Source of the DNA: a virus
Lineage: Duplodnaviria; Caudoviricetes
IMG/VR virus record: IMGVR_UViG_3300046791_000495
Coordinates: 1 to 52,199 of that record
Strand: one strand, 5' to 3'
DNA: 52,199 bases
This document shows positions 1 to 52,199 of the stretch, piece after piece. Below the pieces are notes generated by a model that saw only the letters and a program-made list of their open reading frames with translations, ran no database searches and was not told the DNA's origin. Position numbers and translations under genes: made by a program. The stretch's first letter is position 1. Each line of letters begins with the position of its first letter.

Positions 1-9
1 TCCTCGGAG

Positions 10-52
10 AAAAAAGAACGGGCCGCTACGGCCCCGCCGCGCGGCCCGTTCT
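10..52 (-). terminator. Intrinsic terminator after the 59..370 gene
   Basis: 12-bp inverted repeat AGAACGGGCCGC (15-26) / GCGGCCCGTTCT (41-52) with an A-run at 10-15 (U-tract on minus strand), immediately after the stop at 59. Confidence 0.75.
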
Positions 53-58
53 CGTGTC

Positions 59-370
59 TTACTTCTTGTACTTGGCCTTCAGCTCGGCGATCTGCTGCTT
101 CTTCTCCTCGAGCTGCTGCTCGAGGATGTGGCCGATCGCCGGCGCGAGATCCTCGGTCGTCACGAGGATCGCCTCGACGAGCTTGCGCGGGCTCGTCTTG
201 AGCTCCTTCGCCATCTCGCGCAGCTGGCCGGCGCGAGCGCCGTAGATGCTCGCGCTGATCCGGTCGTCCTGGTCGTCGTCCGTCGCTTCGTTCGGAACGG
301 CCGTGGGTCGCGCTGCCGCCGTGCTCTCTTCGCCGTCGAGCGGGTCGAGAGGGTTGATCGCCTTCACCAT
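59..370 (-). CDS. Hypothetical protein with C-terminal coiled coil
   Basis: ATG with upstream AGGAG-like RBS, 3 nt after the nuclease stop; phage-like codon usage; terminator follows. Confidence 0.75.
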   Translation of the reverse strand: MVKAINPLDPLDGEESTAAARPTAVPNEATDDDQDDRISASIYGARAGQLREMAKELKTSPRKLVEAILVTTEDLAPAIGHILEQQLEEKKQQIAELKAKYKK

Positions 371-373
371 GTC

Positions 374-1228
374 CTACTCCTTCTGCCCGGGCTCCGCCCG
401 GACGGTTGCGCCCCCAACGACGACGGCCACAGGCCGCAGTGCGTGGGGGCAGAGATCCCAGAACCCGCACCAATGCTGGCTGCACCACCAGTTGCTTGGG
501 TCGGTCGGGTTGAAGTTGCCTGAACGGATCAGACCAGCGGCGCGCCGCGTGCGGTCCAGGTACTGCGCCATCTGGTCGCGCGAGCGCGTCGTCGGCTGCT
601 GGATGATCTTGGTTTCTTTCTTGAGCGTGACGATCGTGTCGAGCGACAGACTCGCTGGCGGCACGCCGTCCGTGATGGTCTTCATCGTCGCGTACGCGGT
701 CAGCTGCATCGAATTCTCGGCGGCGTCGGCCGGCGGCGACTTCCGCGACGACTTCAGGTCGCGCTGGACGTTCGCCTTGGTCTCGACGTCGGAGTAGCCA
801 GAGAAGTCGATCGGGCCCGTCTCGCAGTCGATCTCGACCTCGTACTTCCGCTGGATCGTCAGCGGGTCGAGGACCGGCGCGAGTTCGATCGCATGCTGGC
901 GCGCCATGCGCACCGCGCGATCTTTCGCGACGCCGATCGCCGCTTTGAGGCCAATGTCGGCCTCGTCGGGCTCGAGCACCATGCCGTCCTTCTCGATCTC
1001 GGCCGCGACGGTGTCGCGCGCGATGTCGGAGACGACGTCAAGCTCGAGCAGTTCGCCCGTCAGCATCTTGCTGCCGAGGTTTTGGTTCGCCGCGCTATCG
1101 ACGCCGCGGCCGGTGACGAGCGCCGAGCCCGGAGGCCGGCGCATGCCCTTCATGTAGACGTACTCGAACTGGACCGGGCACTTGGCCAGCATCGAGAGTC
1201 GGCTGTGCGACAGCTTGATTCGCTCCAC
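374..1228 (-). CDS. Cas4/RecB-like PD-(D/E)XK exonuclease
   Basis: N-terminal LSHSRL...KCP, central GYSD...RDLKS nuclease motif, QLTAY motif and C-terminal C-x4-C-x5-C cluster typical of Fe-S Cas4-like phage nucleases. Confidence 0.85.
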   Translation of the reverse strand: MERIKLSHSRLSMLAKCPVQFEYVYMKGMRRPPGSALVTGRGVDSAANQNLGSKMLTGELLELDVVSDIARDTVAAEIEKDGMVLEPDEADIGLKAAIGVAKDRAVRMARQHAIELAPVLDPLTIQRKYEVEIDCETGPIDFSGYSDVETKANVQRDLKSSRKSPPADAAENSMQLTAYATMKTITDGVPPASLSLDTIVTLKKETKIIQQPTTRSRDQMAQYLDRTRRAAGLIRSGNFNPTDPSNWWCSQHWCGFWDLCPHALRPVAVVVGGATVRAEPGQKE

Positions 1229-1230
1229 GG

Positions 1231-1512
1231 TCAGTCGCCGTAGAAAGGAGGCTTCTTCGGCATCTTCTTCGCGCTCTTGATCGCATCGTTCGCGGCCTTC
1301 AGCGCTCGCGTCCGGTGATGCTGCGAGTACGTGTCGGCGCGACCGCGCAGACCGAGGCCGGCGAGGATCGAGGCGATGTAGTTCGCCGCCGAGATCTTGA
1401 GGTGCTTCGCCTCGGCGATCAGCTGCTTGCGGAGGTCGACGTCGAACGGATTCAGGTACAGGTAGTCGGGTCGAACGGGTCCGGCGCGCTCTGGTTTCGT
1501 GCTAGGGTCCAT
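1231..1512 (-). CDS. Probable ribbon-helix-helix DNA-binding protein, likely leaderless
   Basis: YLYLNP strand followed by DVDLRKQLIAEAKHLK and SAANYIASIL helices fits an RHH pattern; ATG at 1512 lies 9 nt downstream of a -10-like TACCTT. Confidence 0.55.
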   Translation of the reverse strand: MDPSTKPERAGPVRPDYLYLNPFDVDLRKQLIAEAKHLKISAANYIASILAGLGLRGRADTYSQHHRTRALKAANDAIKSAKKMPKKPPFYGD

Positions 1513-1521
1513 AGCCACAGG

Positions 1522-1545
1522 AAGGTAGCAGATATCCTTTGTCAA
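1522..1545 (-). promoter_or_regulatory. Putative promoter (TTGACA, extended -10 TGC-TACCTT)
   Basis: AT-rich intergenic patch between divergent genes; the spacer is only 12 nt, so the pairing of the two boxes is uncertain. Confidence 0.45.
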
Positions 1546-1600
1546 CGCAAGCACCCCGTTTGGCGATCAAGCCGACGGATTCGTTTGGAGACGCTAGGGA

Positions 1601-1972
1601 ATGACCCCCAAGGAAGAGCTGCAAACCCTATTAGCCTCAGTAATTGCCAGCGGAGAGCTCCTGCGGTCGATCGCGAGTACTTTCGTCGAGAGAGACATGG
1701 ACCTGATCGACGACAAGACCCTCCGGATAAGGCTCGCCATGGCGGTCGCCAACGGGATCGCCACCCAGGTGGAGGTGCTCACCGGCGAGCGGCTCACGGT
1801 CGAGGGAGTCGAGCCGTCGGTGGGCATCGCGGCGGCCGCGATCGCTCGGGCGGAGGCGCTGGCGGCAGTCAGTAGCGGGCCGGACGAGAGGATGCTCGAG
1901 CTGGTGAACGGCATGACGATCTCGCTCGAGCGGGTGGAAGAGGTCGCGCGGAAACTGTCGATCCAGATGTAG
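1601..1972 (+). CDS. Hypothetical alpha-helical protein
   Basis: ATG with upstream GGAG, plausible protein, followed directly by a terminator hairpin. Confidence 0.7.
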   Translation: MTPKEELQTLLASVIASGELLRSIASTFVERDMDLIDDKTLRIRLAMAVANGIATQVEVLTGERLTVEGVEPSVGIAAAAIARAEALAAVSSGPDERMLELVNGMTISLERVEEVARKLSIQM

Positions 1973-1974
1973 AA

Positions 1975-2016
1975 GAAAACGGCAGCGGGGCTTCGGTCCC
2001 GCTGCCGTCGTCTCTT
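1975..2016. terminator. Probable bidirectional terminator with C(UUCG)G loop
   Basis: Stem ACGGCAGCGGGGC-TTCG-GTCCCGCTGCCGT (1979-2008), A-run on the left, T-rich on the right, between convergent transcription units. Confidence 0.8.
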
Positions 2017-2107
2017 GGGTCGCCGTGGGTGTTGCGCGTCGGTGGGCTCGAGCCTCCTTGTCGTGACCTACTCTCGCCCCGAAGCCGGCGAGTCGTTCAT
2101 CAACTGA

Positions 2108-2908
2108 CTACGGTTGCGATGGGATCCAGAGCTTCGGCGAGTAGTAGACCCAGCCGCGCCACGCGCCGACGATCGGCGAATGATCATAGCCGGCCTCGAC
2201 GCCGACGCCGTGCCAGAACTTTCCAGTGCTCGACATCCAGATGTGCTCGGCGCCGACGCTGCCGCCCCAGCCAAACCGCGTCCCGTCGAGCGACAGCTGC
2301 GACGCAGCGAGCTCGTCGGCGATCGTCAGGTTCGCGTTCCCCCAGAGCGCTCCTCCGAGCTTGAGCGAGTAGAGCGTGCCGCTCGAGAAGTCGAACAGGC
2401 CGGCTTTCTTCGGCGGCTTGCACGGGTCCCACTCGGGGATGAGTTCCCAGTCGGCGCCGCGCGCGGGGATCACGCCGTGCATGTGGCCGCGCGTCTCGCA
2501 CGGGGCCTGGACGACCCGCTCCGGCAGCACCACGCCGCCCTGGGCGACGATCTGCTTCGAGATCTCCTCGGGCGATGCGGTCGGCGCGATCGGCGCCTCG
2601 CCTCGAGCGGCGCGCTGCTCGTTGAGGAGCGAGAGGAGGATGCCCGTCATGGCGGCGCTCTGATCGGAGTTCCGCCCGGGCTGCTGCTGCATCAGGCGGA
2701 GGAACTCCTGCTGCTGGGCCTGCATCCCGGCGACCAGTTGGAGGAGGACCTGCGTCTCCTGGGTCGGCGCCGCGTCCTTCGGATGCTCTGCGATCGTCGG
2801 CAGCGCCGGCTTGGGCGGCGGCGGCGTCGGGCGACCGATCCAGATCCCGAACAGCATGATCGCCGCCCCGGCGATGGAGCCGCCAGCTACGTACCAGCGT
2901 GTCCGCAT
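2108..2908 (-). CDS. Membrane-anchored protein at end of lysis cassette (possible spanin-like)
   Basis: N-terminal TM helix, Pro-rich linker, Gln-rich helical region, aromatic beta-strand-rich C-terminus; TGATG-coupled to upstream gene. Confidence 0.6.
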   Translation of the reverse strand: MRTRWYVAGGSIAGAAIMLFGIWIGRPTPPPPKPALPTIAEHPKDAAPTQETQVLLQLVAGMQAQQQEFLRLMQQQPGRNSDQSAAMTGILLSLLNEQRAARGEAPIAPTASPEEISKQIVAQGGVVLPERVVQAPCETRGHMHGVIPARGADWELIPEWDPCKPPKKAGLFDFSSGTLYSLKLGGALWGNANLTIADELAASQLSLDGTRFGWGGSVGAEHIWMSSTGKFWHGVGVEAGYDHSPIVGAWRGWVYYSPKLWIPSQP

Positions 2909-3078
2909 CAGCCCGCCGAGAATGCGAAGCGACCCAGCAGGTAGATGATCCCGATCACGATGGCGAGCACCGCGAGGAACCTCTGCATGAACGGCTGCGG
3001 GCCGCCGAAGAACTGGTTGAGCCCCCAGATCAGGAACCAGAGGCCGAGGAGGACGGGGAGCGCTGCGGTGATGGTCAT
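2908..3078 (-). CDS. Putative two-TM holin (56 aa)
   Basis: MTITAALPVLLGLWFLIWGL...FLAVLAIVIGIIYLLGRF: two hydrophobic segments; AAGGAG RBS before ATG 3078; near the endolysin. Confidence 0.6.
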   Translation of the reverse strand: MTITAALPVLLGLWFLIWGLNQFFGGPQPFMQRFLAVLAIVIGIIYLLGRFAFSAG

Positions 3079-3091
3079 CTTGGAGCTCCTT

Positions 3092-3751
3092 TCAGTGCGT
3101 GCAGGCCGTCCAGTGGAGTACCGGATAGCCGTCCTGCCCCACTTCGCAGCCGGCGTCACAGGAGCACAGCTGCCAGTTCACGCAGCCGTCGGCGTAGGCG
3201 CGCCAAAGTCTGGCGTGGCAGTCGTCGAGCGGCTCCTGCTTCGTGTCGGGTGCGCCGGGGTGGGCTGTCGAGTGGAAGATCTCGGCACAGCGCGCCGGGT
3301 CCGTCCCGGCGAAGGCCGGCGTCGAGAGCATCCCGCCGATCTCCATCTCGTTGCGGTCGTCCAGCGGGGTGAACTTCTCGCCGGTCAGGTTGACGAACTG
3401 GCCGCGCGCCTTCTGGGCCGGGTCGACCGGCGTCCGGTAGGCGTAGAGGTTGCCGTCGTGGTAGTGGCGCACGGCGGAGCGGCCGCCGGGGTCCGTCGCC
3501 ACGGTGACGTCGGCGTCGGGCGTCTCGGCCAGGTAGCGCGAGGCCATCACCATCTGCTCGGCGACGGCGCGGTCGAACTTGATCTTCCCCTTCGTGAACG
3601 GCGGGAGCTCGGCGAACCAGAGGCCGAGCGACACGACGCAGGCCATCACGAAGAGCAGCACGAGGACGCGCGCCTTCGGGCCGAGCGGGATCTTGATCGA
3701 CTTGTCGCCGATGCCGATCGAAACGTCCTTGTCTTCCGTCTCAGGTGGCAA
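3092..3751 (-). CDS. Single-TM protein with Cys-rich C-terminal domain
   Basis: TTG at 3751 preceded by GGAGG and overlapping the endolysin end; TM segment VLVLLFVMACVVSLGLWF; several Cys at the C-terminus. Confidence 0.65.
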   Translation of the reverse strand: MPPETEDKDVSIGIGDKSIKIPLGPKARVLVLLFVMACVVSLGLWFAELPPFTKGKIKFDRAVAEQMVMASRYLAETPDADVTVATDPGGRSAVRHYHDGNLYAYRTPVDPAQKARGQFVNLTGEKFTPLDDRNEMEIGGMLSTPAFAGTDPARCAEIFHSTAHPGAPDTKQEPLDDCHARLWRAYADGCVNWQLCSCDAGCEVGQDGYPVLHWTACTH

Positions 3752-4244
3752 CGTCGCCTCCGTGCTTCTTGTACTCGGCCAGCACGCTGTCGACCTTCTC
3801 ATGCCGCTGCGGATACTGAGAACCGGGCAGACTCGCCCAGCACGACGCGCAGAGCGCGATTGCCTGCCGCACGTTCCCGGCGATGACGTCGTCGAGCGCC
3901 CCCTCGCGGATGATCAGCGCGACCGCGCGCTCGTCCTGCTGCTCCGGAGAGAAGTCCGTGAAGCCCCACTTGGCGAGCAGGTCCTTCTCGGTCCGCCAGT
4001 TGATCTGGTACGCGCCGAACGCAGTGCTGTCCGCCGTCCCGTCGCCGTCGCCGTCGCCGGGGCCGTCCTTGTCCACGTCGACCAGCTTGCGCGGGTGGTG
4101 CGAGAGGTCGTAGACCATCTCGCCTCCGACCAGCCGGTGGTAGCCCAGGTCGTCCTTCGTCCCCTCGCCGAGCCGGATCGCCCGGAGGAAGGCCTTGACG
4201 TTACCGACGAGCAGAGCATCGCGCAGTTCTTGACGATCGCGCAT
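3741..4244 (-). CDS. Endolysin, lambda R-type lytic transglycosylase (GH104-like)
   Basis: NVKAFLRAIRLGEGT (catalytic Glu), HPR, STAFGAYQ, DFSPEQQD and WASLPGSQY motifs match lambda R; start at 4244 by TGATG overlap. Confidence 0.92.
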   Translation of the reverse strand: MRDRQELRDALLVGNVKAFLRAIRLGEGTKDDLGYHRLVGGEMVYDLSHHPRKLVDVDKDGPGDGDGDGTADSTAFGAYQINWRTEKDLLAKWGFTDFSPEQQDERAVALIIREGALDDVIAGNVRQAIALCASCWASLPGSQYPQRHEKVDSVLAEYKKHGGDVAT

Positions 4245-4573
4245 CACGCCACCTTCTGGTTCTTGACCTTGAGGATGCAGGTCCGCTCGTAGACGCGCGT
4301 CGGCGGACCGGAGGCGACCGTGGCCCTGCACGTGACCGGGTAGGAGATCTCGTCCGTCCCCTCCGAGAGCCAGACGCGCACCTTCATGCCGCCCAGCATG
4401 ATCTCCGGAGCGTAGGCGCCGTCGCCGTTCACGAGCTCCGGCGGGTCCTCGCCGTCGACTGGATCGAGCGCGATCTCGACCGAGTCGATGGTGTCGCCGG
4501 CGACGCTGAGCTCCGGCGTGAAGTCGAAGACGTAGTCGAGCCGATCGTTCGGATCCTTCGGGGCCCATGCCAT
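4244..4573 (-). CDS. Phage fibre-tail adaptor-like protein
   Basis: KDPNDRLDYVFDF N-terminal motif common in small tail-associated proteins; coupled both sides. Confidence 0.7.
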   Translation of the reverse strand: MAWAPKDPNDRLDYVFDFTPELSVAGDTIDSVEIALDPVDGEDPPELVNGDGAYAPEIMLGGMKVRVWLSEGTDEISYPVTCRATVASGPPTRVYERTCILKVKNQKVA

Positions 4574-5496
4574 CAGTTCACCTCGACGTTGCGATCAGAG
4601 TACGGCGTGGAAATCTCGCGGTCAACCGCCGGCACCGAGACCTCTCGGACGGCGACGGCGACGACGACGGTTCGTTCCGTGACGGCGACGGCGACCTCTC
4701 GAGCGGCAACCTCGACCAGGACCTCGCGGTCGATCGGGCCGATCAGCACGATCCGGCTGCCCGGCGGCAGTTTCTCGGAGACGAAGCCGCTGGCATAGGC
4801 GTCGAGCTGGGCGTCCAGCGTGCCGGCGAAGACGATAACGCCCTCGCCTCCGGCCGAGGCGTCCAGTTGCCCGCCCAAGGTGCCGAAGAAGCCGACGGCC
4901 ATCACGCCGCCGGCGTAGGCGTCCAACTGGCCGTCAAGCGTGCCGAACAGGGAGACCACCGGGCCGCCGGCGGCGCTCGCGTCCAGTCGCCCATCGAGAG
5001 TGCCCGCCAAGGTCACCAGGGCCCCGCCGGCGGCAGCGGCCTCGAGGACGGCAGCGAGCGTGCCCGACAGGACGACTACGCCTCCACCGCCGGCCTGTGC
5101 GTCCAGTTGGGCCGCCAAGGTCCCGGCCAGCGCCACGAGCGCCGATCCGCCGGCCGTAGCGCCGAGCTCGCCGGCCAACGTGCCGGCCAGCACGTGGAGG
5201 CCACCACCAGCGGCCGCGGCGTCCAGCTGGGCGGCAAGGGTGCCAGCAAGTACGTGGAGCCCACCACCGGCCGCCTGGGCGTTCAGCTGCGCCGCCAAGG
5301 AGCCGGCGAGAGCGTGGAGCCCGCCGCCGGCCGCGGCAGCGTCAAGCTGGCCAGCGAGCGTTCCGGAAAGGGCGTGGAGGCCGCCACCACCAGCGGTTGC
5401 ATCCAGCCGGCCGTCGAGCGTCCCTTCGAGGACGACGGTTGCGCCGCCGCTCAGCCCGGCGTACGGAACCGAGGCATACGGAGCTCCGGCGAACAT
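4573..5496 (-). CDS. Ala/Gly-rich repeat virion protein
   Basis: MFAGAPYAS start, 11 copies of a 20-aa repeat, C-terminal R-E-V-x-V repeats; TGATG coupling. Confidence 0.8.
   Translation of the reverse strand: MFAGAPYASVPYAGLSGGATVVLEGTLDGRLDATAGGGGLHALSGTLAGQLDAAAAGGGLHALAGSLAAQLNAQAAGGGLHVLAGTLAAQLDAAAAGGGLHVLAGTLAGELGATAGGSALVALAGTLAAQLDAQAGGGGVVVLSGTLAAVLEAAAAGGALVTLAGTLDGRLDASAAGGPVVSLFGTLDGQLDAYAGGVMAVGFFGTLGGQLDASAGGEGVIVFAGTLDAQLDAYASGFVSEKLPPGSRIVLIGPIDREVLVEVAAREVAVAVTERTVVVAVAVREVSVPAVDREISTPYSDRNVEVN
4790..5430 (-). repeat. Degenerate 60-bp tandem repeat (~11 units, GTLxxQLDAxAxGGG)
   Basis: Recurrent gtccagctgg/gtccagttgg at 60-nt period and matching peptide repeat. Confidence 0.85.
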
Positions 5497-7652
5497 CAGC
5501 CGATCCTCTCGATGACCGCGAGGCCAGAGCCGCCTTGCGCGGAGGCGTTCTGGTTTGTGACTGGGGCGCTATTGCACAGCCCACCACTTCCAGATCCAAT
5601 CAAAGCAAAAGCCGCGGACATGTCGATGCCTCCTGTCCCCCCGAGGTTCCCGCAATGACCGCCAAAGATCCCGCCGACCGCTCCCGTGATCGTCGTGGGT
5701 CCAGTTATAGATGACGCTGATTGAGTACCCGCACCCACGCATGGAGTTGCACTTCCGGAACCGTTCATCTGGAAGAGCGGGTGCGAGAGTGATTCAAGAC
5801 CCTGTTTCGTGAATTGGCCCGCGCTGTTCCTCAGTTCACCATCTGCGCAGATAGATACTGGATCGTAACCAAGGCGAGAGGTCCCGCTGATCGCGGTCGT
5901 CGCATTCCCTCCGGTACCGGCCCCAGTTCCTATGGCACCCGATGTCGACGAGCCCACGAACCCACCGACCGCCCCGCCGCCCCCGTTCCGGTTTGGGGTT
6001 GCTGCCGCTGCGGAGCCGCCGTTCCCACCAGCGCCCGACGGACTCCCACAAGCTCCGCCGCCACCAGAGCGCATACCGGAAGCCTGGCCCGGTCCTGAGC
6101 CGCCATCTCCCCCCTTGTAGTTGATGTCTCCGCCCCTGCCTGCTCCTGCCAACCCCCCGGACGCTGTCGAGTTGGTGATCGTCGCCGCCCCGCCTGTCCC
6201 CCCGGTTGCGAAGATGCTTATCCCGCCACCGAGGATTGACGTAGTTCCGCCGTCGCCGCCCGTTGCTGCTCCATCGGCGCCAACCGCGACTGTCGCCGAA
6301 GCCCCCCGCGCCCCGATTTTGATATTGAGCACCGTTCGCGCCGTCAGCCACGTCTCCTTCTGAGAGAACCCACCACCGCCGCCGCCGCCCGCTTGTCGAG
6401 TCCCCGCCGCCGCCGCTCCACACCCTCCTGCTCCACCGCCACCGATCACGCTCAGCCGATAGAACCCGTCGTAGGGCACCGTGTACGTCGTGTCGGCGAT
6501 GAAGAACAGCGCCGTCTGGCGGCAGTAGACGACCTTCTTGAACGGGCTCGACTCGCGCGGCTCTGCGACGCGCTCGACGATGGCGATGCCGCGCCCGCTC
6601 GACCCGCCGGTGCAGGTGCCGGTAGTCTTGGTCACCGAGCCGCCACCGCCGCCGCCGATGAGCGGCTGGAGTGCGGTTGCCGTGCCGGAGACGAGAGCGA
6701 AGGCGCCGCCGCCGCCGAGCATCGAGCCTTGGAGTCCAGCGCGAGGATCGTTGACGAACCCGCCGGCGCCGGGGCCGTTGTTCGTGATGACCACGCCCCC
6801 GCCTCCTGCGCTGAAGTAGCGGAGCGGGTCTTGGAACGACTCAAAGCCGAAGGCGAGCGACGATGTGCTGGGCTGAGTCCGAACGTGGCCGTCGAGCGAG
6901 TTCAGAGAGTGCGGCAGGTTGAACGTCGACGAGTCCATCCGGGCGCGTGTGTTCCCGCCGCCGCATCCTGCGCCCGAGCCGTTGTTCGAGTTGACTGCCG
7001 TCGAGACAGCGGGACCGTCGAAGCCGTACACGCTCCCGCCTCCGGTGCCGACGACGAAGCCGCTCGCGGTCACCGCCGCCGAGCCGCCGCTCCCGCCTTG
7101 GTACGTCCCGAAGGAGCGAATCCCGGCGGGGAGTCCGCACGAGCCGCCGCCGGACGCCGCCACGGACGCGCCCGTCTCAGAGCAGTCGCCGCCGTTGCCT
7201 CCCGCAGAGTTCCAGTCGCCGCCCCATGCGACGCCGCCGAGCGCGCCGGTCTGACTGCCGCCGGTCGACGCGGCGCCGCCCTTGCCGCCGCCCGCGAACA
7301 GGTTGATGCGCGGGCCGGTGACGATCGCGTCGCCGCCGTCCGTTCCGTTCCCCCCGACGTTGCTCGCTCCAGTCGAAGAACCCCCAGCGACGGCTGCTGG
7401 GATCGTGATCCGCAGGACGTCGCCCGCGTTGAGGAAGACCGTCTTCTCGCACAGTCCACCACCGCCACCGCCAGAAGCGCAGCCGCCGGTCGTGTCGTTC
7501 CCGGCGAACGCCGCACCGCCGCCGCCCGCTCCGATCGCCGCGACGCGGTACCAACCGGCGTAGGGGACCGTCCAGTTCGTGGTCAGGCGGAAGAACATCG
7601 CGCAGCTTGCGCCGCGCTGGATCGGCGTGACCCGCCGAGGAAAGGCGCCCAT
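5496..7652 (-). CDS. Glycine-rich tail fibre/receptor-binding protein with two tandem modules
   Basis: Two copies of [W/Y]TVPxxGxYRxxxIGxGGGG ... GxAxxER module. Confidence 0.8.
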   Translation of the reverse strand: MGAFPRRVTPIQRGASCAMFFRLTTNWTVPYAGWYRVAAIGAGGGGAAFAGNDTTGGCASGGGGGGLCEKTVFLNAGDVLRITIPAAVAGGSSTGASNVGGNGTDGGDAIVTGPRINLFAGGGKGGAASTGGSQTGALGGVAWGGDWNSAGGNGGDCSETGASVAASGGGSCGLPAGIRSFGTYQGGSGGSAAVTASGFVVGTGGGSVYGFDGPAVSTAVNSNNGSGAGCGGGNTRARMDSSTFNLPHSLNSLDGHVRTQPSTSSLAFGFESFQDPLRYFSAGGGGVVITNNGPGAGGFVNDPRAGLQGSMLGGGGAFALVSGTATALQPLIGGGGGGSVTKTTGTCTGGSSGRGIAIVERVAEPRESSPFKKVVYCRQTALFFIADTTYTVPYDGFYRLSVIGGGGAGGCGAAAAGTRQAGGGGGGGFSQKETWLTARTVLNIKIGARGASATVAVGADGAATGGDGGTTSILGGGISIFATGGTGGAATITNSTASGGLAGAGRGGDINYKGGDGGSGPGQASGMRSGGGGACGSPSGAGGNGGSAAAATPNRNGGGGAVGGFVGSSTSGAIGTGAGTGGNATTAISGTSRLGYDPVSICADGELRNSAGQFTKQGLESLSHPLFQMNGSGSATPCVGAGTQSASSITGPTTITGAVGGIFGGHCGNLGGTGGIDMSAAFALIGSGSGGLCNSAPVTNQNASAQGGSGLAVIERIG

Positions 7653-7655
7653 CGC

Positions 7656-8741
7656 CTAGCCGATCCGCTCGATGGCGACGATCCCGTTCCCGCCGCGTCC
7701 GGAGGTCGCCGTGTTCGCCGCGTTGCAGGCCGCACCGCCGCCGCCGCCGCCGAGGATCACGCCGCCAGCGACGCAGACGCCCGCCGCGCTCGCTCCGCCC
7801 GCGCCGCCGTAGAACACCTGGAACGTCGCGGCGCCGACCGTCGGTGACGCGCCCGACCCGCCGCCCGACCCCGCGCCCGTGGTCGTGTTGCCCGTCGAGC
7901 CGCCGCCGGTGAGAGCGCGGAACGGGTCGATGATCGAGTCGAAGCCGAAGCCGATCGACGAGGTCGAGTTGATGATGCGTCGATGGCCGTCCGCGCTGGC
8001 GGTGTCGGCGAGCCCGAGCCGGTTGACGCCGCCCGCTCCGTTCGCAGCGGCAGCCGCAGTCGTTCCCGCCGCTCCCGTCCCGCCGCCGCCCGAGCGCGAG
8101 GTCGTGCCGGTGGACGTCCCGCCGTTGCGCCCGCCGATCGCTCCGCCACCCGAGCCACCGACTCCCGTGCAGGTGCAGGCGCCGCCAGCGCCGCCGTCGC
8201 CGTAGGGAGATCCCGGCGCGCCGCCGCCCGACGCCTCGGCGCCGTTGGTCGTGTGGAGCGCCGTCCCACCCGCGCCGCCGGAGAAGTTGATCGCACCGCC
8301 GCGCGCTCCGCCGCCGGTGCCGCCGTTCGAGGTCACGCCGTTCGTCGTCGACGCCTGCCCAGCACCACCGCCCGTGCAGTAGAGAGCGATGCCGCCGCCG
8401 ATGACGTAGGAGTCGCCGCCAGCGTTCCCGGCGAGCGCACCTTGGCCCGACGTGCGCGCGACTGTCGCGCCGCCCGAGCCGACCGACATCTTGATGATCG
8501 TTCCCTTGTAGAGATAGACCTCCGTCTCAGCGAACCCGCCGCCTCCGCCTCCTGTTGCCGCGCCGCCCGTCGTGTTGATCGACGAGGCGCCGCCCGAGCC
8601 GCCGCCCGCGAGACACGACACGCGGTACCAGCCCGAGTCGGGGACCGTCCACGTGTTCCAAACGGTCGAGAACAGCAGAGCTCCCGCCGGAGGCGGGATG
8701 ACGGTCGGCTGGCGACGCGGGAGCCCCGTGAAAATCGGCAT
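7656..8741 (-). CDS. Glycine-rich tail fibre protein (single module, paralogue of 5496..7652)
   Basis: Start MPIFTGLPRR at 8741 by TGATG overlap; WTVPDSGWYRVSCLAGGGSG ... GIVAIERIG. Confidence 0.8.
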   Translation of the reverse strand: MPIFTGLPRRQPTVIPPPAGALLFSTVWNTWTVPDSGWYRVSCLAGGGSGGASSINTTGGAATGGGGGGFAETEVYLYKGTIIKMSVGSGGATVARTSGQGALAGNAGGDSYVIGGGIALYCTGGGAGQASTTNGVTSNGGTGGGARGGAINFSGGAGGTALHTTNGAEASGGGAPGSPYGDGGAGGACTCTGVGGSGGGAIGGRNGGTSTGTTSRSGGGGTGAAGTTAAAAANGAGGVNRLGLADTASADGHRRIINSTSSIGFGFDSIIDPFRALTGGGSTGNTTTGAGSGGGSGASPTVGAATFQVFYGGAGGASAAGVCVAGGVILGGGGGGAACNAANTATSGRGGNGIVAIERIG

Positions 8742-9139
8742 CAGCTGAAGCCGCCGCCGAGCGCGTGGACGTTCGTGTTCTGGGCGATCGTCGTCGAGGC
8801 GTACAGCTGGTGGGTCGACGTCAGGTTGAGGTGAGCGACGTTGACCAGCGCCGAGGCGGCCGGAGTCGTCGTGTCCGGCGTGATCGCCGGGATCGGGACC
8901 TCCAGAATGATCGAGCTCGTCGTCCCGTCGTAGAGCCAGATGAAGACGACGGCGAGCGCCGAGGTCGCGACCAGCTGGACTTGGATCCACTCGATCTTCC
9001 CGCCGTCGGTGATGGTGTTGGTGATCTTCGTGATGCCGCCGACGCCCGTGATGTTCGTCCGGGCCGTGAGCGTCGCGATCGTGTACGCGCTCCCAAGCAC
9101 GACGCTCTTGGCGAAGACCGGCTTGTTGTTGACAGCCAT
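8741..9139 (-). CDS. Tail fibre-associated structural protein
   Basis: Thr-rich beta-type protein MAVNNKPVFA..., coupled both sides. Confidence 0.7.
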   Translation of the reverse strand: MAVNNKPVFAKSVVLGSAYTIATLTARTNITGVGGITKITNTITDGGKIEWIQVQLVATSALAVVFIWLYDGTTSSIILEVPIPAITPDTTTPAASALVNVAHLNLTSTHQLYASTTIAQNTNVHALGGGFS

Positions 9140-9507
9140 CAGAGAGCTCCTGTTGGGTAGGTTGCGCTCGTCTGGAGCGCGAGGATCCAGTCCTCGAAGT
9201 CATTCATGTCGTCGGAGATCAGGCCGACCGCGACCGTCTTCGTCCCGGCCGAGAAAGTCACCGCAGCGTCCGCGTTGCTCGACTCCGAGACGAGCTCGCG
9301 CACGAGCGTCGTCGACCCGGAGAGATAGCCGCAGCCGGACTCCCACTCCGTCCCGCCTTGCAGGAGGATGAAGTAGCGGAAGCGGTCGTTGACGGCGAAC
9401 CGCGAGGCGATCGTCTGACACTGCGTTGAGGCGCCGGCGAGCGTGAAGTCGCCGGCGCCCGTCGTGGTCGACGTCTCCTGGACGCGGTCGTAGAACCTGC
9501 GGGCCAT
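9139..9507 (-). CDS. Tail fibre N-terminal anchor-like protein
   Basis: DRVQETSTTTGAGDFTLAGA...EWESGCG...TLVR...SSN...VTFSAGTKTV is a motif I recognise from phage fibre N-termini. Confidence 0.75.
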   Translation of the reverse strand: MARRFYDRVQETSTTTGAGDFTLAGASTQCQTIASRFAVNDRFRYFILLQGGTEWESGCGYLSGSTTLVRELVSESSNADAAVTFSAGTKTVAVGLISDDMNDFEDWILALQTSATYPTGAL

Positions 9508-9510
9508 CGA

Positions 9511-9813
9511 TCAGCCCTCGAGCGGCTGCGCTTCCACGCCGATGCCGCCGACCTCGTCGACTCCGCCGACCTTCACCGGGTCGGCGACAAGCGGCTCGGC
9601 TGCGGCGAGCGCGGCCGTCTCGACCGCATCCTCGACGAACGGAGCGTCGACGTAGCCGATCCCCTTCTGGGAGTTGATGGCGTCGACGAGCCAGGCCGCG
9701 AGCGTCGGAGAGCCTGCGACGGCGATGACGTGGTTGTCGCCGTCGATCACGGTCGTCAGGTCCTTGGCGACGCGGATCGGGACGGAGACGCGGATGGTGC
9801 TGACGATCTTCAT
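9511..9813 (-). CDS. Hypothetical protein (100 aa)
   Basis: ATG 9813 with GAGGAG RBS (MKIVSTIRV...); fills the operon gap. Confidence 0.65.
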   Translation of the reverse strand: MKIVSTIRVSVPIRVAKDLTTVIDGDNHVIAVAGSPTLAAWLVDAINSQKGIGYVDAPFVEDAVETAALAAAEPLVADPVKVGGVDEVGGIGVEAQPLEG

Positions 9814-9824
9814 GGACTCTCTCC

Positions 9825-10652
9825 TCAGTCGAGTGTGCCGTTGATGGCGAGGGCGGCGAAGCTGCCGGACCCACCGTTCAGGATGGTGCGAGGCGACAGC
9901 ATCGCCGCGCCGCCGCGGACCACGCCGGCGGTCGCCGCCGACATCACGGCGAAGTAATCGAAGCTGGCCCCGCCGTTCCAGTCCGCGCTGGCCGGACCGA
10001 ACGCGGCCGGCGAACTGTTCTGGATCAGGCCACCCGATGCCGCGCCCATGATGTCGTCGAGCGCGACGCGCGCGTAGCCGTTGGTGCCAGCCGTGGTGAC
10101 CTCGGTGCCGGCGCCCAGCGGGTCGCCCGAGTAGAGCGCCACCCAGACGTCGACCGCCGCGCCCATCGTGGTGCGCCCGAACATGTGGTCCAGCAGGGCG
10201 TTGAGGATCGTGGTCGTCCACTTGGTCCCGGCCGTGAAGGTGAAGACCAGGGGATCGGACGCGAGCTGACGGTACGAGTCCGTGGTGGCGATCACCGCGG
10301 CGTTCGATCGCGCGTAGGCGATCAGGTTGCCGCCGGTCGAGGCATCGTAGACACCGATGCCCCAGACGTTCGTCCACGGTCCGCCGGTCGACGGGCCCCA
10401 GGCGACGTCGGTGATCTGCGTGATCGATCGCGCGGTCGCGGCGCTAAAGATCGAGCCGCCACCGGTGCCGCACGCCTGTCGCGCGTAGCCGTTGGTCCCG
10501 GCGGTCGTCACCTCGGTCCCGCCGGCGTCGGTGGGCGTCGCGATCAGCAGCCCGAGGTAGACGGTCGGGAAGGTCCACGACACCTTGCGCCACAGATGGT
10601 CGAGCGCCTTCTGCTCTGCGTAGTCGGTGATGACTCCAGTGATGGTGGGCAT
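9825..10652 (-). CDS. Phage tail protein with internally duplicated domain
   Basis: Two copies of LDH...V(Y/W)xxL...GTEVTTAGTNGYAR; AAGGAG RBS. Confidence 0.8.
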   Translation of the reverse strand: MPTITGVITDYAEQKALDHLWRKVSWTFPTVYLGLLIATPTDAGGTEVTTAGTNGYARQACGTGGGSIFSAATARSITQITDVAWGPSTGGPWTNVWGIGVYDASTGGNLIAYARSNAAVIATTDSYRQLASDPLVFTFTAGTKWTTTILNALLDHMFGRTTMGAAVDVWVALYSGDPLGAGTEVTTAGTNGYARVALDDIMGAASGGLIQNSSPAAFGPASADWNGGASFDYFAVMSAATAGVVRGGAAMLSPRTILNGGSGSFAALAINGTLD

Positions 10653-10664
10653 GTCGGTTCTCCT

Positions 10665-11066
10665 TTAGGCGCCGGCTGCCCGCGCGCCACTGTTGTTCCT
10701 GACTTCGTTCGTGAGCGAGTTCAGGCGAGAGGTCAGCACCTCGATGCTCTTCATGCACTCGAGCTTCTCGGCGTGGATCTTCTGTTCGAGCTCCTCGATG
10801 CGCTTCTGCTGTTCGTCGACCCTCTGTTGGAGCTTGATCCGCTCGTCGCGCTGCTCCTCGTAGAGCGCCCGCCACTCGCCGATGACCTTGACCGACGTGT
10901 CGGTCTCGACGCTCTTCGTGTCCACCTTGCCGCGGCGGAGGTCGACCGCCGACTTGATCGCGATCGAGAGCCCCGCCGTGAGCATGACGAGCACGGCGTT
11001 GCCGAGGCTCAGGAGCTTCGCGAAGAAGTCGCCCACTGGCGGGTCAGTCGTCGGATCGATCAGCAC
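10665..11066 (-). CDS. TM plus coiled-coil protein (holin/spanin-like topology)
   Basis: Hydrophobic N-terminal segment then long heptad-rich helix; likely GTG start at 11066 just after upstream stop. Confidence 0.6.
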   Translation of the reverse strand: MLIDPTTDPPVGDFFAKLLSLGNAVLVMLTAGLSIAIKSAVDLRRGKVDTKSVETDTSVKVIGEWRALYEEQRDERIKLQQRVDEQQKRIEELEQKIHAEKLECMKSIEVLTSRLNSLTNEVRNNSGARAAGA

Positions 11067-11067
11067 G

Positions 11068-11403
11068 TCAGCCCCTTGTCTTTGCGATCTTGTGGTCACG
11101 GATCGTCCTGCGGAGAAGGAAGGAGAGGCTGACCAGGTGCGCCGCTAGGGCGGCGACGAGCCCGACGAGCGCGAGCTGGATTCCAGGGTGCGAGTAGCTG
11201 AATCCGAAGTACAGCACCATTGCGAACAGAACGTCGCCGAGGCACATGGCGGTCCTGTGGCGGCGCGACTCGATCGGGATGCCGCTCTTGATGATCTTCG
11301 TCCCCAGGGCGACGTAATACCCGAGGAGCGAACCGCCGAGCAGGACGACGCCGACGGAGAGGCCGCGGATGATCGCGACGAGCGCGGTGTGCAAGAGGTC
11401 CAT
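11068..11403 (-). CDS. Three-TM membrane protein (holin-like)
   Basis: Three hydrophobic segments and basic C-terminus; TGATG-coupled. Confidence 0.6.
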   Translation of the reverse strand: MDLLHTALVAIIRGLSVGVVLLGGSLLGYYVALGTKIIKSGIPIESRRHRTAMCLGDVLFAMVLYFGFSYSHPGIQLALVGLVAALAAHLVSLSFLLRRTIRDHKIAKTRG

Positions 11404-12806
11404 CAGACGATCCCTCCTCGCGGCCCGCTGAGCCCGAGCCGCTCAAGCCAGTTCCGGAAGGTGGCGCGGATGGGGCCGCGGAGGTCCCAGATGGCAGCCA
11501 GAGCGATCAGGAAAGCGACGACGACCACGAAGTAGGCCGCGGCCTCGATCCCGCCGGCCGAGCCGCAACCGCCAGCGCCCGCGAGGCCGCCACCGGCAAC
11601 CTTCGGCAGGATCGGCGACGGCGCGCCCGGTTCGGGGGACGATCCCCCCGGGGGGAAGCCCCCCGGTGTCTGCTCCCCGGGCGCGCCGTCGTCGTCCAGC
11701 GCCGGAAGACCACCTTCCGGCTCCCACTCGAGAACCTGCGGACCGCCGTCGAGCTCCACGAGGTGCATGACGCCCGCGGGGTTCGCCTGGATGTGCAGGA
11801 CGATGCTCTTCGGGTCGAAGGCCCACTTGAACACCTTCGCCGTCAGCGCGCCGAGCTTGTAGTAGGCGTTCACCGTGCCGGCGACAACGTCGAGCTTCGC
11901 CCAGTCGTCGGCGCTCTGCTGGCGCGGCACGAGTCCGTCGGGGAACTGGATCAGCGGCGACCCGGCCGCCTGCCGCAGAACGACCGAGCGCATGTCGTCG
12001 ATGCCGCAGTCTGTCTCCTGAACGGTCAGTACGCCGCCGTTGGCGAAGCGCACCCAGTGGTAGGAATTGGGGCGCCCGCCGCGAACGATCCAGCGCGAGA
12101 CGAGCGGGAAGCCGCCGGCCTTGTACGCCGCGATGATTCGACCGACGTCGTTGCGGATCTCCTTCTCGTAGGCGTCGCAGAAGAGCTTCATGCAGAACGG
12201 GGCCTGGTTGTCGGCCGGCGTCGTCGCGGCCTTGCCGAATCCGGTGCCGAGGTGCGAGATTCCGAGGCCTCGCTTCCAGATGTAGTGGATGTCGCTCTTG
12301 CCGTCGTCGCCCAGCGGGATCTTCGTGCGCTGGTGCGCCCAGCCGAACTTGGTGCGACGCGGGTCCTTCAACTGGTCGCAGCCGCAGGCGGCCATCGCGA
12401 GCCACTGCATGACCTGGCCATCGGCGATCTTCGCGTCGTCGAGGCGGCCCATCTCGCGAAAGGCACGGCGCTGACCGACGAAGGCATAGAAGTGGAACAG
12501 GTCGTGGCGGTCGTCGACGTCGAACTCGCCCTGCTTCCAGTCGTTCGCTGCCGAGAGGACGTAGCGGAACGACGGTAGCGCCCGCTCGAAGCGCGTGATG
12601 GCGCAGAGCATCAGGGCGAGCTGGTACCAGTTCGCGGACGGGCCGACCTCCTTCGGGCTCTTGACCCCGGCGCCCATCGTGGCGCGCGGCTGCCAGTCGA
12701 GCGCGAAGATCGGCTTCTGGCCGAGGATGATCCGGCCGAAGTCGGAGAGCTCGCGGTCTTCCGGACCGACCGCGGCCTTCCCTGCCTTGACCTGTTCGTC
12801 AGCCAT
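11403..12806 (-). CDS. Hypothetical protein with Pro/Gly linker and C-terminal TM anchor
   Basis: 467-aa ORF with operon codon bias; ends GGCGS...YFVVVVAFLIALAAIW plus basic residues. Confidence 0.7.
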   Translation of the reverse strand: MADEQVKAGKAAVGPEDRELSDFGRIILGQKPIFALDWQPRATMGAGVKSPKEVGPSANWYQLALMLCAITRFERALPSFRYVLSAANDWKQGEFDVDDRHDLFHFYAFVGQRRAFREMGRLDDAKIADGQVMQWLAMAACGCDQLKDPRRTKFGWAHQRTKIPLGDDGKSDIHYIWKRGLGISHLGTGFGKAATTPADNQAPFCMKLFCDAYEKEIRNDVGRIIAAYKAGGFPLVSRWIVRGGRPNSYHWVRFANGGVLTVQETDCGIDDMRSVVLRQAAGSPLIQFPDGLVPRQQSADDWAKLDVVAGTVNAYYKLGALTAKVFKWAFDPKSIVLHIQANPAGVMHLVELDGGPQVLEWEPEGGLPALDDDGAPGEQTPGGFPPGGSSPEPGAPSPILPKVAGGGLAGAGGCGSAGGIEAAAYFVVVVAFLIALAAIWDLRGPIRATFRNWLERLGLSGPRGGIV

Positions 12807-12807
12807 C

Positions 12808-13920
12808 TCAGCCCCCGTTCGCTTCGAGGATCAGTTCGTATGGATACCACTCGCGCGCTGCCGTCCCGACCGTCTTGACGATCGACGCTCCGTAGCCGAA
12901 TGGCTGAACGCCGCTCGGAAGATTCGCTGCTATACGGCAGGCGAACTTCATGCGGTAGGGGTCGGCTGCCGCGTCGAGGTAGTAAAAGTCGGCATGATCG
13001 AGCGCCGAGATGATCGCGAAGTAGCCGAAGAAGCCGCCCGTCACCGCGAGCCCCAAGTCAGCAACTGTCTCGGTTCCTCCCTGCCGACACACGGCCTGCC
13101 AGCGGCCCGAGTTCACGTTGTCGACGTGCCGCATGTAGATCCCGTGCGACGGCTCGCCGCTGACGCTGGACATGAAACCCCAACGCATCACGAAGCGGTT
13201 GGTGCCATCCGAAGGAGTACTGAGGTAGATCGGCCCGGAGAGCATCCAAGCCTCGCCCACGCTGCTGTCCCGAATGAACCCGGCGAGGTCGCCGTTGTGA
13301 ACCCCCGCCGATCCGGAGTTCGTCGTTCCGGTGTTGAGCGTCAGGTAGCGGAAGCGGTAGTAGTCGGGAACGATGACGGCGCTCGATCCGGCGCCGGAGT
13401 TTGCCAGCGTGAATCCGAGCAGGCCCTTCTCCTCCTTCAGGTGCTGAAGGCTGGCGCGATTGTAGAACTCGCAGGTCCATCGCGACAGGTCGCCATCGTA
13501 GACGAGCCCGAAGGAGTCGCCGTCGGCCATCAGCACGCCGGGCATCATGTCGCCGAACACGAAGCGGTTCGCCGCGACCGAGCCGCTGTCCTCCTGCGAG
13601 GCGTACCACGGGTTGCTGAGCCCCTGCGCGACCGTAACGAGGATGCGTCGCCCGTCGACGCCGCCCGCGATGCCGGTCAGCTTGCTGCCGGTGTTCGTGC
13701 AGTCGACGCGCAGCCACGACGCCGTGCCGGGGTCGAGGTCGTTAGTGTCGCCGGACAGGCCGACTTCGAGGCGCGTCGCCGAGCCGCCGAGCGAACCGAC
13801 CTCAACGCACTTCGATTCACCCGTCGAAGCCTGAGTGACGAAGATCCTGTCGGCCGCCTCCGGAACGATCGGCGCTCCGACGTCATAGACGGTCTGCGGG
13901 GCGAGCGGAGATTCCGGCAT
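12808..13920 (-). CDS. Minor tail protein, beta-rich (possible carbohydrate binding)
   Basis: Composition and position in tail module; 1-nt gaps to neighbours. Confidence 0.7.
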   Translation of the reverse strand: MPESPLAPQTVYDVGAPIVPEAADRIFVTQASTGESKCVEVGSLGGSATRLEVGLSGDTNDLDPGTASWLRVDCTNTGSKLTGIAGGVDGRRILVTVAQGLSNPWYASQEDSGSVAANRFVFGDMMPGVLMADGDSFGLVYDGDLSRWTCEFYNRASLQHLKEEKGLLGFTLANSGAGSSAVIVPDYYRFRYLTLNTGTTNSGSAGVHNGDLAGFIRDSSVGEAWMLSGPIYLSTPSDGTNRFVMRWGFMSSVSGEPSHGIYMRHVDNVNSGRWQAVCRQGGTETVADLGLAVTGGFFGYFAIISALDHADFYYLDAAADPYRMKFACRIAANLPSGVQPFGYGASIVKTVGTAAREWYPYELILEANGG

Positions 13921-13921
13921 C

Positions 13922-14755
13922 TCAGGTCCTCTCTCGGACTACAAGACTACCTTCCCACGAGTCGAATTCGTGGTGGTTGAAGCCGGTCAGTCGCGCTTTG
14001 CCCCAGATCGTCGAGTACTGGATGAGCCCGGCGTCGGTCACGAGCGGGTTGTAGCAGTAGAGGACGTCCGAGTGGTGGCCGGCGTACTGGAGCTTCTTCA
14101 GCCACATGGCGGTCGCCTTGGCGTCGGTGCTGCCCTCGAGCTTGAGGGTCGCAATCCGCCGCTGGGACCGGGCGTAGTAGAAGTCGATGTCGAGATCCGA
14201 CTGCTCCTCCTCCGAAGCACTCTCGGTCTCGACCTGCAGACCGTAGGCGGCGATGCCGTCGATGAGGGTGTTGAGCGGGACATGGGGGCCGAAGTAGCCG
14301 GCGCCCAGCTCGAGGTCGACGCTGCCGCCGGTCCGGACGATCGTCACCCTCCAGTACTGGTACTCGACGGGCTCGAAGAACGCCTGAAAGTGCGGCCGTC
14401 GCGGGATGTTGATGTCCCACTCGTCGTCCTGCGGAATGAAGTCGGTGTAGGTCTGGTCGAACGGCGGAGAGGTGAACGTGTCCTCGTCGTCGGCCTCGAG
14501 GTGGATGCTCGCGATGTCCTCCCAGCCGGCGATGAACCGCAGGAACACCGCGCCGACCGGCTGGTTGACGACGCCGAGATCGAGCACGAACTGATTCGTC
14601 GTCGTGCCCGTGAGGGCGGCGACGTCGCCGAGGTTGCCGACGGCCAGGTTGCTGATCGGGAAGTCCGAGTCGGTGGCGTCTGCCGAAGCCAAGACCGCCG
14701 ACGGGCGCTGCAGCTGGTTCTCGAAGGCGACGACCGGATGGTAGGTCAGCGTCAT
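13922..14755 (-). CDS. Tail tip / distal tail-like protein
   Basis: FPISNL..., LDLG, YQYWRVTI, LELG pattern seen in discoidin-like siphophage tail-tip proteins; position downstream of tape measure. Confidence 0.7.
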   Translation of the reverse strand: MTLTYHPVVAFENQLQRPSAVLASADATDSDFPISNLAVGNLGDVAALTGTTTNQFVLDLGVVNQPVGAVFLRFIAGWEDIASIHLEADDEDTFTSPPFDQTYTDFIPQDDEWDINIPRRPHFQAFFEPVEYQYWRVTIVRTGGSVDLELGAGYFGPHVPLNTLIDGIAAYGLQVETESASEEEQSDLDIDFYYARSQRRIATLKLEGSTDAKATAMWLKKLQYAGHHSDVLYCYNPLVTDAGLIQYSTIWGKARLTGFNHHEFDSWEGSLVVRERT

Positions 14756-14758
14756 GGC

Positions 14759-16135
14759 TCAGATCCCCAGTGGCGAGCCGTCGGTCGCCGCGAGATACGT
14801 CCCAGTTGTGCCGCCAGAGAGAACATAGCGCTTCCTGTTCTTCCAGACGATCAGTTCGACCGTCCGGTTCGCGTTGAGCTTCGTCTGCGCGATGCGGTAC
14901 TGGTCGGGATCGGCGAGCCCCCACCGCGGGTACGAGAAGCGGACGACGCGGCCGATTCTGTAGCGCATCGCCTCCGGCGCCAAGCGGATCCGGTAGTAGA
15001 CCGTCGGCGACAGGAAGGATTCGGCGAGCCACGAGTGGACCAGGAGGGCGTCCTTCTCTCGCAGGAACGGCGTCACATAGTCGTCGGCGGTCCGCGCCGA
15101 AGGGTAGACCGAGAGGTAGCGGCTGCACGAGCCGGTGATCTTCGTGTACGGCGTGGTCATCCAGAGGGCGTCGGCCGTGCCCTTGGCGGCGCCGGCGATC
15201 TCGTCCTCCGACATCTCCGTCGGGTTCTTCCTGTAGCAGGTCGAGATCGAGCGCGCCGGCGGGACGATCGGCAGCATCTCCGCCTCAAGGATGCGGTTCG
15301 TCGGGATCTCGTAGTCGACGTAGTCGGACCGCGGCGTCGAGTTCACGCCGACGTCGACCAGCCCGTCGTTGTCGATCCCCCACCAGGCGTAGGCCGAGAC
15401 GAGCGCGTCGAGGATCTCCGCAATCGTCTCGTCGCCCTGGATGTACCAGCCGGCCGCGAACGGTACGGCGGCCTTGAAGAGCGCGAGCCTCGCCGCGTTG
15501 AGCTCCGAGGAGGCGAGCGGCCCGATCGTCGAGCACACGAAGGTGAACCAGTCCGCGACGGTGTCGCCCGCCACGGCGGGCCCGACGCCGTTGAACGTCA
15601 CCCGCGCGCCGTCGGGGATGTCGGTGGTGAACAGTACGGTGTTGCTCGAGCCGAGCGTCACGATGTAGTCGTCGGTGCTGTAGACGTCGCCAGCGGCCTT
15701 CGCGGCCGTGATGGCCCGCATCGGGTGGCCGCCCTTGTCGCGGTGGAGCAGGTACAGCTGGTCCTGCGAGGAGATCCGGATGCCCTCGAAGTTCTCCTGC
15801 GCCCCGAGAACCATCGGCGCCCGCTGGCCCTTGTTGGCCGAGGTCCCTTCGTTGCCGCCGATCCCAAGGAGCGTGACCGACTGGGCCGCGACCTCGAGTC
15901 GGCGCAGAAGGTCGGCCATCGCGATCGACACCTTGGTGCTCTTGTCGTGCCGGATCGCCACGCTCTCGGCGGTGAGGAGTCGCCGCGGGGCGGAGAGGAT
16001 CTTCGCCTTGGTCGCCAAGTTGATGACGTCGACATCGAGCGCCGCCGGCTGGTGATCGAAGATGGCCTCGCCGACCAGCCGATCCAGCCGACCGACGGTC
16101 GTGTTGTTGACTGCGCCGAGATCGGTGGTCGCCAT
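14759..16135 (-). CDS. Tail tip / baseplate hub-like protein
   Basis: Start MATTDLG at 16135 by TGATG overlap; GQRAPMVLG, TIAEILDALV...WW, IGRVVRFSYPRWGL motifs typical of hub proteins. Confidence 0.7.
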   Translation of the reverse strand: MATTDLGAVNNTTVGRLDRLVGEAIFDHQPAALDVDVINLATKAKILSAPRRLLTAESVAIRHDKSTKVSIAMADLLRRLEVAAQSVTLLGIGGNEGTSANKGQRAPMVLGAQENFEGIRISSQDQLYLLHRDKGGHPMRAITAAKAAGDVYSTDDYIVTLGSSNTVLFTTDIPDGARVTFNGVGPAVAGDTVADWFTFVCSTIGPLASSELNAARLALFKAAVPFAAGWYIQGDETIAEILDALVSAYAWWGIDNDGLVDVGVNSTPRSDYVDYEIPTNRILEAEMLPIVPPARSISTCYRKNPTEMSEDEIAGAAKGTADALWMTTPYTKITGSCSRYLSVYPSARTADDYVTPFLREKDALLVHSWLAESFLSPTVYYRIRLAPEAMRYRIGRVVRFSYPRWGLADPDQYRIAQTKLNANRTVELIVWKNRKRYVLSGGTTGTYLAATDGSPLGI

Positions 16136-18759
16136 CAGTTCACCGGACAGAACCCGACGGTGATGGAGCCCCAACTGGCCGTGGACGAAATGGTCGTGAA
16201 CCCGGTCCCATGGCTCGGAGTGACGGTGCCGGTAATGAACGAGGCGCCGACGGCGATCCCGACTCCGCCGGCGACGGTCTGCCTCCGGCTCAGAGATGGG
16301 CTGAACGGACCGCCGGAGATTGAAGCCGCAATCCCGCCGGCCCACCAATCGACCTGCACGTAGCCGGTCTGGTAATACCCAGACGAGCCCCACGATGGCG
16401 TGATGGGATTCGCCGATGGTGTCGTGCTGCTCCCGGTGTTCACGGTGCCTTCCTCCGGGGCTTCGGAGATCTTGAAGGTCCCGGCCGGCATGACGAACGC
16501 AACGTAGACTCCCTTCTCCGTCGCGCTCGTGTCCAGCCGGAGTGTGTGCGAGCTCCCGGTGCAGTCGAAGTACCAACCCGTCATGCGCGCCGCACTCGAG
16601 TCGGCGAGTACGTCGACGAATTTCGTGAACGAGTTCCCAGCTCCGACGGACACCGTGGCGTTCCCGTCGTTGACGAAGAAGACGATGATCCTGTCGCCGC
16701 TCTTGTAGCCGCCGATGAACCCGGTGGCGGACGTCGTCAGGTCAATGGTGTGCTGCGTGACGTCGGATGCGAACTGACCGAAGTTGCCGAGCTCGTCCGT
16801 CTGGCAGAGCAGGGGCCAGATGTAGTTGTCCTCGATCTTGATCGTGTCGGAGAACTCGATCCAGGGTCGCTTGGTACCGGCCGCGGTGTCGGTGTTGTTC
16901 TCTGGCAAGTCGGACGATCCGGAGCAATGAACTCCGAGACTGATGTACGAACGGCGCGTCGATCCTGCCCCGGAATGGCCCGTCCCGTACTCGACCTGAA
17001 TGCGATCGCCGGCTTCACAGGTATAGCTGGAAATGGCGGTCCCCGCCGCGATCGCGACGCGGTTGCGGGGAGTGGTCGGGTTGAGCTCCGCGTTCCCGCC
17101 GTCGTACTGCCCGTAGGCGAGAAGCGTCGCCCTCAACGTCAGACAGTCGCGACTGATGATGTGGATCGCCGCGTAGACCTGATCGATGTTGTCGTCAGCG
17201 TTGCTCTCCTCCCACTGGAGCCACGATTTCACCGTGCCGCTGATCGTCTGCGCAGCCAGCGGAGCGCTGACGAAGTGGCCCATGCGGTAGCCTTGATTGT
17301 TGGTGGACCCAACAGAGTCGGAATCCTCGTTCCACCCCTGGGCGATGAATCCAGATCGGTGCCGAAGTGGCCTCGCGGTGAGGTCCGTGGTCGCCCACGC
17401 CCCATTCATCGGCGCGTCGTAGATCTGCTCGTAGCCCGGATCACCGTCGCCGCCGTTGGCTGAGCCAGTGTCGTGCTCGTAGTTCGGCAAGTAGAACCGG
17501 CTGACGTCGATGTAGCGGACCCTCTCGCCTCCAGCGTCCGCGTCGAGGCTGCCACCCAGTTCATCGCCCTCGAGCACGTGGTCGCCTCCGCCACCAGCCG
17601 TGGCATCGAGTTGCCCGCCGAGAGTCCCGGCGAATGGCTGACCGCGAAAGACCTCGCCGCCCGCGGAAGCGCGGAGCACGCCGCCCAGGATGGCCCGCAT
17701 GCCGGCCGTCACCACATCCGGCGGGAGCTCGCGGTTGTTGAGCAACGGGAGCTCGCCGACGGTGAGCCCGACGCGGCCGCCGACCTTCGAGTCGCCATAG
17801 AGCGATCGGGTGATCTCCGGCCACGACTGGATCGCGCCCTGGTACTGGCGGGAGTAGCGGCCGGTCGAGAACCGTTCGGTGAGCCGCGGCGCCGCCGGAG
17901 CGTCCGACTCGAGAGGCTGGAAGGTGGCGAGCAGGATCGGGACGTTCCGCTCGTCTCGGAGCGCGGCATCGAACGCCGCATCGTCGGCGTTGACGGCAGA
18001 CAGCCGCGGCAGGCCGGAGTAGGCCGGGACCTCGATCTCGCCCATGCCGGTCCCGAAGCCGTCGCCGGCCGTCTGCGCTCCGGTCGTGCTGGTCAGCTCG
18101 ATCGCGATCGTGGCGAAGTCGCGCGCCACGAGCGACGTGTAGTTGATGACCCCGGTGGCCCCGCCGCCCGAGACCACCTGGTACCACGCGCTGATCTTCG
18201 ACTGGAAGGCCGCCGATCCGTCGCCCGCCTTGGTGTTCTCGCTGATGAACGTCAGGCCCGTTGGCGTCACGCTCATCTCGGAGCTCAGTGCAATCGTGAA
18301 CGCGATCTCGAGATCTCCGGCGCCGCCCATCGTCAAGCTGCCGAACGAGTGCGCCGTCACGTTCGTGCTGTCCTGGACGATCGCGAAGCTCGCGACCGGC
18401 AGGACCACGCCGGGCGCCGCCACCATGATCCACGTGCGCGCCGGGTCGGTCTGGACCTGCGAGGTGAAGGTCCACGACTCGTCGCCCTCGGCCTTGGTCC
18501 GAGTGAAGACCCAGATCTGCCAGTAGTCGGTGTTGGGCAGCCCGCCGCCGGCGATGCCGTAGTTGTCGACCACGCCGACGAAGTCCCAGCCGGCCTGCGT
18601 GTGGCTGTAGGCGTGCTGTGTCGTCTTGTCGTTGCGGCCGTGGACGACAATGCCGAGCGCGAGCGGGCAGCCGACCGGCGCCGTCGCTGGGCACTTCACC
18701 GTCATCGGAGCGCTGGCCAGAGCCCCTCCGCGCGTGAAGCTATGGATCGAGCCGGCCAT
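16135..18759 (-). CDS. Large multidomain tail protein
   Basis: 874 aa, Thr/Gly/Ser-rich beta domains flanking a hub-like segment and three 20-aa repeats. Confidence 0.75.
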   Translation of the reverse strand: MAGSIHSFTRGGALASAPMTVKCPATAPVGCPLALGIVVHGRNDKTTQHAYSHTQAGWDFVGVVDNYGIAGGGLPNTDYWQIWVFTRTKAEGDESWTFTSQVQTDPARTWIMVAAPGVVLPVASFAIVQDSTNVTAHSFGSLTMGGAGDLEIAFTIALSSEMSVTPTGLTFISENTKAGDGSAAFQSKISAWYQVVSGGGATGVINYTSLVARDFATIAIELTSTTGAQTAGDGFGTGMGEIEVPAYSGLPRLSAVNADDAAFDAALRDERNVPILLATFQPLESDAPAAPRLTERFSTGRYSRQYQGAIQSWPEITRSLYGDSKVGGRVGLTVGELPLLNNRELPPDVVTAGMRAILGGVLRASAGGEVFRGQPFAGTLGGQLDATAGGGGDHVLEGDELGGSLDADAGGERVRYIDVSRFYLPNYEHDTGSANGGDGDPGYEQIYDAPMNGAWATTDLTARPLRHRSGFIAQGWNEDSDSVGSTNNQGYRMGHFVSAPLAAQTISGTVKSWLQWEESNADDNIDQVYAAIHIISRDCLTLRATLLAYGQYDGGNAELNPTTPRNRVAIAAGTAISSYTCEAGDRIQVEYGTGHSGAGSTRRSYISLGVHCSGSSDLPENNTDTAAGTKRPWIEFSDTIKIEDNYIWPLLCQTDELGNFGQFASDVTQHTIDLTTSATGFIGGYKSGDRIIVFFVNDGNATVSVGAGNSFTKFVDVLADSSAARMTGWYFDCTGSSHTLRLDTSATEKGVYVAFVMPAGTFKISEAPEEGTVNTGSSTTPSANPITPSWGSSGYYQTGYVQVDWWAGGIAASISGGPFSPSLSRRQTVAGGVGIAVGASFITGTVTPSHGTGFTTISSTASWGSITVGFCPVN

Positions 18760-18760
18760 G

Positions 18761-19681
18761 TCAGGCGGCCGCCCGGAGGGTCAGGATGCCGGTGTCCTGG
18801 GTGAACTCGAGATCGACGTTCGACCCATTGAGGACGAGGAACGCCGCCACGCCGGCGCCGAGCACCGACAGCGGGCAGAAGCCGACGAGGATGCCGGTGG
18901 TCTCTTCCCAGAAGATGACCGAGTAGGCCGGGCTTCCGGCCGCTAGCGCGAACGTCACGGTGGCGCTGTAGTCGAACCGGGCGCCATCGTCTCCCGAGTC
19001 GCTCACCGATCGGCTGACGCCAGAGAGAACCTGCGGATCGCCGACGCCCGGGCCGATCGCCCACCAGGCCGCCGGGATGTCGGTGACGTAGCGGTGGCCG
19101 CGGATGAACTGCGCCGACTCGATCAAGAGGTCGCAGCGCAGGTCGGCGTCGGCCGGCAGCACGGTGCGCGTCGAGCCGCCGATCAGGGCAGCCATCGCCT
19201 CCTCGGCGGCCTTCGGGTACATCGAGACGCCACCCTTGCCGACCCCGCGCGTCTGCAGCATCTCGAAGACCCCGCTGACGGGCCACTCGAGAACCGGCGT
19301 CGGCGAAGCGGCCAGCGGCAGCCCGTAGGCGACGTCGATGAACCGCACGAGCTGGTCACCCGAGCCGCCGTGGTCGACCCAGATGACGAGCCCGGCCGTC
19401 TCCTCCGTGGTGGTCACACTGGTGCCGTCCACGAAATAGAGGACGCCTTCGTAGAACCAGCACGCGGTGTCGTCCTCGCCGTCGAGCTCGATCAGGAACT
19501 CGGTCGCGTACGGCGAGAAGTCGGCCTCGACCGTGTGCGTCGGGTCGAACACGTAATCGCTGGTGACGCCCTGGATCTTGACCGCGGGCGTCGCGCTCAT
19601 GGTCACCAGTGTGGTGTTCTGCGTCCCCGACCACGAGGCGCCGAGGAAGTTATAGAGGAACCGGCGGTAGAGGCTCGACAT
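18761..19681 (-). CDS. Minor tail protein with apparent internal duplication
   Basis: Directly after the tape measure gene; halves beginning SSLYRRF and VSMYPKA have similar layout. Confidence 0.7.
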   Translation of the reverse strand: MSSLYRRFLYNFLGASWSGTQNTTLVTMSATPAVKIQGVTSDYVFDPTHTVEADFSPYATEFLIELDGEDDTACWFYEGVLYFVDGTSVTTTEETAGLVIWVDHGGSGDQLVRFIDVAYGLPLAASPTPVLEWPVSGVFEMLQTRGVGKGGVSMYPKAAEEAMAALIGGSTRTVLPADADLRCDLLIESAQFIRGHRYVTDIPAAWWAIGPGVGDPQVLSGVSRSVSDSGDDGARFDYSATVTFALAAGSPAYSVIFWEETTGILVGFCPLSVLGAGVAAFLVLNGSNVDLEFTQDTGILTLRAAA

Positions 19682-22600
19682 TTATGCCGCCCCCCACTGC
19701 TGCTCGGCGGTCCGGGCCAGCCGGTTGATGGCGACGGCCACGTCGTCGGTCCGCTCCGCCGTTTCCTGCGTCGCCATGATGATCTTACCGAGCTGCTCGC
19801 GGTTCTCCTGCCGGTGCTTCTTCTTCTCCTTCAGGCTCTCCTCTTCGGTCTTGTTGAGCCGCTCGTCGAACACCACGTTCTTCTCGTAGATGCGCTTCGG
19901 CCGCGGCGACTTGATGAAGTCGATCGACATCGACTCGAGGGCGTTGAAGAACTGCTTGAACGTGTCGCCACCGATCCCGAGGAAGCCGAGGCCGGTGCCG
20001 CCGGCGCTGAAGGTCTTCGCCGAACCCAGCAGGGCCTTGTAGGAGTCCGGCAGAGCGTCGAGGGCCGTGAGGTTGCCGCCCTTCGCCTGCGAGAGGAGCT
20101 TGAGGAAGTCGCTCACCTGCGTGGAGAGCCGCTCGCGCTCGGTCAGCGGACTGGTCGACTCGTCGAGCCGCGCCTCGTGGATGGCGTTGATGAAATTGTC
20201 GACGCCGGTCTTCCACCGGTCGGCGGCACTGTTCAGGGTCCCGGCCGCCTTGCCGATGTTCTTGCCGGCGTCACCGATCTTCAAGGAGTCGACGTCGATG
20301 TTGAGGTCCTTGAGCATGTCGGTGACTTCGTCGATGATCTTGAGCTCCGCCTCCCAGAGGGCGATCTGCGCCAACAGTTCCGCGCGGTCACCCTCGAACT
20401 TCGCTTTGTCGAGCTTCAGCTCGCCCTCGGCAACCTTCGCGGACCCGCGCAGGTACGCCACCTGGCCACCGAGCTTGGCCTTGTTGAGATCGATCTCCGC
20501 CTTCGCGGCCTCGACCTGCCCGGTCAGGTAGGCCTTGCGCGCCATCAGCTCGAGCCGGTACATCGCCACCTGAGCGTTGAACAGGGTCGCCTCGGCCTTG
20601 CGGCGCTTCAGCTCCTCCGCGGGCGTCTCCTGCTTGCCGGTGATCTGCCGGTAGAGACCAAGGAAGGTGGTGCCGGCGAACTTCTCGGTCAGCATCGCGG
20701 CGTCGTTGGCGCTGACGCCAAGGTCGAGAAGCTGCTGCGTCATGCTGTGGACCGACGGGATGGCATCGCGAATGGCGATGCCGAGGTCGCTCAGGCCGGA
20801 CGCGCCATCGAGAATCTGCTTCGTCAGCTGGGCGGCTTGGTTCAGCTTCTCGACGTCGACGCCCTGCCAGTTCTTCACCATGCTCTTGAAGAGCGGATCG
20901 ACGGCCGACCCAAACTTCGCTGAGTCGAACGCCTTCTTGGCGGCGAAGATCACGGCGTCGTTCATGTTCATAAAATCGCCGTAGACCTGGTCTTTGAATT
21001 TGACCTGGATCCGCTTGCCGTCGTTCCTGACCTGCACGGTCACATCGTCCATGCCGGTGATGAACGAGCCCGCAGCGGTGCTGAGATTCTTGAGCAGGCT
21101 CAGGACGGCGTTGCCGGCCGCGGCCGACTTCCCGCCGCCGAGCGCGCCGAGCACGCCATCGTCTCCGAGCCCGACGGTCGATTGGCTCCCGAAGGTCTTG
21201 GCCTTCGCGTTCTTCCGTCCCCAGATGACGACTGCCGCCATGAGCGCCGGCACGAGGAACATCGCCGCAGTGCTCGCCCATCCGGCGCCTCCGGCCGCGG
21301 CGCCTCCGGTTCCGCCACCGACCGTCCCGGTGATGGTCCCGACTCCAGTTCCGGCCGCGGATGCGCTCCCCGCCCCGGCGCCCGCGACCCCGGAGGCCCC
21401 AAAGGCACCGCCAGTGGCTCCGGCCATCGACCCTGCTGATGCACCGGATCCTGAGCCGCCGCGCGAGAAGAGCTTCTTGAAGGTGTTGAAGTACGCCTTC
21501 ATGCCGGCCGCGCCCTGCGCGTTGTAGTCGCCGCCGGAGGATGCCGACTCGAGGGCGGCGCGTTCCGCGGCGGCGCGAGCTGTGAGCGCGGTCTTCGCGA
21601 GCTCGCCGGTCGCCCACGTGGCGACCATGTCGGCGACCATCTTGATGAACATCTGCTTCAGTTGATCCATCAGCCGCTTCCAGATGTTCCCGCCCTGAGT
21701 GAAGATCCCCTGGAGGAAGCCGCTGAACGTGTTCTGCATGTCGCGCAGGCCTTCGTTCCAGATCTCGATCATCCGGCCGCCGGTCGACTCGTCGAAGTGC
21801 TTCTTCGCGAGTCGCATGAGCTCCAGCTTCTCGGTCGCCGCACCGATCTCCGCCGCCATGCTCTTGTAGGCCTCGATGGACTGCTCGGCGATCAGCGGGT
21901 TGGCGGCCTTGATCTCCTCGAGCTTCATCAGGTAGGCGTTCTGCGCCTTCTCGCCCGCCGCGAAGGCAGCCCCGAGCGGGTCCCTGCTGGAATTGGCGAG
22001 GAGCTCGTCGATGTCGCTGCCGATCTTGTCGAGGGTGGCCTGCCCGGCCAGCATGTCGTCGTTGACCTTCTTCCAGACGGCGGCGTCCTGAGTGTCGAAT
22101 TCCAACTGCCGCTTGCGGGTGTCGGCGACGCGGTCTCCGAGCACTCCTTGCTCGGCGATCTCGATCGTGATCTGCCGGAGCGTCGCGAGCTGAGCGGCGG
22201 TAAACTTGGACCCGAAGTTCTCCTTGTCGAACTGCTGCGCTGCGAGGTTCTTCGCGCTGTTCAGGTACTCGGCGGAGTAGATCTGGAACGGGTCTTCCTT
22301 CTTCTCCACTCTTTCCTTGGCGACGCGCAGCTTCGCCAGCAGGGCCTCGAGCGTCTCCTTGAATTTCGGATCGAACGCCTTGGCGAGGTTGTCGCCCATG
22401 TCCTTCGTCAGGTAGTCGGAGATCCGCAGTGCCGCGACCCAGACGTCGAGGTCCTTCTTCCACTTGCTGCTGTCTTCGAGGATCGCCGTCAGATTCGACT
22501 TGAGAGCATCGAGCGTCAGGCTCTTCTGTTCCTTCGTCGGCTGGTTGCCGCCGAAGAACTCCATGTCGAATGAAGCCTTCTCCTTCTCGCTGAACTTCTC

Positions 22601-24760
22601 GTAGAGAGCCCCAACGCGCTCTCCCGGCGAGAGCTTCGTCGCGAAGCTGTCCATGTCGGCGATGGCCTGCCGAGCGGAATCGACCGCCGCGGCCGCCTTC
22701 TTCGCGATCGGCTCGAGCTGAGACAGCTGCGTCGACGCCGGCAGGATCTCGCCCTTGTGCGCCTGACTCCAGTCGCTGATCCCCTTTGCGGCGCCGAGGA
22801 ACTCCTGGTAGCCCTGCGTGAGGCTCCGGATGGAATCGTCGTACTGCTTGGCCACGAGATCCTGATTGCCGCGCTCGAACATCGCAGCGCCGATGGCGAT
22901 TCCACCGGCGGCCCCAAGCGGGCCGAGCATGGATGCCGCCTCGACGGCGCTGATGGCCTTGACCGCCACGAGTACCTTGGCGAGACCGGCGTAGATCTTC
23001 TCGAACGCCCAGGCGGCCAGCCACGCCTCTCCGAACGCGATCACGTGGCGGACCAGCTCGTCGAGCTTCGCCTTACTCTCGTTCAGGCCCTTCAAGAACT
23101 CGGCGATCGAACCCATGAAGCCCTGAATCAATCCGCCGGCCTGCCCCTCGGAGATCGACGCCATGAGGAGCTCGTACTCGGTCTTCAGCTGGTTGACGCT
23201 GCCGATCATCGACTGCGAGGCGGCCGCGGCCTGCGGCCCGTAGATCTGCTCAAGAGCCTTGGCCAGCTTCGGCAGGAGGTCGGTAGCGAGGATCTTGCCC
23301 TGGTACAGGGCCTTGTAGAACTGGTCGTTCGTCATGCCCATGGCGCGGGCGGCGATGATCATGGCGCCCGGGACGTGCTCGGCGAACTGCTGGCGAAGGT
23401 TCTCGGCCGTGACGTAGGTCTGCGACGCCATCTGCTGCAGCGCGAGGAACGCGCGCTGCGTGCGATCAGCCGAGAGCCCGAGGACCAGCGTGGTCTTCGA
23501 CAGGGCGACGAAGATGTCGCGGGCCTGCTGACCAGCGATCGGCGTGCCCTTCACGGCGGCAACGAACTTCGAGTACTCGTCGGCGGCCGCGAACAGATCA
23601 ACCCGGAGATCTCGAGAGACTGACTTCAGGAACTCGAACTCGATCGACGCCTTGTGGATGTCCCCGGTACCGGCGGACAGCGTGTTGATGATGCGGTTGT
23701 ACTCGATGCCGTACTTGACGATTTCGCGGAGAGCGATGCTGGAGCTCAGGCCGATGAACGCAAGCTTGACGATGTTCACCATGCTGGTCAGCCGGCTGAT
23801 CGGCCCCTTCCAGGCGTTGACGTACTGCAGCGCTGCGGCCTCCTGAGCTGCCGCCATCTTCTGGGCGTCAGCGACGGCCGCCGCAGCGTCTCTGGCCCTC
23901 TGGGCCTGCAACTGCTGACGCTTCTTGATCTCGACATCGATGTCTCTCGCCATCGAGGCGCCGAGCTGTCGCTGAGCGTTCATCTGCTTGCTGACGTCAG
24001 AAGCCATCGCCGCGCCAAGCTGCTTCTGGACGTTGAGGGCCTTGATCGCGTCGGCCTGACGCTGCGCCATTGCCGCCTTGCCGGACGCGACCAGAGCCGC
24101 ATCAGTCCGCCTCTGAGCATTCAGCGCCGCGAGCGCTTCACTCTCGCGCGCCTTTATCGCCCTCTGGCCGGCGGCAGCGCGGTCGTTGAGCGCTTTCTCA
24201 GCGACGCTCGCCGATGCCTTCTCTTCGGCCGCCGTTTTTCGATGCAGGGCGACGCTCTCCGTCGCCATCTGCTTCTCGACGGAGTGGAACTTGCTGATCG
24301 CCCTGGTCATCTGGTCGATGTCGTCGAACTTGACGTGGCCAGCCTGCCCGATCTTGAACCCAGCCTGGTTCGCTACCAGCTGGAAGTAGTCGCGCGCTGA
24401 ATCAGAGAGCTGCTTCCAGCCGCGAATCTGGCCCTGGATCGGCTGGCTCGCAGCGTGAGCGGCCTGATCCCGATTGAGAGTCTTCAGGACAACAGACTCT
24501 TCCTCCATGGCCTTCACTGCGGCCCTGGCGGCGTCCGTGTACTTCCGCCTCTCCTTGGCGCTGAGCTCCGTCGCTGCGGTGTTCTTCTTCTGCGATTCGG
24601 TGACGATCTCCGTGGCGCGCTCGAGCGAGATGGCACCCTTGCTCGCCTCGAACATCTCCTTGGCGAGCTTCTCGATCGTCGCGGCCTGCTTCGCGGCCGT
24701 GCCGTCGTCTTCGCCCGTCAGGCGAAAACCGACTGGGGTCAGGCCGTCCCACTCAGCCAC
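19682..24760 (-). CDS. Tape measure protein
   Basis: 1692-aa Ala-rich helical protein with ALQQMASQTYVTAENLRQQFAEHVPGA tape-measure motif, downstream of chaperones. Confidence 0.93.
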   Translation of the reverse strand: MAEWDGLTPVGFRLTGEDDGTAAKQAATIEKLAKEMFEASKGAISLERATEIVTESQKKNTAATELSAKERRKYTDAARAAVKAMEEESVVLKTLNRDQAAHAASQPIQGQIRGWKQLSDSARDYFQLVANQAGFKIGQAGHVKFDDIDQMTRAISKFHSVEKQMATESVALHRKTAAEEKASASVAEKALNDRAAAGQRAIKARESEALAALNAQRRTDAALVASGKAAMAQRQADAIKALNVQKQLGAAMASDVSKQMNAQRQLGASMARDIDVEIKKRQQLQAQRARDAAAAVADAQKMAAAQEAAALQYVNAWKGPISRLTSMVNIVKLAFIGLSSSIALREIVKYGIEYNRIINTLSAGTGDIHKASIEFEFLKSVSRDLRVDLFAAADEYSKFVAAVKGTPIAGQQARDIFVALSKTTLVLGLSADRTQRAFLALQQMASQTYVTAENLRQQFAEHVPGAMIIAARAMGMTNDQFYKALYQGKILATDLLPKLAKALEQIYGPQAAAASQSMIGSVNQLKTEYELLMASISEGQAGGLIQGFMGSIAEFLKGLNESKAKLDELVRHVIAFGEAWLAAWAFEKIYAGLAKVLVAVKAISAVEAASMLGPLGAAGGIAIGAAMFERGNQDLVAKQYDDSIRSLTQGYQEFLGAAKGISDWSQAHKGEILPASTQLSQLEPIAKKAAAAVDSARQAIADMDSFATKLSPGERVGALYEKFSEKEKASFDMEFFGGNQPTKEQKSLTLDALKSNLTAILEDSSKWKKDLDVWVAALRISDYLTKDMGDNLAKAFDPKFKETLEALLAKLRVAKERVEKKEDPFQIYSAEYLNSAKNLAAQQFDKENFGSKFTAAQLATLRQITIEIAEQGVLGDRVADTRKRQLEFDTQDAAVWKKVNDDMLAGQATLDKIGSDIDELLANSSRDPLGAAFAAGEKAQNAYLMKLEEIKAANPLIAEQSIEAYKSMAAEIGAATEKLELMRLAKKHFDESTGGRMIEIWNEGLRDMQNTFSGFLQGIFTQGGNIWKRLMDQLKQMFIKMVADMVATWATGELAKTALTARAAAERAALESASSGGDYNAQGAAGMKAYFNTFKKLFSRGGSGSGASAGSMAGATGGAFGASGVAGAGAGSASAAGTGVGTITGTVGGGTGGAAAGGAGWASTAAMFLVPALMAAVVIWGRKNAKAKTFGSQSTVGLGDDGVLGALGGGKSAAAGNAVLSLLKNLSTAAGSFITGMDDVTVQVRNDGKRIQVKFKDQVYGDFMNMNDAVIFAAKKAFDSAKFGSAVDPLFKSMVKNWQGVDVEKLNQAAQLTKQILDGASGLSDLGIAIRDAIPSVHSMTQQLLDLGVSANDAAMLTEKFAGTTFLGLYRQITGKQETPAEELKRRKAEATLFNAQVAMYRLELMARKAYLTGQVEAAKAEIDLNKAKLGGQVAYLRGSAKVAEGELKLDKAKFEGDRAELLAQIALWEAELKIIDEVTDMLKDLNIDVDSLKIGDAGKNIGKAAGTLNSAADRWKTGVDNFINAIHEARLDESTSPLTERERLSTQVSDFLKLLSQAKGGNLTALDALPDSYKALLGSAKTFSAGGTGLGFLGIGGDTFKQFFNALESMSIDFIKSPRPKRIYEKNVVFDERLNKTEEESLKEKKKHRQENREQLGKIIMATQETAERTDDVAVAINRLARTAEQQWGAA

Positions 24761-24763
24761 GCG

Positions 24764-25137
24764 CTACTCCTTGGTCGACTTGCTGGCCGATTCGCGCCGG
24801 CGCGCAATGAATGCGAGATAGCCGTCGTCCATCTCGCCGACGACGTGGACGAAGTCCTCGAGATCCTCTGGTTCCGACACCTCGAGAATCTCCTTGCAGT
24901 AGTGCATGATGTCGATCGCCTTGATTGGCAGGATCGTGCTGCCGCCCATGGCGTCCAGAGTGTTGCGCTCCCGGCTGAGCGCCTCGAAGACGTCGAGATA
25001 CTGGCGATCCGCCGAGCCGGTAGAGGGCCGCCGCAATACAACAGGCGGCACCTCTCCGGTACGGAGAAAGTACGCGAGCAGAGCCTTGAGGTTCGGCGCC
25101 CACTCAGCGTCCCATTCGATCAGCCGGCGGAGTCTTT
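24764..25137 (-). CDS. Tail assembly chaperone C-terminal extension (gpGT-like, via -1 frameshift)
   Basis: The -1 frame after GGGAAAA is open (RLRRLIEWDAEWAPNL...VPPVVLRRP...) to the stop at 24764. Confidence 0.8.
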
Positions 25138-25554
25138 TCCCGCTTCAGCTCTCCGAGCCTGACGGTAGTTGGTCGGGTTGGACGCCTGCTGCATGACCCA
25201 CTCGCGCAGGTCGTAGATGCCGAGCATCAGGTCCTTGGCGGCCTCTCGGCTGAACGGGGTCTCGACGCCATCGACGACGACGCCCTTCCAGTCCTTCAGG
25301 ATCGACTTCGCGATCCGCTGGGCGTTCAGCTTCGCGTCGATCGCCGGGTCCATGTCGCCGCCCCGCAGGAGGACCTCGTACGGTCCGTAGAGCTCTCTCA
25401 GGACCTTCGTGTCCTCGTTCGTGCCCGAGCGCGCGATGCGGAATTCGACACCCGGCGCGAATTCGCGCCACACGCCATCACGCTCCGCGTTCTGGTCGCT
25501 TCTGAGGGTGCCGAGGTCAAGCTTGGTTGCCACTTCACTCATCTTCCACTCCAT
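25120..25554 (-). CDS. Tail assembly chaperone (gpG-like)
   Basis: ERDGVW...FRIAR...ILKDWKGV...PFSREAA motif; between tail tube and tape measure. Confidence 0.85.
   Translation of the reverse strand: MEWKMSEVATKLDLGTLRSDQNAERDGVWREFAPGVEFRIARSGTNEDTKVLRELYGPYEVLLRGGDMDPAIDAKLNAQRIAKSILKDWKGVVVDGVETPFSREAAKDLMLGIYDLREWVMQQASNPTNYRQARRAEAGKDSAG
25135..25141 (-). other. Programmed -1 frameshift slippery site G GGA AAA
   Basis: X XXY YYZ heptamer in the correct phase near the end of the chaperone ORF. Confidence 0.85.
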
Positions 25555-25568
25555 GCCCCTCCGGGGCG

Positions 25569-25597
25569 AAAAGGGAGGGGCGACCCGCGCCCCTCCC
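25569..25597 (-). terminator. Intrinsic terminator/attenuator after tail tube gene
   Basis: Perfect 10-bp stem GGGAGGGGCG/CGCCCCTCCC, 5-nt loop, 4-nt U-tract on minus strand. Confidence 0.75.
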
Positions 25598-25611
25598 GAG
25601 GTGACTTCGTC

Positions 25612-26772
25612 TTACGCGCCGTCGAAGCGCGTCCACTGCATGGTCGCCAGCGTCGCCGGGTCGCGGAAGGCCCGGAAGCTCGCTTCGACCATCACGTCGC
25701 CGTCCGGACCGGTCGCGACCACCTTGGCCTGCGTGATCTTCAGCGCCGGGAGGCGGAAGACGTACGCGTTGCCGTCGGTGTCGTACAGCCGGAACGAGAG
25801 CTTCGTGGTGGTGTAGTTCAGGAACTGGTTGAACAGCGTGTTGTTGGCGAAGTACGCCTTGAACGTGCCCTCGACCATGAAGCGGCCGATCGAGATGCCG
25901 ATCGCTTCCGCGCTGCCGATCGCCCGTCGCGCGCGGACGTTGTTGTTGCCCGACAGCCCGACCTGCTGGATGTCGAGCGTCGACAGGACGTCGTCCTGGT
26001 AGATCGCCGTCACGTTGTCGATGGCGTTCATCACCGAGTTGGTGTTGGCGTCGACGTACCCGGTGCCGATGGTGGCACCGAGCGCCTCGGCCTTCTTGCC
26101 GAGGAACGCCACGTTCCAGGTGGTGATGCTGCCGACCTGCACGTCGACCGCGAACGTGTTGACCACCATGCCGCGGAAGGCATGGAAGATGTTGGTCAGG
26201 TCGGTGAACTGCTTCTCGATCGAGAAGGACGTGAAGGTGGTGCCGTTGCGGATCATCCCGTCGTTCGAGAGGGTCCGCGCCTCGGCCGCCTCGTCGGGGA
26301 GGGTGAGGCCTCCGACGGCCAGTTCTGTGGCGCTGACCGACACGACCCAGAAGTAGCCGTTGGTTGCCGGCAACGTGCCGTCGGCGGCGAAGCCGTCCAT
26401 GCCGACCACCCATCCGTCGGCGGTGAAGTCGCCGGAGGCGCGGGTGAACTTGTTCCCTGTCGCGACCGCGGCGATGGTGGCCGAGGTCGTGATGTCCGAC
26501 GTCCACTCGGACATGAACATGCCTTCGGCGAGGGTGTCGAGGGTCCCGTAGGAGACCTCGCCGTTGATCCCGCCGTCGGCGTTGACTTCGGTTCGGACGA
26601 TGTCGGCGACGTCACGCGTCTGCGTGATCTCGCCGGATTCGGTGGTGCTCTGGGCCTGGCCCAGATCTTCACCGTTCATGCGCTGGTACTCGAGGTCGAC
26701 CGCCGGGGTCTCACCCCAGTCGGGCGGGACCTCCTTGGCCAGCGCTACGGTGACGTAATTGGTATCGCTCAT
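25612..26772 (-). CDS. Major tail tube protein
   Basis: WGETP...SGEITQTR...GGINGEVSY...SFSIEKQFTD...FRGMVVNT...GRFMVEGTFKAYF...YVFRLP typical of siphophage tube proteins. Confidence 0.9.
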   Translation of the reverse strand: MSDTNYVTVALAKEVPPDWGETPAVDLEYQRMNGEDLGQAQSTTESGEITQTRDVADIVRTEVNADGGINGEVSYGTLDTLAEGMFMSEWTSDITTSATIAAVATGNKFTRASGDFTADGWVVGMDGFAADGTLPATNGYFWVVSVSATELAVGGLTLPDEAAEARTLSNDGMIRNGTTFTSFSIEKQFTDLTNIFHAFRGMVVNTFAVDVQVGSITTWNVAFLGKKAEALGATIGTGYVDANTNSVMNAIDNVTAIYQDDVLSTLDIQQVGLSGNNNVRARRAIGSAEAIGISIGRFMVEGTFKAYFANNTLFNQFLNYTTTKLSFRLYDTDGNAYVFRLPALKITQAKVVATGPDGDVMVEASFRAFRDPATLATMQWTRFDGA

Positions 26773-26890
26773 GGAGTCGTCTCCAGACTGAGTGTTGCGT
26801 TCCGTCCCCCTATTGTTGGGGGCCGAGGAACCCGTCCTCTAGCCCGGAAACGACACCCGTTCGCTCCCTCGGGGTTGTTGCCGTTGAGAG

Positions 26891-26918
26891 ATCATACTCT
26901 CACGGCGCATCTTGTCGA
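26891..26918 (-). promoter_or_regulatory. Sigma70-like promoter for tail tube gene (TCGACA-N16-TATGAT)
   Basis: Near-consensus boxes in an intergenic gap; the -10 box is the loop of an inverted repeat. Confidence 0.55.
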
Positions 26919-26925
26919 GTGCTAC

Positions 26926-27150
26926 TTACTCCATCCTGTCGATCCAGACGCCGGGGCTCACCTCGCGGTGGACCAGGCGCTTGCCACTCACCGGCGCCGA
27001 GCTCTCCCTGGGCGCGGCCTCCCCTTCCTGGTTCGGCCTCCGGTCTTGTACTTCGTGTTGAAGCTCGCTCTCCTGCGGGACGGCTTCTTCGGTGGTTTCA
27101 TCGTTGGCCTCCAGAGCCCCCGGCTCGATCCCGTGGTAGGTGAAGTCCAT
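26926..27150 (-). CDS. Hypothetical acidic protein (74 aa)
   Basis: ATG at 27150 by TGATG overlap with GAGGAGG RBS (MDFTYHGIE...). Confidence 0.55.
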   Translation of the reverse strand: MDFTYHGIEPGALEANDETTEEAVPQESELQHEVQDRRPNQEGEAAPRESSAPVSGKRLVHREVSPGVWIDRME

Positions 27151-27563
27151 CAGCTGACCTCCTCGTGCTCGTCGCGCTCGAACGGACAGTCGACGATCAG
27201 GATGCGCCACGCGCCATCCCTCGCCGGCCCCGTCAGCGTTGGCGTCCTGAACCTGCCGATCCCATCGAGGTGCTTGCCGCGGAAGAGCGCCGCCATCGTC
27301 TCCATCGCGGTCTTCGCCGTGCTCGTGGGCGTCGACAGCGGGAAGTAGCCGGCGAAGCGCAGCATCGCTGTGTAGCGGTAGAAGTTGGTCATGCCGGCCT
27401 TGGCCGACTGGCCGCCATCCTCGCCCACCACCGAGGGCACGATGTAGGCCGTGCCGATCTTCGGCTCGTACAGCTCGCCCCAGAACTCCCAGGACAGCGC
27501 CGTGTCGGTCCACTGGTCGAGCAGGAGCTCCTGAATCGCCTCGTCGCGCTCGGACCAGTTCAC
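27150..27563 (-). CDS. Tail terminator-like protein
   Basis: Size, position before the tube gene and C-terminal GAWRILIVDCPFERDE pattern. Confidence 0.7.
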   Translation of the reverse strand: MNWSERDEAIQELLLDQWTDTALSWEFWGELYEPKIGTAYIVPSVVGEDGGQSAKAGMTNFYRYTAMLRFAGYFPLSTPTSTAKTAMETMAALFRGKHLDGIGRFRTPTLTGPARDGAWRILIVDCPFERDEHEEVS

Positions 27564-28051
27564 AGCGACCTCAGAATCTTGATGACCGCCTTGCGGCCAC
27601 TCTCGGCACTGCCTTCGTCGTCCATGCGGACGGCGGCGATTCGACGGGCGGTGACCAGACTTTCGGGGATGTACCCATGGATCGCGTCCTGCGGGATCGC
27701 GTAGTGGAGCGGGCTGGTGACGTAGACGTCTCGGGCCGGGCCGCGCGAGCGCCCGTAGCCCTTCAGCTGGCCCAACTGCCGCGAACGATCGAGCGGGATC
27801 GAATCGGCAACGCCGGTGTGTGGCGGCACCTCGCCGATGTTGGTCGGGCGATCGAGGCTGGCCGTGAAGCTCGAGCGGAGGCGGCCGGAGAACTTCGGAG
27901 CGGTCACCATCAGCGCTTCGGTCAGAGCCTTGGCGAAGTTCGCCTGCCGCTCCTTGAGCATGCGCGTCGAGCCATCGAGCAGTCGGCGCTTGATCTCCGC
28001 GCCGTTGGGCCGCTTCTTCGGCCAGAAGCCGGTGAACTGGACCTTGAGCAT
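27560..28051 (-). CDS. HK97 gp10-like tail completion protein
   Basis: TAPKFSGRLRSS resembles the tPvdTGxLR motif; VYVTSPLHYA; start MLKVQF at 28051. Confidence 0.7.
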   Translation of the reverse strand: MLKVQFTGFWPKKRPNGAEIKRRLLDGSTRMLKERQANFAKALTEALMVTAPKFSGRLRSSFTASLDRPTNIGEVPPHTGVADSIPLDRSRQLGQLKGYGRSRGPARDVYVTSPLHYAIPQDAIHGYIPESLVTARRIAAVRMDDEGSAESGRKAVIKILRSL

Positions 28052-28428
28052 CAGACCCTGACGACCATCTCGTAGAGGATCTGGATCGTGATCGATCGCG
28101 TCTGACGAGCCGCGAGGATCACCAGCGCCGGCTCGGAGCTCGCACTCGGCCCGAGCCTCACGAGATCTCCGGGCTTGGGAATGAAGGACATCCTCTTTCC
28201 AGGAACCACGAGGGAGGAGTCCGTCTTGAGTACCGTCTCTCCATCGACGAGATCTTGCGACACGCCAACCAGGACCGCCTCGATTGCTTGCCCAGCCGGA
28301 GTCGGCGCTGCCATCTGGTTCGTCGCCGAATCGTAGACGGCAGCTCGTTCGATGTAGCACTTCTCGGAGCCGACGAATAGGTCGTCGACGATCTGCTGGA
28401 TGTCGGTGAAGAAGGAAGCGGTGAACAT
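28051..28428 (-). CDS. Head closure / head-tail joining protein
   Basis: YDSAT...LVDGETVLKTD...PKPGD pattern; position. Confidence 0.7.
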   Translation of the reverse strand: MFTASFFTDIQQIVDDLFVGSEKCYIERAAVYDSATNQMAAPTPAGQAIEAVLVGVSQDLVDGETVLKTDSSLVVPGKRMSFIPKPGDLVRLGPSASSEPALVILAARQTRSITIQILYEMVVRV

Positions 28429-28434
28429 CGCGGC

Positions 28435-28935
28435 CTATCCACGCTCCACCCGCCGCTGGATCGAACTACCTCCGCGGTGCAGGCCATGCAGCAGCTTCTT
28501 GACCATCGGGTACGCGCGATCGGCGCGGGCCCACTCGTTCCACGAGACCGTGATCGGACCGACCCAGACACTCGAGAGATCTCCGCCGCGGGCCAGCACT
28601 TCGTTCAGCGCCTTCGTCAGATGCGCGAGCGCCATCTCGCACTCGGCCATCTTGAGTCGCTCGGGGACGCCCGTGTAGAGAACCCCATCGTGGTCGTAGG
28701 CGCAGTTGCGCGGCCAACCGAGGTAAGCCGGGTCGAGGAACTTCCGCTCGCCGATGTACTTGAGGCCGCCGTCGAACCAGATCGTGACGTAGCGGAGTGC
28801 CGCTTCCTTCGGCTCGTTCTCGGCGTCAGCCCACGCGGTGTTGTTGTGAGCCGCATGGTAGGTGTTGGCGTACGCGAGGGCGGCGTAGGTGTTGGCGCCC
28901 GCGACGCCATCGCCAGTCTCTGGAAGGAGCGACAT
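28435..28935 (-). CDS. Head-tail adaptor ('DnaT-like' phage family)
   Basis: ETGDGVAGANTY...ANTYHAA...KEAAL...LGWPR...VPERLKMAECEMA...VGPITV motifs. Confidence 0.85.
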   Translation of the reverse strand: MSLLPETGDGVAGANTYAALAYANTYHAAHNNTAWADAENEPKEAALRYVTIWFDGGLKYIGERKFLDPAYLGWPRNCAYDHDGVLYTGVPERLKMAECEMALAHLTKALNEVLARGGDLSSVWVGPITVSWNEWARADRAYPMVKKLLHGLHRGGSSIQRRVERG

Positions 28936-28939
28936 CAGG

Positions 28940-29947
28940 TCACCTCACGCGCCGGACGTTGACCAGACCGCCGCGACCGACCCGACGGTTCTTCGCTTCG
29001 ATCTCGAGCGAGCGCTTCATCTCCGCCTCGTGCTCGGCCTGTCGCTGCTCCTTCGGCCCGCGGAACAGTGACGTCATGTGCTCGACGCGATCAAGAACAT
29101 GCTGCACGAACTCCGGGGTAGAGAACTCTTCCTCGTGCCAGATGCCCCATGAGATCGAACTGAGCAGCGCCTCGAGCGCCGGCCTGGACGGCAGGGCCGA
29201 TTCGGATTCGACGACGCCGGCGACGTCGGTGCCACAGACTGCAGAGTAGAACGCGCTTGGGTCACAGAAGACCGGGACGCGCTCGAGGAGGGCCTCAAGC
29301 GCCCCGGTCGAATTGAACGTCACAACCGCGCGCGGTCGGATCGCGCGGCATACCTTGGGGATGGGGGCACGCCACAGGTCGGCCTCGAGCTCGATCATTC
29401 CTTCCGGAGCTCGATCACCTTTCTCCCATCGGCGTGGGTGATGCTTGAAGTAGATGTCGAGGTCGGGAAGCTCCTCGTGAATCTGTCGAGCGACCCGCGC
29501 CGCGTACCCGCGCAGCTCGGAGTCGTCCATCTGGTGCTGAGCGTCCCGCGGCTTCTGGCCGAGGAACAGAACCGGGCCCTCCGGATCTGCGGCGCTCTTC
29601 GACTTGGTGATCAGCCCGCTGATCTTGATGCGATCGGACGGCGGGTCTTGCCGGAAACGATTCAGCCCCATCTCACCGAACTGCCAGTAGCCCTTCTGAC
29701 GGATCGGCGGCAGGTCGATCACGAACGCCGGCATGAGGCTGCTTGCCGACGCCCTCACTGCATCGCCGAATGTGTGCTGCTGGCCCATGATGAACACGGC
29801 ATCGAGCCCGCCGTAGGCCCGCACCTTGTCGCCCTTGAAGACCGACCCGTTCCGGAGGAGAACGAAATGCTGCGCTGCCCGCAGCGAATCCGCTACGGAC
29901 AGCGCAACCCCCTCGGCGGGGTCGTGGGCGTACAGCCCGAACCGCAT
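28940..29947 (-). CDS. Capsule-synthesis (KpsC/KpsS-like) glycosyltransferase
   Basis: VLFLGQKPRDAQ, IYFKHHPR and VVTFNSTGALEALLERVPVF match the Q-x3-D, HP and NSTxGxEA motifs of this family. Confidence 0.75.
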   Translation of the reverse strand: MRFGLYAHDPAEGVALSVADSLRAAQHFVLLRNGSVFKGDKVRAYGGLDAVFIMGQQHTFGDAVRASASSLMPAFVIDLPPIRQKGYWQFGEMGLNRFRQDPPSDRIKISGLITKSKSAADPEGPVLFLGQKPRDAQHQMDDSELRGYAARVARQIHEELPDLDIYFKHHPRRWEKGDRAPEGMIELEADLWRAPIPKVCRAIRPRAVVTFNSTGALEALLERVPVFCDPSAFYSAVCGTDVAGVVESESALPSRPALEALLSSISWGIWHEEEFSTPEFVQHVLDRVEHMTSLFRGPKEQRQAEHEAEMKRSLEIEAKNRRVGRGGLVNVRRVR

Positions 29948-29953
29948 CGCGCC

Positions 29954-30958
29954 TTACTTCACCTTCAGCAGGACGCCGGGTCCGTTCTTGTAGCTGGACA
30001 TCTTGAGCGACCAGTTGTTGGACGTCGCGAGGTCCGTGTCCTCCGGGTTGGCGCCGCTCGCGAGCACCCAGGCCATGCCCTTCAGCCCGATGTTGAACGC
30101 GTACTCGCCCTGGATCCTCCAGGCGAGGTTCCCGAGGCCGGTGATGACCTGACCGACGAGGAAGTCGGTCTGCGATTCCTCGACGACACAGGACATGTCC
30201 TTGAGCATCAGGACGTTGTAGGTGTCGTCGCTGACCGACGCCGTGCTGCCGCCGCTGGCGAACAGCGACGGCGAGTCCAGGACCACCACCGGCTTGCCGA
30301 ACGTCGCGATCGTGCCCTGGTAGATCGTGACGCCCGCGACCTCGAAGATCTTGTCGGCGATCGACTGCTTCATCAGGTCGAAGTACTGCTTCGAGTGCAT
30401 CACGAAGCAGCGGATCTCCTGGGAGAAGTCACCGAGCTTCGCCATCGCGCTCACGAGGTGCGTGTGCGTGATGGTGCCGGCGCCCATGCCCGTCGCGTCG
30501 TACGTGACGGACGAGCCGATCTTGTTGAGGCCCGCGACGATCACCATGATCGCCGTGTTGATGTAGTCCTTGGCCTTGTGGGCCGCGACCATCTTGCCCA
30601 GCTGGAACGAGAGCTCCTCGTTCGTCTTGCCGATGCGCTGCCAGGACTCGAACGTCTGAGCCACCGGACCGACGCCGCGCGGCACCTTGACGGTGGCCAG
30701 CTCGCCCTGGGTGAGAGGGATGTCGGTCGCCGCGCTCAGATCGGACGGGTCGCGGTAGTGGATCAGGTTCTCCACGTCCTGGAAGAACGCTTCCTTGGTG
30801 AAGTCGCCGATGTGGCGCTTCGTGACGAGGCGGATGCAGCCTCCGGAGGCTTCGTTGAAGCCTGCGGTCTTCTGAGCGATCCCTTCGTAGAGACCGCTCT
30901 GGTAAAACTCGTCGTAGACCTTGAGGTCCGACGGGGTGCCGATCGTGGGTCCTGGCAT
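29954..30958 (-). CDS. Major capsid protein
   Basis: 334 aa, FNEASGGCIRL, AMAKLGD...FVMHSKQYFDL, GKPVVVLDSP, IGLKGMAW; follows scaffold; strongest codon bias. Confidence 0.9.
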   Translation of the reverse strand: MPGPTIGTPSDLKVYDEFYQSGLYEGIAQKTAGFNEASGGCIRLVTKRHIGDFTKEAFFQDVENLIHYRDPSDLSAATDIPLTQGELATVKVPRGVGPVAQTFESWQRIGKTNEELSFQLGKMVAAHKAKDYINTAIMVIVAGLNKIGSSVTYDATGMGAGTITHTHLVSAMAKLGDFSQEIRCFVMHSKQYFDLMKQSIADKIFEVAGVTIYQGTIATFGKPVVVLDSPSLFASGGSTASVSDDTYNVLMLKDMSCVVEESQTDFLVGQVITGLGNLAWRIQGEYAFNIGLKGMAWVLASGANPEDTDLATSNNWSLKMSSYKNGPGVLLKVK

Positions 30959-30964
30959 GGCGTG

Positions 30965-31765
30965 TTACTCCCGGGGAAGTGCCTCGAACTTTTCGCGCCC
31001 GAACTTCTGGATGAACGCGACTTTCTCGGCGTCTGTCTTCAGCTGCTTGGCGGACGTGACCGCACCGACGATCGGCGTGGTCGCTCCAGCGCCCCTTGGG
31101 GTACCCGCCCCCTCTGGGACATCCACGCTGAACGCCGGCTTGAAGGCTTCGTTCTCCTTCAGGCTCTCGACGAACTGGCGTGGAGTCATTGGGGTTCCTT
31201 CGGCATCTCCGAGCCGGACGGACCCATCTTCCTTGAGAACGCGCACGACCTTCTTGCCGTTCTCGACGACGCGCTTGACGTACTTCTCGAGGTGCGGCAA
31301 GAGGAGAGTCTTGCTGCCCTTCGCGGCTTCGATCGCGTCGTTCATTTCCTTCTGCGTGGTGTAGGTCTCGACTTCACCCTCGAGCTCCCGCTCGCGAGCC
31401 TCCCACGCCTTCTTTTCCTTCTGGTGAATCTCCTTCATCTCTTCGACCTTGCTCTGGTCGCCTTCCTTGGCGCCCTTCTCGAGAGTCGCCTTGTGCTTGA
31501 CGATGATCTTCTCGACGTCGGCCGGTTCCATGCCGAGCCGGGTCCATTCATCGAGCTTCTCGCCGCGCAAGCGCCGCACGTCGCGCTCCTTCTCGAGCGC
31601 GCCATGCAGTTCCGGCGCGACGATCTTGTCGTAGTGCGGCCGCGCCTTGTCGCCGGACAAACCATCCGGCATGAAGACGAACCCACCGTCGACCTTCTGG
31701 TACTGGCTCTTGAGCTCGGCATCCTCGACGCCATCGAGAGATTCGAGAAAGGCTGCAATCTTCAT
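30965..31765 (-). CDS. Capsid scaffolding protein
   Basis: Start MKIAAFLESLD with AGGAG RBS; charged coiled coil, LLLPHL, C-terminal EKVAFIQKFGREKFEALP. Confidence 0.8.
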   Translation of the reverse strand: MKIAAFLESLDGVEDAELKSQYQKVDGGFVFMPDGLSGDKARPHYDKIVAPELHGALEKERDVRRLRGEKLDEWTRLGMEPADVEKIIVKHKATLEKGAKEGDQSKVEEMKEIHQKEKKAWEARERELEGEVETYTTQKEMNDAIEAAKGSKTLLLPHLEKYVKRVVENGKKVVRVLKEDGSVRLGDAEGTPMTPRQFVESLKENEAFKPAFSVDVPEGAGTPRGAGATTPIVGAVTSAKQLKTDAEKVAFIQKFGREKFEALPRE

Positions 31766-31826
31766 GCGGTGCTCCTGCGCGGCCGCCGGCCGCAATGCGT
31801 TCCCGTCTCCATGGTCACCACGCGCG

Positions 31827-32609
31827 TCACGCGACGCTCGCCTGCCGCTCGACGGCACTCGCCGTCAAGATCGGCACGATCACCGATCGGGACCCAATGT
31901 GGGCCGGAGGCCGCACGCTGGAGTCGAGTGGATAGACCTTCTTGTAGTCACCAACGATGCGCTGATCCGGCTCGGTCTCGGTCGCCCACCGATAGCCAGC
32001 GATCCAGGACGGTCGCTCACGAAAGAGCCGCAGGAGGCCGCCGTTGTGGATGTCGGCCGCGACGGTCCGCAGCAGGCTGAAGAAGGCGATCATGCTCCAC
32101 TTGGTGGCGTTCTCGAGCTGGTGATGCGCCGTCTCGGTCCTGCCCGGAGGGAGCTTCCGGAGGACCTCGATCATCTTGCCCAGCTTGCCGGAGACGAGCC
32201 GCTCGATCGGCGCCGGGCCGATGATGTCGAGCGCCCACGGGTCAGTGGCCTCGACGTCGACCGACTCCTCCGCGAGCGACACGCTGACGTCCAGGGCGGC
32301 CGCGATCTCGCCGAGCTGCTGGTGGACCAGCGGTCGGATCTCTGCAGTCGCTTCCGCCGCAGCGCCAAGGTAGCGATCGATCTGCGTGGCCTTCGCCTCC
32401 TGCATGACCCGCATGCCGGCGCCGGTGACGCTCAGCCGGCCGCCGCCCATGATGGCGCGCGACAGTGCGGCCGACACCACGCCCTCGATCAGCTGCGCAT
32501 TGGTCGGGGCCAGCGCATGGACCTGCCGGGTAGCGGCGGTCACGACCAGCGCCTGGATGGCGTGCTCGGAGGCCATCACGCGCGCGGCGATCTCCGTCTC
32601 ACGCGTCAT
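31827..32609 (-). CDS. Minor head protein (SPP1 gp7/Mu gpF-like, divergent)
   Basis: GYRWAT...RPPAHIGSRSVIVP resembles the PPxHxxCRS C-terminus; directly after portal. Confidence 0.65.
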   Translation of the reverse strand: MTRETEIAARVMASEHAIQALVVTAATRQVHALAPTNAQLIEGVVSAALSRAIMGGGRLSVTGAGMRVMQEAKATQIDRYLGAAAEATAEIRPLVHQQLGEIAAALDVSVSLAEESVDVEATDPWALDIIGPAPIERLVSGKLGKMIEVLRKLPPGRTETAHHQLENATKWSMIAFFSLLRTVAADIHNGGLLRLFRERPSWIAGYRWATETEPDQRIVGDYKKVYPLDSSVRPPAHIGSRSVIVPILTASAVERQASVA

Positions 32610-34212
32610 TCTTGGCCTTCCCTGCCCGCTTGGACTTCTCGGCGTCGTCGTTCATCTCGCGCTTGGTCGACCCGCCATCGCTGGGCTTCCCGCTGTCGCC
32701 GGCGGCCGCCGCGGTGATCGACTCCATCTTGAACAGCTGGGACATCTCCTCGGCCGCTTCCTTCTCGAGCTCGGCGTCGTTGTCCTTGGCGTTGAACTCC
32801 ATGCCGAACAGATTCTTCTTGTCGAGCGCGGCGATGAAGTACTTGCGCGAGAGATCCTTGCCGCGGCGAACATCCAGCATCACCCGCATCTCTTCGATGT
32901 CGCGGTAGCTGAAAGCGAAGTCGGTGTTGACGTCGACGTAGCCGGGGTTCGCGGCCGCCTTCGGTTCGATCGACGCCCAGATCTTGGCCGTCAGCAGGAT
33001 CGCCCGGTTGAGGCCGTCGGTCAGCGACATCGCGTTGACCTGCATCTCGCTGACGGAATCGGCAACACCGTAGGAGGCCGCCGTGGCGGTGACGTTCGAG
33101 ACCTCGGGGATCAACAGCTGGAGCGCGGCCTCGGCCATCTGGGCCTGGAGGAACTCGAGGTCCTCCTTGCCGGCGCCGATCGACCCGCCCTGCGTCTCCT
33201 TCCAGTCGAGCGTCGCGCCCGGGGTCTCGACGATGGTCGCGACGTTCGGGGCGATGATGAGCTCCTCGTCGTCGTCCTTGATGCCAGAGCCGAACAGGAA
33301 CGGCACGCGGGCGAGGTGCAGGATGTGCCGCTGGTCGGACGTCGACTGGTAGTGGACGATGTTGATGTCGGTGAAGTCCCGCAGCGGCGGGCGAGCGCTC
33401 ATCCGCTCTGACCCGTGCATCGGGATCGCCAAGATCGGGATCTCCTGGTAGGACGTCGCGCCGTGGAGCTCGATCTCCCAGTCGTTACTGCCGACCTCGT
33501 ACTTCCAGACCGTGAACACCCCGGGCTCGAAGACCCGGATGCGGTGGACGATCCCAACACCGTACCGGCCGGAGGCCTCGAACGAGCAGTCGTAGTAGCG
33601 GAACTGCGTGAGGTTGCCGTCCTGATCGAGCCGATAGCCGAGGACCTGGTCGGCCGCGATGTGCCGCCAGTAGGGACGCAGGCGATCGCGAGCGATCCGA
33701 TCGAGCGTGACCGTCTTCTGCGGCTTCCCTTCGGCATCGACCACGCGCGGGAAGTCGACCTGGATGAACCCAATGCCGTCGAGAGTCGCGTTGTACAGCA
33801 GGGCGCGAGCGTAGACCTCGAGACGCGTTCCGTGAAGGTCGACGTCTTCCAGGAAGGTCATCATCGGCGCCGCCATGTCGGCGGAGCGACGGATCGGCTT
33901 CGTGAACGGCTTGCCCGAGAGCGTGACGGCCGCGCGCTTCACGCCGTTGAACAAGTAGCTCCGGCGCAGACGCGCCTCGTAGTCTTCGTTCTCTTCGCCG
34001 CGCTCCTGCGGCAGATACTCCGTGCGCAGAGACTTCACCCACCACTGCCCGCGCTCGAAATCACGAACCGGCTTGCGGATGAATCGATCGAGCAGGACCT
34101 CTTCGGTCGGGATGGAGGGATCGTCTTGCGGCTCGAGCGATGACGAGCGCGGAAGGATAGGAGAGAGGTAACTCTCGGTCGGTACGAAATCGATAGCGCT
34201 GCGCTCCGACAT
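32599..34212 (-). CDS. Portal protein (DUF4055-like)
   Basis: YLPQ...EDYEARLRRS..N, DVDLHGT, QVDFP, RPYW, PPLxD...NIVHYQSTSDQRHILH...VP motifs. Confidence 0.9.
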   Translation of the reverse strand: MSERSAIDFVPTESYLSPILPRSSSLEPQDDPSIPTEEVLLDRFIRKPVRDFERGQWWVKSLRTEYLPQERGEENEDYEARLRRSYLFNGVKRAAVTLSGKPFTKPIRRSADMAAPMMTFLEDVDLHGTRLEVYARALLYNATLDGIGFIQVDFPRVVDAEGKPQKTVTLDRIARDRLRPYWRHIAADQVLGYRLDQDGNLTQFRYYDCSFEASGRYGVGIVHRIRVFEPGVFTVWKYEVGSNDWEIELHGATSYQEIPILAIPMHGSERMSARPPLRDFTDINIVHYQSTSDQRHILHLARVPFLFGSGIKDDDEELIIAPNVATIVETPGATLDWKETQGGSIGAGKEDLEFLQAQMAEAALQLLIPEVSNVTATAASYGVADSVSEMQVNAMSLTDGLNRAILLTAKIWASIEPKAAANPGYVDVNTDFAFSYRDIEEMRVMLDVRRGKDLSRKYFIAALDKKNLFGMEFNAKDNDAELEKEAAEEMSQLFKMESITAAAAGDSGKPSDGGSTKREMNDDAEKSKRAGKAKNDA

Positions 34213-34394
34213 CTCGCTCCACGAGCTCGAGTCCGGCGTTGCGCAATCCCCAGGGCGCCGGTGAGTATAGACGAACCGTTGTCAAGGGCCAGGTCTGGAC
34301 ATTTTTTCTCCGCAGGAGTACCCTCCCGGCGGGGACTGGGGGTACAGCGTTGGTACCCGCCGGCGCCAAGGCCCTCCTTCGCTCCCCTCTGACC

Positions 34395-35057
34395 ATGGAT
34401 CCGATCGTCTTCGACAGCCCGGACATCCAGGTCTTCCCGAACCGAAAAGCCCACCTCGAGTACGCGATGTCGGTCGCGCCCAGCGCCGGCATCATCGCCG
34501 AGTTCGGCGTCCACAAGGGAACGAGCCTGACGCGCCTCGCGTGCATGGCGAGTCGCCATCACCAGATCGTCGGCTTCGATTCCTTTCGCGGGCTCCCGAG
34601 CGCGTGGCGCATTCAGGACAGCGAGGACGAGTCGCACCCGGCCGGCAAGTTCGACACCGGCGGGCGCCTGCCGTCGGTCCCGACCCGCTGCATCCTCGTG
34701 GCGGGCTGGTTCGACCAGACCGCGAAGGTCCTGCGGTCGATGATCCTCGAGCGCGACACGCCGATCGCGCTCCTCCACATCGACTCCGACCTGTGCGAGA
34801 GCGCCACGACCGCGCTCAACGCGGCGCAGCCGGGGCTCCAGACGGGTTCGATCGTGGTGTTTGACGAGCTGGGCAACTGGGATGGCCGCTACCCGCTGTT
34901 CCGCGAGGGCGAGTGGAAAGCGCTCGAGATCTTCCAGCGCTCGTGCCCGTGGATCCGCTTCGACCCGATCAGCCGATCCGTTGCGCAGCAGGCATCATTC
35001 CGAATCGTGCGTGCCGCCGAGCGTCCTTCTTCTGGTTCCGTCGGTGCAGTCGCTTGA
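34395..35057 (+). CDS. TylF/MycF-like SAM-dependent O-methyltransferase
   Basis: AEFGVHKGTS, GFDSFRGLP, LVAGWFDQT, LLHIDSDL, GSIVVFDE motifs; likely start MDPIVF at 34395. Confidence 0.85.
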   Translation: MDPIVFDSPDIQVFPNRKAHLEYAMSVAPSAGIIAEFGVHKGTSLTRLACMASRHHQIVGFDSFRGLPSAWRIQDSEDESHPAGKFDTGGRLPSVPTRCILVAGWFDQTAKVLRSMILERDTPIALLHIDSDLCESATTALNAAQPGLQTGSIVVFDELGNWDGRYPLFREGEWKALEIFQRSCPWIRFDPISRSVAQQASFRIVRAAERPSSGSVGAVA

Positions 35058-35190
35058 GGTGCTTGCGCGCTCGCGCTCGCGCCTTCGGATCGCTCTCCAG
35101 TAGGTCCTGACCTTCCTTCGGCTTCGCCGGCAGCCCCATCTTGATCAAGTAGGACTCCATGTAGGGGCCGATCGGTCGCGAGGTCTTCAT
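34969..35190 (-). CDS. Small basic hypothetical protein
   Basis: ATG with AGGAG RBS right after the terminase stop; 3' end overlaps the convergent methyltransferase. Confidence 0.5.
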   Translation of the reverse strand: MKTSRPIGPYMESYLIKMGLPAKPKEGQDLLESDPKARARARKHLKRLHRRNQKKDARRHARFGMMPAAQRIG

Positions 35191-35199
35191 GTCGATCTC

Positions 35200-36717
35200 C
35201 TAGAGGCTGGCCCGCACGGCGCGGATCCTCGCGCCAGTCGAGCGGCTCATGCAAGCGTAGCGGGTTTCGTCGGCGCCGTGGTCTTCCGCCTCGGTGTCGA
35301 TGTCGTCGAGGTTGCGCTCGTCGCGCACGAGGGTCGGGACGGTGCGGAGCCAATGCGTGCAGGTGTTGAACACGTAGAAACCGGGGCGCTCGCGATGGCC
35401 GGCGGCGCGCATCAGGCCGATCAGCCGCTGCCAGCCGGTGATGCGACTGTTGTCGGCGGGCTCGAAGGCGAAGCGCGGGATGTCGGCCGGCAGCGTGCGG
35501 GCGCCGGCGCGCATCTGGTCGTAGATCGATGGTCCGCCCTGCTCGGTGAAGATCGACGGATCGGCAACGCCGTAGGCCCAGTACTTCTGCTGCTGCGAGA
35601 GCTTCATGGCGATCCGAGCCCCGGCCTCGGCGTTCGATAGCCGCAGTCCGACGTTCGACTCGATCTGCTTGTGGCGATCGTACGAGACGGTGTAGTCCTC
35701 GGCGAAACGCAGGATCGAACCGCGCGGGAAGACGCGCCCGCGGCACCAGCCGGCATAGATCGGCGTGCCGTCGGAGGCGGCGTACATGCCGAGGCTCGAG
35801 GGCTTCGCACTGCCCCAGTCGAACGAGTAGAAGAACGACCACGTCGGCGGGATCTCGAACGGAGAGAGCACCGAAGCGCTGCCGTCCCAGATGTCGGAGA
35901 AGAACCCGCCCGCCACGATGTCCCAAATGCCCCACCGCCACGCTTTCGCGAGGTCCTTGTTGCCGACGCCCATGATGACGCTCTCGTACTCGGGGTCGTT
36001 GTCGGTGAGGATCTTGTTGTCTTCGAGACGCGAGGGCAGGAAGACGTACTCCTTGCCGCTCTCCTGGTCGCGCATGACCTTGCGGCCAGCCGGCGCCGGA
36101 TCGACGTAGCGGGCCTTTACCCAGCCATGGCCGACACCGCCTGGGTTGCCCGTCAGACGGATCCCGCACGGCACGCCCTCGGCCGATCGCAGCGTCGCGC
36201 GCAGGAGGTTGATCGCGTCCGGGTCCGGCCATTGGCCGCACTCCTCGACGTAGACGCGCGTGTAGGCGTGGCCCTGGTAGCGAGCCGCCACGGTGGTGTC
36301 CTTGCAGTGGCGGATCTTCAGCGATGCGCCGGACGGCGCGTGGAACGTGTGCGAGGCGGCGTTCCACTTGTAGCCGAGCGGGATGAGGATCTGCTTGCCG
36401 CGGTCGATCACCTGCTCGAGGTCGATGTGGAAGCGCCGGAAGAACACGCCCTTGGCGGCCGCGCCGTAGGTCTGCTCGTGCTCCTTCCAGTCGCCGAGCA
36501 TCCCGTCGGTCTTGCCGCCGCCGCGAGCTCCACCGAAGAAGACTTCGAAGGTGTCGCGGTAGGTGGTGACGAGATCGGTCTGTGGGCCGGGCTGCGGCGT
36601 CCACGTCGTCGGTAGCGATTCGCGCTCCGAAGCCTCCGGCGCGATGTTGTCCGCCAAGGTCTCGAGTGCGCGCCAGATCAGCTGCTCCCCCGGAGCAACC
36701 GCGATCATCTTGCTCAC
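35200..36717 (-). CDS. terL: Terminase large subunit
   Basis: PQPGPQ, Walker A GGARGGGKT, Walker B VYVEE, TGNPGGVGHGWVK, DWG nuclease motif, EDHGADETRY. Confidence 0.95.
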   Translation of the reverse strand: MSKMIAVAPGEQLIWRALETLADNIAPEASERESLPTTWTPQPGPQTDLVTTYRDTFEVFFGGARGGGKTDGMLGDWKEHEQTYGAAAKGVFFRRFHIDLEQVIDRGKQILIPLGYKWNAASHTFHAPSGASLKIRHCKDTTVAARYQGHAYTRVYVEECGQWPDPDAINLLRATLRSAEGVPCGIRLTGNPGGVGHGWVKARYVDPAPAGRKVMRDQESGKEYVFLPSRLEDNKILTDNDPEYESVIMGVGNKDLAKAWRWGIWDIVAGGFFSDIWDGSASVLSPFEIPPTWSFFYSFDWGSAKPSSLGMYAASDGTPIYAGWCRGRVFPRGSILRFAEDYTVSYDRHKQIESNVGLRLSNAEAGARIAMKLSQQQKYWAYGVADPSIFTEQGGPSIYDQMRAGARTLPADIPRFAFEPADNSRITGWQRLIGLMRAAGHRERPGFYVFNTCTHWLRTVPTLVRDERNLDDIDTEAEDHGADETRYACMSRSTGARIRAVRASL

Positions 36718-37577
36718 CGAGCCGCCATCTCCTTCTCCTCGAGGTCGTCCTGCTCGTTGGCCTCAACGACCTCGGCAGTGACCACATCCTCGTGGTAGCG
36801 ATCGCCGAACGCGGCCGCGCGGATGCCGTCGGAGATCCTCGACAGCACGTTCCGGTCTTTCACTTCCTGCCCGATCAGGATCGAGATGCGCGCCACGAAG
36901 GCCGCCATCATGTCGGGCGTCACGTTGCCCTGAAGGAACTCGTTCCGCTTCCGCTCGGTCTCGACCAGCCGGCGCCGGACCTCCATGTTCTCGTGGACGT
37001 CCGCCCAGGCGCGGTCATCACCGAGGCCCTTGACCAGCACCTCGTCGATGCGGTCGAACGCCCTCTTGGCGTCGGCATCCTCGCCGCGGTCGATGGCGCG
37101 CTGCAGTTCGCTGAAGAGCGCGCCGAGCTCCTTCCAGCTGGCCCCGGACTCGTTGGTGTCGAGTCGCTGGATCAGCTCGAGCTCGCGCGTCTGGCAGAGC
37201 GCGATCTGCCGGCGGAGGTTCTCGAGCTCCGGGTCGCCCAGGGCGGCGAGGAAGTTGTGCCGCAGCTTGAGCGGCAGGTACTTCGAGTACATGCCGTGCT
37301 TGAAGAAGTGCGAGGCCGGGCCCTTGAGGGCGAGCGCTCCGTGGTAGCGGCAGACGCTCGATGGCAGGCGCGCCCATTGCTTGCAGCGCTCGCCGGTCTG
37401 CCGGTTCTTGGCCGTGCAGCGCCGATCGTCCGGCGGCATCGGGACGGCGCGCTTCGATGGCCCGACGGCGGTTTCCGCCGGCGACTCAGGGACGACCGCC
37501 CCGCTCTCCGGGTCGGGTTCGTCCCCCTCGGGCTGCTGATGCGCGAGGACGTCGAGTTCGTTCTCGCTGGTGCTCAC
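36714..37577 (-). CDS. terS: Terminase small subunit (Cys/His HGGxSTG-like N-terminal domain)
   Basis: CTAKNRQTGERC...VCRYHGA...FKHGMYSK; immediately upstream of and overlapping terL. Confidence 0.7.
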   Translation of the reverse strand: MSTSENELDVLAHQQPEGDEPDPESGAVVPESPAETAVGPSKRAVPMPPDDRRCTAKNRQTGERCKQWARLPSSVCRYHGALALKGPASHFFKHGMYSKYLPLKLRHNFLAALGDPELENLRRQIALCQTRELELIQRLDTNESGASWKELGALFSELQRAIDRGEDADAKRAFDRIDEVLVKGLGDDRAWADVHENMEVRRRLVETERKRNEFLQGNVTPDMMAAFVARISILIGQEVKDRNVLSRISDGIRAAAFGDRYHEDVVTAEVVEANEQDDLEEKEMAAR

Positions 37578-38035
37578 GCGTCGAGATCCGCCAACCAGAT
37601 GGCCATCGCGGGCGTCTCTGTGTCGCTCGTCGAGTGCTGGACCGAGAGTGAGATCAGCATCGCTTCGGCGACCGGCAGGCTCGGGACGATCACGCAGGCC
37701 AGGAAGCGCGCGATGTTCTCGAGCGTCGGGTTGTAGGGCAGGAAGCGGACCGAACCGCCTTCGCGCCCGATCTCCTCCGCCAGTGCGAGGTCGTTTTCGT
37801 TCAGGAGAGCAACGCCCTGGAAATGCTGGTGCAGGTGCGACTGCAGGGCGCCGAAGAGATCGGAGCTCGGAACCTCTCCCCAGCCGTTCACGGGGCTACC
37901 GGCGATGGCCGATGTGAAGCGGGCCTTGACGATGAAGATGTGCGAGTGGAGATCGCGGCACGGATGCTGGTCGGCGGCGATCCGGTGGTACGCGCGGAAT
38001 TCGGCGGTGACTTCGCGGACGATCATCGTGGGCAC
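37574..38035 (-). CDS. queD: QueD-like 6-carboxytetrahydropterin synthase (divergent)
   Basis: F-x-A-x-HR, C-x3-H-S-H (canonical CxxxHGH), LLN and NPTLENIA motifs; GTG 38035 with AGGAG RBS. Confidence 0.75.
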   Translation of the reverse strand: MPTMIVREVTAEFRAYHRIAADQHPCRDLHSHIFIVKARFTSAIAGSPVNGWGEVPSSDLFGALQSHLHQHFQGVALLNENDLALAEEIGREGGSVRFLPYNPTLENIARFLACVIVPSLPVAEAMLISLSVQHSTSDTETPAMAIWLADLDA

Positions 38036-38040
38036 GGATC

Positions 38041-38259
38041 TTACTCCTGTCCAGATTGCGACCCGCCCTCGGGGTCCATGTGGTCCCTGGGGGAGTGGTC
38101 GTAGGCGATCTTCCCGCCGGCCCGGTCGTGGTTGACGCAGACGATCTCGCCGCAGACATAGCAGTACCTCTCGGCCGGCGCCTCGATCGGCGCGCAGGCG
38201 TCCGATCCATCCAGCCCCAGAGCCCCTCGGCCATCGAAGAAGCACAATCTTTCGCCCAT
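38041..38259 (-). CDS. Small zinc-binding protein
   Basis: CYVC-x4-CVNH motif; AGGGGG RBS; first gene of the late strand. Confidence 0.55.
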   Translation of the reverse strand: MGERLCFFDGRGALGLDGSDACAPIEAPAERYCYVCGEIVCVNHDRAGGKIAYDHSPRDHMDPEGGSQSGQE

Positions 38260-38262
38260 TCG

Positions 38263-38312
38263 GACCCCCTTGACTTTTACCGCTAGCCATACGATAGCAT
38301 GGGGTCAAGGAG
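38263..38312. promoter_or_regulatory. Divergent promoter/operator region
   Basis: 59-nt gap between divergent genes with inverted CCTTGAC/GTCAAGG and -10-like TACGAT. Confidence 0.55.
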
Positions 38313-38318
38313 AACCAA

Positions 38319-38594
38319 ATGCCGAAACCGATTCTGGATATGGAAGCCGTCGCCGAGATGAACACTGCCCGCCACGCCCTCGAGGCCGAGATCGCCGGCC
38401 TCGCGCGTGAGTTCGAGAACGCCCACGACGTCAAGGTCGCCGAGATCCGGATCGACCGCCACTACTCGATCGCCTCCGGGCTGAACACCAGCAAGATCCT
38501 GGTGGCGGTCGAGCTCGAGAACCCGCTGTCGATCCGGATGCTCGGTACCCACATCGTCGACACCGCCGCGATGGGCAAAGGGGACGCCGACTGA
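38319..38594 (+). CDS. Hypothetical protein
   Basis: AAGGAG RBS, ATG, good codon usage. Confidence 0.7.
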   Translation: MPKPILDMEAVAEMNTARHALEAEIAGLAREFENAHDVKVAEIRIDRHYSIASGLNTSKILVAVELENPLSIRMLGTHIVDTAAMGKGDAD

Positions 38595-38830
38595 TGCCAG
38601 CCGTCGAGAAACCGGCCCAGCTGCGCGTGCTCGAGAAAGAGCGGGTGGCGCTCGAAGTCCAACTGGAGAAGACCACCCGCTTCGGCGGCCAAGGCGACCC
38701 GCAGTTCAAGCCCTGGATCGAGTCCCGCCTGAGGTCTCTCGGCGCCGAGATCTCGCGGTGGACGAAGGTGTGGGAGGAGCGGAAGGCCACGGCGAAGAAG
38801 GCCGCGGCCGGCCCCGCGGCGTTCCGATGA
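38594..38830 (+). CDS. Hypothetical coiled-coil protein
   Basis: TGATG coupling. Confidence 0.65.
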   Translation: MPAVEKPAQLRVLEKERVALEVQLEKTTRFGGQGDPQFKPWIESRLRSLGAEISRWTKVWEERKATAKKAAAGPAAFR

Positions 38831-39054
38831 TCTGCGGGCTAGAGATCGCCGGCGAGCCCTACTGCCTCCGGTGCGCCCGGATCGACTTCGGGTCGTTCGA
38901 CCTCGACGATCGTTTCGGTCCCGACGGGTCGCTGGTGCCGATCCGTCTGCGTGGCGGAATCGAGGCGGAAACCTTAACCGTCGTGGACTCGACCGGTCGC
39001 TATTGCTCGTGCTGCTCGATCCCGATCGCACTGGCGGAAGCGAGCGGTTCGTGA
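38827..39054 (+). CDS. Small protein with two CxxC motifs
   Basis: ATGA overlap; CLRC and CSCC. Confidence 0.55.
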   Translation: MICGLEIAGEPYCLRCARIDFGSFDLDDRFGPDGSLVPIRLRGGIEAETLTVVDSTGRYCSCCSIPIALAEASGS

Positions 39055-39233
39055 CGGCCAAGAAAGCCCCCGGCGGCCTGACCGAGATCCTGTTCACGCG
39101 AATCTCCAAGGGCCAGAAGGCTGCTCTGGTGCGGCGCCTGCGCCGCGAGCGGGAGGGCCCGGGCCCCACCTGGTTGTCGATGTCGGACCTCGTACGAAGG
39201 ATTCTCGAGCGCGAGCTCGCTGGAGGTGGTTGA
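39051..39233 (+). CDS. Ribbon-helix-helix-like regulator
   Basis: ILFTRISKGQKAAL...SMSDLVRRILEREL; GTGA overlap. Confidence 0.6.
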   Translation: MTAKKAPGGLTEILFTRISKGQKAALVRRLRREREGPGPTWLSMSDLVRRILERELAGGG

Positions 39234-39640
39234 TGGGTTTGACCGGTCAGTTGGTGTCGTTCCCGGTGACGCTGGAGTCGATGCAGTGCGCGTCGTGCGG
39301 GTGCCAGTTCGCGATCCCTGCGGCGATGGCCCGTCGCTACCGCGAGGACGGCGCATTCGTGCGCTGCCCGAACCCGAAGTGCGAGTGGCCGTCGTTCCAC
39401 ATCGTGGAGAACGTCGTGGCGAAGCTCGAGCGCCAGTTGAGAGACCAGAAGGCGGCGCTCGAGCGCGAGCAACAGTCGCACCAGATGACGAAGAACATGG
39501 CGAAGGCGGAGGCGAAAAAGGCCGCGCGCATCGCCAAGAGGATCCACGCCGGCGTCTGCCCGAAGTGCAATCGCACGTTTCAGCAGCTCGCGCGGCACAT
39601 GAAGTCCAAGCATGGAGGCCCGAAGTGCACTACATCGTGA
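39233..39640 (+). CDS. Zinc-finger plus coiled-coil protein
   Basis: CASC...CPNPKC, coiled coil, C2H2-type CPKCNRTFQQLARHMKSKH; GGAGG RBS. Confidence 0.75.
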   Translation: MGLTGQLVSFPVTLESMQCASCGCQFAIPAAMARRYREDGAFVRCPNPKCEWPSFHIVENVVAKLERQLRDQKAALEREQQSHQMTKNMAKAEAKKAARIAKRIHAGVCPKCNRTFQQLARHMKSKHGGPKCTTS

Positions 39641-39882
39641 AGGTGATTCAGGTCGGCGGCGGCGGCGGGTTTGTTGAGAAGAAGCCCGACGGCGTCATTC
39701 TGGAGCAGCGCCTGGAGTCGCTCAACATCCCGCGCCTCGTGGCGTTCCTGAACCCGCTGTCGGGCATCCCGGTCGGACCGGTCGTGGCCGAACTGTCGTC
39801 GGGTGCGATCGCGTCGATCGCGTCGATGATGAAGGCCAACATCAAGGAGCTCAAGGCGAAGCCGAGGGCGAAGCGTCGATGA
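39625..39882 (+). CDS. Hypothetical protein
   Basis: GTG with GGAGG RBS (MHYIVKVIQV...). Confidence 0.55.
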   Translation: MHYIVKVIQVGGGGGFVEKKPDGVILEQRLESLNIPRLVAFLNPLSGIPVGPVVAELSSGAIASIASMMKANIKELKAKPRAKRR

Positions 39883-40361
39883 AGCGCCCGCCGATCGACC
39901 GCAGTCTCGTCCAGGTCGAGGCCGAAGTGGAGCGCCATCGGGTCGCGCACATTCTGGCCAAGACCTGGTGGAAGAACCGCCACCGCGGGCGCGTGAAAGC
40001 CGCGGAGCGGGCGCACGTGACGTTCGAGGACGTGGTGCAGATCGGGCTCTGCGCGCTCGAACTGGCAGCGAAGCGGTCGGCGCCGGCGACTCATGGTCAG
40101 GCACCGGCGGACGCGTTCCAGATCACCGAGGTGATGCGCGCCACGCTCGAGCGGGCCTACCCGGACCATTTGTTCACCACGCTCTCGGCCCAGCTCCATA
40201 CGGAAGATGCCGCGGGGATCGTCCGTGGCGGGCGCTATCTGCAGAGCGTGATGGGCAAGCTGGGTCAGTGGCTGATCATCACTGCGCAGTTCACGGTCAA
40301 CCGACGATCGCCCACTCGCGGGCCTTCGCCTGCCAAGCGGTCCAACAGCCGCCGCTCTTGA
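39879..40361 (+). CDS. Hypothetical protein
   Basis: ATGA overlap; 3' end overlaps the convergent SLOG-like gene. Confidence 0.6.
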   Translation: MKRPPIDRSLVQVEAEVERHRVAHILAKTWWKNRHRGRVKAAERAHVTFEDVVQIGLCALELAAKRSAPATHGQAPADAFQITEVMRATLERAYPDHLFTTLSAQLHTEDAAGIVRGGRYLQSVMGKLGQWLIITAQFTVNRRSPTRGPSPAKRSNSRRS

Positions 40362-40728
40362 CGTGCGGTGGATTGCGGCCCTTGCAGTGGTAGCAGCCCT
40401 TGAAGGTCATGCCGTGGTAGTCGGGCGGCAGCTCGCGCACGACGACGACCAGCACGATGTCGGACACGTCGGCGATTTGCAGGTTGCGCTCCTTGAACCC
40501 GCCGGGCCCACCCCACTGGTTGGATCCGGACGGGAAGATGCGGGTGGGGATGCGGAGGTATTCGGCGAGCGCTTCGGCCCAGAGATCGACGCCCCCCATG
40601 GGGGAGCGCCCGGACGAGATGGCGGTGGCGCCGAGCCGGCGGGCGGCCTCGAGCATGGCTTCCTTGGCGGCACGTTCGGTCGCCTTGGTGAACTTTTCGG
40701 CCGCGTGGCCAACGATTCCGAGGATCAT
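40297..40728 (-). CDS. SLOG-superfamily (YspA/DUF2493-like) protein
   Basis: ILGIVGH, ISSG...GGVDLWAE, GFKERNLQIADVSD, SGGCWT; ATG 40728 is 7 nt after TAGACT (leaderless). Confidence 0.7.
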   Translation of the reverse strand: MILGIVGHAAEKFTKATERAAKEAMLEAARRLGATAISSGRSPMGGVDLWAEALAEYLRIPTRIFPSGSNQWGGPGGFKERNLQIADVSDIVLVVVVRELPPDYHGMTFKGCYHCKGRNPPHVKSGGCWTAWQAKAREWAIVG

Positions 40729-40745
40729 GGAGAGGAGTCTAGCGA

Positions 40746-40967
40746 ATGAGCAGGGCAGTGAAGTGTGACGCGTGCGGCGGGATGGCGGAGCCGGAGGCAA
40801 CGATCCAGTTGGCCCTGATCCATACCCCGACCCGGAAGCCGGACGAGAGCGGGTTCTATCCCGAGATGTTCGACGAGTGGCTTGAGGTCGACATCTGCTC
40901 CGCCTGTCTCGACCGCCAGATGCGGGCCGTTCTGACGCAGGCGCTCGATGGCGTGGTGCTGCCATGA
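40746..40967 (+). CDS. Small zinc-ribbon protein
   Basis: KCDACG...DICSAC; GAGGAG RBS. Confidence 0.7.
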   Translation: MSRAVKCDACGGMAEPEATIQLALIHTPTRKPDESGFYPEMFDEWLEVDICSACLDRQMRAVLTQALDGVVLP

Positions 40968-41179
40968 CGGTCTACGAAGTGCAGGCCTGGATCGGTCTGA
41001 GCCTGTTGAACCTCATCGTGCGCTGGCTCGCCAACATCGCGGGCGCCCTGACGGTGCAGGTCCCGAATGGCCTGGAAAATTCGCTGTCGGGGATTTTCAA
41101 GGACGCCGGGAACGACTGGAGGATTCGGTGGGTCACGATCCTCGTGATCATCGGCATCAGCTGGTGGGTGCGTCGGTGA
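40964..41179 (+). CDS. Small two-TM membrane protein
   Basis: ATGA overlap; two hydrophobic segments. Confidence 0.6.
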   Translation: MTVYEVQAWIGLSLLNLIVRWLANIAGALTVQVPNGLENSLSGIFKDAGNDWRIRWVTILVIIGISWWVRR

Positions 41180-41403
41180 GCGCGCCTCTGTGTCTGACCT
41201 GCAAGCACTGCTGCCTCGACTTCGGCAGTCCGGACTACAGCGAGCTGACGCCGGGCGAGTCGGCGTACATCGCTTGCGAGCGCTCGCTCTTCCCTGAGCC
41301 GGAGCGCCACTTCGTCGACCTGATGAGGCTGAGCCAAGGGAGGTTCGTGAAGCTGATCCGGACGGCCGAGACCTGCGAGCAGTACGAGGAGTCGAAGGGA
41401 TGA
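41176..41403 (+). CDS. Cys-rich hypothetical protein
   Basis: GTGA overlap; LCLTCKHC...C...AETCEQY. Confidence 0.6.
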   Translation: MSAPLCLTCKHCCLDFGSPDYSELTPGESAYIACERSLFPEPERHFVDLMRLSQGRFVKLIRTAETCEQYEESKG

Positions 41404-41648
41404 GCGAGCCCCTCTGGAGGCGGTTGCCGGGCAATCCCGGCTGGTTCGAGATCGTCGGCGAAGAGCGGCACGGCCGGTTTTCGGCGCGCCAGTTGCAGGA
41501 GCTCGAGCGGGTGATGCCGCCGTTTCTCGGCTACCGTCGGGTGGCGTTGGTCGACCTCGAGGGCGGTGGGCACGATGGGATCCCGGTGAGGGCCCTGCGG
41601 GAGGACGGCCATTCGGACCGGTTCATGCTGCAGTTGAGGGAGGGCTGA
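41400..41648 (+). CDS. Hypothetical protein
   Basis: ATGA overlap with RBS. Confidence 0.55.
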   Translation: MSEPLWRRLPGNPGWFEIVGEERHGRFSARQLQELERVMPPFLGYRRVALVDLEGGGHDGIPVRALREDGHSDRFMLQLREG

Positions 41649-41950
41649 TGTTCCTGATCGTCGACATGAATCGCCGGCCGGCGGGGGAGTCGGTGGCGGA
41701 CTGGGTGGGGAAGATCCTGCACCAGGCGGCGGAGATTGCCGCGAGCGAGGCGACGCGGGCGGAGGGCCAGCGTGGTGGCGTCCCGGGCGAGTCGCTCTTC
41801 TACGGCGGGGCGACGTTTTTCGCTGCGCCGGAGGTGCCCGGGCAGAATCCGCACGTGGCGGCCTACAAGCGGGGGTATGCGGACGGGATGCGCGAGCTGG
41901 AGGATCTGGTGGCGACGCTGCTCGAGCTGGAGGAGAAGCCGGCGCCATGA
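41648..41950 (+). CDS. Hypothetical protein
   Basis: TGATG coupling, GGAGG RBS; AYKRGYADG motif. Confidence 0.6.
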   Translation: MFLIVDMNRRPAGESVADWVGKILHQAAEIAASEATRAEGQRGGVPGESLFYGGATFFAAPEVPGQNPHVAAYKRGYADGMRELEDLVATLLELEEKPAP

Positions 41951-42207
41951 CGGACCGGGTGGGCGGCAAGATGTGGGCGGAGGCGGCGCTGGGCGGTGGC
42001 TACCGGTACTACGGCGGGGCACCCGGGGGACCGTTTCCGCGGTGCAGGTCCTGCGGGCTATTCATCACCACGATCGACGCATGGATGCGGTTCTTCCTGC
42101 GTGAGCCGTTGTGCGTGGCGTGTTGCGGGTGGTTCTGGCTCGAGACCGGTCGGAAGCGCCACCCAGAGCGCATGGGCCGCGTTCCGCTCGAGCTCAGGTA
42201 CGACTGA
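41947..42207 (+). CDS. Small protein with two CxxC motifs
   Basis: ATGA overlap; CRSC and CVAC. Confidence 0.5.
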   Translation: MTDRVGGKMWAEAALGGGYRYYGGAPGGPFPRCRSCGLFITTIDAWMRFFLREPLCVACCGWFWLETGRKRHPERMGRVPLELRYD

Positions 42208-42883
42208 TGGGGTCGTTTTCCAACCTGGCACGACTCTCGCTACGCGCGCGTGCGCGGAGTACTTCACCTACTACGTAGAGACTATAAGAAGCTTCTAAAG
42301 CACAGGCTTTACGCGACGCGACGTCGGACCCATGTCGAGATCGAATTCGGAGGCGAGTCCTAGGGTATGGATCGAGGTCAGGATTCATCGTTTTTTTCTG
42401 ACTGGGGGGTACGGGGCACCGGCCAGGCCCGCGCGTTTGGGTGGCGTGGGCTCCAGCTGGCGGTGCGCGTGCGCCTAGAAGCCTCGCAGAGCGCCGATCC
42501 GCACCCGCTCCGAGCCTCGCGCTCGCTCCCGCGCTCGAGGTTCCTGCGCGCTCCTGTGCGGTCTCGCGCTCGCAGCTCAAACGTGTTCACTACGCTCCAG
42601 AGCTCGATCCTAAGCGTAGTTCTAGCGTACACAACGCTAACTCGGCGCTCGCCTATTGGTAGGGTATCCGTACCTATCCGTTCTACTCAGTCCGAGCACA
42701 AGAGAGCGAGCTCCCAAGGTTTTGACCGCTCAAAACTCCCTCATTCTAGGTGAGTTAGCCTAGGGTTAGTCCGAATCCGTGATAACTCCTCGTGGTCCAG
42801 ACCGCCGCATTCTGGAGCCGAGAGTGTGCAGGAAAGATCCATGCCAGAGCCCAGAGCCCATATCGGCACCCTAGGACTACCGC

Positions 42884-42912
42884 TTGACACTCCCTAGGAG
42901 ACGTGAAACGAT
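42884..42912 (+). promoter_or_regulatory. Putative early promoter TTGACA-N17-AACGAT with TG extension
   Basis: Perfect -35, 17-nt spacer, weak -10, upstream of the first gene after the non-coding gap. Confidence 0.5.
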
Positions 42913-42984
42913 CCGGCCGTGCGCGAGACCTACTCAGAACGGAATTCTTCCGCGCGAGATAGCGCACAGAACGGAGTAGCAGCC

Positions 42985-43407
42985 GTGAGCAAGAGCAACC
43001 CCGTAGTGGAAGCGATTGAGAGCGCGTTGCAGCGCGCCGAAGCGCTGGCCGTGTCGCTGGCCGCGCGCCCCAAGGGTATCGGCAAGCGCGCCGCAGCCGA
43101 AGCCGACAGTGACGCGCTGGCCACGCTGGTCGCGTTCGGCGAGCGCGTCGCGCCGATCATCGCGGCGTTGACCGAGTACGGTTCGCAGTCCGAGCGCGAA
43201 GCCGTTCTCGGCCACCCGCTGGCCACGTTCGCGCTCGATAGCGCGCCGCAGCCGGTCATCCGCGCGACCATCGCGGCGGCCGTCAACGCGCTGCGCGCGC
43301 ATGGCGTCACCGTCACGCCGCGCGCTGCGGGCGGCGCGGTCATCGCGCCGAAGTCGGACACGCCTGTCGGCGCGCTCCTGTTCAAGCGCGCGAAGGGCGC
43401 GCAGTAG
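42985..43407 (+). CDS. Ala-rich early hypothetical protein
   Basis: GTG 42985 with GGAG RBS (MSKSNPVVE...); atypical codon usage. Confidence 0.65.
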   Translation: MSKSNPVVEAIESALQRAEALAVSLAARPKGIGKRAAAEADSDALATLVAFGERVAPIIAALTEYGSQSEREAVLGHPLATFALDSAPQPVIRATIAAAVNALRAHGVTVTPRAAGGAVIAPKSDTPVGALLFKRAKGAQ

Positions 43408-43506
43408 TCCTAGGACGGGGCGCGCTGCTACCGCAGAGCGCGCCCCGTTCCGTTCCCTGTACGTCGCGGCGCGGCTGCGGCGCAGAGGGAACGAAGGGAG
43501 CCTAGG

Positions 43507-43980
43507 ATGGATCGCAACGAACGAACGAACGCCACCCGCAAGCGCGCAGAGCGCGCAGCGCGCGAACGTGCGGCGCGCGCGCGGCTGCGCAGTCCGGCCG
43601 TGGCCAGCGCGGTTGACCGTGCAGAGCGCGCGCTTGCCGCAGTCTGGTCGCGTCGCGCGGTATCGCTGGCCAACGCCACAGAGCGCGCAGCCGCACTGGA
43701 ATCCGAACTGCACGCCGCGCTGGCCGAACTGGTCGCGCGCAGCACAGAGCGCGCGCAGCGAAGCCTAGCGCGCGCGCACGCTGCGGCCGGTATCGTCGGC
43801 GCTGCGCGCGCGCGGCGTACCAGCGCGCACCGCAACCGCACGCGCTCCGCGCTGCGCGCCGACGTGGCCGCGCTGATTGGGAGTCTGCGGCGCGCGCTCC
43901 GCGCGGAACTGGAACGGGAGCGCGAAGCTATCGAACTGGAAGCCTATCGGGAGCAAGCGCGCCGACTGCGCGAAGCCTAG
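43507..43980 (+). CDS. Arg/Ala-rich helical early protein
   Basis: AAGGGAG RBS, ATG, followed by a hairpin. Confidence 0.6.
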   Translation: MDRNERTNATRKRAERAARERAARARLRSPAVASAVDRAERALAAVWSRRAVSLANATERAAALESELHAALAELVARSTERAQRSLARAHAAAGIVGAARARRTSAHRNRTRSALRADVAALIGSLRRALRAELEREREAIELEAYREQARRLREA

Positions 43981-44151
43981 CGCGCCGAGCCTAGCCTAGC
44001 CGCCCGCGCTGGCCGAGCTGGCCGCGCGGGCGGAGCCCTGTCGACCGACTGGCGTGATTTTTTGGCCAGCGCCTGGACGGATAGCAGCGACCAGCTGGCC
44101 AGTAGCACCCGCCTCGAGCACGGTAGCAGCGCCCACAGCAGCGGCGCTCCC

Positions 44152-44223
44152 AGCTCAAGGAGCTCAAGGAGTTCAAGGAGCGCTCCAGCGGCGCGTAAGC
44201 AGCGCCGGGAGCGTAAGCAGCGC
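44152..44223 (+). repeat. Short direct repeats AG(C/T)TCAAGG x3 and GCGTAAGCAGCGC x2
   Basis: Copies at 44152, 44161, 44170 and at 44193, 44211. Confidence 0.75.
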
Positions 44224-44287
44224 AAGCACCGCGGTCCAGCACCGCACCAACAGCGGCCCACGCGGCCGCAGGAAGGAAGGCAGCACC

Positions 44288-44467
44288 ATGCCACAGTTGA
44301 CGCCCCAGCAGCAGGAGATCGACCAGCGCCGGCGCACGCAGCGCGCTCTCGCCATCGCCCTGGCGGTCGCCGAGCACGAGGAGGCCCGCCGCAAGGGCCG
44401 CGCCTTCACCGTCGGGACCTTCGTCCCGGTCCAGAAGCTCGTGCAGGTCTACAGCATCGCCCACTGA
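44288..44467 (+). CDS. Hypothetical protein (59 aa)
   Basis: ATG with AGGAAGG RBS (MPQLTPQQQE...). Confidence 0.6.
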   Translation: MPQLTPQQQEIDQRRRTQRALAIALAVAEHEEARRKGRAFTVGTFVPVQKLVQVYSIAH

Positions 44468-44469
44468 CC

Positions 44470-44691
44470 GTGAGGAAGCTCACGCAGAGGGAACGCAACC
44501 TGCTGGAGATCGGGCTCAAGGCCCTGGTGGCCAAGAACGGCGAGCGCCTCAAGGAAGCCCTCGCCGCCGGCGACCACAACGACGTCAATCACTACAGGTC
44601 GGCGCTCTACGAGGCCAACAACCTGCTGTCCAGCATCGAGATCGCCCACGAGATCGAACTGCACCCGGCGCCGATCAAGGGTGCCGAGTGA
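44470..44691 (+). CDS. Hypothetical protein
   Basis: GTG after upstream stop (MRKLTQRERNLL...); typical codon bias. Confidence 0.6.
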   Translation: MRKLTQRERNLLEIGLKALVAKNGERLKEALAAGDHNDVNHYRSALYEANNLLSSIEIAHEIELHPAPIKGAE

Positions 44692-44888
44692 TCCGCCTCC
44701 GACGGCTCAAGCAGCAGCGCAACGACTGTGCCCAGTATCCGGCAACCATCTACCTGCTCGAGCGCCTGGCGATCGAGGACCTGGATCGGCTGCCCGCAAG
44801 GAGCGTGATCCTCGTGGCGGGCTTCATCCTCACCATGAAGGCTCTGGCCTGGTTGGGCCTCGAGCTCTACAATCCGGAGCGCGCGTAA
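44688..44888 (+). CDS. Small protein with one hydrophobic segment
   Basis: GTGA overlap. Confidence 0.5.
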   Translation: MIRLRRLKQQRNDCAQYPATIYLLERLAIEDLDRLPARSVILVAGFILTMKALAWLGLELYNPERA

Positions 44889-45133
44889 TGGCCCGGTCGA
44901 GCATGAGCACCGACGAGATCGTGGCAGCCGGCAGTCGCCGGTCCGACCGAGTCTTCAAGGCCCAAGGCTGGCCAAGGACCGTCACGCTCACGCAGCTCGA
45001 GCTGGCCACGACGATTTCGCTAGCGATCTACGACGTGGTCACGACGATCGACGATCGCGCGACCAAGCAGAGGAACGACGATTTCAGGGGCGCGACCCCT
45101 GGAGAGGAGCCGACGAAATGCGAGCACGGATGA
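44888..45133 (+). CDS. Hypothetical protein
   Basis: TAATG overlap (MARSSMSTDEI...). Confidence 0.5.
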   Translation: MARSSMSTDEIVAAGSRRSDRVFKAQGWPRTVTLTQLELATTISLAIYDVVTTIDDRATKQRNDDFRGATPGEEPTKCEHG

Positions 45134-45270
45134 AGCGCGTCAACCGCTCGCCCAAGAACGTGGGCGGCTGGGCCAAGCGACAGCAGGCCAAGCGGCGCGG
45201 TAACCGCGCCTCGAGGAAGAGCCGGCTCAGCGGACTGCGCAGCTGGGGCTTCAACAAGAAGAGCAGGTAG
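45130..45270 (+). CDS. 46-aa Arg/Lys-rich peptide (not in ORF track)
   Basis: ATGA overlap; MKRVNRSPKNVGGWAKRQQAKRRGNRASRKSRLSGLRSWGFNKKSR. Confidence 0.5.
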   Translation: MKRVNRSPKNVGGWAKRQQAKRRGNRASRKSRLSGLRSWGFNKKSR

Positions 45271-45391
45271 CAGGACGGAGCGCTCCTGCGGCGCTCCCTT
45301 GGTGGCTCCAGCAGCGGCGGGAACCACGAAGGAAGGGCCGCAGACAAGCAGCCCGCAACAGGGGACGACGATCCCCAGAGAGGACGTGAGT

Positions 45392-45679
45392 ATGTACCGC
45401 TGTCCAGTCCGATTCACCGAACGAGATCTCGGCGAGATCATCCCCGAAGAGAGCAGCACCGACCAGTTCGCCAAGCACTTGGCCAAGGTGCTGTCCAGCG
45501 AGATCGACAACGTCGACGCCAACCGCGTCGCCAAGGATCTCGAGGAGTGCGAGGCGCCGCAGCTGCTCGACGTCGTGCGCGAGGGGCTCGAGATCATGCG
45601 CAACCACACCGCCGCCAGCTGTCGCCTGATCGTGCAGGGCGGCGGGCTCTACCTGGTCGACCGCTTCGACTGCTGCTGA
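45392..45679 (+). CDS. Hypothetical protein
   Basis: GAGG RBS, MYRCPVRF... Confidence 0.6.
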   Translation: MYRCPVRFTERDLGEIIPEESSTDQFAKHLAKVLSSEIDNVDANRVAKDLEECEAPQLLDVVREGLEIMRNHTAASCRLIVQGGGLYLVDRFDCC

Positions 45680-45681
45680 CC

Positions 45682-45984
45682 ATGGGGAACGAACAGACGA
45701 AGACCAAGGCGACGAAGGTCCGCCGCCTTAAGGACGTCACGATGGTGGCGAGCTTCCACCGCTACAACTGGTGGACGCTCGAGCAGCAGGCGCAGCAGGC
45801 CGACGATCGCGCCAAGGAGTTCAACGATTTCATCCGCGACCACCGATCTCAGGACGACATCCAGCTCGAAGTGGTGCGCGAGTACAGAGACGAGTGCAGC
45901 GTCTGCGGCGAGGAGTGGGAACCGGCCGAGGACGACAAGACTCACGATCGGTACTGCGCCTCCTGTGGCGCGGAGGTCCAGTAG
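45682..45984 (+). CDS. Protein with C-terminal zinc ribbon
   Basis: CSVCG...YCASCG. Confidence 0.65.
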   Translation: MGNEQTKTKATKVRRLKDVTMVASFHRYNWWTLEQQAQQADDRAKEFNDFIRDHRSQDDIQLEVVREYRDECSVCGEEWEPAEDDKTHDRYCASCGAEVQ

Positions 45985-45986
45985 CC

Positions 45987-46208
45987 ATGTACGTCGGCAG
46001 CTACACAAGGATCGAGACCTACCCGCGGAAGCCCTGCAACATCTGCGGGAGGGGCGACGACTACGATTACGGGAGCTCATCGCTCAACGCCTGCCGCGGC
46101 TGCCTCGACTGGGCAGCAGCGACGATTCGCGTGGCGATGAAGCGCGCTCTGCGCAAGGTAGTCCTACTCGCTGGCGGAACGATCGCGTTCGAGGAGAGGA
46201 GCAACTGA
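45987..46208 (+). CDS. Small zinc-binding protein
   Basis: GGAGG RBS; CNICG...CRGC. Confidence 0.55.
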   Translation: MYVGSYTRIETYPRKPCNICGRGDDYDYGSSSLNACRGCLDWAAATIRVAMKRALRKVVLLAGGTIAFEERSN

Positions 46209-46444
46209 TGGCCGACAAGCGGCCGTATGTCAGTACACCCGACATCTTCGTGGCGCTCAGGCAGCACGGAATGTCGGTCAAGGAGATCATGCACATCTGG
46301 AGGGCCGTCGGCGAGAAGCTGAACGCCGACGAGGAACGGCTCAAGGGTTTCGACAACGGCCTCCAGCCGTACAACCGTGACCTGAGGCCGATCTACGAGG
46401 AGGCGGTGGAGCTCGGCCGCGACCTGGTGGAGCGCCTACTGTGA
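46208..46444 (+). CDS. Hypothetical protein
   Basis: TGATG coupling, AGGAG RBS. Confidence 0.6.
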   Translation: MADKRPYVSTPDIFVALRQHGMSVKEIMHIWRAVGEKLNADEERLKGFDNGLQPYNRDLRPIYEEAVELGRDLVERLL

Positions 46445-46680
46445 TCGTGCTCTCGCGCAGGCCGAAGCTGTCGCTTGAGGACAAGACGGCGGTCTTGCTG
46501 CACGCAGTGCTCTACGAGGAATTCATGGGCGGCCGCACGCTGGCCGACGTCATCACGGATCTCGGGCAGCAGATCCACAATCAGGCCAGCGACGACTCGC
46601 TCGTCGAGTGCGGCGATTGCGGCTGCAAGCACCCCTCCTGGAGCACCGCCGATTGCCGCGACGATCGGTTCAGATTTTGA
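46441..46680 (+). CDS. Hypothetical protein with Cys/His motif
   Basis: GTGA overlap; ECGDCGCKHP...DCRDD. Confidence 0.6.
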   Translation: MIVLSRRPKLSLEDKTAVLLHAVLYEEFMGGRTLADVITDLGQQIHNQASDDSLVECGDCGCKHPSWSTADCRDDRFRF

Positions 46681-46682
46681 CC

Positions 46683-47147
46683 GTGAACGCACTCAAGCAG
46701 TTGAGTGTCGAGTGCGATTGCGAGCACTGCCAGAAGCTGTGCTCGACCGAATACTCGATCCCCGGGGTCCCAACGCTACGGGAGGCCGTGGCGTTGATTG
46801 CCGGAGGGCATGCGCGACGATTGGCCACCGACTACTGGTCGCTGAGCGACAGGTCGGTCTGGTACTTGCGGCCGTCGGTCGTTCTAGCGCCGCGCAGGCA
46901 ACTGGACTACTACCGCCAAACGGGGCCGTGCACGTTCTGGGACAAGCGGCGCCACTGCACGATCCATGGCACGCCGATGAAACCACTGGAATGCCGCCTC
47001 GCAGGCTGCGGCGGAAAGTTCAGGGACTCTGGGGTCGTCGAGGGATTCGAGTTCTACAAGTGGAAACAGACGTCGATCATCCGGAGCTGGGACTCCAACA
47101 AGGGGAGGCGACTGGTGAAGATCTGGGAAAGCTGGTACGACCGATGA
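46683..47147 (+). CDS. YkgJ-like cysteine-cluster protein
   Basis: CDCEHCQKLC...PCTFW...CTIHG...KPLECR pattern. Confidence 0.65.
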   Translation: MNALKQLSVECDCEHCQKLCSTEYSIPGVPTLREAVALIAGGHARRLATDYWSLSDRSVWYLRPSVVLAPRRQLDYYRQTGPCTFWDKRRHCTIHGTPMKPLECRLAGCGGKFRDSGVVEGFEFYKWKQTSIIRSWDSNKGRRLVKIWESWYDR

Positions 47148-47377
47148 GCGAGCCGACCAAGTCGCCGGCCGACGATCACGTCAGGAGAGTCAAGGCGCGC
47201 GAGCAGCGCTACAGGAATGCAGCGAAGAGGCTGCACCACGAGGGAGGAGTGCTCGAGGTGGACAGCAGCGCCAAGGTGAGCGTTGCGTTCGGGCTGCACT
47301 TCGTTCCACTCGGCGCCTACGTCCAGTGCTGGGTGTGGGTCGATCGCGAGGAAATCCAGCGCGAGGACCTTGGATGA
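47144..47377 (+). CDS. Hypothetical protein
   Basis: ATGA overlap; LEVD..AKVS...GAYVQCWVWV. Confidence 0.6.
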   Translation: MSEPTKSPADDHVRRVKAREQRYRNAAKRLHHEGGVLEVDSSAKVSVAFGLHFVPLGAYVQCWVWVDREEIQREDLG

Positions 47378-47628
47378 GAATGGACCCGACGTCGACACAC
47401 AAGTTCTACTTCGCGCAGACCACACGCGCGCAGCGGCGGCAGATCTCGTCGCTGTGCGACGAAGCAAGGGCGGCCGGCCAGTATGGGGCCATCGTCGTTC
47501 TCAACAGGGAGACGGGAGTACTGTCGGCTTTCTGGGCCGACACTCGTCGCTGCCTCACGGAGTCGAAGCTCGAGCTGTGCCGGTACCAGACCCTCAGGAT
47601 CATCCATTCGGAGGTGTTCAGCCGATGA
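47374..47628 (+). CDS. Hypothetical protein
   Basis: ATGA overlap, GAGG RBS. Confidence 0.5.
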   Translation: MRMDPTSTHKFYFAQTTRAQRRQISSLCDEARAAGQYGAIVVLNRETGVLSAFWADTRRCLTESKLELCRYQTLRIIHSEVFSR

Positions 47629-47801
47629 ACAAGCAGAAGATCGCCAAGGCGTGGTCGACCGTCGGCAACCAGCCGCGGTGGGCCATCAAGCACATGGTGA
47701 GAGCACTGAGCATCCTCAACTACCTCAACACCCCCGAGGACCAGCGGCGCCTCGAGGCCGGCAAGATCTGCCTCAAGCACCCCAACCCTCGCTACAACTA
47801 G
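47625..47801 (+). CDS. Hypothetical protein (58 aa)
   Basis: ATGA overlap, GGAGG RBS. Confidence 0.6.
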   Translation: MNKQKIAKAWSTVGNQPRWAIKHMVRALSILNYLNTPEDQRRLEAGKICLKHPNPRYN

Positions 47802-47881
47802 GCGTCTCGAGATTGAGCCTACGGGCCACAACTGTGGCCCGTGCGTTGAGTCGAACGACGACTCGGAAAGGAGCACAGCCC

Positions 47882-48076
47882 ATGGAGGGCTACTACAAGA
47901 CCAAGAAGCAGCTGAAGGAGTCGGTCGGCAAGGGGCTCAAGGTGCACGAGACTTCGATGCACGGGCTCGAGTACAAGAGCGACGGCTGGCTGACGATCGA
48001 GGGGCCAGCGCACTCGATGCACACCTGGTACGCGCAGGTGCTGATGAAGGACGACCTGATCGTGAGGGTGAAGTGA
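47882..48076 (+). CDS. Hypothetical protein (64 aa)
   Basis: AAGGAG RBS; YKTKKQLKESVG...ETSMHGLEY...WYAQV. Confidence 0.7.
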   Translation: MEGYYKTKKQLKESVGKGLKVHETSMHGLEYKSDGWLTIEGPAHSMHTWYAQVLMKDDLIVRVK

Positions 48077-48360
48077 CCGACGAGCGGCACCCGATCGCAC
48101 CGACGGAGATCCTCAACGGATCGGGAGTGCTCAACGTCGAGCGCGACTGGCGGACGGCTTCCGATTGCCTGCTGGCCTTCGAGGGCACATTCAGATCGAC
48201 GACTCCGCACCCGCGCGACTACCAGAATGAGAAGGAGTACCGCGACGCCCGCGCAGTATGGTGCGCAGCCGGCGAGGAGCTCGAGAAGTTCAGGGCGCGC
48301 TTCGACGATCTGTCGGGGGCGATCTCGATGTGGGTCGTCCAGAACTGGGAGAGGCGCTGA
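48073..48360 (+). CDS. Hypothetical protein
   Basis: GTGA overlap; LNGSG...PHPRDYQ. Confidence 0.65.
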   Translation: MTDERHPIAPTEILNGSGVLNVERDWRTASDCLLAFEGTFRSTTPHPRDYQNEKEYRDARAVWCAAGEELEKFRARFDDLSGAISMWVVQNWERR

Positions 48361-48794
48361 TGGCCAACTGGATCGGAGCGTTCCGATCGAACTACTTCCG
48401 CGTCAAGGACGAGAAGGAGTTCGACAAGCTCCTCGCGTTCGTCCAGGCGGAAGACTTCCAGCACTGGACGCAGTACGACCCGGCGGACAACAGCAAGATC
48501 CTCCATGCCATCGGTGGCTACGACTCGGTCCCCACGTGGCTCTACGACAACGAGACCGACGAGGAGATCCCCGACAAGGACTTCCTCATCGAACTGGGGC
48601 AGCACCTCGCCGACGACGAAGTGGCGATCATCATGGAGGCGGGCTACGAGAAGCTCCGCTACTGCAGCGGCAGCGCGATCGCGGTGTCGCGCGACGACAC
48701 GGGGGAGACGAAGCTGCTGAGCGTCAACCTCGAGGACATCTACAAGATGGTGAAGGACGAGTGGGAGCTCAAGCCAACGGAGGCGCAGTACTGA
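48360..48794 (+). CDS. Acidic hypothetical protein
   Basis: TGATG coupling; MANW...RSNYFRVKD...MEAGYEKLRY. Confidence 0.75.
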   Translation: MANWIGAFRSNYFRVKDEKEFDKLLAFVQAEDFQHWTQYDPADNSKILHAIGGYDSVPTWLYDNETDEEIPDKDFLIELGQHLADDEVAIIMEAGYEKLRYCSGSAIAVSRDDTGETKLLSVNLEDIYKMVKDEWELKPTEAQY

Positions 48795-49201
48795 TGAAGC
48801 TGCTTACCGCGACGAGCGTGACGAGTCTCATGCTGCAAGCGCTGTACACCGGTGCCGAGATCGGCGATCACGACCATCACCCGCCGAGCGGCGCGGTGAT
48901 GGTCTCGGGTGTGGTCAGGAATTTCGGCTTCCACCCGGAGCGACTCAAGGCGCTCGAGCCGGAAGTAAAGAGCCTGATCCAACAACTGTCGCCGAAGTTT
49001 CTGAAGTCCGGCGGTGGCGGGGCTTCGTTCCTGGAACTGCCGTTCGACGCCAATGGCGAGCAGTGGGGCGAGCAGATGAACGCGGAGGATCTCTTGGCGC
49101 TCGCTGTTGGCCTAGGGCTGGCATCGATGCAGGTGGCTAGGGTGCTCTGGCCATGCCTACCAGGGGGAGTGCCGTACGTTTGCTTCAACGACACGATCTG
49201 A
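48794..49201 (+). CDS. Hypothetical protein
   Basis: TGATG coupling; FGFHPERL...GGGASFL...GEQWGE...LPGGVPY. Confidence 0.7.
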   Translation: MKLLTATSVTSLMLQALYTGAEIGDHDHHPPSGAVMVSGVVRNFGFHPERLKALEPEVKSLIQQLSPKFLKSGGGGASFLELPFDANGEQWGEQMNAEDLLALAVGLGLASMQVARVLWPCLPGGVPYVCFNDTI

Positions 49202-49204
49202 CCT

Positions 49205-49267
49205 CTAGCGAAAGGCCCCGCAAGGGGTCTTGTCGGCGCGTGGCGGCGCCGGCCTGACGAGCAGCCA
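49205..49267 (+). ncRNA. Type II hammerhead ribozyme
   Basis: GC-GAAA, stem III GGCCCC/GGGGUC with GCAA loop, UU, stem I GUCGGCGC/GCGCCGGC, CUGACGA, GC; loop I UGGC can pair with 3' GCCA. Confidence 0.85.
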
Positions 49268-49280
49268 AAGGAGGTTGCAG

Positions 49281-49568
49281 ATGCGGATGCAGGAGAAGAT
49301 CCTCGGAAAGATCGAGGAGATCGCGGTGAGTGCCGGCCACGAGCTGGTCATCAACTTCGACTACGGCAACACCGGCGTCGCGTACGTCCACAGGAAGGAT
49401 TCGTTCGACGTCGTCGTGGGGCTCAACTTCCATTTCCAGCCCCAGTACGCTTCGATCAAGGAGCGGGTCGGCAGCATCGGGCACACCGGCAGGGATTTCA
49501 GCATGACGTACGACAAGCCATCGACGATCAATGCGTTCTTCGTGTGGTTCCGTGGGATGGTCGCGTGA
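49281..49568 (+). CDS. Hypothetical protein downstream of the ribozyme
   Basis: AAGGAGG RBS at 49268-49274, ATG 49281. Confidence 0.7.
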   Translation: MRMQEKILGKIEEIAVSAGHELVINFDYGNTGVAYVHRKDSFDVVVGLNFHFQPQYASIKERVGSIGHTGRDFSMTYDKPSTINAFFVWFRGMVA

Positions 49569-49762
49569 ATCACAAGAGCTGCGGCGGTCCGGTCAACGTC
49601 GTCGAACGGTGCTACCGAGCGAGTCGGTTGATCAGGATTGACGAAGACGGCAGCTATGAGTACGACGACGAGACCGGCCAGACGTTCGACGTCGACGAGA
49701 CGTGGCTGGCCTGCTCGGCGTGCGACAAGCAACTGAGCGACGACGAAGTCGAGGCCGACTGA
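49565..49762 (+). CDS. Small acidic zinc-ribbon protein
   Basis: GTGA overlap; HKSCG...CSAC. Confidence 0.55.
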   Translation: MNHKSCGGPVNVVERCYRASRLIRIDEDGSYEYDDETGQTFDVDETWLACSACDKQLSDDEVEAD

Positions 49763-50028
49763 TGGCGCTCCCCGAGGACCGCTACTACGTCCACGACCTC
49801 GGCCCGCTGCTGGAGCCGCGATGGCTCGGCGACTGCGAGGTCATCGAACGCTGGGAGGTTCGAGACAGGATCGGTCACCTCTCGCTCTACTTTACCAAGA
49901 GGAGCGAGGCGCGCAGGGAGTGCATGCGCCTCAACGTCAACTGGATCGCCGACGTTCTGCGGCTCGCCAAGAAGGTCGGCAACGACGACACCGACAGGGC
50001 GCTGTTCGGCGCCAAGGAGGGGCGATGA
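49762..50028 (+). CDS. Hypothetical protein
   Basis: TGATG coupling. Confidence 0.55.
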   Translation: MALPEDRYYVHDLGPLLEPRWLGDCEVIERWEVRDRIGHLSLYFTKRSEARRECMRLNVNWIADVLRLAKKVGNDDTDRALFGAKEGR

Positions 50029-50369
50029 AGCTCCTGACGAAGGAGATCGAAGAGAAGCTGCGCGCCAACGCGCGCAATCCGCAGTGCGGCGGCGAGGGCT
50101 GGGATCCGAAGCCGGTGGTGAAGTTCTTCAACCCCACAGGGAGCGGGACCTGGCTCATCACCGAGCTGCACGACGATGGCGCGATGTACGGGCTGTGCGA
50201 CGTCGGACAGGGAGAGGTCGAGCGCGGCTACGTCTCACTCGCGGAGCTCGCTGAGTTCAGGGACCGCCGCTTCGGCCTGGGGATCGAGCGCGACCTGTGG
50301 TTCGCCCCGAAGATGACGATCAGTCAGTACGAAGAGGTGGCGCAGCGAGAGAGGAGGATCGTCGCATGA
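50025..50369 (+). CDS. DUF2958 family protein
   Basis: LLT...LRAN...PVVKFFNP.G.GTWLITE...YGLCD.G.G..E.GYVSLAEL...GLGIERDLWF. Confidence 0.85.
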   Translation: MKLLTKEIEEKLRANARNPQCGGEGWDPKPVVKFFNPTGSGTWLITELHDDGAMYGLCDVGQGEVERGYVSLAELAEFRDRRFGLGIERDLWFAPKMTISQYEEVAQRERRIVA

Positions 50370-50689
50370 GTCTCGACGTCTGGCTCAAGATCCAGCCAGT
50401 AGCTGCGGAGGAGGTCTTTAGCGCCAACATCACGCACAACCTCGCCGAAATGGCCAAGGAGGCCGGCGTCTACTGGCCGGTCTGGCACGCGAAGGCGGGC
50501 ACTAGGGCGTGGGAACTGATCCAACCGCTGGAAGGCGCCATTGCGAGGATCGGCAGGGACCAGGAGAGGTTCGCAAAGTACAACGCCACGAACGGGTGGG
50601 GGAAGGTCGAGGATCTGGTTTTTTTCCTCACCAACTACCTCGAGGCGTGCAAGAAGTGGCCGCACGCCGAAGTGGGTGTCTCGCGGTGA
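50366..50689 (+). CDS. Conserved-type phage hypothetical protein
   Basis: MSLDV...ANITHNLAEMAKEAG...NGWG...YLEAC pattern; GAGGAGG RBS. Confidence 0.75.
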   Translation: MSLDVWLKIQPVAAEEVFSANITHNLAEMAKEAGVYWPVWHAKAGTRAWELIQPLEGAIARIGRDQERFAKYNATNGWGKVEDLVFFLTNYLEACKKWPHAEVGVSR

Positions 50690-50901
50690 GGGCTCAGCAC
50701 GTCAGCTGCGGCAGCAAGGTCATCATGGTCCGCACGACGGTGGAGAACTTCGTGATCGTCGGGACCGGCGACGATGGGTTCTGGAAGTTGGACGACAAGA
50801 AGCCGTTCGCCTGCGACATCGAGGAGCGCGCGTGGTGCATGGAGTGCGAACAGCCGATCGACGACCACGAGATCGAAGTGGTGGAGGGCAACGGGGCATG
50901 A
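50686..50901 (+). CDS. Small zinc-ribbon protein
   Basis: GTGA overlap; HVSCGS...WCMEC. Confidence 0.55.
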   Translation: MRAQHVSCGSKVIMVRTTVENFVIVGTGDDGFWKLDDKKPFACDIEERAWCMECEQPIDDHEIEVVEGNGA

Positions 50902-51299
50902 CGAATCCAGCGGTCGTGTGCGGCAACTGCGACTGGGAGGGCAAGGAGACGCAGCTCGGACGAACCCTCACGGAGGTTCATCACCTCTGGGAGCGACTCA
51001 ATCCTGGCAGCGAGGTGCCGGCAGGCGAGTGCGCGCGGTGCGGGTGCTTCGCCTACCTCAAGGAGCCGGCGCCTGGAACCCCAAGAGAGAAGCTGGAGCA
51101 GTTGCGGTCGACGCGCTTCGCCGTCTTCTACGGCAGCAACTACTACCCGCTCGGCGGTGCCGGCGACTTTAAGGCGTCGTTCGCCAGCAGCGAGCTCGCG
51201 CAGGCGTTCGCCGAGGGGTGCATGTTGGGCGGCGGCTGCGACTGGTGGCAGGTGGTCGATCTCGAGACGATGACGATCATCGTGCAGCACGAAGGGTAG
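50898..51299 (+). CDS. Hypothetical protein with N-terminal zinc ribbon
   Basis: CGNCDWEG...PAGECARCG; C-terminal YYPLGG..DF...DWWQVVD. Confidence 0.7.
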   Translation: MTNPAVVCGNCDWEGKETQLGRTLTEVHHLWERLNPGSEVPAGECARCGCFAYLKEPAPGTPREKLEQLRSTRFAVFYGSNYYPLGGAGDFKASFASSELAQAFAEGCMLGGGCDWWQVVDLETMTIIVQHEG

Positions 51300-51382
51300 C
51301 CAGCTGGGCGCTGGCCCGTCCGCATCGGCAGCCGCTGATGCGACACGGCGAGCGCCAATCTCGGCGCCAAAGAGAGGTGAAG

Positions 51383-51679
51383 ATGCCGAACGAATTCGCA
51401 GGACACACGCCGGGACCGTGGACGATGCAGAGAGGAATCGTCGATCTGCACGTCTACTGCGGGCTGGATACGACGCTCGACGTTCGCGGCATGAACGATC
51501 AGCAGTGGGAGTTCAGTCCCAAGACACTAGTCAACACCGAACTTGCTGCCGCCGCTCCTCGTCTCCTCCGCGAGCGCGACGAGCTGCGCGAGGCGCTGGA
51601 GGAAGTTGTTTCTGGAGACGGGACCACGACGGAGCAACTTGCGAGATTCCGCGCCCTCCTCGCCCGCGTGAAGCCATGA
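51383..51679 (+). CDS. Hypothetical protein (HTPGPW...AAAPxLL type)
   Basis: GAGG RBS; motif common in small phage early proteins. Confidence 0.7.
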   Translation: MPNEFAGHTPGPWTMQRGIVDLHVYCGLDTTLDVRGMNDQQWEFSPKTLVNTELAAAAPRLLRERDELREALEEVVSGDGTTTEQLARFRALLARVKP

Positions 51680-51903
51680 GCAAGAACGAGACTGAGATCA
51701 AGGCGACGATCCTTCGCGCCCTGAGCGACCACAAGGGCGACGATCTTTATCGGGCCAAGCAGGCCTTCCTGTACTGCACTCGGAAGCAGATGGGTGAGCA
51801 GTACGGCGAGAGCGGCAAGACACGGCAACAGATCGTCGATGAGTACGCCGAGCATGTGGAGCGCGTGCGCCGGGCCGAGGACTGGGTGAGGTCGCAGCTG
51901 TGA
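51676..51903 (+). CDS. Hypothetical protein
   Basis: ATGA overlap; GDDLYRAKQAF...QYGESGKTRQQI. Confidence 0.65.
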   Translation: MSKNETEIKATILRALSDHKGDDLYRAKQAFLYCTRKQMGEQYGESGKTRQQIVDEYAEHVERVRRAEDWVRSQL

Positions 51904-52112
51904 GCGGCGAGACCCACAGGCACCTGCGGCACGTCGTGCGCGGGATGCCGATCGCCAAGAGGGTCAAGATCGAGATCGCGCTGCGCCAATTGCATGTCGA
52001 GATCCTTGAGGCGGCCATCAACCAGGGCAACGAGTCGTTCAAGGCGGGGCTGAAGGCGGAGGCCAACAGGATCAGCGTTCTGTTCGGGATTATGCGGGAC
52101 CCGGACGAATAG
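51900..52112 (+). CDS. Hypothetical protein
   Basis: GTGA overlap with GAGG RBS. Confidence 0.55.
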   Translation: MSGETHRHLRHVVRGMPIAKRVKIEIALRQLHVEILEAAINQGNESFKAGLKAEANRISVLFGIMRDPDE

Positions 52113-52167
52113 AAGGGCTCCCGCCCCAGCGACCTCTTGACAGAGGCGTGGGGCGGGAGTAACTTCT
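52111..52167 (+). other. Long intergenic hairpin (processing site or terminator)
   Basis: GCTCCCGCCCCA (52117-52128) / TGGGGCGGGAGT (52149-52160) with inner CCTCT/AGAGG; no strong U-tract. Confidence 0.55.
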
Positions 52168-52199
52168 CGGCTGTCTAGGTCGAGGGCAGCAAGGGTAGC

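Follow-up and report, generated by a model that had tools for sequence, protein, structure and literature searches.

In an uncultivated soil phage, a gap of 79 nt separating two small genes raises the question of whether the RNA transcribed from it cuts itself, and whether such a cut is linked to the translation of the gene that follows. The locus belongs to an IMG/VR virus record of a tailed phage, 52,199 bp in length, classed as linear, about 60% complete and with about 65% G+C; this whole stretch of DNA is referred to below as the window. Genes for the terminase, portal, major head, minor tail and tape-measure proteins lie on the - strand of the window, and small + strand ORFs with many -1/-4 stop/start overlaps extend from about 38.3 kb to the window end, the gene map of this small-ORF block being based on our own GC3-periodicity calls. 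The gap separates the stop TGA (49199-201) of one such gene from the ATG (49281) of the next. In the first-pass annotation it had been described as a type II hammerhead ribozyme of an "early operon", a label that the gene layout makes plausible; no promoter-like site was found for it. Type II hammerheads with a 2-bp stem II and a pseudoknot between loop I and the 3′ tail were described between phage genes in 2011, and hammerheads of such design are reported to cleave in vitro (PMC3088659).

Two further observations concern the surrounding genes. A DUF2958 protein (PF11171, E 7e-33) is encoded at window positions 50025-50369 (+); its gene belongs to the small-ORF run around the hammerhead and lies three genes 3′ of the ribozyme. 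The 95-aa downstream protein (49281-49568) matches repeats inside giant proteins (P0012, P0014 and P0017), with 15, 7 and 5 such stretches in proteins of 4022, 2354 and 2715 aa, and it also matches small stand-alone relatives.

Table 1 Features of the hammerhead locus and its flanking genes (window coordinates)
Feature	Position	Strand	Remarks
Upstream gene, 135 aa, function unknown, phrog_26039	48794..49201	+	Stop TGA 49199-49201, 6 nt before stem II
Type II hammerhead ribozyme, full RF02276 match	49206..49270	+	RF02276 61 bits; R1 66.4 bits
Stem II 5′ strand G11.2 C11.1, 2-bp stem with G49261-C49262 (10.1, 10.2)	49208..49209	+	G in 149/150, C in 148/150 aligned members
Core G12 A13 A14	49210..49212	+	
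Stem III hairpin: A15.1-U16.1 (49213/49230) and GGCCCC 49214-19/GGGGUC 49224-29, GCAA loop 49220-23	49213..49230	+	
Predicted cleavage site between U49231 (position 17) and G49232 (1.1); triplet C49229-U49230-U49231	49231..49232	+	RF02276 alignment
Stem I hairpin GUCGGCGC 49232-39/GCGCCGGC 49246-53, loop GUGGCG 49240-45	49232..49253	+	
Core C3 U4 G5 A6 C7 G8 A9 (CUGACGA)	49254..49260	+	Position 7: C in 25/150, U in 122/150
Stem II 3′ strand G10.1 C10.2	49261..49262	+	
Predicted pseudoknot 3′ strand GCCA, pairs with loop I UGGC 49241-44	49264..49267	+	
Shine-Dalgarno AGGAGG, 6-nt spacer to ATG 49281	49269..49274	+	
Alternative hairpin GCAGCC 49261-66/GGUUGC 49273-78, loop AAAGGA, pairs Shine-Dalgarno G49273-G49274	49261..49278	+	-8.0 kcal/mol
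Downstream gene, 95 aa, function unknown, weak phrog_29014, only distant small homologues	49281..49568	+	

The covariance-model search that the first-pass annotation had proposed as a check gave a full-length match to Rfam Hammerhead_II RF02276 (gathering score 37, E 3e-10, model positions 1-66 of 66), which bears out the first reading: the hammerhead is of type II, its stem II is short and its loop I can form a pseudoknot. It is the sole Rfam match at gathering score within the window. Our own covariance model R1, described below, places the element in the lower third of its match list, the next-best site of the window reaching 15.2 bits (E 0.11, filters off). No other ribozyme and no weaker hammerhead was obtained in window positions 1-40000 at E up to 1, and positions 40000-52199 gave chance-level matches only (blv_FSE, E 4.8; Glutamine-II, E 0.73). 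The latter, a riboswitch match at 48433-48487 (+) that falls within coding sequence, stays below threshold (18.6 bits, gathering score 33) and is most likely due to chance.

A sequence check located every hammerhead element listed by the first-pass annotation where it had been placed. Of the two uridines left outside the stems there, U49231 is unpaired, but U49230 corresponds to U16.1 and pairs with A49213 (A15.1) in the Rfam alignment. The acceptance criteria laid down in PMC3088659 ask for a consensus core with N7 and H17 and for no mispair at 10.1-11.1, 1.1-2.1 and 15.1-16.1. The window element carries C3 U4 G5 A6 N7 G8 A9, G12 A13 A14, A15.1, U16.1 and H17 (U49231), and the core-adjacent pairs G49261-C49209 (10.1-11.1), G49232-C49253 (1.1-2.1) and A49213-U49230 (15.1-16.1) are intact; stem II is formed by G49208-C49262 and C49209-G49261. 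Stems I and III are loop-closed, both being recovered as hairpins by free folding, and stem II is open to the flanks, which is the type II topology. The published design further includes a pseudoknot of at least 4 bp between loop I and the 3′ tail, and the complementarity of UGGC to GCCA predicts one of that length. Alternative registers with a GUC triplet (G49227-U49228-C49229 or G49232-U49233-C49234) were rejected by eye, as they break A15.1-U16.1 or leave extra core bases. Stem III was also considered as an intrinsic terminator and rejected; no + strand terminator-like site was reported in 46000-52199. Judged by sequence, the observation of a hammerhead in the window is confirmed, and the element is a canonical RF02276 member, an ordinary new example of a well-known family.

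For comparison a family sample was collected with a pattern for this hammerhead design (GCGAAA, 40-56 nt, CUGANGAGCAGCC), which matched at least 120 viral-contig stretches. The pattern matches listed numbered at least 150 including the window, 148 of them distinct and 145 distinct with enough flank. A crude stem III filter applied to these 145 passed 111 and rejected 34; most of the rejected ones look like real hammerheads with one mismatch, and L003, L107 and L113 do not. From the 111 that passed, 70 were drawn at random and aligned together with the window (71 sequences). Core and tail are fixed by the search pattern, so only the stems and two free pseudoknot columns of this alignment are informative. 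Stems I and III and the pseudoknot were paired in 98.5% of cells against 75.3% in shuffles, with changes on both sides in 284 cells against 85. Each of the 8 stem I pairs and 6 of the 7 stem III pairs showed such two-sided changes, the pseudoknot helix was paired at 98.2%, and the window row fits the common structure of stems and pseudoknot. The model R1 was built from this alignment and searched against the window and L002-L100, leaving aside L101-L121; it found 156 hammerheads at E up to 0.001, of which 150 were aligned. The viral contig L042 holds 13 R1 hammerhead matches within about 4 kb (approximately 2817-6749), 11 of them among the 150 aligned, and each of the seven that also match the pattern is preceded by a stop codon and followed by a small gene's RBS. 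This density is striking; hammerhead clusters as such are already known (PMC3088659).

The position of the element was examined across 145 of the 150 aligned hammerheads that are distinct, have at least 50 nt of flank and derive from the fixed-tail pattern, the count describing that subclass only. Among these matches listed, the stop of a long upstream frame ends between -3 and +5 nt from stem II in 112/145, the best start codon follows the last C of the pseudoknot strand by 4-20 nt in 105/145, and a Shine-Dalgarno of at least 4 bases begins 0-6 nt after that C in 70/145; a cruder count on the pattern matches listed put the stop at -1 to +2 nt from stem II in 96 of 148. In the window the stop stands 6 nt before stem II, and beyond the final C of the pseudoknot strand AGGAGG follows at 2 nt and ATG at 14 nt. 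The order of stop, hammerhead, Shine-Dalgarno and start is thus the rule in the sampled phage hammerheads, and placement just 5′ of the RBS, which had been singled out in the first description of the locus, is real but typical of the family rather than special.

In 8 of the 145 among the matches listed the start codon comes only 4 nt after the pseudoknot strand, and in L016, L018, L036, L045, L051, L061 and L071 this arrangement (AGCC-ACCC-ATG) has no Shine-Dalgarno. The outermost consensus of RF02276 (5′ A/U-A, 3′ A/G-A-G/A-G) falls in columns at window 49206-07 and 49267-70, and its source seems to be the adjoining stop codon and Shine-Dalgarno, not the structure of the ribozyme. The main text of PMC3088659 has 0 occurrences of either "Shine-Dalgarno" or "ribosome binding", and the packing of stop, hammerhead, Shine-Dalgarno and start was not addressed in the titles or abstracts of the further literature retrieved. 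Its measurement across 145 phage hammerheads makes a small general point. With stop and stem II abutting at one end and Shine-Dalgarno and pseudoknot at the other throughout the family, ribosomes at both ends could gate hammerhead folding in phage operons; if they do, self-cleavage would read out translation.

For the window copy a structural route to such gating had been suggested, namely a pairing of GCAGCC with GGUUGC around the Shine-Dalgarno, and this alternative hairpin does appear in the minimum-free-energy folds of both 49195-49300 and 49232-49300. It uses the stem II 3′ strand and three of the four pseudoknot bases, and therefore excludes catalysis. Stems I and III together with the hairpin reach -39.1 kcal/mol versus -29.3 for the nested catalytic fold, energies that omit the pseudoknot and tertiary contacts; as a bare duplex the pseudoknot is worth -4.2 to -6.4 kcal/mol. 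The hairpin might make the element a gated ribozyme, in which it would compete with stem II and the pseudoknot, half-mask the Shine-Dalgarno and couple cleavage to the translation of 49281..49568, for example if ribosome traffic opens it and lets the ribozyme fold. The mutual exclusion with catalysis and the involvement of two Shine-Dalgarno bases agree with such a role, as does the strength of the pairing between tail and downstream sequence, which is the highest of 147 family instances among the matches listed (0.999, the next being 0.85) and is equalled with only 166 of the 4096 possible 6-nt spacers. However, the hairpin is not a family feature, the mean pairing of these 147 among the matches listed being 0.481 versus 0.482 in shuffles, and no complement for such a hairpin exists downstream of the two other hammerheads with the same cleavage triplet, L203 and L234 (see below). 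Shuffles of the window's own downstream 35 nt reached such pairing in 1.2% of cases (2.9% at 0.9 or more), which makes one instance among about 150 what chance predicts. The masking is also partial, with four of the six Shine-Dalgarno bases in the loop at an unpaired probability of 1.0, and no relatives were found that show covariation of the hairpin. A gating structure would be expected to be conserved among relatives as well as exclusive with the catalytic fold, and of these two, exclusivity was found, in the window copy. The alternative hairpin is real but within chance. Coupling of cleavage to translation through it is possible, and we regard a gated ribozyme as unlikely; what stands of the proposed RBS-masking is the hairpin in the window itself, while the family offers no enrichment for it.

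The cut had been predicted after U49231, and the RF02276 alignment agrees with this position. Cleavage triplets in the 150 aligned members, among the matches listed, were GUC in 142, AUC in 4, GUA in 2, GUU in 1 and CUU in 1, the last being the window, whose G15.2-C16.2 pair is likewise unique among the 150. In kinetic work of 1995, triplets ending in U reportedly cleaved more slowly in minimal hammerheads; a triplet ranking for CUU was not found in the literature retrieved, where CUU occurs mainly as the name of a loop or target. CUU-type members may already be included in Dataset S1 of PMC3088659. A second pattern with G after GAAA and with CTT was run on viral and metagenome contigs. Viral contigs yielded the CUU-type copies L203 and L204 (65.6 bits), which are identical over 3 kb and represent one phage, and metagenome contigs yielded L208, with the sequence of L203, and L234 (65.9 bits). 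L205-L207 scored about 25 bits and have UC rather than UU at positions 16.1/17, L230 and L246 scored 27-28 bits, and 37 of the 41 metagenome stretches from this pattern gave no R1 match at E up to 0.001. Compensatory changes in both stems distinguish the three independent CUU-type lineages (window, L203 and L234), which makes CUU a rare but maintained variant and not an obvious defect.

The rarity of the triplet also bears on whether the window copy is a decaying or neutral descendant of a hammerhead cassette which, with its CUU site and a misfolding trap, performs no useful cleavage and persists as intergenic spacer. A competing fold predicted to be more stable fits this picture, as does the fact that it is the only hammerhead in 52 kb, while some phage contigs such as L042 carry many. 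Decay would, however, be expected to leave defects in core or stems, whereas all catalytic residues of the window copy are consensus and no stem pair is broken; moreover the CUU-type copies of the two other lineages keep perfect stems, and a U at position 17 is acceptable under the published criteria (PMC3088659). We find a decayed copy very improbable. Together, the CUU triplet and the competing hairpin suggest that cleavage of the window copy may be slower than in typical GUC members. That it is a kinetically trapped slow variant, with its stem II/pseudoknot strand freed only when ribosomes on 49281..49568 open the hairpin, appears quite unlikely to us.

Conservation at the locus was sought through the flanking genes. 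Single-protein scans of viral contigs with the flanking proteins found no close relatives. In phage records, tblastn detected nothing related to the downstream protein and, for the upstream protein, only relatives of at most 40.5% identity, and blastn of 48200-50400 returned one unrelated 208-nt match only; a word-index search with the downstream protein retrieved only the window's own protein. None of 80 viral loci encoding relatives of the upstream protein has a hammerhead within the 2-kb flanks, and neither has the single viral locus with a relative of the downstream protein, which was found with a 4-sequence alignment, a 16-sequence alignment of distant relatives being too divergent. The window hammerhead is not tied to its neighbour genes, and its absence at these 80 + 1 loci agrees with the statement in PMC3088659 that the genes flanking phage hammerheads are not constant. 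DNA of 48300-50300 also occurs in two soil/rhizosphere metagenome runs that other studies produced (X2 and X3), each with 41% of the sampled words; their well-aligning contigs show 0 differences to the window and so offer no variants for comparison, and one X2 contig spans 49200-49583. The presence of identical DNA in X2 and X3 means that the phage is not confined to one sample. No RNA run was among the sequencing runs matching window 48300-50300.

Taking the evidence together, we hold it highly probable that 49206-49270 (+) is a genuine type II self-cleaving hammerhead that splits the mRNA between two same-strand phage genes. Going by primary and predicted secondary structure, it belongs to the family and has all the features required of a member; from these we infer cleavage in vivo and an effect on expression. 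Counted against this explanation are the nearest-neighbour energies, which favour the alternative hairpin, the rarity of CUU, and the searches that returned neither an RNA run nor a close relative of the phage. In a polycistronic transcript stems III and I would fold as hairpins, and the core would be closed by the 2-bp stem II (49208-9/49261-2) and the 4-bp pseudoknot (49241-44/49264-67). The 2′-OH of U49231 would then attack its own 3′ phosphate, cutting the chain between U49231 and G49232. The ribozyme lies on the same strand as both flanking genes in a run of overlapping small ORFs, and cleavage would therefore split a polycistronic mRNA, as had been predicted at the outset. The upstream product would keep its stop codon and end in the stem III hairpin with a 2′,3′-cyclic phosphate; the downstream product would begin with a 5′-OH at the base of the stem I hairpin and pseudoknot, followed directly by AGGAGG and ATG 49281. 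Structured 5′-OH ends resist 5′-end-dependent decay. Each half of the operon, bearing a structured protective end, would likely acquire a stability and translation of its own. That the cleaved products differ in stability or translation efficiency is a hypothesis already in print (PMC3088659; PMC6765202).

Taken alone, the window hammerhead is one more copy of a large family and matters little. The type II family counts thousands of members. The biological role of bacterial and phage hammerheads has been called largely elusive in a 2019 review (PMC6765202), and for that role the window copy is a clean natural test case. It is also a test case for how far a rare CUU site and an RBS-proximal competing hairpin slow a natural type II ribozyme.

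The window element shares with the RF02276 family described in PMC3088659 the closed stems I and III, the open 2-bp stem II, all core residues, the 4-bp pseudoknot of loop I with the tail just 3′ of stem II, and a place between inconstant phage genes. It departs from the family in its cleavage triplet, CUU where GUC is usual, in its G15.2-C16.2 pair, where C-G is usual, in occurring as one copy and not in a cluster, and in a strong competing hairpin with the Shine-Dalgarno spacer. In haloviruses HF1/HF2 the HHphage hammerhead reportedly heads an early polycistronic transcript, 13 nt ahead of the start codon for a helicase, and a mapped 5′ end falls within three nt of the cleavage site (PMC3088659). 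Like the window element it is a phage hammerhead placed a few nt before a start codon, in what is presumed to be an early region; as described there, however, it is a structural variant of archaeal viruses that needs high Mg2+, whereas the window holds a canonical bacterial type II form in an intergenic gap. In Desulfovibrio vulgaris, cyPhyRNA-seq is reported to have detected in vivo cleavage by three type II hammerheads that lie near phage-like genes (PMC8782182). They share with the window element the ribozyme class and a phage-related bacterial context, and they show that hammerheads of this class are active in cells. A self-cleaving ribozyme insulator placed just upstream of an RBS removes the upstream RNA context and leaves a 5′-OH and a structured 5′ end. 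RiboJ is a synthetic insulator of this kind, engineered from a satellite-RNA hammerhead with an added hairpin. The window element is like RiboJ in its placement upstream of an RBS, but it occurs in nature, is a type II ribozyme and has a putative effect on expression.
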